NCBI GenBank assembly: GCA_964016885.1
Contig: OZ024741.1
Span: 326,306,001-326,370,000, forward strand
DNA from: Eledone cirrhosa
Taxonomy: Eukaryota
Direction: 5' to 3'
DNA length: 64,000 nt
In this document: positions 1 to 64,000 of the stretch, in pieces
How positions within the stretch are numbered: the first letter of the stretch is position 1
Layout: each line of letters opens with the position of its first letter
Position numbers and translations under genes: made by a program
Notes under the pieces: model-generated
What the model was told of the DNA's origin: nothing
The model's database searches: none
Seen by the model: only the letters and a program-made list of their open reading frames with translations

Positions 1-989
1 CTTTTTTCATTTTTTTCCTCCCTTTTCGAAAGCGACGATGCGCTGCTTTTGCGTTTGTGCCTTCTTACGACCTTTTGCCATCCCTCTCCCACCTCACACT
101 TCATGTCTGATTCTGTGACGTCGGGAAGGGGTACCAGCTCCACTCTTTCACTTGTTGTTGTTGGTGATGTTTGCAGTGGAGTCTCTGTTGCAGCTGCATT
201 TGGTATTACGGTTGGTGATGTTAATACATCCACTGCTGCTGCGGACCCTAAGGCTTTTTGTATTTGAGCCTCTGTGGCTCTTTCAACCCTACGGAATTTT
301 GTGCTTACTGTACGGTACGTGACCGTACAATGCTGTTGGGTTTCGAAAAACTGTTCGGCTGCCTTGCAGATTGCTCGGTGTCCGGTTTTTGTCACCATCT
401 TCTTCGCTTCCTCTAATTCCTCATTTGTTATGAGGATGGTTTCCAGGTTCTTTGCGATACCTGCAAATGAGGTTGGTTTGTCTTTGCTGCTGTTGTTGTT
501 GTTGTTGTTGTTGTCGTCAGAGCTGCTGTTACATTTGTTGTTGCTGCAGGTACTACGACTACTGCCGCCGCCGCTGTTGCTGTGGTTGTTGTTGTTGTTG
601 CTGCTGCTGCTGTTGCTGTTGCTGCTAATGCTGTTGTTGTTTATGCTGCTGCTGATGTTGTTGCGACTGCTACTGTTGTTTTCCTTGTCACTGTTGCTGC
701 TGCTGCTGCTGCTGCTGCTTCTGCTCCTGCTATTACGGCTGCTACTGCTATTATTCATGACGTCAGATGAATGAAATGGGATTTCGTATTTCCCGCACAC
801 CTTTTTCGTCGTTGTCGTCGTCGTCGTGGAGAAATGTTGCACGCTTTCTACGTGATTTTTCTTTACTGGCGTAGCTTGCAAAAGAGAACGGAGGGAGAGA
901 GACAATCTTCTCTCTGCTGTAGTGACGATTGAGGAAGAAGAAGACGGAATGAGTGGGAGTGACCTATGAAAATTATTTTTCGTAGCCAT
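1..989 (-). mobile_element. 5' part of an L1/Tx1-like ORF1, open to the window edge, with a Ser/Asn low-complexity insert
   Basis: ATG at 989 and no stop seen in that frame down to position 1. The segment TVTYRTVSTKFRRVERATEAQIQKAL resembles SRTVVFRTINNTSKKPEQPSQADIKTVL in ORF1 of the LINE at 30424-30804. A WQKVVRR motif lies near the window edge. Confidence 0.55.
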
Positions 990-1204
990 GTTTTTTTTTT
1001 TGTTTAAAATAAATATTGGGCACAAAACCCCAATAAGCGGTTATTTAACCCCGAAGGGCCAAATGACGGGCAGAAAGACCCCTCTCATGAGGAGGAGGGT
1101 GTTTTTGTCTACAATTTGGTTAAAGTTTTAAACAATTTACAATTGTTATAGCGGTCAAAATTTACAATACCTTACAGAGCCGAGCCTCCGTCCACCATAG
1201 ACTT

Positions 1205-1500
1205 CAATAATAATAATGATAATAACATTCTTTATTGGACACACAGGGCTCAGATTACGTAGCACATACTCACCAATACATATTGGCTAACACATACACA
1301 CCATCAGGGCATTCACACACACACAGTGACCACCACACACTAATCAACTCCACTCACTAACACACAGGCACTAACACACGCACAAACACAAACACACATT
1401 CACCAACAAACAGTGATTTACATTCCTACAACAACAAACACTGACAATTACCACAAAGACACACACTGGTCCAGCCGTACACTTACATATCTATACGCAA
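1205..1500 (-). mobile_element. Probable LINE 3' end remnant (GT-rich UTR, AATAAA, (ATT)n tail)
   Basis: Minus strand reads ...ccctgtgtgtccAATAAAgaatgttattatcattattattatt. Confidence 0.3.
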
Positions 1501-1607
1501 CATACGATAAGTAATCAATAATAATTATGACTATTTATTTATGACTATCATATAATCTTTCTTCACTCTCATGTACTCTTATACGATGACAACTTTTTAA
1601 ATTGAAT

Positions 1608-1647
1608 TATATATACAATGATATATATATAAATATATATATATACA

Positions 1648-1712
<65 letters not shown>

Positions 1713-1724
1713 TATATATATACA

Positions 1725-1810
<86 letters not shown>

Positions 1811-2020
1811 GTGAGGTTTTTTTTACAAAATGAAAAATAACCGAGGTGTCCTACACGAGTGGAAGTATAAAGAAAAAGGGATGAAATCGAAAATGCAACT
1901 GAAGTCTTATTTTTTTAAAAAATATATATATTTATTTGGTTCCTTTACCGGTTTCGCAGTTCTTCTGCTTTTCAAAAGGTGAGTTGAGATGGAGGGTCTG
2001 TGGTTTTCTCACATTTTTCT

Positions 2021-2070
<50 letters not shown>

Positions 2071-2118
2071 TATATATATATACAGTATATATATATATAA
2101 ATATATATATATATACAG

Positions 2119-2208
<90 letters not shown>

Positions 2209-2308
2209 TATATATATATATATACAGTATATATATATATATACAGTATATATATATATATATATATTGTATATATATATATATACGGTATATATATATA
2301 TGTATACA

Positions 2309-2403
<95 letters not shown>

Positions 2404-2429
2404 TACAGTATATATATATATATATACAG

Positions 2430-2471
<42 letters not shown>

Positions 2472-2493
2472 GTATATATATATATAGAGAGAG

Positions 2494-2529
<36 letters not shown>

Positions 2530-2552
2530 CAGTATATATATATATATATACA

Positions 2553-2593
<41 letters not shown>

Positions 2594-2616
2594 GTATATA
2601 TATATATATATATTCA

Positions 2617-2713
<97 letters not shown>

Positions 2714-2769
2714 TATATATACAGTATATATATATATATATACAGTATATATATATATATATATATACA

Positions 2770-2844
<75 letters not shown>

Positions 2845-2885
2845 CTGAATATATATATATATATCTATATATATATATATACTGA

Positions 2886-2912
<27 letters not shown>
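1608..2912. repeat. (TA)n microsatellite with TACAG interruptions, split by a ~220 bp unique island (1805-2023)
   Basis: Directly visible in the sequence. Confidence 0.95.
1942..1979 (-). ncRNA. Minimal type-I hammerhead ribozyme, U3-A8 core variant
   Basis: CCTT-[TTGAAAA]-GCAG aagaa CTGC-[GAAA]-CCGG-TA|AAGG. Stem I CCTT/AAGG, stem II GCAG/CTGC, palindromic CCGG in stem III, GUA cleavage triplet. Confidence 0.7.
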
Positions 2913-2917
<5 letters not shown>

Positions 2918-3074
2918 TCAGGTTATCAATAATGTAGTGATAATATATCGTTACGTTAGAGATGAACAGCGTACGTGCAGGTTTGTTCAACGAGTATAAA
3001 TTATATTCCGGAGAAAATGTAGAAAGGATGAATATAAAATGAAAGTGCTTTTTTTTAAAAAGGAATTTATTAGG

Positions 3075-3192
3075 TATTGACATATGTTTCTGTAACAGAC
3101 TGAATACCTATGTATCGCTGCTTGCGTAATCATATAATGTTAGCAAGTATTCGATAGCAAATGTATAATCAGTTGTCACTTCTTCAGAGATT
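3075..3192 (-). ncRNA. Hammerhead-like motif, ~90-nt stem II, weak stem I
   Basis: CTGAAGA-aGTGACAACTGA...TCAGTcTGTTACa-GAAA-CATATG-TC. Stem I is poorly paired. Confidence 0.55.
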
Positions 3193-4263
3193 TTGGATAA
3201 ATTGGATAAAATCAGAAAAATTGAAGTATTTATATTAGTTAAAGAGGAAGAAACAGAGGGGATAGTATATGACAGATGGTAAATTAATTTACTGCTAAAC
3301 AAGTATATAATGGGTTTCTAATGAGAATACCATGAGTAAATCTAAATAAGAATTCTTGGAGTGCCAATTTTAATCTCTACTCGACCAACTGGACAGTGGA
3401 CAGGGCTGGTCATTTGGTGCAGTAGTATTAATTATAAAGTGTCAATTGGGGAAGGGGGAGATTTCGATTGCTACTAAATAACATCAATGCTAGTAGCCAG
3501 CTGGTATATGCATTAGGGAATTGAATCAAGAAATCAGAAATCTCATTTTATCTATAGCAGTTTGTATTAAAAGGTAAATAATAGAAGAGTTGATAGAATT
3601 AAGACTAATAAAGAATGTTAATATCTATTTTGACAATCAAACGGGGATAGAGACAGGCGTTCAATCCTGGTAGTATTTATAATATGAAAATGTAGATTTT
3701 AAGCGATGGTTACAGTATAACGATGGCTCTATTCTGTTATTTAATAAAATGTTTTTGGATTTCATAATACAAAATAATTCTACATTACATAATTTACAAA
3801 ATTCCTGTCCATGGGATATGAGGGGGCAACCGCTATTATATCCCATTTTAGGTGAAATTGTTGGTTATTTTCACGCAGCTGCCAAGCCTTATCTGCGAGT
3901 GTTGTTACATAACGCTGGTTTTCATGTTTTATCGAGTAACGATGTCTATAAAGGCGTGATTTGAAGGAGGTGGCTGTAGATCCCACATAGTACCACTTCT
4001 GTCTATTCAATTGACACTTTATAATTAATACTACTGCACCAAATGACCAGCCCTGTCCACTGTCCAGTTGGTCGAGTAGAGATTAAAATTGGCACTCCAA
4101 GAATTCTTATTTAGATTTACTCATGGTATTCTCATTAGAAACCCATTATATACTTGTTTAGCAGTAAATTAATTTACCATCTGTCATATACTATCCCCTC
4201 TGTTTCTTCCTCTTTTACTAATATAAATACTTCAATTTTTCTGATTTTATCCAATTTATCCAA

Positions 4264-4381
4264 AATCTCTGAAGAAGTGACAACTGATTATACATTTGCT
4301 ATCGAATACTTGCTAACATTATATGATTACGCCAGCAGCGATACATAGGTATTCAGTCTGTTACAGAAACATATGTCAATA
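4264..4381 (+). ncRNA. Hammerhead-like motif (inverted copy of 3075-3192)
   Basis: CTGAAGA 4269-4275, GAAA 4366-4369, palindrome CATATG, GTC triplet. Confidence 0.55.
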
Positions 4382-4459
4382 CCTAATAAATTCCTTTTTT
4401 AAAAAAAGCACTTTCATTTTATATTCATCCTTTCTATATATATATATATATATATATAC

Positions 4460-4596
<137 letters not shown>

Positions 4597-4600
4597 TGTA

Positions 4601-4634
<34 letters not shown>

Positions 4635-4664
4635 CTATATATATATATATATATATATATACTG

Positions 4665-6126
4665 TATAATATGGGGGCTTATTTTACAGGTTATACATTT
4701 CTTATCTATACATGAGGGTCTTTGAAAAGGGTATGTCTTGTTAATAAGTGTTTTTACGGAGGTACCTGGTCTTTCTACTATCTTAATATTGAGTTTATGT
4801 TTATCTAGGGGACTTCTAAATTTGTAAGCTAATTCACCTCTAGGGGTTGTATCGATGAACATTACACTCTGGTATTTATTGCTATCATACCATGAGTTTA
4901 TTCTATTAGCCTTGTTCCTAGTTCTTTCTATTCTATTCCAAAATTTGCTCCTATAGAAGGGGCAGGTCCCATTTATGTCATTATTTACCATTTTTTCCCA
5001 TTTGGTTCTGGCTCCTCTATACACTCTGATTTTATCTCTCTGATTGTAGCCAGAGAACTGCATACGGTGGATGAAGTGTTGTATGTGTCTCTCTAGTTCT
5101 TCGGGGTTGCACATGCGGGACACGTTTCTCATCACCCGTACCAAATCCGCAATCAGTATGTTGATTTTGATATGGTCGGACACGGCGCAGTTTCGGTGGA
5201 TCAGATGTTTGGAAGTCATGGGTTTGGCATAATGGGAATGGAGGATTTGTTTTTTGTTATTACTGGTATCTTTTGAAAGACCCTCATGTATAGATAAGAA
5301 ATGTATAACCTGTAAAATAAGCCCCCATATTAACTGTAAAACTAGAAATGTAGTGTATAGCATAAGATGTACTGAATGACAATGTAGAGACACAAATATA
5401 GTGTACATAGGTGAGACAGCTCGTAGTGTAGGGGAACGGATAAATGAACACTGGCGAGATTTTCAAGATAGTAAAGAATCATCTGTACTCTACCAACATG
5501 CTAAAATAGAACACAAGGGTAAATTAGAGAACATAGAAATAAAAATAGAATCTGCGCACAGAAAAGACGCAATGTGTAGACAAATCACAGAGGCAATAAA
5601 CATAAAAGAATTACAACCAAAATTAAATAGAAAATATGAGTGGAACAGCAACATGACAACTTACAATTAAGGACAAAATGAAAACACACACACACACAGA
5701 ACAAACAACCAAGCAGTAACATGTAAATAAACAAATAAATAAATGAACATAAACACACACAGACACCCGGATGTGGCGCATGCGCAGACTGAGCACACAA
5801 CACACACACAGAAACAAAATGGCGTAGGACAGAACAAAGGAGAGGCACAGAAACAAAGAAAGGTATCCCCAGTCACTGAAGAGGTCACAGAGTGTGTGAC
5901 GAAAGAACTATGACAATATATAAACAACTATCTGGTTGTGGAACCAACCAACCAACCAGAAATTTATAAATTTATATTTATTATAACTTTATTATAATAA
6001 ATTGAAGTGAAAGCAACGGGTGCGTGTGTTTCTTATTGGCAACATGACCCTCCCAAAGTATAACAATATTGGTTTCAACACACGATTTCAGATAAAGAAT
6101 CTTGCTAAACAAATTCAGAAACGAAA

Positions 6127-6130
<4 letters not shown>
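4665..6130 (+). mobile_element. Neptune-type PLE 3' fragment with 5' inversion (thumb region on - strand 4720-5280; Zn-finger/GIY-YIG on + strand 5282-5670)
   Basis: ILHSHYAKPM...FSGY...VMFIDTTPRGEL...CIDKKCITC on -, VVYSIRC...YIGETARSVGERINEH...EAINI...LN on +. 4665-4720 is an inverted duplicate of 5282-5332. Homologous to 59990-63290. Confidence 0.85.
5872..5914 (+). ncRNA. Minimal hammerhead in the Neptune 3' region
   Basis: GTCA-[CTGAAGA]-g GTCACA gagtg TGTGAC-[GAAA]-GAAC-TA|TGAC. Confidence 0.7.
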
Positions 6131-7581
<1,451 letters not shown>

Positions 7582-7583
7582 TG

Positions 7584-7641
<58 letters not shown>

Positions 7642-7654
7642 CAGTATATATATA

Positions 7655-7851
<197 letters not shown>

Positions 7852-8220
7852 CATATATGTATATGTATATATACACGTATATATACATACATATATATAC
7901 ATGTATATATATATATATGTATGTATATATATGTATACATGTATATATATAAGTATATATATATATATATAAATACCGTCCCCCCCATATATATATATAT
8001 ATATATTATACAGATATACTCACAGACATATGTGTATATATATACATACATATATATACATGTATATATATATATGTATGTATATATGTGTATACATGTA
8101 TATATATGTATATATATATATATCCCCCGCCCACATATGTGTATATATATATATATATATAAAATATTAAAAAATAATGAATAAAACAATGAAACAGTTC
8201 CTTATATTAAACAAAAAAAG

Positions 8221-8375
8221 TTCATTATTTAACGATCGTTTCTAGGATATAGATTTGTTAGAATTGGCATGCATATTCAACAGATCTATGTACAAAATTA
8301 TACAAAATTATACAAACTATCAAAATTAAATATACATACCAAACACATATATATGCCGTCTTCAGAAATAATGAA
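8221..8375 (-). ncRNA. Hammerhead ribozyme with 116-nt stem-II insert
   Basis: TTCATTATTT-[CTGAAGA]-cGGcATATA...TATATCCta-[GAAA]-CGATCG-TT|AAATAATGAA. Perfect 10-bp stem I and palindromic stem III. Confidence 0.75.
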
Positions 8376-8971
8376 ATATATTTATTGATAATAACAACAA
8401 TTCAAAATTTCAGGTCTGTTTGGGAACAGAATTCAAATTGACCAATCAAAATACAAAAAGTTTATGCAGTTAGGTGTGTGTATATACATGTAATTAACTT
8501 CGTTCACAGATATGCATAAAGATATGTGTTCACATGCACACGCATGCCAAAAAGATGTATGTAAATACAAAAATTCAAGGCTAATGTCTCTGTAAGTTTA
8601 TAATCTACAGATAAAATGCGTATAGATACATAATTATAAAATAAATATATACACACATTCATATACTCACACATATTCGTACACTCACACACACACGCGC
8701 GTATACGCATAAACATACACATAACTACGAACATACATACACACATAACCCCCACACACATATATATGTGTATATACTATTATCATAAGCATATGGACAT
8801 TAATGCACGCACATAAACACTGCCACACATATTTAGATCCAGATACAGAAATTAGGTGGGGGGGGGGGGGAGAGGTCAGTATTCAACGGTGTCAGCAGAC
8901 TGCCTATTTATAAATGTATCTATAAACTTAGAAATAAAAAGAAAAGAAAAAGAAAAAAGAAATATATTAAG

Positions 8972-9028
<57 letters not shown>

Positions 9029-9191
9029 ACATACACACACACACATATACATATACATATATATATATATATACACATATATACACACATATATACATAT
9101 ATATATACACACATATATATACATATACATACACATACATATATATATATACAAACAAGTAAAATATAAAATATACATCGATATACATACA

Positions 9192-9522
9192 CATGGTGGC
9201 TGCCAACTCGTTTTCGAGTACGGCCACTACTTTATATCCATGTAGGAGAACCCCTACCGATGCGCTGAACGAGTGTGACTTTTTAGTCTAGCCAGCGACT
9301 TGAACACTCTGGTACAAACACTACACTTGTGACAATTATTGACACATAGTGCTGGGCCCATGGTACCATGTGACGACAAGTGCAGAGAGATCTCCAGATA
9401 TAAAGTAATGCCTGTGCCGTGAAGCTTTTATAGTGAGCAAAGGCACTGCACAAAGCCAGTCCCACTCTCTTAACCAAGATGATATTTACCAAAAAGAAGA
9501 ACAAGTCAACATCATTGGATAC
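9192..9522 (+). repeat. ~330-bp interspersed repeat (second copy 58008-58337 on -)
   Basis: Near-identical reverse-complement copy. Both give the same antisense ORF (SNDVDLFFFLVNIILVKRVGLALCSA...). Confidence 0.85.
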
Positions 9523-9799
9523 CAACAGCGTTGCAGGTGTTATATCAGAGTTTTCCTTCTCCTAGAATTCTGCCTTGACAAAGGCTAAGGGGTCATCTCT
9601 CCCGGTGATTGTGGATGGCCATTGACTCTTAAGAGCTCCTTTGCCCTTTGACAGGTTTTGTTTTTACTCCTGCAGGATGTCCAAAGTCACCCTCCTCACT
9701 AAGAAACCTTGGTGGGGTTGCCAGTTTAGTCGCCAACGACCCGACCATGAGACAGGTTGTACTGGGATACATGTTACCAGTAGCACCAACTGGTGACCT

Positions 9800-10061
9800 G
9801 ACACAATACATACACATACACATATATATATATACACACACATACACACACATACATATACATACATATACATACACATATATACAAACACATACATACA
9901 CATACATATACATACACATACCATATAAATACACATACACATACACACACGCATACATATAGAGACACATATATATACACATATAAATACATAGACATAT
10001 ACACACATACACACACATATATATATATATATATATTTTTACACATATATACACATACACG

Positions 10062-10093
<32 letters not shown>

Positions 10094-10128
10094 CATTCAC
10101 AACACACGTATATATATACACACACACA

Positions 10129-10160
<32 letters not shown>

Positions 10161-10163
10161 CAC

Positions 10164-10210
<47 letters not shown>

Positions 10211-10281
10211 CACATCTACACACATATATATATAAACACACTCATATATATACACACAAACACATACATACCCACATATAA

Positions 10282-10315
<34 letters not shown>

Positions 10316-10325
10316 GCATACACAT

Positions 10326-10408
<83 letters not shown>

Positions 10409-10513
10409 CATATACACACACATACACATATACACACACACACATACACACACATACATACACATACACATATATAAAGATATATATACACACACACACA
10501 CATATAATAAATA

Positions 10514-10551
<38 letters not shown>

Positions 10552-10937
10552 CATATATATACATATATATATATACATATACATATACACATACACATAT
10601 ACACACATATATACATACACACACACATACATACACACACATACATACTCATACATAGACATAGATATATACTCACACACACATACACACTTACATATAC
10701 GCATATATACAAATACATACACATCCATATATGCGTATATACATACAAACACCACTACACGCTCACACAACTCAGACATACAAAGAAAAAGGTATATACA
10801 TACATATATATACATATATAAATAGAGATACATATACATATATAAATATATACACACGTACACACATAAACACACATACATACACATACATACACACATA
10901 CATATATATATACACACACACAAACACACACATATAC

Positions 10938-10990
<53 letters not shown>

Positions 10991-11246
10991 CACATATATA
11001 TACATACATACACACACACATACATACATACATACATACACATACATATATATAAAAAAATAAAGAAATAAGATAAATAAAAAAATAAATAAATTAATAC
11101 ACACAGTCAGACAAAAATGCACGCACATACATATACATATATATATATATACACACACACATATATACACACATACATACATACATATACACATATATAC
11201 ACATACACATACATATAAATACATATACACACATCAACTACAAATA

Positions 11247-11293
<47 letters not shown>

Positions 11294-11680
11294 TTATATA
11301 TATATATATTATAATAATAAATAATATATATATACACATATATATATATATATATATACACACACTCACATATATATGCGCACATACGTAAACATATACA
11401 CATACGTACACATATACACATAGACATATACATGTGCATACATGTACATACACACATATACCCACATAGATACATAGATACACATATATATAGAGACATA
11501 CATATACACACACATATATACACACACATATACACATATATATATATACATAAATATATATATATATATACACACAATCATACACCCTTATTTGCATGCG
11601 CATATATGTATTTTTATACTCACATATAAACACCCAAACATACATACCTACCTACATATACATACATACATCCACGCTTA
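9800..11680. repeat. Compound (TA)/(CA)/(CATA) microsatellite
   Basis: Directly visible in the sequence. Confidence 0.95.
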
Positions 11681-12752
11681 CAAATACAAATAATAATAGT
11701 AGGGGGGGAGGGGATTATAGTAAATATATGTTTCAAGAAACATAGAATATTAATCTGCATTTAGATCATAATATGTGTTTACATAGTTTCAGTATTAGGA
11801 AATGTAAGGAAGAAGGCAAAACTATGCATTTCAATATAAGTATACCATTAATTATAGGTTAACTAAACTAAAGATAGTTAATATATTGATTTCTAAGGTG
11901 TATACTACTTAGGTTTATAATATTTGAAGCAGAATTTTGAAGTTAAATAGTGGTAGAGTATTAATTATAGTATAACTAAATTAAAATTATTAACGTTATG
12001 GTATCAATATTAGGAAATGAATTTAGTAATAGGGAAAAAACAAATAAAGTATTACATCGGTAGTAGAATATAAATTATAGGTTAACTAAATTAAAAATTA
12101 TATATTAATTTCTATAGTATATGTTAATTAGGTATATAATAATTAAAACAGATATTGTATTTTATCTATAGTAGAATATAATTATAGGTAAACAGAAATT
12201 AAAATTAATACATACACATATACATATACATATATATATACATATGTATATATATATATACACATACATATATATACATACACATACATATTTTTTCAAA
12301 AATTGCAAAGAATATATTAACAAGGTATACATCCAAAACCTATCTCATTCTATGATTACATGACACTCTGCAATCCATCTGTATTAGGATACTAATTTTA
12401 AGCCAATTAAATTAAATTTTTAGGTTGACCAAATTTAAAACCAAATTATAAATATATTTCTAAAATGTACATTAATTAGGTCTATAATACTAAAAATTAT
12501 TTCTCTGTCATTGAATACACGATATTTTGTTATATTTTATCTGTAAAGGAATTTTAATAAAAGGTTAAATAAATTAAAATTAATCTATAAATTAAATTAT
12601 TAAGTATATATTAGTAATATTTAAAAGTTTTTCACAATTTATGATTACACAATATTTTATAATCTCATCTGTAGTAGAATTTTAATTAAATTAAATTTAT
12701 AGGTTAACTAACATTTAAATTAAATTATATATTAATTTCTAAAATAATGTTA

Positions 12753-14495
12753 TTAATTAGGTTTATAATATTTAAATGTTTTTCTTAGTTTATGATTAAA
12801 CGATATAATTAATTCCTGTCGTTTATTTAATAGGATATCCTTAGATTTCATTATTTCAAATAGTTCTTGGGAACATAATCTACATTCATTTCTATTATTT
12901 TGATAAGGGGTGGCTCTTTTGAGCACACTCCAGGTCAAATCATATTCTATATTCTTATTTTTATAACTAGTGATTTTTTCTGCTAGAGATGTTGTATTAG
13001 CCAGTGCGGCATTTTTAAAACTATGTTTGTGGGTATTAAACCTTGTCTTAAAATTGTTAGAAGTAGCTCCTATATATGAGCAAATAGAATCTTTAGTTTT
13101 AACATTACATTTATAAACTATGTTGTTAACAAGACAATTTCCTTTTAATGGGCAGTTTGCTTTGTTTCTACAGTTACAACCTTTCGTTAATTCTGTATTT
13201 GAGGAGATATTATGGTTAGTTTGATGTATTGGTGGTATACTTATGGTTTTCTTACATTTATATGCATTATAGGCACTTATATTTTGTTTTATGTTATTTG
13301 TTGTTGAGTATGAGAATTTAACTGTAGACCTATTTAAGATTTGATGGTATTTGTGGTTTGGCGGGAAGTTTTTCTCTAGGATATAAAAAAATGTTTTAGC
13401 AATATTATCCTTAATTTGTAAATTAAATGGAGCATTATACCAAGTAACCCGTCTATTACGGTTTCTATGTTGTTTATTATTTTTATAGGTTGTATCGTGA
13501 TGTTTACTAGGAGGATTAATGTTAATGATCTCACCACACACATTTTTAGTTATATTTGTAGATTTAGGTGTTTTATCTTGTTTATTAGGAGTTTTATTAT
13601 TAACATTTATTAGAGTTGTATGATGAGTAGTTTTTTGAGAGTTACTATACTTTATATTAGAAGATTTGGTATTTTGGGGTATAGTGTGGGTGGCATTTAG
13701 GTGTGTACTTTTCATTTGGTGTTTGTTGGTAATATTAGGTTGTATGTTTTTAGTTTTTTTAGTAGAAGGTATATATTCTAATCTATTTTTGTGGCCACTT
13801 CTATCTAGAGCTTCGTTATAGAAGGTCGCATTTTTATCAAATACATCTTGGTTAGAAGAAAGGTTAGAAATTCTAAGTGATATATTATATGCAAGGTTTT
13901 TAAGGATAGATTTAGGGTGATTAGATTGTGAGTGTATGTAATGTAAGTTTTGGTTGGGTTTATGGTAAGGTTGGTAGATACCCGTAGCTAAGTCTAAAGT
14001 TATATCTAGGAAATTTACTACTTTACTTGTTTTTTCAAAAGTAATATGAAGACTATAATAGTCTTTAAGGAAAGTTCTAATATGCTTTTTGTTTTTTTCT
14101 ATTTCTGAAAGGCTAAGGTTGTTGGAAAGAAGAAGACAGTCATCACGATATAAACCACCTTTAAGGTGGGGAAAGGAGGCATTTATGTTGAAAAGGAGAA
14201 AGAGGCCCACAAGATCAGTAATTTGGGCGGAATCGCTTGAACCCATAGTAATATCAAATAGATTACTATATGTGTTTCTGGTCCAGTATTCATTCTGAAA
14301 TTCAATAAGTGTTAGTCTAGCATGTGTAATAATATTAATGTCATCCAAAGTTAAGTTAGATCTATTTTTAGCAAATATCAATGCTTTGTTCAGGAGTATA
14401 GGTGATATAGAAGAATAGTAATTATCTATATCAAATTGTAGAAATGAAGCAGAAGATTTACATCTAATATTTTTAAACCAGTTAATTACCTGCAT
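12753..14495 (-). CDS. Naiad-type PLE RT + GIY-YIG endonuclease (5'-truncated, 580 aa open)
   Basis: [82 protein letters not shown]. Confidence 0.9.
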   Translation of the reverse strand: MQVINWFKNIRCKSSASFLQFDIDNYYSSISPILLNKALIFAKNRSNLTLDDINIITHARLTLIEFQNEYWTRNTYSNLFDITMGSSDSAQITDLVGLFLLFNINASFPHLKGGLYRDDCLLLSNNLSLSEIEKNKKHIRTFLKDYYSLHITFEKTSKVVNFLDITLDLATGIYQPYHKPNQNLHYIHSQSNHPKSILKNLAYNISLRISNLSSNQDVFDKNATFYNEALDRSGHKNRLEYIPSTKKTKNIQPNITNKHQMKSTHLNATHTIPQNTKSSNIKYSNSQKTTHHTTLINVNNKTPNKQDKTPKSTNITKNVCGEIININPPSKHHDTTYKNNKQHRNRNRRVTWYNAPFNLQIKDNIAKTFFYILEKNFPPNHKYHQILNRSTVKFSYSTTNNIKQNISAYNAYKCKKTISIPPIHQTNHNISSNTELTKGCNCRNKANCPLKGNCLVNNIVYKCNVKTKDSICSYIGATSNNFKTRFNTHKHSFKNAALANTTSLAEKITSYKNKNIEYDLTWSVLKRATPYQNNRNECRLCSQELFEIMKSKDILLNKRQELIISFNHKLRKTFKYYKPN

Positions 14496-14737
14496 GCCAA
14501 TTCTAACACATATATATCCTAGAAACGATCGTTAAATAATGAACTTTTTTTGTTTAATATAAGGAACTGTTTCATTGTTTTATTCATTATTTTTTTAATA
14601 TTTTATCTTGACTCTGTATTCCGTTTATCTTTCACCGAAAGTGATTTTTCATTGCATCTCTTCTTTCCATGATATCCGGATTACATTGAGTTCTTCATAC
14701 GGATTGGACACTACCGTAAACTCTTGGTAGATTTATC

Positions 14738-14784
<47 letters not shown>

Positions 14785-14846
14785 CAGATATACTCACAGA
14801 CATATATGTATATATTCTATGAACGCATATATATATATATATATAT

Positions 14847-14897
14847 AGATTCCTGATGATTTCTTATGAATGAAACAGTTCTAGTCCTGTAGAATCT
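14847..14897 (+). ncRNA. Type-I hammerhead ribozyme in a 135-bp solo element (14847-14981)
   Basis: AGATTC-[CTGATGA]-tTTCttatGAAt-[GAAA]-CAGttctagtcCTG-TA|GAATCT. Confidence 0.85.
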
Positions 14898-14980
14898 CAT
14901 CTATATTAAAACTGTTATACTCTGCTATGTATTGAGTACCTTACTTACTGTGGTTACCTCCGTTTCAACCCGGAATAACG

Positions 14981-15017
<37 letters not shown>

Positions 15018-15814
15018 TCCAGGGGTCCCTTTCCTTCATATGAATGAAATGTAATGAAATAAAACGTAATATGTTGTCTGTAAAGAGTAAAAGTATGTTT
15101 AGAAGTGAATTGTTTTCTTTCTAAATATTATGAAGGAATTAATAATACTGTGATAACAACAACAACACCAAAGGCACTTCCAGTGTTACGAACACAGACG
15201 ACATGTATGACGTAACAGATACCGTCATCACCAACAATAACAACAACAGGAACAACTACAGCACTATTATCATCGACAACAACAACAATATCAAACGTAA
15301 ACCCAACAACAACAACAACAATGTCAAGCTCAAACCTCAAAACAACAACAATACTAACGATATTTCCTCTAGTATTATCACCAACCACAACAATAAGAAC
15401 AACAACAGATATAATACTAAAATAAACTTCAACAAAAAACACCAACACTGCCAGCCCCACCACCTACAACGACATCTACACCACCAACAACAAAAACAAC
15501 GTCAATAATTGTTTCTACTTTTGGCACAAGGCCAGCAATTATCCCAGTGCATTACTGGTACTTTATTTTATCAACCCCGTAAGGATGAAAAACAACGTCA
15601 ATAATAAGATCAACATAAACATTACTAAGAATAATGTTATCAATCACCATCAACACCAACTACAACAATACCAACAACAACGACAAATACATTAAGAAAA
15701 CACCACCACCACTAATAACAACTCCACCACTACCACCACCACCACCACCAACAACAACAACTTCACAACTATCACCACCAACTACAACACAAATAACATC
15801 AACAAAAGACTACC

Positions 15815-16960
15815 ACCACATCACCATCACCACCACCATAACCATCTCCACAGCCACCACAACAAACCCCACCATCACCACCACCATAACCATCTCCACA
15901 GCCACCACAACAAACCCCACCATCACCACCACCATAACCATCTCCACAGCCACCACAACAAACCCCACCATCATCACCACCACAACCATCTCCACAGCCA
16001 CCACAACAAACCCCACCATCACCACCACCATAACGATCTCCACAGCCACCACAACAAACCCCACCATCACCACCACCACAACCATCTCCACAGCCACCAC
16101 ACGAACCCCACTACCACTACCACCACAACCATCTCCACAGCCACCACCACCAATAGCACCATCACCACCACCACAACCATCTCCACAGCCACCACAACAA
16201 ACCCCACCATCACCACCGCCACAACCATCACCACCACCACCACAACAAACCCCACCATCACCACCGCCACAACCATCTCCACAGCCATCACAACAAACCC
16301 CACCATCACCACCACCACAACCATCTCCACAGCCACCACAACAAACCCCACTATCACCACCACCACCACAACAAACCCCACCATCACCACCACCACAACC
16401 ATCTCCACAGCTACCACAACAAACCCCACCATCACCACCACCACAACCATCTCCACAGCCACCACAACAAACCCCACCATCACCACCACCACAACCATCT
16501 CCACAGCTACCTAAACAAACCCCACCATCACAACCACCACAACAATCTCCACAGCCACCACAACAAACCCCACCATCACCACCACCACAACCATCTCCAC
16601 AGCCACCACAACAAACCCCACCATCACCACCACCACAACCATCTCCATAGCCACCACAACAAACCCCACCATCACCACCGCCACAACCATCTCCACAGCC
16701 ACCACAACAAACCCCACCATCACCACCGCCACAACTATCACCACCACCACCACAACAAACCCCACCATCACCACCACCACAACCATCTCCACAGCTACCA
16801 CAACAAACCCCACCATCACCACCACCACAACCATCTCCACAGCTACCACAACAAACCCCACCATCACCACCACCACAACCATCTCCACAGCCACCACAAC
16901 AAACCCCACCATCACCATCGCCACAACCATCACCACCACCACCACAACAAACCCCATCAT
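15815..16960 (+). repeat. 48-bp C/A-rich minisatellite (~24 degenerate units)
   Basis: Unit CCCACCATCACCACCACCA(C/T)AACCATCTCCACAGCCACCACAACAAAC, translating as PTITTTITISTATTTN or PPSPPPQPSPQPPQQT. Confidence 0.9.
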
Positions 16961-17773
16961 CACCAGAGCCAATAACAACTCCACCACTACACCACCATCA
17001 CCACGACCAACAACAGCAAAAAACAACAAATCAACAACTCCACCACCAACGATAACATCAGTAACAACAACGATGACACCAGCTGAAACAACAACAACTA
17101 AGACAGAAACAATGCCAATTATTATTTCTAACGTTACAACAAGAATAATTTACAAGAAAAATAGGGAAACAGACATACTCACTAAAACTAAAAAGATACA
17201 GAGAAAATCTCCCCCAAAATTTAATAGTATACATCTTAACATAGTATTGAACGATTTAGAATGACAAAAATAAAATGAAATAACTAGTTAAATAAATAAA
17301 AACCTATAAAAAATAATATAAAATTCTGGAAACATTCCTCTCGCTAAAAATGTGTGTCATAGAATTGCGTGTAATGTAAATATTAAACTCCAATTTATTT
17401 CGTCAAGGAAATCAAGAATTGTATAGGCTTTATTTAAAATGTTAGGAGAGACTAAGTGGGAGATGGTGAAACTGATTGTGTCTCTGATTATATGTCGATG
17501 AAACGTGAATTCGAATTTCTTGCCGGATGCTACAGAAATTTATGTTGTATTTGTGACAAATAACGTTTAAATCCTCAAATAATTTAACATATTGTTTTAC
17601 TGCTTCATTAGAAGAGTTAATCAAGTGTGTGTGAATGATAACAATAATGATAACAATAATGATGATGATCATGATGATGACGTTGAAGTTGACTTTTGAA
17701 AAATGGCGACGTTAATAATCCTTATGTTATAAATATTCATAAATATTTATTTCTTGTCTGAATTGGTTGGGAA

Positions 17774-17967
17774 GAGGGTGGACTGAAAATTTCATAGGCT
17801 GACAAAGATACCCTCATGGAATGATCAAATATGGTTTATTTTTAAACATAGTCCATGGAAGGAAACAGTGCAGTTATTAAGAAGAGGAGTTGAAATTAAT
17901 GCATGCAAGATTTCAGAGCTCTAGCATCACTCCTTAGTCAGCCTATGAACCATTCAGCCCACCCTCG
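17774..17967. mobile_element. Mariner-type MITE
   Basis: ~30-bp TIRs GAGGGTGGACTGAAAATTTCATAGGCTGAC / GTCAGCCTATGAACCATTCAGCCCACCCTCG, followed by TA. Confidence 0.7.
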
Positions 17968-18654
17968 TAGGTATATTGAACGATGAAAGGTCTTTCTTAT
18001 AACGCAAACAATAAGTAGTTGTAAATATATGAGAATACATTACATGATGAATTGATGAAAAATCAGTCATAAAATGAATTAAGAATGCTATTCAGGCTCC
18101 TTAAGAAATTGGAATTATTCTATAGAACTCGAAATAAATATGATCCTTTATATTTTCAGTGCCTCCATGACTGATGCGAGTGAATTATCCTCCGACGGGA
18201 GACCTGCCCTGAATGCTTGCAATAGAGTGGACTCCGAGAAAGTGAACCGGATATTGGTTGGTGGTGTTAAACCAGGCACCGGATTAAATCTATTGCCTAA
18301 TAATTCAGGACGTAGAGAGGCAGAACAAATATCAATAAGCATTTTATTCCAAAGCTCTACCAATTAAGTCAATCTAATCACCTGAACTGATACTTTATTT
18401 TCTTGAACCCCACCCTCAAAAGAAAGAAATTCAAAGTTGAACACAATAAGAATTGAACTCACAACGCTGGGAGCTGGAGCAGTTACTGAAGGATGTTGTC
18501 CTACGTTGAGCAGTAAATAAATAGGTAGCGCAGGCTCAGCATTTCTTCTAATGTCTCCCAAACACCGTGCAGAACGTTTGAGGCTAGAAGTGAAAAATAT
18601 ATTTTAAATTCAAATTTACTACGTGGCAATATTTCAAAGCTACAGAGTAGTAAT

Positions 18655-18800
18655 ATTTGGCAGTATCGGTAGAGGGTCGGACGCCATGCTTTCCAGCATA
18701 GTTACGTCCCTTTACGATCTGAGTTCAAATCCCGCCGAGGTTGACTTTGCCTTTCATCCTTACGGGGTCGATAAAATAAAGTACCAGTAATGAACTGGGT
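18655..18800 (+). mobile_element. tRNA-derived SINE (abundant octopus-type family)
   Basis: B-box GAGTTCAAATCC then GACTTTGCCTTTCATCCT..GGGGTCGATAAAATAAAGTACCAG. Related copies at 25075-25220 (-) and 15530-15590 (-). Confidence 0.75.
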
Positions 18801-19769
18801 TATTGCTGGCCGTGTGCCTAAAGTAGAAACAAATATATTGATAGGTGCAGCGCCAGCATAGCGATTGTGCCGCACCCATTTGTCTAGGAAAGGGGTCTTG
18901 CACAGGATTGCATAGTTTATCATTGTAAGAAGTCCTAATCATTCTCTTTCTCCTTCGTTAGTTTTACACCCCACACAGCTCTACATGGTGTCATTTATAC
19001 AATGACTCATCTCATAATTATACGAAAAGAGAAACGTGTCATCTTGACCTAAGTTACATTTTCTCTTTCCATCCATATCAATGAAAGCTTTTTACTCCGT
19101 AATTATATCCTTTCTTCTTATTATAGACTATTCTCCATCCATTTCCTTTTCGTTTTATGTCCATTGGGTTTTGATGTCTCACTGAGAGAAATTAACTACA
19201 CCATTGAAATATTTCCATAGAATCACTAGTAGCAACTGCTGTTTTGAATGGAAGCTTTATTGTCATAACTGGTTATGAAACACGACCTTCACAAAATATT
19301 ACAAACTTCCAAAACATTCTAATACATATGTCTTCTCATGGTTGACCAGCCTGCTAGACATAGCAGGCAAATCTCTTTGGAATATCACTTTGGATAATAT
19401 AAGTCGTATGTACACAGAATAAAGGATGACTGGGACGCTTTCGGTCAGATGCCTGTTCAGTTACAACTAATGTCGGGCTTAAATAACCTCAAACTCAACG
19501 GATTAAATGAGATTGCTCAATGTATAAATTTAACATACTGGACTTCCACACAACACCACATAAGATTTACCACTTCACTTGAGAATGTATATTGTATTGC
19601 TGAACTAGACGGAATCCTTGATCGATCAAAAAGATCTCAGACTTCCTTCGCTTACCGAGTCGATTGGAACTAGTTAAATCGGACCAAGGAGACAATGTTT
19701 CCATTGGTCTCTCCATTGCTGATACTATCTACCGGTGGCAACTCCTGACAGTAAAACAATTGTCAAATC

Positions 19770-19860
19770 AAGCGTCTAGCTCATGGACATAACATCACCC
19801 CGTCTGGGAATCGCAAACTCACGATTGCTAATCCAATCCTCTAACCACTAAGCCAGGCGC
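19770..19860 (-). mobile_element. tRNA-derived SINE head remnant
   Basis: Minus strand GGCTTAGTGGTTAGAG...GAGTTTGCGATTCCC. Related to 47280-47550. Confidence 0.55.
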
Positions 19861-20221
19861 ATTTACTAGACGAATCATGGAGTATCTATATTACAGTAAT
19901 TAACGATTCCATCTCATTATTCAATCCGATTACATACGTTTTAGCTCTGCTCCATAAGATGTGTGTGTGTGTATATATATATGTATGTGTGTATATATGT
20001 ATGTGTGTATATATATATTTTTAAATATAAAAGGAAAGCAGAAACGGGTGATAATTCCTTCTTCAGTTGTCTGCTGGAGATCACGGACATTTCAACGCAT
20101 TAAAGATAATATGTCTAACTCCAGTGCGCCAATAACTTGTGGAGGTTATTGGGGAAGCAAACAATTAAACAGGAAGGAAAAGATAAATATATGTATAAAT
20201 ATACATGTGTGTATATATATC

Positions 20222-20255
<34 letters not shown>

Positions 20256-20555
20256 ATATATATATACACAAGAAAGTACGTCCCTAGAATCATTTGATAA
20301 AATATATACAGTATTTCCTCTCCCAATCAGCATAATCAACCACACAAACAAATCAATTAAACAAGGCTATAAGATTAAAAGGCACCTATGAAGAAACAAT
20401 AGATAAATAAATGTTAGCTATTTTATCCGCGATCAGCAGCCACAGAATATTTACCCAGTATTTCTAATAGCACGTGGAAATCGATTAGATATATCGCCAC
20501 TATACACAATTAGGTACAAAATCAAATTTAGAAGAAAAAAATGTATTTAAGCATA

Positions 20556-20669
<114 letters not shown>

Positions 20670-20853
20670 AAGAAAGAAAGATAGAGAGTAAGGGGTTAAC
20701 AGCACAGAGATATGCGGATCACTCCATGATCTGTCGGTTGTGAAGCAGATAAAAAGAAGCGCTCAAGGATCTGTGTAAATGGTACAAGTCGGAATATTAT
20801 ATATTAATAAAAGATCGGAGATATATTGGGTTGAATCAGGTTTATTTAAAACT

Positions 20854-20911
20854 CCGTTATACATATTTCACTTAAGACTATCAATTATGATAGTCTGAGC
20901 TCTTCAGACAG
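20854..20911 (-). ncRNA. Hammerhead ribozyme
   Basis: CTGT-[CTGAAGA]-GCTcaGACTATCAtaatTGATAGTCttaAGT-[GAAA]-TATGTA-TA|ACGG. Confidence 0.7.
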
Positions 20912-22653
20912 CAAAACCTAAGATAAACATAGAAGGTTCCTGAGAAACCTTTAAATATGGAAAAATCTAATAATTTCCTAGAAAAAAAGATTTGCTTTTC
21001 GTGATAGAGGGGGCCGGCCAAATGCGTGGTGTTGTTTCTTTGACGGCCGGCCCCTGTATGCCTAAGAGAGTTGGCAGAAGTGTTGGTCAGTTTAGGAAGT
21101 AACGAAAACGGTTGGTAGCCCTTCTCTCCCCCCTCTCAATCATTATCTGTTGTAGTAGTAGTCTCAGCGGCTGGTATAATAGTAGTGACAACCAACCTCT
21201 CCTAGCCATATATTTTCCACAGGTCTGCAACAACTGTGAATATTATAATCGATACCAAAATTAACTATATAAGAAATAGATTAAAATACAATGAACTAAT
21301 CAATTAATTAATTAAAAACAAGAGGAAAGGTTATATTAAAGTAGATATATATATGGGAAAGAGATGATTATAATTATAAGGAAAAAAAAAATTATAGTGA
21401 AGAGAATTAAAAAGTAAGGAATAGCTGCCTGTATTTCTAGGCCACAGACCAGAGTGTATAGCGTAGATGTATAGTTATAGTTTAACTGGTTCTAAATTGC
21501 TGGAAGCATGATAGTCGTACTGCACGCTAGTTCCCCGTTTGATCAAGCTCACGGATTATATCCAGATGTCCAATTCCCCACCTCTCTGGAGATTCAAGAA
21601 CTCGATGAGCAGAACCTCAGAGTAAAATCTTATGATATATTTAAAGGGAATGTCCGGGAGTGGGTTGGTCAGTAGGATTGTTCCCCGCTGGTCTTCGGAA
21701 CAACATGTCTAACCGGTGCGGAGCTATTAGGTTGTTCCTTTACTAATTAGGTAGTTTAGACCAAACCAAGGTAACTTAAAGTGATTATCAAATTAAGATA
21801 CATGAAAAAGGTTTAGAGATAAAGTTAAAATACAGTAAATTAGGTGTAGGCCGACTTAAAGTAGTTTAAAGGAAATAGCAAAGTGAGATACTTGAAGATG
21901 CATAAGAGATAAAGTTAAAGATTCCTTTAATTAGGGTTGGTGTACAGTCGTACAGTAAAAGGGAGAAGAGCATTTGCAGCAATATACGAATATGAACAGA
22001 TATGGTGTATACAAAGAAAATGATAAGTACATATAATACAATAATAGAAGAATACAGGATCCGTACAAAGTTATTTAAAACAGATACAAAGGTGTTCGAC
22101 ACTAAAATGAGTGTTGTGAAGATAGATAGAGCAAAATATGGAGATTAACGTTAAGATAGAGGCTGGGATAAAGTTCAAATTGTTCGTAGAGAGATTTCGA
22201 TTGGTCTGCCAGATTGTTTGCATCAGGTGAGGGGTAAGAGCGTCTCCTCATAGGTGTTCTTATTCCCTGGATAGCCGCTGGATAAATTCCATAAAGTGTT
22301 GTCCGTGGTCAGATGAAGTTGTTATTCTGAGTGTTGCGCTAGTCCATAGCGATGAGTTAGGTCCTCTGGTCAGCTTTGGTATTATAGCAGCCGCTTAGAC
22401 TACTACTATTACAACAGCTAAATATAGAGAGAAGAGGGAGATGGGCTACCAACCGTTTTCGTTACTTCTTAAACTGCCCAGCACTTCTGCCAAAACTCTT
22501 ATGGTCATACGGGGGCCGGCCGTCAAAGAAACAACACCACGCGTTCTGCCGGCCCCCTCTATCATGAAAAGAAAATCTTTTTTCGGGGAAATTATTAGAT
22601 TTTTCCAAATTTAAAGGTCTCTTAGGAATTGTCTATGTTTATTTTAGATTTTG

Positions 22654-22711
22654 AGGTCCGAAGAGCTCAGGCTATCATAATTGATAGTCTTCAGTGAAAT
22701 ATGTATAACGG
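22654..22711 (+). ncRNA. Hammerhead copy with U4C core mutation (probably inactive)
   Basis: CCGAAGA core, same stem II, GAAA-TATGTA-TA-ACGG. Confidence 0.55.
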
Positions 22712-22779
22712 AGTTTTAGATAAACCTGAATCAACTGAATATGGTCTCCGATCTCTTATTAATATATATGTACGCATAG

Positions 22780-22821
<42 letters not shown>

Positions 22822-22906
22822 GTGTGTATATATACATATATATATACAAATATATATATATATACATATATGTGTGTATATATACATATACATATATATA
22901 TATGTG

Positions 22907-22940
<34 letters not shown>

Positions 22941-23174
22941 AATATGATAATAATGGAGCTGCGGCGTTGCAAATGGGTTACATATGAAAAAGTTTGTCCT
23001 TCATCAGTGATCTTCCAACCATCATAGGCATTTCATCGCTTTAAAGACCATATACCTCCGGTTGGTGCGAGCAACGGCTAAAAAAAGTTGTTGGGACACG
23101 TAAATAAAGGGGACGCGAGGGTAAACAAACAAAATGGTTTAAGCAACAGAAAGTGATGAAGAAAGAGACAAGTC

Positions 23175-23242
<68 letters not shown>

Positions 23243-23254
23243 TGAGAGTGATGC

Positions 23255-23448
23255 GATTCCTGAATTATGTCGGGTGGTAACCATAATTAAAAAAAGTACT
23301 CAATATTTTGGTTGAGTATAAGCATTTTTATTATATATATATAGGAACGACTTCTACAGGACGCGAGCTGTTTCATTCGTATGGAATCATCATGATTCCA
23401 TACGTATGCAACAATTCTAACCCTGTGTAAGTCATTTCTATATAATAA

Positions 23449-23450
<2 letters not shown>
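23255..23450 (-). mobile_element. Fold-back fragment of the 14847-type hammerhead family (motif 23349-23398, core interrupted at the fold-back point)
   Basis: (a)TGATGA-ttccatacgaat-GAAA-CAG..CTG-TA-GAAGTC. Downstream TATTGAGTAC..TGGTTACC is shared with 14900-14960. Inverted partner extends to 23433. Confidence 0.6.
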
Positions 23451-23492
<42 letters not shown>

Positions 23493-23814
23493 GTTATGGA
23501 TGGATGGAAGAAAGAAATGGAAGAACGTCGAACTATATCAATTGTACAATTTTAAAATCTGTGTTTAATGTATGGGATAATTTCTTGTCATGTCTATCAC
23601 ATTCCATTTCAGGAAATGTCTCATAAGACATCACGTCGTCTTACAAAACACGAGAACCTCCTCTATTTCAGTGGATATATAGAACGTTAGCTAATCAGTA
23701 ATTATTCTTTCGATGCTATACAACTGAAAAATGTCGCAAATACAAACGTGCGGTTGTTCTCTTGGACTAGGAATAAAAATACTAAATCTTCCTAATCTTG
23801 ATATTTCAGGTTTA

Positions 23815-23960
23815 TTGCATGGTCTAGCAGAAAGGGTGTTGGACTTACTATCATAATGTTGTGTGTTCGATTCCTGTGCTGGATTGAGTGTTCTGCTCTT
23901 GTGCAAAGTACTTCATTTCGCGTTGCCCCAGTACACTCAGCTGAAAATTTGTACCAGCTA
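23815..23960 (+). mobile_element. tRNA-derived SINE (CORE-like body); further degraded copies at 24185-24400
   Basis: B-box GTTCGATTCC and body CTTG(A/T)GCAA..ACTT.ATTTC.CGTTGC.CCAGT..ACTCAGCTG shared with 47280-47550. Confidence 0.65.
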
Positions 23961-25074
23961 TACCCACGAGGAACAAGCGCCTTGACCAGGAGATGTCTTA
24001 TACTCTTAGTGAAGATAATTTGAATGTAAATATCATTAATATTTCTGTAACTTCGTTACTTAAATTTATGTTAAAATATACCATATACTGTGATATAAAC
24101 ACTTAAAAGTGTTAATTGCCCCTTCAACAAAAAAGAAAAGAAAACAAAAATAAATAATAATTTGTGATTATGATAAAGTGAAGGTCTACGGTTTAGGGGT
24201 TAGTGAATTGGCTTCGCAATAATGAGGGTGTGAGTTCGATTCCCGGACTGGGTGATGTGTTATGTCCTTGCGAAAGACACTTTATTTCACGTTGCTCTCT
24301 TTGCCAGGCTTAGTAGTTACGTGTTGGACAAGCGATCAAATGATAGCGAGTTTGGTTCCTTGATCGGGCAGCGGGTTGTGTTTTATAGCAGGACGCTTCA
24401 AATCCCTATGCCTATCATGATACGGTTGTGGTCCCTATCATTAAAACAATCAGATATAACCTCATTAGGAGCCCATCTAAACCCGCACAGGTGTGAGCTG
24501 AAACAACACAGCATTCACATGTACGCATGATAGAACTGGGTTCTCCTATGATTAAGCACCCAAGAAACTACCTTTAAGATGCAGCCTCTTAGAAGGGCAA
24601 CTACGCCTATATGAGTCTGTGCTATGAATTTCATTTTTGTTTTTTGAACAATAGTGGGTTGTGATAATTAATCTGTTGTTGCTGTTATTGTTGAGATTAT
24701 TATTTTTTCTTAGCCGTAGATCACCCTTGATCGGACAGAATTATTACGATAAAAAAAGATTCAAGTGGAGACCACTCGTAATTGTTGTATGTGAGATAGT
24801 GGATTACATCATACCATGCGCCAGTCTTTATTGAAGCGAGACGGGCAGGATTTCATGGAAAGAGAATAAAGTCGATTATCTCGACCTCAGTATTTCGCTG
24901 GTACCTAGCGGCGGACTTTCATCTGTTGAAGCCCTTAGCTAAATGAAAGTTGAGACCCTATTTTTTTATGACTTAGGGTTAATTAATAAAAATTAATGAT
25001 AGAATAGAAATATTTATTTCAAATATAGCTGCTGAGAGTTTGTCACCCTTACCTATTGCTTATTTAGCTTATAG

Positions 25075-25220
25075 GTAAGTCCAGTAGTGCCTGTAAGTTT
25101 TATCGAACCCAATAGGATGAAAGACAAAGTTGACCTCTGTAGGATTTGAACACAGAACGTAAAGTGCCAAAAGAAATGGTGTATTGTACGTTGTTCGACG
25201 TTCTACCGATTCTGCCAATC
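25075..25220 (-). mobile_element. tRNA-derived SINE (same family as 18655-18800)
   Basis: Minus strand TGGCAGAATCGGTAGA...TGTTCAAATCC..AGGTCAACTTTGTCTTTCATCC. Confidence 0.7.
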
Positions 25221-25303
25221 TTCTATATATATATATATATATGTGCGTGCGTGCGTGTGTGTTTATGTTTGTTTGTATGCGTCTGTTTCTGTCTGTGGGT
25301 AGA

Positions 25304-25491
25304 CGAATTATCAGCCACGAGAGCTCTGACACATACACTAGCATAAAGTACAAACAGATTGATCTCTTTGTTATATATATATATATATATATGTATGTTA
25401 TGTGTGTATATATATATATACATAACAAAGAGATCAATCTGTTTGTACGTTATGCTAATGTATGTGTCCGAGCTCTCGTGGCTGATAATTC
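25304..25491. repeat. 70-bp inverted repeat around a (TA)n/(TG)n spacer
   Basis: GAATTATCAGCCACGAGAGCTC...GATCTCTTTGTTAT / ATAACAAAGAGATC...GAGCTCTCGTGGCTGATAATTC. Confidence 0.85.
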
Positions 25492-25501
25492 ATATTATAT
25501 A

Positions 25502-25579
<78 letters not shown>

Positions 25580-25917
25580 CTTTATTTACCATAAAGGCAT
25601 AAAAAGAAGGGACAAATACAAAGGGGGAGTTTACATACAATCGAGTAAAAAGGGTATAAAATGAAAATAATCGAAAACAACCTCAAAAGGGAGGGGGCGT
25701 GATGGGGGTTGCACATACCCCCGAAAAAGTGTGCAATCCTTTGCCCGGGGAGCACATGGAGAAGGTGCTCCCCTCTCCTTCACTTCTTTACCTACAGGAT
25801 GGTATACAGAGAAGGCCCATTTACACGAGCCATTCTCGCCACTATCACCCACCTTTCATAAAACTGCCTGTGGCCAAGCACCTCTCTCTCCATTCTTATC
25901 CTTCTTCCGTAGTGATA

Positions 25918-28900
25918 TCAGAAGAAGTAGACCAGACTATGGCCAGAGAGGAAGTTGCCTGACCTCAGACCTTTCAATCGTGTCCACCAAACAACCTCTT
26001 TCAACATGGCTATTACGCACAGAAAAACCGCCCTTGCTTCCTTTGTGAAGAGGGGAGGCGGTTTGATTGTCATCACGGACTCGGCGGTCAATTGAATCGG
26101 CGCCACCCGCGACAGCAGTCGTTCGGCGTAGCCCCACAGATCAGCCACGCCCGGACATTGCACCAATGCGTGCGCAACGGTTTCTTCGTGACGCACGCAT
26201 CTAGGGCAAATCTTTTTCGAGGGTTCCCTGCCCGGGCGCCCGTGTCTGTAGAGCCTCTCTCGAACGGGTAGAGCCCCCCGGTAGCACTGCCAGGCTAGTG
26301 ACTTCTGGAAGTTGTCCATTGGTCCCGGGCCGAAAGTCCTACCGAACAGGCTGGCCAGTTCGTCCTCTTCCATGTCCAGCGACTCTCTAAGGGTGTCATC
26401 GCCCCTGCTAGCCACCAGCACTCTAAAGAATGATGAGGTGGATTCTCCGCCGATGGCCTGGCCCGCTTGCCAGAGAGCCCTGAGCGCCTGAGCACACTCA
26501 GTATGCCATTCTCCCAGTTTTCCGGATCTTTGCTTGACCCAGGACTGCAGCTCGGTGAGCGAGACGAGTCTCGGAAAGGCTCGTTTCACGAACGGAGCCC
26601 ACACCGGTTGACCAGTGAGGAATACCTGTAGGTGCCGTAGCCTTAATGCGTGCCTACGCATCATCAACCACGCCATCCCCAGCCCTCCTTTCGAAGGTTG
26701 TTGGCAGCAGATGGATCTTCTCACCATAGGAGGGCGCTTCTTCCAAAGAAATTGGAAGAGCATGCGTTCCATGGTGGTGAGTGTTTCCTTAGGGCAAGGC
26801 ACGACAGTCAGGCGGTAGTAAGTGACGGACGCTATGTAAATGTTCGCCACCTCCGCCCGGCCTTTTAGGGACAGCTTACACTTGGCCCATTTCTGGGTTA
26901 GTGCAAACACCTTGTTCGTAACCTCGTTCCAGTTCTTTTCCACCTGGAGGTCCGGTCCAAACCAGACCCCAAGCAACTTTACCGGACCCTCCGTCCAGTG
27001 TCCGACGACACCGTCGGGAGGCATCGGTCTGCCTCTCCACGTTCCGAGTTGCAGCCCGATGGATTTTTCCCGGTTCAGTTTCGCTCCTGACAACCTTTCG
27101 TAATCCTTCAGTAAGGTACCGATCGCCTCGATCTCCGAGTCGGTCGATACCATTACTGTTACGTCATCGGCGTAGGCCGACACCGCTTTGCTCAATCCTG
27201 GTTCCAGGGGGATACGCTGAAACAACTCTAACTTCCTCAGTAAAGGCTCGAGAGTCAATACGTACAGAAGGGAGGAGAGAGGGCACCCCTGTCGAATGGA
27301 TCGTGTGATTTCGAACGGCTTTGAAAGGTAGCCGTTCACCTTGATCCTAGAACAGATGTGGTTGCTATGTAAGGCAGTGATCCAGCCTCTGAAAACAGGA
27401 CCGAACCCAGCCGCCGCTAGCACCGCATCCAGGTAACCATGGTCGACCCTATCGAAGGCCTTAGACTGATCCAAGTTGATCAGGGCTCCACCGAAGCCGG
27501 GTTTGTTGCCAACCCTCTCTATGATTTATCGCATGAGGTGGAGGTTATCGTGAATGGACCTGGATGGGATAGCACATGTCTACGCATCTCCCACCAGGCT
27601 ACCCACGACAAGCGCCAACCTCTTTGCTAACACCTTGGCCAGAATCTTTAACTCTGTGTTTAGCAGGGTTATGGGCCGAAAATTATTTATACTATCCCCC
27701 TTGTTCTCGTATTTCCTCACCAGCGAGACTACGCCCTTGGCTACAGAACAAGGAATTCTCCCGTTCTGCTGCCAATTGCAGTAGACCGCTTCGAGGAGTT
27801 CGGAGAAGAAGACCGGCATTGCTAAATAAAGTTCGTAAGGTATACCATCGTGACCTGGAGATTTGCGTCTGCTGCATTGGCTCAGCGCATCTCCGATCTC
27901 ATCAGCCGAGATTGGTCCCTCGCAGGACTCTGCCTCTTCGCTCGAGAGACGCGGCAGGCCGTCGAGGTATGGACCGAAATCCACGTGCCCGCCCGGACCC
28001 TCGCCTCCCCCGAATAATCGGGCAAAGTGCCTTTGAAAGGCCTCGCACATCTGCTTAGGCTCCCGGATCACCCGTCCATCCTCGTCTGGCAACGACCGGA
28101 TGGTGGATCGATTTCCACCCTTAGCTTCTGTCACGCGGGCCCAGCCAACGGCTTTGGTCCCCTCATTACCTAGAGCACGTATTTTACTTCGAATGACGCA
28201 GCCTTCATGCTTTGCATCGAAAAACTGGTTCAAGGCCGTCCTCGATGCCAGCACTCTGGCCACATCTTCGCTCTTGATTGCCTCTTCTAATTTACCTGTT
28301 AATTCTTTCTCGTTTCTATTCCTATCGGCAGCTAACATCTTTCTATAACTTATTGATTCTGTTCTAATCTCTCTTTTGAGAGATGCCCACCATCGGTTGT
28401 TGACGATTGCACCCGTCAACCTCTCCTTAACTAATCTGATAATCCGGTTTCTGTAAGTCTCTTTTGCCGGTAAAGACAAATTAAGTTTCCAGTAACCGGG
28501 ACCCTGTTTATGTGTTTTCTCTAGATTGACTACGCAGATCACTAATTTGTGATCCGTATAGCCAACCGTGCGCATTTCTGGACAGCTTAATATGTCCCTA
28601 TCCTTACTTCTAACTAATAATCTATCTAAGTACGATCTAGATTGAACACTGTGGTTTCTCCAAGTCCAGGTAGGCACAGTTGGAAAATCTAGTCGATATC
28701 TATCGACCAAGTTAAAACGGTCGAGTAACCCCTTGAGGCTGTTACACCCCCTCTATTAGGACATGCTCCTGCATAGTCCCAACGTGCATCTAGGATGTCA
28801 TTCCAATCCCCCGCTAGAAGTAGGGAAGGCGACGTTCCCAGAAAAGTCTCCAACACGCTGGAAGAAGTCGGGCCGTTCAGCTCCGAAAGGGGAGTAGACG

Positions 28901-29229
28901 GCGACCAGTTTCAAGGCCGCACCTTCACTACTGCCAACGTCTAGCACCAACAAACGACCCTCCGGGTCCGAGTGAACAACCTGTACGGCAAGACCCAGGT
29001 GTTTTTGCAGCAGTACGACAACCCCACCCCCACCTCCAGGTTGACAGAGAGATGCATGCACCTCAAAGTCATCGAAAGTAGGGGCCAGCTGTCGCACGAC
29101 GCTGATCCGAGTCTCACAGATAACCATTACATTTATACCACATGACCTAAGGTCATTTAGAAGCTTTGCTTGCTTCCAAGTTGAGCCCAGGCCACGTGCA
29201 TTCAAACATCCTACTCTTAACACATCCAT
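25918..29229 (-). pseudogene. LINE ORF2: APE endonuclease - RT - C-terminal CCHC (split into 28798-29229, 27580-28710, 25918-27474)
   Basis: CLNARGL, ICETR, TWTW, SYLDR, TDHK, YWKLN, SPGHDGIP, FRPITLLN, DQSKAFDRVDH, IRQGCPLS, YADD, GGLG, CPRC..ETVAHALVQC. Confidence 0.92.
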
Positions 29230-30804
29230 GTGGGCGGCAGAGCCAAACGAGAGTGTAGAGACTTACCTTTCTGCTTCCCGGGGTTCGGGTCGCACGACTT
29301 CCCTGGGGTCGGGGGTGTTGGGTGAAGGGTGTCTTGTGGTGGTGTGGGGTCGTCATTGTGTGGTGGGGTTGGGGTGTTTGGAGTTGTGTTGGGGAGGGGA
29401 AGGGGAGGGGGAAATCTTTTTAGTAGGACGCGGTTTATGGGTTTGACAGAGGGTGGTCCTACGTCCTCCTTAAAATCCTTTTTTAGTTTTTGGTAGAGGT
29501 TCATTGGGATCTTTATTAATTTTAAATGTGGGTAGTTTTCTGAAGAAACAAAGTTTACACCTTCGGTTTGTACCGAAGTATTATTGTATATGAGTTCATT
29601 TAATTTATTATTGTTTCTGTTGATGTAAGTATAGTGTAATGTCTTTTTTTGGATGGTGTGAGTGTTTCGAAGAGGGGAGGGGCAGGTTTGGTTTTGTTTG
29701 TTGCTGGAGGGGTGTTTTCTGTTTTGTTGGATTGTGTTGACGTTTGGGTGGGGGTTGTTTGGCCTTGTGTGTTTAGCACATGTTTTATTTTTTTCCTTTT
29801 AATCTGTCTGAAGGACTCCGTTTCTTCCTCCGAATTCGTTAGGTTAACTTCAGTGTTGGAAGGAAGAAGTATGTTTGCTGGTAATGTTTCCGTGTTGGTT
29901 TTCTTTGTGGGGGAGATGGATGTCACTATGTTAGACTGTGTTGTGTGTTGTGTCTGCGGTGGTTGTGTTTTATTGAGTGAGGGGTTGGGTGGGCCTGTAT
30001 TTTGTTTTGGGGTAATGTGTTGTGACTGTTTGTGTTGTGGTGGTGGTGTAGTTTTACAGAGGGACGGGTTGGGTGGGACTGAGTTTTGTTGTTTGTTTAT
30101 CTGTTGTGGTGGTGGTGGTGGAGCTGGTGTTGGTAGCAGGGTTTTCTTTTTGTTGAGTTGGGGACAAGCGGCCTTCAGGTGCCCTCTGCCTGCACAGATA
30201 TGACAGGATGGCCTTCTCCCCTCCACGCTAATGTTTATATACCCGTGGCCCTCTAATAGGATTCTGTCGGGTATTTGAGCGATGCGTTGAGGCTTCATTT
30301 GCACTACCAGCTCTATACCTGTTCCACTGAACGCATTGCCTGTGGTTTTCCCAATGGAAATCACGTTGTCATTCACTGGATCGATGAAGCCAGCTATGAG
30401 CCAGCAGTAGTCCACATCTGGCATCATTGCATCCAGCCATATGCGTTGAGTTCTTTTACCCATATAAGATGGATAAAGGTAAAACTTTTCGAACGAATCG
30501 GTGACAAAGCACATTTTTTTGCCGCCGATTCGTTCCTCATGATAATTGCTAGGCTTCCATACAGTCTGTCTTTTCTTATGAAAGTGGTTTCATTAAGTAC
30601 TTCTGTGAGTACTGTTTTGATATCTGCTTGAGAAGGCTGTTCAGGTTTTTTTGAAGTGTTGTTGATGGTGCGGAACACGACCGTTCGGCTTTCAATGTCT
30701 TTGGTGAGTTCTTGAGGCATTTTAACCGATAAAATGCCATTCTCTCCTTTGGCGTCTGTGATTCTTCGTGCCACATCTGAAATATTTTCGGGTATATATG
30801 TCAA
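29217..30804 (-). pseudogene. LINE ORF1 (gag-like, zinc knuckle), disrupted
   Basis: CHICAGRGHLKAAC CCHC knuckle followed by a Pro/Thr-rich tail, directly upstream of ORF2. Confidence 0.8.
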
Positions 30805-31140
30805 AGATTTCTTTGTTTTTTGTGCAAAGAAATCTTGTTGACTCTGTCGTCTGCTTTGCTTTCTGTTATGTTGTTTTCAAATGTTATTTTTGTGTTTGTT
30901 GTGTCCTTAACTCTTTCTTCGCACATATTATCAATTCCTTCAATATACAAACTTTAACTTCACATTATTTTTCTCAAATCCTTCTACACACAAACCTTAA
31001 TAATTTTTTCTCTTCGTTAATTTTGAAATTGCCACAATACTTATAAACACACACCTTTTTGACGTTAGAATATTCATCCGCAATTATTATTATTATTATT
31101 ATTTTTTTCTCTCTATCTTCATACATATCAACTCCCTCTC

Positions 31141-31580
31141 TTTCCTCGTACATATTTTTCCCTTCGTTAATTTTCAAATTCTTTTAATGTATACATTATC
31201 ATCCAACGGTTCTCAACCTCTCTATGTGAAACAATATATCTTTTCTCAGTTATAAAAACTATCTCTTTCTCTCTATCACCCATCTCTCCCTCTCCACCTT
31301 CACTCTCATCTCCTCCCCTTTTTTCATCCTTTCCACCCCCCCTCCCTAAATAAAATACTTTTTCCTCGTACATATTTTTCCCTTCGTTAATTTTCAAATT
31401 CTTTTAATTTATACATTATCTTCCAACGGTTTTCAACCTCTCTATGTAAAACAATATATCTTCTCTCAGTTATAAAAACTATCTCTTTCTCTCTATCACC
31501 CATCTCTCCCTCTCCACCTTCACTCTCATCTCCTCCCCTTTTTCATCCTCCCCCCCCCCTCTCTAAATAAAATATTTTTC
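31141..31580 (+). repeat. Tandem duplication, ~220-bp unit x2
   Basis: TTTCCTCGTACATATTTTTCCCTTCGTTAATTTTCAAATTC starts at 31141 and again at ~31361. Confidence 0.9.
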
Positions 31581-31675
31581 CCAATATCACACATCAATCT
31601 AAAACCACTTTTCATATGTTGATTTAAAACTGCACTATCCACAAGTGTTTTTTAGCCTTCATATCATGTTCTCCT

Positions 31676-31744
31676 GTTTTATCTGATGAAAACACAAATA
31701 TTATTGCACGATGATGTTTGTTTTTGAAATGCGCATAATAAAAT
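31676..31744 (+). ncRNA. Type-I hammerhead ribozyme
   Basis: GTTTTAT-[CTGATGA]-AAACACAAATA..TGTTTGTTTTT-[GAAA]-TGCGCA-TA|ATAAAAT, ~30 nt upstream of (TA)n. Confidence 0.8.
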
Positions 31745-31775
31745 ACATGGAACTCCTTTAACCATCTTTTGATCT

Positions 31776-31873
<98 letters not shown>

Positions 31874-32161
31874 CATACGTATATATATACATGTGTATGT
31901 ATGTGATAATCTATATAGGGACCGGAACGCAAACCACCATTTTCACTTTTCTATCAACCATATCAGATTTTAAATTATTCAAACCAACAAGATTCCTTAA
32001 CTTATACAACTCATGTTTGCAATTGAAGACAACATGGTCAAAATGATCGCTAATTGTAAGATTACACTTAACTGGTATGAAAACTCACAATCTGATATCT
32101 ATATTTATATCTATATCTATATCTATATTTATCTTTCTCTGTCTGACTCTGTCTATGTCTC

Positions 32162-32650
<489 letters not shown>

Positions 32651-32679
32651 ATATATATATATATATATATATATAATAG

Positions 32680-34435
32680 TAGAACACTTGTGGGTCATAT
32701 CCGTAGTTGTAGAGCACTCAGTCTATGGGACGGGTTTGGTAGAAGATCATTGCACATTGCCGGAAAACCCTCCCCTTCAACAATGGCGTTACCTGGACAA
32801 AGAAGTCAACTACTTCAGAACTATTCGACATATCAATGGGATCATTCGATAGTACTGATGTATGTGACTTAGTTAGCTTATTCATTTTAAATACGTCACG
32901 TAATAGATTCCTGGACTTCCACACGGACTTATACCGTGACGATGGTCTGACCCTATCGAGCCACCAAACTGGTCATGACCTGGACCGTTTTAAAAAAGAT
33001 TTAATTACTAGTTTCAATGAGTTAGGACTTAGGATAACAGTAGATACTAACCTTACTGGCGTAGATTACTTAGACATAAATTTAGATCTTCACACACACA
33101 CCTTTAGAACTTTCCATAAACTAAATGAAAAAACAAATTTCCTACACTCTTGCCACCCACCTACAGTTTTTAGAAACTTCGTGAAAAATATCGACACTAG
33201 AATCTGTAACCTCTCCTCTAATGAAGCAATCTTTGACCGAGCGGCACCCTACGATAACGTGGCGTCAGCTAACAGCGGCTTCTCGCAACCAATTGCTTAC
33301 TCCCTTACTGAAACGCTAACAAAAATAGAAAAAGAAATCGTGCTATAGAAGACTAGTTTGGTTCTCCCCACCCACCCCCTTCTCATTCAACGTTAAAACT
33401 AATGTAGGTAAAATATGTTTAGCACTCTTAGATAGACGCTTCCCCATAGGTCAGAAATACCGATCCATCTTTAACAGACACAGGTGAAACGCGGATACTT
33501 CTGTGCTAAAGATATGAAGGCCCACATCACCAAAAGCCATTAGAGCAGCACTCCCACTAAGACCCTCTTGCCGAAGGCTTGAAACTTGTCTCCTTCAACA
33601 ACAATGTAATACACACGCTGTAAATCACGAAGATGTGGTCACTTCTGACCGACCAAATCAACAACAAGAGGTTAAATCATATGGAGGAATGGCGGAAGGC
33701 CGAATTAATGAACACTTCCTGAATCATCTGTCGACCTTCAGATACCCGGACAAACGATCGACCACGAAGCTCGCGAGCCACATATGGTCCCTCAAGGACA
33801 CAGGCGTGGATTACTCCATCCAATGGAAAGTTATTACTAAGTCTAAGCCATACGGAAATGGGAATCCCGCTTGCGGGGTGGTGCATTGAAGAAAACATCA
33901 ATATCCCGAGGAGTTGGCGTAATAGCGCTTTCTAAATTCAAGGAAGGAGCTTCTTTCACGTTGTTCACACGTCTGTAAATACCTATTACGTAATTACAAA
34001 TCTCCAGATTAACGAACATGAACAATCTATAATATTCTGGACTGAATAAAATGAATAATTTATAATTATTCTGGACATCCACAGTTGCCTCCCCCACATC
34101 GATCTATCGTGCATTTACTTCCCCTTAGATAGTGACTGTTTCTGCACATGCGTATTCGTACAGTTGTTTTTCCTTTTCTGTACAAACTCATTTAAACAGA
34201 TCTGATGATCCAAATAAGGTGAAACAATTGTTTTTGGTAATAGTGAACTAACTGTTGTAGAACTACTTCTATATATATATTATTTGTTAACCTGTTTAGG
34301 TTGCTCGTTTTTTTCGGATACGGTTGTTGCTCTGGTTTCTTCTTAGTTCATTGAGCGCTTGTAGGCATATCTCGAAGATTGCGTTTCGTTTTGTTTTGAA
34401 CACCGTCGAAATACGATCTCGCTGAAATTATATTT
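32680..34435 (+). pseudogene. Degraded Naiad-type PLE (RT core, thumb, GIY-YIG remnant)
   Basis: FDISMGSFDSTDVCDLV, LYRDDGL, VDYLDINLDL, HPP, YGGMAEG..HLSTFR..TKLASHIWSLK..IQWKVI. Multiple frameshifts. Confidence 0.85.
34196..34236 (+). ncRNA. Degenerate minimal hammerhead at the PLE 3' end
   Basis: CTGATGA-tCCaaataaGGt-GAAA-CAATTG-TT, with an imperfect stem I. Confidence 0.55.
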
Positions 34436-34903
34436 GTATATATATATATATATATATATATTAATTACTTGACGCGATGCAGGCACTCACTGATTCAGCA
34501 AATTATTTAAACTGAACCGAAACAATACCTATATTGATTTATTCGTTAATAGATTCCCAAATGAGGTGTAACACACCTGCATCAAAATATATATTAAGAC
34601 ACTCGAGGTTAATTATACTAGTATGCCAGTTACCAAACAAGATATATATTCCGTCCTGAGAGACTACTTGACAACTGGTACAATGCAAGCTTATTATATA
34701 AAGTGTAGTCCAAATTACAATAACATAGCTAACGAGATATGCCTAATTATACATATATAGATACATGTATACATACGTATATACATATACATAATTATAT
34801 ATACATACATATATATACATAGATATGTATATATATTATACATACATATGATTATATATATACATATACATATAATAATATATATATACATATATATATA
34901 TGC

Positions 34904-35026
<123 letters not shown>

Positions 35027-35244
35027 CTCGCACACACACATATATACATATATATGATGCGCGTTCGATACACACCGAAGATTCCATTGGTTTATATGCC
35101 CAACTTGTTCGACTCTTTTATAGTCAAACTTTTGTTATAGCAGCGTTCTCTACGGTAATTTCTTTTAGAAAAGAAATGTTCTTAATGCTTCAAAAAATAA
35201 ACGCTTTTATGCTTCGGTGTAGACACACACACTCACATACGCAC

Positions 35245-35336
<92 letters not shown>

Positions 35337-35530
35337 TGTAATAAATCTTTACTGTTAGATGTTTTGCCAAAGTTGGAGGCTTACCAAAACAGTCTTTCAG
35401 CATTATTTTGAAAAGCCGACACACACAATGACAGTTTGATGTATTTAAAGACTCTATAAACAATATAGGAATCTTTCATTCAGCACACGTTCAGTATATA
35501 TATATATATAAATATATATATATATATTTA

Positions 35531-35604
35531 CAGGGTGTCTTACATAAATGTATACACACTTTGATTACAATGCTGTTGAAGTATGAATATATCATTTGGA
35601 CACC

Positions 35605-35607
<3 letters not shown>
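35531..35607. mobile_element. 77-bp Tc1/mariner-type MITE
   Basis: TA-CAGGGTGTC ... GACACCCTG-TA. Confidence 0.6.
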
Positions 35608-35658
<51 letters not shown>

Positions 35659-35740
35659 GTTATTCCGGGTTGAATCGGAGGTAACCACAGTAAGTAAGGT
35701 ACTCAATACATAGCAGAGTATAACAGTTTTAATATAGATG

Positions 35741-35791
35741 AGATTCTACAGGACTAGAACTGTTTCATTCATTTGAAATCATCAGGAATCT
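35741..35791 (-). ncRNA. Type-I hammerhead ribozyme (14847 family)
   Basis: AGATTC-CTGATGA-tttcaaatgaat-GAAA-CAGttctagtcCTG-TA|GAATCT. Confidence 0.85.
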
Positions 35792-36444
35792 GGGTATCAA
35801 AAAATAAATATGGTATTTATAGGTCTCTACAAGTGGTAGGAGAGGGTGGGGAGTGGGATGGGTGCAGGTCATTGGTTGATAGAAAAGGGAATTCATTAAA
35901 AGCTAATTCTACAAAGCTATAGTTTATTTTTATTTTTATTTTTATTTATTTATGTTTTTAGAGTAACAAGGGCAGACAGAATTCTATAAACAGATTCCGG
36001 ATGGCCTACCATTCCTTGTCAATAAGTTTCTCTTAAGCTAACAGATGTCTATAAAATCAGTGGGCGGTCAGTCATAGTCGATAGAATTAAAGAAAAGGGA
36101 GATTCTTTAAAAGCTAAAGTCATTAAGGTTCTACTAAGTGACAAAGGTCTAGAGAATTCTGCAGACAGATTCAAAATACTGAGTGCATATCTTACTATTA
36201 TCTTCGAACCTCTCTTAAACTAATCAACTATATGCCAAAAATCAACAGACACATTCACAAAAAAACAAAAAAACACATACTCACTCACACACTTACGCGC
36301 AAAAATAAACACACACACAAACACATATACACACATAAAAACACACACACATATATATAAAAATATATGAATATATATTCATGTACACACACGTACACAC
36401 ACGTACATACAGACATAATACATACATACATACATATATAATAC

Positions 36445-36475
<31 letters not shown>

Positions 36476-36537
36476 TATAAATATATATTCATGTACACAC
36501 ACGTACATACAGACATACATACATACATACATATATA

Positions 36538-36572
<35 letters not shown>

Positions 36573-36807
36573 GATATATACACATATATACACACACACA
36601 TATACATATATATATATATATATATACAGATACACACACGCACATACACATACATACACACACACACACACACACATATATACACAAATAAATACACTCA
36701 CACGCATACATACAAACACGAATATACATGTATATACACACAAATACACATAGACATATATACATACACAAATATATATATATATATATACATACATATA
36801 TATATAT

Positions 36808-36856
<49 letters not shown>

Positions 36857-37026
36857 CACATACATATATATATATATATATACACACACATACACACATA
36901 CATACATACACATACATATATACACACACATACGTATACATATATATATACATATATATACACATATACATATATATATATATACATATATACACATATA
37001 TACATACACCCACACACATGCACACC

Positions 37027-37059
<33 letters not shown>

Positions 37060-37208
37060 TTATAAAAACCCCATACACACACATATATATATACACATAT
37101 ACACACACATACACACAAACACACACACACATATATATATACACAAACACATATATATATATATACATTCATATATATAACCACATACATATATACATAC
37201 ATACACAT

Positions 37209-37279
<71 letters not shown>

Positions 37280-37346
37280 TATATATATACACACACATAA
37301 ACAAATATATACACATACAAACACACACACACATACATACATACAT

Positions 37347-37423
<77 letters not shown>

Positions 37424-37582
37424 TACACACACACACATACACACACATATATATATACACACACATACACATACATACACAAATATAAGGAAAGAGCACC
37501 ATACATACATATATATATATATATACATATATATATACACACACACATATATATATACACACACATACAGACACACACATAT

Positions 37583-37661
<79 letters not shown>

Positions 37662-37761
37662 CATATATACACATATATACACACATATATACACACACAC
37701 ACACATATACATATATACATATACACACACACACATACACACACATACACATATACATATG

Positions 37762-37799
<38 letters not shown>

Positions 37800-37859
37800 C
37801 ACACAAATATATACATATACATAAAAAAAATATATACACACACATACACACACATACAT

Positions 37860-39189
37860 ACTTTGCCAGGAATTTTACCACCATTACCAATGCTGAGCAA
37901 GTTATTTTCCTCCACGCTCGTAAGACCTTTCTATACCACGATGGATCTTACTGGATCAACAAGAAATCTCAGACCCCATTTGACGTTAGCATGGGGGCGA
38001 GTGACTCGGCTGAAATTAGCGACCTTGTGGGCCTGTACATCCTACATAACCTGAAGAACCTCTTTACCGGCCTAACTGGAGGTTTATACCGAGACGACGG
38101 CCTCTTCGCCCTGCATAAGGTTAGCCCCAGAACCACCGATGGGTTTCGGAAAAACTTAAGCTCTTTCTTCTCTAATCTAGGATTTAGTATAACTATAGAT
38201 TCTAATTTGACTAGGGCCAACTTCTTAGATGTCACTCTCGACCTAGATACTTCCCTCTATTACCCGTACCACAAACCTAACGAGTCCCTTAAATATATTA
38301 ATGTTAATTCTAACACGCCCAAAACATCACTGATAACCTAGTAAAAAGCGTCTCTATTAGAATATCTGGCCTCTCCGCCAACAAAGATATTTTTAATGCA
38401 TCTGCCTCCTACTACAATGACGCCCTAGCCCGCAGCGGATTTAAAGATAAGATAACTTACCTAGAAACCACCGCAAGATTGCAGAGGAGGAATAGACATA
38501 GGCAGATTAGCTGGTACAACCCTCCCTTCAATAGAGAGGTATCTACTCCGATAGCTAGGATTTTCTTCACTTTACTGAAATTACACTTCCCCATACAACA
38601 TAGGTACTACACCATCTTTAATAAGAACACTATAAGACTGTCTTACTCCACCACACCTAACCTAGCTAGGAATATAGCCAACCACAATTCTAAACTAAAT
38701 AAGCCAACCACCTCCGAAACCAATCCCCGGACTGGGGCTCTATGTAATTGCCTAAATAAGGAAGCATGCCCACTTGAAAACAAATGCCTCACAAATGACA
38801 TCGTATACAAATGCGATGTCATCTCAGGCACTGAGGATTGCAAAAAAACTTACATCGGCATGACCTCCAACAACTTTAAGACCCGTTGGTATGCCCATAC
38901 CCACTCCTTCAGAAGACCGGATAAATCAAATCAGACAACACTCGCCTCCTACGTTTGGGACCTCAAAAGGAACTCCACCCCCTTCACGCTTAATTGGAAA
39001 ATACTCCAGAAAGCGCGCTCTTACAACGGAGGACACAAGGGCTGCGACCTCTGTATTTCAGAGAGCTACGAAATTTTATTCGCCAAGGGCCCGCTACTGA
39101 ACAAACTCTCTGAACACTGCCCGAACTGCATGCACAAGAACTTTGCAACATTCAAACACTTTAAGCCAGTGTTAAAGCCCGATGGCTAA
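37860..39189 (+). pseudogene. Naiad-type RT/GIY-YIG ORF, 5'-truncated, one frameshift near 38315
   Basis: [80 protein letters not shown]. Confidence 0.9.
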
Positions 39190-39359
39190 AAACGACCTCC
39201 CCCTATTGGCCCCTATACCTCCTCCCCACCCTACCCCACCCCTCCTCTACCTGAAATACGGCCACTATGGTTATGTGAGTACCTCTTTCGTATCTACATT
39301 TTCTGCCTGTAGAGGTGTCTTTATGTGCCTGCGTATATGTGTATATTTATTGAGTACCT

Positions 39360-40611
<1,252 letters not shown>

Positions 40612-42682
40612 AGACGAAAATATCTCGGACTTAAACAAAGTTTTCAAATCTAAAAGAAATCCACCCCCTAACAAACTTTTATCTGACTTTGAAAACGATA
40701 TAATTTCTATCATACAAGGGGTCAAATTCAAGAGAAATTTTAAAGGCCAGGAATATCTGAAAGGCATTAAGGATAACATTGAGAGCTTAGAGAAAACTGA
40801 GAAGATCTTGGTGAAATCTGACAAGACCAACAACCTCTATGGAGTGCGGAAAGACATGTATAATGGCCTCATACTGAAAGAGCTGAGGAAGAAATACAAG
40901 GTAGCAGATAAGGCCGAGCTTGAGAAAATGAATGTTGAAGCATCTTGTATAATGCATGAGTTGGAAATTGAGAACAGAACACAACCTTTCGTGCCCAGGA
41001 AACCGAAGATCAATATGAAGGACCACAAGAGGAATTTTGAAAATGACCTGCCAGTTAGATTGATCGCACCTTCAAAATCGGACCTGGGCAAATTAAGCAA
41101 AAACATTCTTGACAGGGTGATACTGCAAATTAAGAACTTGGATTGTGTATCTAACCTGAGCTTGTGGAAGGGAACTGGAGAGGTTGTTGAGTGGTTTAGG
41201 CAAATTAAATATGACGATAATAATAGGTTTATTCAACTTGATATAGCTAACTATTATTCTTCTATTACCCCTAGTCTACTAAATGAGGCACTAAATTACG
41301 CATTCAAACATACGGACCTAACTAGCAAAGAAATGCATTTTATATTATCGGCTAGGAAAACTTTGATAGAATTTAATGCCAAATTATGGACCAGAGCAGA
41401 TAGAGATAGCAATTTTGACATAACTATGGGATCTTCCGACTCAGCTCAGGTAACTGACCTTGTGGGCTTATTTTTAATCAATTCGCTACATAGGAAAATA
41501 CCCGGTACTACCGGAGGTTTATATAGGGATGACATGCTTTTACTTATTAATAATAATAACCCTGAACTAAATAGAAAATGTAAACAAATTACAAAATTTT
41601 TTAATTACTTTAACCTTAAAATAGAAATTGAGAACAACCATAGAATAGTCAATTTCCTAGATATAACATTAAATCTCAACACATGTCTCCACTATCCTTT
41701 TCACAAGTTGAATGAAAACTTAAACTATGTCAACTTTAACTCTAACCACCCCAGATCTGTCAAAAACACTATAGTAAACTCAGTCCAAAAACGTATCTCT
41801 AGGATCTCGTCGAATAGAAAGATTTTTGACGAAAAGGCCCAATACTATAATGATGCACTAGCTAGGGCAGGGTATGCTGATAAGATTGTGTACATAGATA
41901 ATGATAGACAAACTAAACAAAGTAACAACTTTTTTAATTACGGCAACAACATTAACAACTATAATAGAAAGCATTACAATAATTCCAAAGGACAAAAAAG
42001 AAATAGAACTAGGAACATAATTTGGTTTGCCCCCCCTTTCTCACTAAACATTAAAACCCACATCGCTAAATTATTTTTCAAAGCTCTTGATAATCGCTTC
42101 CCTAGAACACATAGGTATCACTCAATCTTCAATAGGCATACAATTAAATTAACCTACTCATCCACCAAAAATTTAGCACAAAATATTAATAGAATAAATA
42201 ATAGGAACTTAAAACCTACTGATAATAGCATAAATAATATACAAGTTAACAAATGTAACTGTAGAGATAGATCTAAATGTCCGTTAAATAACAACTGCTT
42301 AGTTAAAAATATAGTATACAATTGTAATGTTAATACTGACTCTAATTCTTTTAACTACGTCGGTTCCACATCGACGGAATTTAAACTTCGCTATAATAAC
42401 CACAAGAATTCTTTCACAGATCCAAATAAAAAATCTTCAACGGCACTATCAGGGGTACTCTGGCAACTTAAGCTAGATAACGTTAGATATTCGACGGCTT
42501 GGAATATAGTCTCAAGAGGGATTCCTTTTAATTCATCCTCTGAGACATGTGACCTCTGCGCAGAGGAGATATTCTTTATACTAAAATCTAAAAATTCCCT
42601 TAACCTACGGACAAATTTATTCAGTTGTTGCAAGCATAGATTAAACTCAACGTTTAAATATAAATTTAAATTTAAAATGTAG
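40612..42682 (+). CDS. Naiad-type PLE RT + GIY-YIG ORF, uninterrupted but lacking the natural N-terminus; element extends to ~44345
   Basis: [87 protein letters not shown]. The upstream IYIY part of the listed ORF is microsatellite. Confidence 0.92.
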
Positions 42683-44147
42683 TATATTTAGTTTGATTTA
42701 TATTTATATGAGAACTAGCCGATAAATCTTTTGATTCCTAAATCTTTGATTCCCTCTTTTTACTCTTTTTATTGTTTAATTTATTTTATTTATTTTTATT
42801 TTTATCTAAACATTCCTCATGAAAAATTAAGCTACCCTAAAAGCCGATGCTCCAAATTTTTTGAATTAACCTTACACTAGATAAACTTCTATATTAAATA
42901 TAGGAACATATGTAGACATTATTGGACATCATAATCTTTTTTTTTTTTTTTTTTGCGATATTCTTTGCTAGATGTGATTTGATAGATAATTTTTGGCTTT
43001 GTCTTGTAATGAACTTGGCAATATATTGTCAATTAACTTTGAAGGGTTGTTCTTTGTGGTTTATTTTCATTTTTATTTTTATTTTTATTTTTATTTTTAT
43101 CTTTATTCTTTTAGTATTGTAGTATTCTATAATATTTTTATTTTTATTTTATTTTTAATATTTTTATATGTAAATTTTTAATACGTAATATTTTTTAATA
43201 CGTATTTTTAATATGCAATATTTTTATTATGTAATATTCTTTCGTAATATCTTTTTAGTTTTCTATTCTATATTTTTATATATTTTTACTTATTATTATT
43301 ATTATTGTTATCTTTGTTTATAATATAATATATATTTTCGATTAGTATATTGAAATCTGCTCTCTATTTCTGCTTGATAGATAATCTTGTAGAGTAATCG
43401 CAAGAATAATAATATGCTCAAAATTTTATACCACATTGAGAATGTTTTCCGGTAACTTAGAATTTGCGGAGTGAATCAGTTGGATTCACATTGATGTTTG
43501 TAGCTGTCACATAAACATATGAATTTTTTAAAACTAAACATAAGATAATGAATTTTCACACATTGTGAATACTTGTTTCATCCAGGAATACTGATATTTA
43601 CAGTATAGTGTAAGTTTTATAAATACTAATACATTAAAACATAGGGTTTTCTACGCCTCGAATATGTCTGGCTATTTTTAAATTTTTTCTCTCTCTATAT
43701 CTCTCTATATCTCTCTATATTTCTCCCTTACATTAATACTTGAGCTAAATAAATAATTAAATAAATAAATAAATAAATAAATGTATCATTGATACACTTA
43801 CTCAAAATGACCTCCCAATACCTAATTTTCTATATATATATATGTATCTATCTCTATTTCCTCTCTCTCTATATATATATATCTCTTTCTGTCTCTTTAC
43901 ATGAAGCTCTTCGCTTTATCTATTTTTCCATCTCTCTATTTTGTTCCATGCATTTCTTCTTTTTCTTTTTTCTTCTTTTTCTTTTTCTTCCTTCTCTTCG
44001 TTCTGCCTTTCTTTCTTTCTTTTTTCCCTCTTTTCTTTCTATCTTTCTTTCTCTCTGTATTTTCACTGCTAGCGTAAACCTCTCCAAATGAAGTTGATGT
44101 TTATTACGGTATGTCGAATATATTTATCTATAAAACTGTTTATATTG

Positions 44148-44213
44148 TATTTTGTCTGATGAAGGCATAGCATATTGTTAATATGATATCCCCGAAATAT
44201 ATATAATGAAATA
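44148..44213 (+). ncRNA. Hammerhead ribozyme at the 3' end of the nested Naiad
   Basis: TATTTTGT-CTGATGA-...-GAAA-TATATA-TA|ATGAAATA. Confidence 0.7.
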
Positions 44214-44341
44214 AATATGGTTTTATAAATATAGTTTTCCATTTATTTAATATTGTAAATATACTCCAAATATTTGTCGAGTGCTTTTATATCAGTTATA
44301 AATATTTACTAGTTGTAACCCAACAATTTTAAATATAACTT

Positions 44342-44380
<39 letters not shown>

Positions 44381-44471
44381 GTGTGTGTATATATGCGTTA
44401 TATGTCTGTATATATATGTGTATATTTATGTATAGGTCTGTGTATGTATGTGTATATTTGTATATGTATGG

Positions 44472-44557
<86 letters not shown>

Positions 44558-44752
44558 GTGTGTGTGTGTATAGATGTTTATACATATGCATGTGTGTGTG
44601 TGTGCGTGTGTGTGTATATATATGTGTGTGTGTATATATATGTGTGTCCGTGTATATATATGTGTGTGTATTTGTATGTATGTGTATGTATATATGTATG
44701 TATGTATGTGTATGTATGTATGTATATATATATATATATGTGTATATATATA

Positions 44753-44795
<43 letters not shown>

Positions 44796-44941
44796 GTGTA
44801 TATATATGTGTATATATGTATATATATATATATATGTGTATGTATGTATGTGTATATATGTGTGTGTGTATGTGTGTGTATATGTGTATATATAATATGT
44901 ATATGTGTGTGTAAAAATATATGTATGTATATGTGTATGTA

Positions 44942-44982
<41 letters not shown>

Positions 44983-45227
44983 ATGTATATATGTATGTAC
45001 ATACGTGTATATATGTGTCCATATATGTGTTTATATGTATGTATGTGTATATGTATGTTTGTATGTGTGTTTGTATGTGTATATATATATGTATATGTAT
45101 GTGTATGTGTGTGTGTATATATATATATATATGTATATATATGTATATATATATATATGTATATGTATATGTGTGTGTGTGTTTGTAAGTGTATATATTT
45201 GTTTATGTGTGTGTATATATATATATT

Positions 45228-45286
<59 letters not shown>

Positions 45287-45326
45287 ATGTGTATGTATGT
45301 ATATATGTATGTGGTTATATATATGA

Positions 45327-45367
<41 letters not shown>

Positions 45368-45806
45368 GGTGTGCATGTGTGTGTGTGTATGTATATATGT
45401 GTATATATGTATATATATATATACATATGTATATGTGTATATATATATGTATATATATATGTATACGTATGTGTGTGTATATATGTATGTGTATGTATGT
45501 GTGTGTGTATGTGTGTATATATATATATATATATGTATGTGTATGTATATGTATATATATATATATATATATATGTGTGTATATATATATATGTATGTAT
45601 ATATATATATATATTTGTGTATGTATATATGTCTATGTGTATTTGTGTGTATATACATGTATATTCGTGTTTGTATGTATGCGTGTGAGTGTATTTATTT
45701 GTGTATATATATGTGTGTGTGTGTGTATGTATGTGTATGTGTGTGTGTGTATCTGTATATATATATATATATATATGTATATGTGTGTGTGTATATATGT
45801 GTATAT

Positions 45807-45853
<47 letters not shown>

Positions 45854-45915
45854 TATATATGTATGTATGTATGTATGTCTGTATGTACGTGTGTGTACAT
45901 GAATATATATTTATA

Positions 45916-45952
<37 letters not shown>

Positions 45953-46588
45953 TATATATGTATGTATGTATGTATGTCTGTATGTACGTGTGTGTACATG
46001 AATATATATTTATATATTTTTATATATATGTGTGTGTGTTTTTATGTGTGTATATGTGTTTGTGTGTGTGTTTATGGTTGCGCGTAAGTGTGTGAGTGAG
46101 TATGTGTTTTTTTGTTTTTTTGTGAATGTGTCTGTTGATTTTTGGCATATAGTTGATTAGTTTAAGAGAGGTTCGAAGATAATAGTAAGATATGCACTCA
46201 GTATTTTGAATCTGTCTGCAGAATTCTCTAGACCTTTGTCACTTAGTAGAACCTTAATGATTTTAGCTTTTAAAGAATCTCCCTTTTCTTTAATTCTATC
46301 GACTATGACTGACCCCCCACTGATTTTATAGACATCTGTTAGCTTAAGAGAAACTTATTGACAAGGAATGGTAGGCCATCCGGAACCTGTTTATAGAATT
46401 CTGTCTGCCCTTGTTACTCTAAAAACATAAATAAATAAAAATAAAAATAAAAATAAACTATAGCTTTGTAGAATTAGCTTTTAATGAATTCCCTTTTCTA
46501 TCAACCAATGACCTGCACCCATCCCACTCACCACCCTCTCCTACCACTTGTAGAGACCTATAAATACCATATTTATTTTTTGATACCC

Positions 46589-46639
46589 AGATTCCTGATG
46601 ATTTCAAATGAATGAAACAGTTCTAGTCCTGTAGAATCT
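46589..46639 (+). ncRNA. Type-I hammerhead ribozyme (14847 family)
   Basis: Same motif as 35741-35791, 16 nt upstream of (TA)n. Confidence 0.85.
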
Positions 46640-46651
46640 CATCTATATTAA

Positions 46652-46699
<48 letters not shown>

Positions 46700-47190
46700 G
46701 TGGTCAAGGCATCAGCTTCTTTACTTTGACTGGACTAATGCTCCCAACTGTGGTCACTCCATAGAATCAAAATAATCACGGTGCTTGAGGCAATCCAACG
46801 AAGTTACACCAAGTTGATTGTCACGGTGAAGGAGTTGAGCTACTGGAATAGGCTAAAAGAACCGAAACTCTTCTCCTTGGAACAAAGAGGGGAGAGATAC
46901 GCATATGGAAAACTATCACTAAACTTTGGCATTGAGATCTGGAACAGGACGTCACTGTTTGATTCCAAATGTCCCGTCTTTCACATCTAGAATAAGGAGC
47001 ATATATTGCAATGGCCTGGGGTTCAAAGACCCTCAACTCTTCAACAAGCTGCCAAGAAATTTGACAGATTGCATGGTGCGGATGTGGATGTTTTCAAGAA
47101 ACATCTTGCCATTCTACTATCGATGATGAGCCCACAGTACGGTACGAACGTAACCTAAGGACAGGAGCAACGAACTCCCTCTGACACCAA
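46700..47190 (+). mobile_element. CR1-like LINE 3' remnant
   Basis: LEAIQRSYTKLI..KELSYWNRLK..KLFSLEQRGERY...PQLFNKLP, typical of the CR1-group ORF2 C-terminus. Confidence 0.75.
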
Positions 47191-47279
47191 TGGCCAGCCA
47201 ACACAGACTAGAGATAGAATGTATAGCAACAAAGGCAGTGCCCAAGCATGGACTCATAAATTTATATATGCATACACAT

Positions 47280-47550
47280 ACCCATATCACCTTGATCACC
47301 TTGACCGACCAATCTGTCGGGCGCCAAACGCCGCCGCTGGTCACAGCACGTCGTGGTGTTTTAGTAATAAGATAACGCCATCTCACTGGCTTGGTGGGCA
47401 GGTACCCATTTCTACAGCTGAGTAAACTGGAGCAACGTGAAATAAAGTGTCTTGCTCAAGGAAACAACACATCACCCGGTCCGAGAATTGAACTCACAAC
47501 CTTTCGATTGCAAGCCCAATGCTCTAACAACTAAGCCATGCGCCTTCACA
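47280..47550 (-). mobile_element. tRNA-derived SINE, near full length
   Basis: A-box TGGCTTAGTTG, B-box GAGTTCAATTC, body CTTGAGCAAGACACTTTATTTCACGTTGCTCCAGTTTACTCAGCTG. Confidence 0.8.
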
Positions 47551-47637
47551 CCTTCACATACGCATATATACACACTCATATATATATATATATATATATA
47601 GAAAGATTTGAATGGATACAGTTTAGTTGAAAGGAAT

Positions 47638-47759
47638 TTATTGACACGTGTTTCTGTAACAGTTACATAACCTGAAAACAGCTGCTATCTACAAAAGTTT
47701 TAGTTATGCAGACATTCAATATTTCAATGTTATTATTTACTGTCATTTCATCAGAATAA
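47638..47759 (-). ncRNA. Hammerhead ribozyme with 93-nt stem II (3' pLTR)
   Basis: TTATT-[CTGATGA]-aaTGACAGT...ACTGTTAca-[GAAA]-CACGTG-TC|AATAA. Confidence 0.78.
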
Positions 47760-48328
47760 TATTATTGAGGACCTATTTGGTTATTATAGAGAATATTAGG
47801 AGGGAGGGGTGAAGTTGTTAGAAGAATAGTTGAGGGAGTGGTTTGTTGATAGCAGTGAGAATTTTTTGGTGGCAGTGAGTAATTAGATTCCCATCTGTTG
47901 TTTTGACATTTTTATAGAATATATTATTGGTTATTTTTCTAAATTTATAGAAGGATTAGAGATAGTAAAGATATGCGTGGTTGGTTTTGTGTTTGCACTT
48001 AATTAACATTCAGACTTAAATTTTTCTTTCAAGTGTACGTATCCTTTCACCCACGCATTCACACACAAATATATTTGCACACCTCTACAAAATACATATA
48101 CTCACATTCACATATTCATACTTACATACATATACAAATGCATACATATATATATATACACATATGTATTCATGTACATACATACGCGTTCATGTGTATA
48201 CATTTTCATACTCAACTTATCTTTATATACACACGCATAGACACACACATATATACATACATACTCTAGTCTATTTGTACACATATACATATACATACAC
48301 ACCTATACATATATATATATATACACAC

Positions 48329-48361
<33 letters not shown>

Positions 48362-48629
48362 AGCACTTTAATACATGAATACACTTACATCCTACTATAC
48401 ACATCAAACATATATATATTTACTTATTTATATACATTTTCACATATATATACATACTTATGGACGTTTTTAGACACATTCATTATCGCATATTTGCACC
48501 TATTTTCATCAGCATATCTTTCCATTATTAGTGTGGTAATATAAGGTTATTAATATATGTTGAGAAGAGATTGTTTTTATATTTTTCTAACTAGAATGAG
48601 GTTTATATAGTTGGGGGGATGTCCCTCTT

Positions 48630-50951
48630 TTATGTAATATTCGGCTTGTAGTGGGAAAAAAGGGTTTTAGTTCTGTGACGGCAGAATAATGTTCGTTTAA
48701 TTCTGTTATTCAGCAATTTCTTCTTGTGTGTGATTATGTAATAAATCTCAAGATTACATAATTTGCAGAAATTTTGGCTCCTGGAAAAGCTTTGGGTTTT
48801 AGCTAATTTCTCCCATTTTAGAGTAAACTTTTGATCACTATCCCTGAGCGTCCAAGCTTTTTCTGCTAAAGTTGTTACATTTCTTTGGCTCTGGTGTTTT
48901 ATTGAGTAAGAATGCCTATATAATCGAGATTTGAACGATGTTGCCGTTGATCCCACGTAATACCACTCGTTGCCTCCGGATTTAATGGTACACTTATAAA
49001 TAATATTTTTTTCCAGGCAGTTATTGCCGAGGGGGCAGTTGTCAGGATAGGTGCAGTTACAGTTGTGTACGTTGGGTTTTCTCTGGAGTAGTATTGCGGA
49101 CGAACTTAGGTGTGGTTTATTTATGTTCTGTAGTGTATTGTCTACTGTTTTTTTTGTGTTTTTTGTACTTAAGTTCTTAGTGTTTTCGTTTAACCTTCTA
49201 GTATTGATCTTTTTTATGTGTTGTTCAAGGTTTAACGCTGTAGAGTATAACAGTCTTATAGTGGTTGGGTTTAGGATTTTGTGGTATTTGTGTGATGTAG
49301 GAAAATGTCTCTTAATTATTTTAAAGAAGAGTACTGGTAAATTTGTACTAATGGAACTATTGTATTCGGGGTTATACCATAAGTACTCTTTGCATCGCAT
49401 TCTATTAGTTTTGTTTGTTGGTTTACTGGTGTGCATACTACGGTAGTAAGTGTGGTTTGGTCTTGTGTTATTATATCTACCTATGTGGGATTTATTTTGG
49501 GTGTTTTGATTGTTCCCATCTATATACTCTATTTTGTTGAGGTAGCCTGCTTTACTAAGGGCGTTATCGTAGTACTCGGCGTGTTCCTTAAATACTTGTA
49601 TGTTAGAAGATAGACCCGAGATTCTAAGGGAAATATTTTTAGGGATAGATTTAATTATAGAGATGGGGTGGTTAGATCCAACATTTACATATTTGAGATT
49701 TTCATTCAATTTATGAAACGGTTTAATCAATCCAGAGTTTAAATTGAGTGTGACATCCAGGAAGTTAACTACTTTAAGGTTGTATTCATATGTTATAGTT
49801 AGTCCTATTTCGAGTAGTAGTTTTCTTATATCTTTGCGTAGTTTTTCTAGTTTTTGGTTACTTAGGTTTTTAACTAGGAGGAGAACATCGTCGCGGTATA
49901 TTCCGCCGTGGAGATTGCTGAATTTTTCCTGGAGTCTAAAGGCGATAAATAACCCCACAATATCAGTTATTTCCGCGGAATCGTTAGAGCACATTGTTAT
50001 GTCAAAGTTAGAGGGTCTATCTTTACGTACCCAATAACTGTTCTCGAATTTGACTATAGTTTTCCTAGCTTCTAGTATAATCTTAATTTCATCGTTTGTA
50101 AGGTCAGAGTTATCCTTAGCAAACTTAATGGCTCTATTCAAAGTTTCAGGTGATATCGATGAGTAATATTCATCGATATCAAACTGGATAAACTTAGATT
50201 TATTCTTATTGCTAATTCTATTAAACCATCTTATTGCTTCTTGGGTCTTCCCCCAGAGTTTAATGTTAACCTTAGCCCTAATTTGGGGGATGATTCTATC
50301 TAAGATATATTTGCTTATTTTACCTATATCTGATTTGGAGGGGCAGATTAATCTAATTTTAGGGTCATTATCAAAGTTTACCTTATGGTCCTTAAGATTG
50401 AAGATGGGTACCGCCGGTAAGAGTGGTCCTGTCCTATCTTCGATTCCGAGATTTTTCACTATTTCGTATGCCTCATCATTGATGTGCTTAAGAGCTACTT
50501 CATTCGTTTTTCTATATTTTTTATGTAATTCTTTTCGAATGAAGTTGTTGTATGTAGTGCAATCCATAGTATACAGGTTTGATGTTTTGTCCGCTTTTAC
50601 TACAATTCCTTTGGTGTTTTTAAGGTCGTCCAGTAGTTTTTTTATATCTTTCTGTAATTTGCTGTTGGTGCTGCGTCCTTTGAATTTAATTTTAAGGATT
50701 AAGTTCATAAGGTCCTGCTCAAATGCATCTAATAGTGGGTTGGTGGGTGGATTTTTACAAGTCCTAAAACCGAATTTGTTGTTTACACCACTTTCTAATG
50801 TTGAGTTCATACGGCTTCTATCATAGTGGAGCGTTTTCCACCTGACACGTCGAATGAATTCATTAGTTTTTCGAATCATACTCAATAAATATTCCTTTCT
50901 ACCTTGGGTTGGTATGTTTTTGAGTGACATATCCAGGTAGTGTTTTTCCAT
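48630..50951 (-). CDS. Naiad-type PLE polyprotein (RT + CxCx5C linker + GIY-YIG), 773 aa
   Basis: SLKNIP, RRVRWK, KADKT, KDHK, FIQFDIDEYYSSI, MCSNDS (MGS in the sister copies), GIYRDD, CNCTYPDNCPLGNNC, NIIYKC..YVGST..FKSRLYRH, CKLC..E, CRH. Confidence 0.95.
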   Translation of the reverse strand: MEKHYLDMSLKNIPTQGRKEYLLSMIRKTNEFIRRVRWKTLHYDRSRMNSTLESGVNNKFGFRTCKNPPTNPLLDAFEQDLMNLILKIKFKGRSTNSKLQKDIKKLLDDLKNTKGIVVKADKTSNLYTMDCTTYNNFIRKELHKKYRKTNEVALKHINDEAYEIVKNLGIEDRTGPLLPAVPIFNLKDHKVNFDNDPKIRLICPSKSDIGKISKYILDRIIPQIRAKVNIKLWGKTQEAIRWFNRISNKNKSKFIQFDIDEYYSSISPETLNRAIKFAKDNSDLTNDEIKIILEARKTIVKFENSYWVRKDRPSNFDITMCSNDSAEITDIVGLFIAFRLQEKFSNLHGGIYRDDVLLLVKNLSNQKLEKLRKDIRKLLLEIGLTITYEYNLKVVNFLDVTLNLNSGLIKPFHKLNENLKYVNVGSNHPISIIKSIPKNISLRISGLSSNIQVFKEHAEYYDNALSKAGYLNKIEYIDGNNQNTQNKSHIGRYNNTRPNHTYYRSMHTSKPTNKTNRMRCKEYLWYNPEYNSSISTNLPVLFFKIIKRHFPTSHKYHKILNPTTIRLLYSTALNLEQHIKKINTRRLNENTKNLSTKNTKKTVDNTLQNINKPHLSSSAILLQRKPNVHNCNCTYPDNCPLGNNCLEKNIIYKCTIKSGGNEWYYVGSTATSFKSRLYRHSYSIKHQSQRNVTTLAEKAWTLRDSDQKFTLKWEKLAKTQSFSRSQNFCKLCNLEIYYIITHKKKLLNNRIKRTLFCRHRTKTLFSHYKPNIT

Positions 50952-51155
50952 TGTTGTGGTTGCGTTTGCTGTGTGGGTTGCTCGACTTTACAGGAGGTAA
51001 ATATACAGTATTTTCCGTTGTATTGAAATATAAATATTACACACAGTAGATTGACAGCTCACGTAGAGTTTGCTCGACGGTTCCAGTTGTAGTTCCAAAA
51101 GTAATCCGGAGAAAAATAGAAAGATTTGAATGGATACAGTTTAGTTGAAAGGAAC

Positions 51156-51277
51156 TTATTGACACGTGTTTCTGTAACAGTTACATAACCTGAAAACAGC
51201 TGCTATCTACAAAAGTTTTAGTTATGCAGACATTCAATATTTCAATGTTATTATTTACTGTCATTTCATCAGAATAA
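51156..51277 (-). ncRNA. Hammerhead ribozyme (5' pLTR copy)
   Basis: Same motif as 47638-47759. Confidence 0.78.
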
Positions 51278-51457
51278 TATTATTGAGGACCTATTTGGTT
51301 TTTATAGAGAATATTAGGAGGGAGGGGTGAAGTTGTTAGAAGAATAGTTGAGGGAGTGGTTTGTTGATAGCAGTGAGAATTTTTTGGTGGCAGTGAGTAA
51401 TTAGATTCCCATCTGTTGTTTTGACATTTTTATAGAATATATTATTGGTTATTTTTC

Positions 51458-51545
<88 letters not shown>

Positions 51546-51783
51546 AAGATAATGCCACCCACACACAGCGCATCAGCAAGGAATCTTACTTCATTAACAA
51601 ATACGGACCCCGTCGCAGCACTTCTCCCTAAGACGAACCCACAACATACACACATCAACATACATACCTACATCAGCACACATCTCTACCCACATATAAA
51701 CACAATGACGTACGTAAACACACATGCTCTATGGTGCAACACAAACAAATATATGTGCATATATATATGTGTATATATATGTA

Positions 51784-51827
<44 letters not shown>

Positions 51828-51976
51828 GTGAATATATGTATGTGTGTATATATATATAGTGAATATCATTTCACACCTTTTATTGTTAAGATTGTTGATG
51901 TTCTATTAAGAGAACCGATTTTACTGAAAAAATCGAATAATGTACACCATTTTACCAGGGGGAAAAAAATACTGGT

Positions 51977-52021
<45 letters not shown>

Positions 52022-52202
52022 CACACCCACATACACACGCGTACATCAACATACAAAGAGACTTATATACACACACACACACACACACGCACTTCTCCGT
52101 ATAAGACAAAAGCTGAAAAATATCTTTTGACATGCTAAAATACCCCCCATTGCTTTCAGACACATTCTTACTGACCATCCCTGCCACCACGAATTACTCT
52201 GC

Positions 52203-52275
<73 letters not shown>

Positions 52276-52401
52276 ATCTCAATAGCCATTTGACACAAAT
52301 CGCTGCTAACCATTATCACAACATCGAACACCTTACTACTACTACTACTACTACTACCCCCCCCCCCCACACATATTTGTTGTGAAAGAGTCATTTCTCA
52401 A

Positions 52402-52632
52402 TCTTGGCGCAAAACCAATTTTTTATTCACATGACCTCTACCGACCAATCAAAATTGTTTTGACCACAAGAATTGTTGCTGGAGCCACTTTTTTAACATA
52501 AAAACAGCCTTGGCGCAAAATCAATTTTTTTTACACTCACATGACCTCTACCGACCAATCAAAATTGTTTTGACCACAAGAAATTTTGCAACACCAAAGT
52601 AACGCTGGAGCCACTTTTTTAACATAAAAACA
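52402..52632 (+). repeat. Tandem duplication (~107-bp period) upstream of a hammerhead-like motif
   Basis: CTTGGCGCAAAA..CACATGACCTCTACCGACCAATCAAAATTGTTTTGACCACAAG..GCTGGAGCCACTTTTTTAACATAAAAACAG occurs twice. Confidence 0.85.
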
Positions 52633-52694
52633 GGTAGAATGCCCAAAACTAATCAGATCAGAGCAAACAGCACGGACACTCTATCTCAAAATTA

Positions 52695-52732
52695 TTTTTG
52701 AAAAACATTTAGAAATGCGCAACCGGTAAAAA
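52695..52732 (+). ncRNA. Hammerhead-like motif, U3-A8 core with GCAA in place of GAAA
   Basis: TTT-TTGAAAA-acatttagaaatgc-GCAA-CCGG-TA|AAAA. Homologous to 59649-59684 and architecturally like 1942-1979. Confidence 0.45.
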
Positions 52733-52849
52733 CTTAAAAACTTAAAACCACAACTGAATACTAACACATACAATCACTAATACTCTTTTATTCCTAATTA
52801 AACCATTTTTCAACTGTGAACAATTTGTCAGCATTTTCTATTCCGTTTA

Positions 52850-52902
<53 letters not shown>

Positions 52903-52910
<8 letters not shown>

Positions 52911-53200
52911 ATACTTGAGGAGGGTCATATTTGTGTAATATTGCCAGAATTAATAACAGAACACACTCACTGTTTGGTTGGTTTTCGCTTCTCGTTGTCT
53001 TCTATATCGGTAATCTAACTTACTCGGTCCTCAATGTTGCCATTGACTGACCGACGGTCAAAAATAATACAGATACAATGTAGACACAAACACATATATA
53101 TAGTTTATCATAAATCCTTCGTTGCACATCTGCAACATCGTCAGTGGTGTTATATTTTCTTCCTGTTGTGTTGTATGTCTACGCCATTTGGCTAATAATA
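52903..53200 (-). mobile_element. Solo Neptune 3'-end copy with a mutated hammerhead (53107-53148, GAAG)
   Basis: Direct-orientation match to 60030-60320. Confidence 0.8.
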
Positions 53201-53448
53201 GTTAAATGCAGTCCACTTAGGTAAAGTCCAGTTATGGTATTCCAGGTAGTGGATGATAATAACGCTTGGCTTGGTTTGACTCAACAAGGCGTTTTCATAG
53301 TGATGCTGCGGGTATGCCGTAATTCCTATGTTGTAAACACTTGGAGTAATAATAAATCAGTAATAATAAACCAGTTCAGAGAAACAATTGTCAGCTATGA
53401 GATTAAAAACCTTTTTTGTATAGCAAACCATGTCAACCTTCTTTCCTG

Positions 53449-53480
<32 letters not shown>

Positions 53481-53486
<6 letters not shown>

Positions 53487-54044
53487 AGTAGCGAAGCAAG
53501 CAGTTATTAAACAATTCTCTAAATAAATTAAAAAATGATTAAATAATCACCTGTTCAAACGCTGTTACCGACGGTTTCATCATTCCGAAAGATTGGAAAT
53601 TCAGAGAATTTCCAATGGAAAGAAGTGAATCTTCAGACAGCTCTATTTCCACGATAATATTCAGCTATTATCAGCGACCTGATTTTGCGTGTGTGTCATT
53701 TTAACGGCTTGACCGCATGCGTTAGGCAGGAAGCATAATATTTACTTGCTATAAGGCTTGCTACCTTATGGCGTGGAAATAGAGCTGTATGAAGATTCAT
53801 TTCTTTCCATTGGAAATTCTCTGAATTTCCAATCTTTCGGAATGATGAAACCGTCGGTAACAGCATTTGAACAGGTGATTATTTAATCATTTTTTAATTT
53901 ATTTAGAGAATTGTTTAATAACTGCTTGCTTCGCTACTCTTTATATTGTTCTGGTATCTCGAATTAGTGCCATCGAACCACATGTATTATAAACAACTTG
54001 AATATTTCTACAAGTACATTGTACCTGTTGAGGTATTCATCCAC

Positions 54045-54046
<2 letters not shown>
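53481..54046. mobile_element. ORF-less fold-back element: ~173-bp inverted arms (53481-53653 / 53772-53944) with two divergent hammerheads, plus tail
   Basis: The arms are nearly perfect reverse complements, flanked by (TA)n. Confidence 0.88.
53561..53641 (-). ncRNA. Type-I hammerhead ribozyme, 51-nt stem II (partner 53784-53864 on + has C3A)
   Basis: GCTGT-[CTGAAGA]-tTCA..ATTGGAAATTctctgAATTTCCAAT..TGAt-[GAAA]-CCGtCGG-TA|ACAGC. Confidence 0.82.
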
Positions 54047-54120
<74 letters not shown>

Positions 54121-54259
54121 CAACAATATAAACGAAGATCGGCCAGCGTCTAGGTTACGCAAGAAATCTAGTGAATTGCAATCACCTGTTCAGAGTGCAC
54201 ACATTTAATTTTACTGTAGAGCGTTGGCTCTATTTTTAATTAGAGATATATTTTAAAAT

Positions 54260-54384
54260 TCCTGAACGGTGGTTTCTGTGTAATATTTGCTTGCAAATAT
54301 AGATTTTACCACTGCAATGTTCAGAAAATCACGTAAAATCAGCAGATAATTACGCAATCGGGCTATTACACGTCATCAGCAGGA
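54260..54384 (-). ncRNA. Type-I hammerhead ribozyme, 96-nt stem II, in a (TA)n-bounded island 54120-54800
   Basis: TCCTG-[CTGATGA]-cGTGTAATA...TATTACACa-[GAAA]-CCACCG-TT|CAGGA. Confidence 0.75.

Positions 54385-64000: not shown

What the first reader, a model, noticed from the sequence alone, without database searches (positions are those of the whole stretch)
8221..8375. Atypical hammerhead class: giant stem-II insert and a non-Watson-Crick 10.1-11.1 pair
Seen: the segment between CTGANGA and GAAA is 116 nt here, 96 nt at 54260, 93 nt at 47638/51156, 90 nt at 4264, 63 nt at 32433 and 51 nt at 53561 and 63861. In most cases a clear basal helix forms (e.g. GTGTAATA/TATTACAC). The closing positions are C/A (8221, 54260, 63861, 32433), A/A (47638, 4264), U/U (14847, 53561, 34196) or A/C (44148). 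Known: canonical hammerheads have a short stem II closed by a G10.1-C11.1-type pair. Inference: recurrence across unrelated sequences, including the intact element, points to a conserved variant fold rather than decay. Standard covariance models would probably miss it, and the insert could be an RT-binding or regulatory domain.
Basis: partly seen in the sequence, partly recalled or inferred. Interest (0 to 1): 0.82.

Follow-up and report, generated by a model that had tools for sequence, protein, structure and literature searches.

The report
Long-armed hammerheads of Penelope-like jumping genes
The site is a hammerhead RNA motif, predicted to cut itself, at the tail of a Penelope-like jumping gene; its second arm is a 116-base hairpin, about twice the longest I found tabulated for such elements, while its unpaired arm base is a loosely held position already reported elsewhere.

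Summary
Real, but only partly new. 8221-8375 (minus strand) is a complete type I hammerhead motif at the 3' end of a young Hydra-type Penelope-like retroelement. All quoted spacer lengths and closing letters check out. A relaxed descriptor found 154 motifs at 1000 core sites in 1.46 Mb, against 5 at 4333 decoy sites. Stem II runs continuously from 12 to 116 nt. The first stem II opposition is mismatched in 25 of 40 families but Watson-Crick in 14, so it is a relaxed position, not a defining pair; U-U and C/A are already in print. The long arm is a selected hairpin: it folds strongly and carries compensatory changes. In one old family, shared variants hit N7 and N17 but none of 11 core positions. 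New here: 90-116 nt arms, and a predicted pseudoknot between the arm's internal loop and the 5' flank of stem I in several 40-100 nt families (post hoc p about 2e-5), absent at 8221. The scan earlier noted ordinary short PLE hammerheads in other genomes, not this variant.

The parts
8221..8375 (-). Complete type I hammerhead motif with 116-nt stem II
8366..8375 (-). Stem I 5' strand (10 bp with 8221-8230)
   Evidence: 98% of cells paired in 11 lineage copies
8359..8365 (-). Core CUGAAGA (C3-A9)
8243..8358 (-). Stem II arm, 116 nt: C/A opposition, 2 bp, C/C mismatch, 12-bp basal helix, 12-bp middle helix, apical internal loop and hairpin with a 10-nt tandem repeat
8239..8242 (-). Core GAAA (G12-A15.1)
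8232..8239 (-). Palindromic stem III (8 nt; self-duplex -10.0 kcal/mol), predicted dimer helix
8231..8231 (-). N17 (U); predicted cleavage just 3' of it; U or A among relatives
8159..14492 (-). 5'-truncated Hydra-type Penelope-like element carrying the motif near its 3' end; about 96% identical to full-length copy in L034; nested insertion near 9195-9805; ends in (TA)n about 72 nt past the cut site
12753..14531 (-). Truncated RT + GIY-YIG reading frame (592 aa) of the parent element
14491..14698 (+). Inverted 5'-truncated copy of the same element end (3' half of the hammerhead and tail)
47638..47759 (-). Hammerhead, 93-nt arm, A/A closing, downstream pseudo-LTR (47601-47949) of the element with an unbroken ORF
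51156..51277 (-). Hammerhead, 93-nt arm, upstream pseudo-LTR (51119-51467)
48630..50987 (-). Unbroken 785-aa Hydra-type ORF (RWK, DKT, CxCx5C, C-terminal GIY-YIG) between the two pseudo-LTRs
54260..54384 (-). Hammerhead, 96-nt branched arm, C/A closing; old family; predicted GGGC/GCCC pseudoknot in relatives, damaged in this copy
53561..53641 (-). Hammerhead, 51-nt arm, U/U closing, predicted GGAAA/UUUCC pseudoknot; family forms 457-nt non-coding tandem repeats (retrozyme-like)
63861..63942 (+). Hammerhead, 51-nt arm, C/A closing; this copy truncated at stem I; family intact, about 550-nt non-coding tandem repeats, predicted GAGAAU/AUUCUC pseudoknot
32433..32528 (+). Hammerhead, 63-nt arm, C/A closing, weaker predicted pseudoknot in relatives
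4264..4382 (+). Core plus 90-nt arm, A/A closing, but no stem I in the family; inverted twin at 3074-3192 (minus)
44148..44213 (+). Hammerhead, 31-nt arm, A/C closing (A/U in other copies of the cluster); 3' end of Hydra ORF 40382-42682; twin at 6253-6318 (minus)
14847..14897 (+). Hammerhead, 12-nt arm, U/U closing, the published Hydra type; further copies at 46595 (+) and 35785 (-)
34196..34238 (+). Core with 12-nt arm, U/U closing; stem I does not form in this copy

Best explanation
The site is a type I hammerhead motif in the terminal repeat of a Hydra-type Penelope-like retroelement, predicted to cleave slowly as a dimer, and its long stem II is a hairpin kept paired by selection that likely serves as a structural arm, not a separate binding domain. 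Shown: intact core, stem I, palindromic stem III, sense position at the 3' end of the element, a long arm with compensatory changes, and a first stem II opposition that is free to be paired or mismatched. Inferred: two copies in a tandem transcript pair their stem III palindromes and cut after N17; a mismatch next to the A9-G12 pair is tolerated because a stable helix follows; in several 40-100 nt families the arm's internal loop docks on the 5' flank of stem I by a pseudoknot, standing in for the usual loop I-loop II contact; the tip of the arm grows by slippage and short duplications. Reverse transcription starts 43-72 nt past the cut site, so the copied template is uncut or re-ligated RNA.
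For: 154/1000 real versus 5/4333 decoy sites. Stem III is a perfect palindrome in 91 of 154; self-duplex -10.0 kcal/mol, and the hammerhead fold costs only 1.2 kcal/mol over the best fold in copy L002. In 27 copies of the 54260 family, shared variants occur at N7 and N17 but at 0 of 11 core and 0 of 10 stem I columns, versus 12 of 60 downstream columns (p 0.013 and 0.02). 8221 lineage, 11 copies: 96.8% of cells paired, 5 of 44 pairs with changes on both sides. Arms fold at median z -3.7 versus -1.0 for flanks (39 arms). Oppositions 1, 2 and 3 are paired in 15, 35 and 40 of 40 families. Own-flank pseudoknot score beats swapped flanks, p 5e-5 and 2e-5. A U-U-closed axolotl hammerhead and a dimer-dependent PLE hammerhead cleave in vitro (PMC7229834; PMC4209133).
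Against: No cleavage or expression data for these RNAs. The young, abundant 4264 family has core and arm but no stem I, so amplification does not always need the fold. All six families with arms of 90 nt or more are C/A or A/A, which could mean the mismatch matters there. An apical internal-loop motif is sequence-conserved in 10 of 11 copies of the 8221 lineage, even where the basal helix was replaced, which hints at a ligand. The pseudoknot register was chosen after seeing the data, some families in the test are related, and 8221, 47638 and 4264 show none. Covariation in the 8221 lineage rests mostly on one divergent copy, L252.
Confidence: 0.6

Rival explanations
1. The long arm is a binding or regulatory module: the element's RT/endonuclease or a host protein binds it and gates cleavage.
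For: The arm is under structural selection. The apical loop motif is conserved in the 8221 lineage. All six families of 90 nt or more have A at 11.1 and a mismatch. The one PLE hammerhead tested with its protein cleaved only when protein was present (PMC11167929).
Against: Arms share no sequence or shape between families (unbranched at 8221, branched at 54260). Close Hydra relatives manage with 12-36 nt arms. The arm tip is deleted or duplicated among subfamilies (96-116 nt). Element ends map downstream of stem I, and the RNA needed by the anole PLE protein lies in the first 172 nt of its ORF.
Confidence: 0.2
2. The motif no longer cleaves. It persists as a structural landmark in the terminal repeat or by recent inheritance, and the long arm is a by-product of fold-back copying.
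For: The 4264 family amplified without stem I (720 candidates, best 40 at 99%). Inserted copies read through the cut site. Hammerhead mutants did not impair insertion in vitro. A fold-back duplication lengthening a 12-nt arm is seen in L300.
Against: Shared variation falls on N7 and N17, the positions catalysis leaves free, and not on the core. N17 is never G by construction, but decoy cores give almost no hits. Stem I and the stem III palindrome are kept across about 40 sequence-distinct families.
Confidence: 0.15
3. The motifs are chance matches or decayed canonical hammerheads, and the mismatch is damage acquired after insertion.
For: Individual window copies are damaged (8221, 54260, 63861). 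The genome is AT-rich and repetitive.
Against: Decoy control; C/A in 97 of 97 copies of the 8221 cluster and A/A in 32 of 32 of the 47638 cluster, including both repeats of an element with an unbroken ORF.
Confidence: 0.03

Closest known systems
Hammerheads of Hydra-clade Penelope-like elements (Craig et al. 2021, PMC8557442, File S2)
   Same: Sense type I motif near the 3' end of a (TA)n-targeting element with C-terminal GIY-YIG; short, near-palindromic stem III; U/U at the base of stem II is the commonest form in that table, and C/A is listed for PLE-X1_cBra.
   Different: Hydra stems II there span about 12-26 nt; the longest entry of any kind is about 54 nt (PLE-X1_sMoe, marked as deviating). 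Here arms reach 90-116 nt. No pseudoknot is noted in that table.
Minimal hammerheads of metazoan PLEs (Cervera and de la Pena 2014, PMC4209133)
   Same: In the terminal repeats; palindromic stem III; dimer-dependent, low activity; larger than usual helix II; thousands of variable copies per genome.
   Different: They describe a 6-8 bp helix II, one extra nucleotide after A9 and a conserved G10.1-C11.1 pair. That register fits the Neptune-associated 18-nt family here, but the long families have a symmetric mismatch.
Non-LTR retrozymes, including axolotl HHR_Amex2 (Cervera and de la Pena 2020, PMC7229834)
   Same: Non-coding tandem repeats with one type I hammerhead per unit; Amex2 has a U-U mismatch at the base of helix II and cleaves 22% in an hour. 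The 53561 and 63861 families are such repeats.
   Different: Units here are 457 and about 550 nt, above the 150-450 bp range quoted, with 47-55 nt two-helix arms and a predicted pseudoknot in place of the loop-loop contact.
Pseudoknotted hammerheads (Perreault et al. 2011, PMC3088659; HDV-like type III motifs, PMC7936874)
   Same: Watson-Crick pairing joins stems I and II; natural U10.1-U11.1 is reported. In toad and termite motifs an internal loop of a long helix I pairs with loop II.
   Different: Here the geometry is mirrored: an internal loop in a long stem II pairs with the single-stranded 5' flank of stem I, in dimer-type PLE motifs. Perreault notes stem II is commonly very short.

Membership tests
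Type I hammerhead ribozyme | Core CUGANGA, GAAA and NUH | tested here: met
   8221: CUGAAGA, GAAA, GUU
Type I hammerhead ribozyme | Three helices, with the ends in stem I | tested here: met
   8221: stem I 10 bp, stem III 2 bp as monomer, long stem II. Not met for 4264 (family-wide), nor for the window copies at 63861 and 34196
Type I hammerhead ribozyme | Usual G10.1-C11.1 pair (common, with published exceptions) | tested here: not met
   C/A in 97 of 97 copies of the 8221 cluster; U-U exceptions published
Type I hammerhead ribozyme | Core more constrained than flanks in replicating lineages | tested here: met
   54260 family: 0 of 11 core columns with shared variants, N7 and N17 both vary; only one family, with about two subfamilies, was old enough to test
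Type I hammerhead ribozyme | Tertiary contact between stems I and II | tested here: inconclusive
   Pseudoknot predicted in 63861, 53561, 54260 and three other families, weaker in 32433; none at 8221 or 47638
Type I hammerhead ribozyme | Self-cleavage 3' of N17 | not testable with these tools
   needs an in vitro assay
Rfam hammerhead families | Covariance-model hit | tested here: not met
   0 hits of any family at gathering score in the window; no hammerhead at E up to 10 at 8190-8420, in six small loci, or at the short 5876 motif
PLE minimal, dimer-type hammerhead | Short palindromic stem III and tandem arrangement | tested here: met
   8-nt palindrome; 17 of 40 occurrences of the 8221 family run on into a next unit (some loci overlap)
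PLE minimal, dimer-type hammerhead | Extra nucleotide after A9 followed by G10.1-C11.1 | tested here: not met
   symmetric register favoured: pair 2 varies A-U, G-U, G-C; only 4 of 40 families fit the bulge register
Hydra-clade Penelope-like element | Single ORF, RT then C-terminal GIY-YIG, DKT motif, CxCx5C linker | tested here: met
   827-aa ORF in L033/L034 and 785-aa window ORF; Pfam gave no hit for these two domains in the parent, weak GIY-YIG in a relative
Hydra-clade Penelope-like element | RWK motif | tested here: inconclusive
   RWK in the 785-aa ORF, RWR in the 8221 parent
Hydra-clade Penelope-like element | Insertion into (TA)n | tested here: met
   22 of 40 occurrences end in (TA)n
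Hydra-clade Penelope-like element | Generally under 3 kb | tested here: not met
   8221 family has a 3' UTR of about 3.6-3.7 kb; the 47638 element is about 3.5 kb
Hydra-clade Penelope-like element | Grouping with published Hydra proteins in a tree | not tested
   reference proteins were only read by eye in the paper's supplement
Non-LTR retrozyme (53561 and 63861 families) | Non-coding tandem repeats, one type I hammerhead per unit | tested here: met
   periods 457 and about 542-554 nt; longest ATG ORF 33-60 aa
Non-LTR retrozyme (53561 and 63861 families) | Expression as circular RNA | not testable with these tools
   no RNA run listed for the stretch searched

The most novel reading that the evidence does not exclude
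Hydra-type elements and their retrozymes in this genome use an undescribed long-armed hammerhead architecture: a mismatched arm base, a two- or three-helix stem II of 40-116 nt, a docking pseudoknot from the arm's internal loop to the 5' flank, and in the longest arms a protein-binding tip that lets the element's own RT switch cleavage on. Tens of thousands of such motifs per genome would be invisible to current descriptors and covariance models.
Probability: 0.25. Interest if true: 0.72.

Novelty: new variant of a known kind. Interest (0 to 1): 0.45.

Why it matters
What PLE hammerheads do is an open question (PMC8557442, PMC11167929). This genome offers a natural series of about 40 families with arms from 12 to 116 nt, several closing oppositions, with and without a pseudoknot, and one family that lost stem I, which makes the role of cleavage directly testable. 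It also shows that length-capped searches undercount hammerheads: roughly 2.8e5 motifs per genome, about 1.8e4 with arms of 90 nt or more, by extrapolation from 1.0 Mb. The mismatch itself is not news.

Tried and rejected
Rfam scans: no hammerhead among the 150 of 233 rows shown at E up to 1 (83 rows unseen) and none. Expression: no RNA holder listed; the two contig runs laid only confirmed sequence variants. One origin for all arms of 90 nt or more: neither shown nor rejected (p-AU 0.45, 10 protein fragments; tree likewise open at depth). Pseudoknot at 8221, 47638 and 4264: not found; no signal in families under 40 nt (p 0.21 and 0.33). Arm as an intron: some arms begin with GT and end in CAG, but the 8221 and 47638 arms and several 63861 variants lack GT, and removal would destroy the GAAA core (sequence inspection). 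Naiad identity of the parents: rejected, the endonuclease is C-terminal. Whether published Naiad 'half-cores' are long-armed hammerheads: two of eight read by eye in the supplement showed no clear stem I, so no support. The repeat finder was swamped by microsatellites. Literature search returned nothing relevant. Lunse et al. 2017 on PLE hammerhead dimers was not held and Arkhipova et al. 2017 was not read; either could hold long-stem examples. Parent ORFs were not found for the 54260, 32433, 53561 and 63861 families within the flanks held.

Full report
Observation. The window has 36 CTGANGA sites. At 8365 on the minus strand the core is followed by 116 nt, GAAA, a palindromic stem III, a UU site and a strand that closes a 10-bp stem I, spanning exactly 8221-8375. 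Three of the eleven listed copies do not form stem I: 4264, 63861 and 34196.

Chance. I scanned 1.464 Mb of the own genome (the window, 400 kb beside it, and 100 scattered 10-kb stretches) with a descriptor that allows 8-200 nt between the core halves and leaves the closing opposition free. It passed 154 of 1000 core sites; ten permuted decoy cores passed 5 of 4333. The scattered 1.0 Mb alone gave 95 motifs, 6 with arms of 90 nt or more, all six of the 8221 lineage. That extrapolates to about 2.8e5 and 1.8e4 per genome. The figure is rough: stretches came mostly from large contigs, and the descriptor misses the 4264 and 32433 types.

What carries the motif. The 8221 motif is the 3' end of a retroelement at 8159-14492 (minus), about 96% identical to a full-length copy in L034, with an inverted truncated end at 14491-14698. 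Its family is young: the best 40 genomic matches are 99% or more identical. Full copies encode an 827-aa RT plus C-terminal GIY-YIG protein with DKT and CxCx5C motifs, matching the Hydra clade as defined in PMC8557442 (section read). The 47638/51156 pair are the pseudo-LTRs of an element with an unbroken 785-aa ORF, in sense orientation. The 53561 and 63861 families are non-coding tandem repeats of 457 and about 550 nt, like non-LTR retrozymes. The host was not identified.

The closing opposition. Among the 154 copies it is mismatched in 88, Watson-Crick in 57 and G-U in 9. By family (41 clusters, three artefact clusters dropped, 4264 and 34196 added) it is mismatched in 25 of 40 and Watson-Crick in 14, while the second and third oppositions are paired in 35 and 40 of 40. 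It switches within clusters, for example A/U 14 versus A/C 12, and G/U 5 versus G/C 7. It is fixed in the long families: C/A in 97 of 97 copies at 8221 and A/A in 32 of 32 at 47638, and all six families of 90 nt or more are C/A or A/A. So it is not decay, but it is a relaxed position rather than a class-defining pair. It is also known. File S2 of PMC8557442 lists U/U as the usual Hydra form and C/A once (table read). PMC3088659 reports natural U10.1-U11.1 (passages). PMC7229834 reports cleavage by a U-U-closed axolotl motif (passages).

The arm. Lengths run from 12 to 116 nt without a clear gap below about 75. Arms of 45 nt or more fold at median z -3.7 against shuffles, versus -1.0 for the adjacent flanks (39 arms, many related). 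Across 11 copies of the 8221 lineage, 96.8% of cells pair and 5 of 44 pairs change on both sides; most of these come from one divergent copy whose A-U basal helix is replaced by G-C pairs. Length within the lineage varies from 96 to 116 nt through (AT) slippage, a 10-nt duplication and a deletion near the tip. The window's copy has two private substitutions in the basal helix; the hammerhead fold costs 3.0 kcal/mol over the best fold there and 1.2 in an undamaged copy. The longest stem II in the published PLE table is about 54 nt. Nine literature searches turned up no PLE hammerhead with a 90-116 nt arm, but Lunse et al. 2017 was not held and figures were not visible.

Selection on the core. 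In the old 54260 family (27 of 30 loci; three truncated ones dropped) rare substitutions fall evenly on core (0.040 per cell) and arm (0.042), as expected for decay after insertion. Variants shared by four or more copies occur at N7 and N17 but at none of 11 core or 10 stem I columns, versus 12 of 60 downstream columns and 9 of 78 arm columns (p 0.013, 0.02 and 0.11). That is the pattern catalysis would leave, from one family with about two subfamilies.

A predicted pseudoknot. In several families the 5' strand of the arm's internal loop (positions about 7-15) is complementary to the flank just upstream of stem I, with different sequences in each: GAGAAU/AUUCUC (63861), GGAAA/UUUCC (53561), GGGC/GCCC (54260), and three families outside the window. 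Own flanks beat swapped flanks (p 5e-5, 16 families; p 2e-5, 17 families). The register was chosen after inspection and some families are related, so this is a strong lead, not proof. It is absent at 8221, 47638 and 4264 and in short-armed families. Stem I-stem II pseudoknots are known in other hammerheads (passages); this mirrored form in PLE motifs I did not find described.

Mechanism. Stem III is a perfect palindrome in 91 of 154 motifs, as in dimer-dependent PLE hammerheads (PMC4209133, parts 1-2 of 4 read). I infer that tandem copies pair their palindromes and cut after N17. Inserted copies end about 72 nt (8221 family) or 43-45 nt (47638 family) past that site, in (TA)n or running on into the next unit, so the copied RNA is uncut or re-ligated. 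This fits PMC11167929 (parts 1-2 of 4 read), where reverse transcription starts internally, downstream of the hammerhead, cleavage needs protein, and cleavage is dispensable for insertion in vitro. Nothing places RT on the arm. The 4264 family, young and abundant yet without stem I, counts against cleavage being essential.

One class or several. The 47638, 4264 and a third 90-nt family form a clade; the 8221 lineage is separate, and a common origin is neither shown nor rejected. Rfam misses long and short motifs alike.

Verdict. A real new variant of a known kind: long-armed PLE hammerheads, some with a predicted docking pseudoknot. The mismatch is known, the RT-binding reading is unsupported, and cleavage is untested. 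Interest 0.45.

Noticed in passing
window 4264-4382 (+) and 3074-3192 (-); L191-L220: Young, high-copy family with intact core and 90-nt arm but no stem I; the 8 nt after the cut site are instead complementary to the 3' strand of the arm, which could be an inhibitory fold.
   Followed up: partly
window 47630-47642 (-), 4385-4397 (+), 32530-32542 (+); L147: Motif AATAAATTCCTTT lies just downstream of the cut site in four long-armed families with otherwise unlike sequence; may be a polyadenylation or RT-start signal.
   Followed up: no
8221, 44148, 31683 families and others: A pyrimidine mismatch, mostly C/C, at the fourth opposition of stem II recurs in about eight families, many with a long A-U stem I; a possible tertiary contact site.
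   Followed up: partly
window 37900-46655: Nested Hydra-type elements: the element with ORF 40382-42682 and its 31-nt hammerhead appears inserted in the microsatellite-rich 3' UTR of the element with ORF 38314-39189, whose inverted end lies at 35725-36401.
   Followed up: partly
window 60755-63286 (-) and 4635-5462 (-); motif at 5871-5915 (+): Broken Neptune-type Penelope-like ORFs; their 18-nt hammerhead has the published extra-nucleotide plus G-C form.
   Followed up: partly
window 25918-30876 (-): Broken non-LTR (L1/Tx1-like by appearance) retrotransposon with endonuclease and RT frames.
   Followed up: no
window 15812-16965: 48-bp tandem array, about 24 copies, open in several frames.
   Followed up: no
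window 25305-25491, 59531-59865, 23346-23436: Long near-perfect inverted repeats around (TA)n, probably fold-back element ends; weak miRNA-model matches are microsatellite artefacts.
   Followed up: no
L069 region (G000:C2 about 326187700-326189700, minus): 466-nt tandem array with a 14-nt U/U-closed hammerhead per unit; a very common retrozyme-like family (27 of 154 motifs).
   Followed up: no
L300:8436-8560: Fold-back duplication of a 12-nt-arm hammerhead creates apparent 44- and 76-nt arms; a possible route of arm growth.
   Followed up: partly
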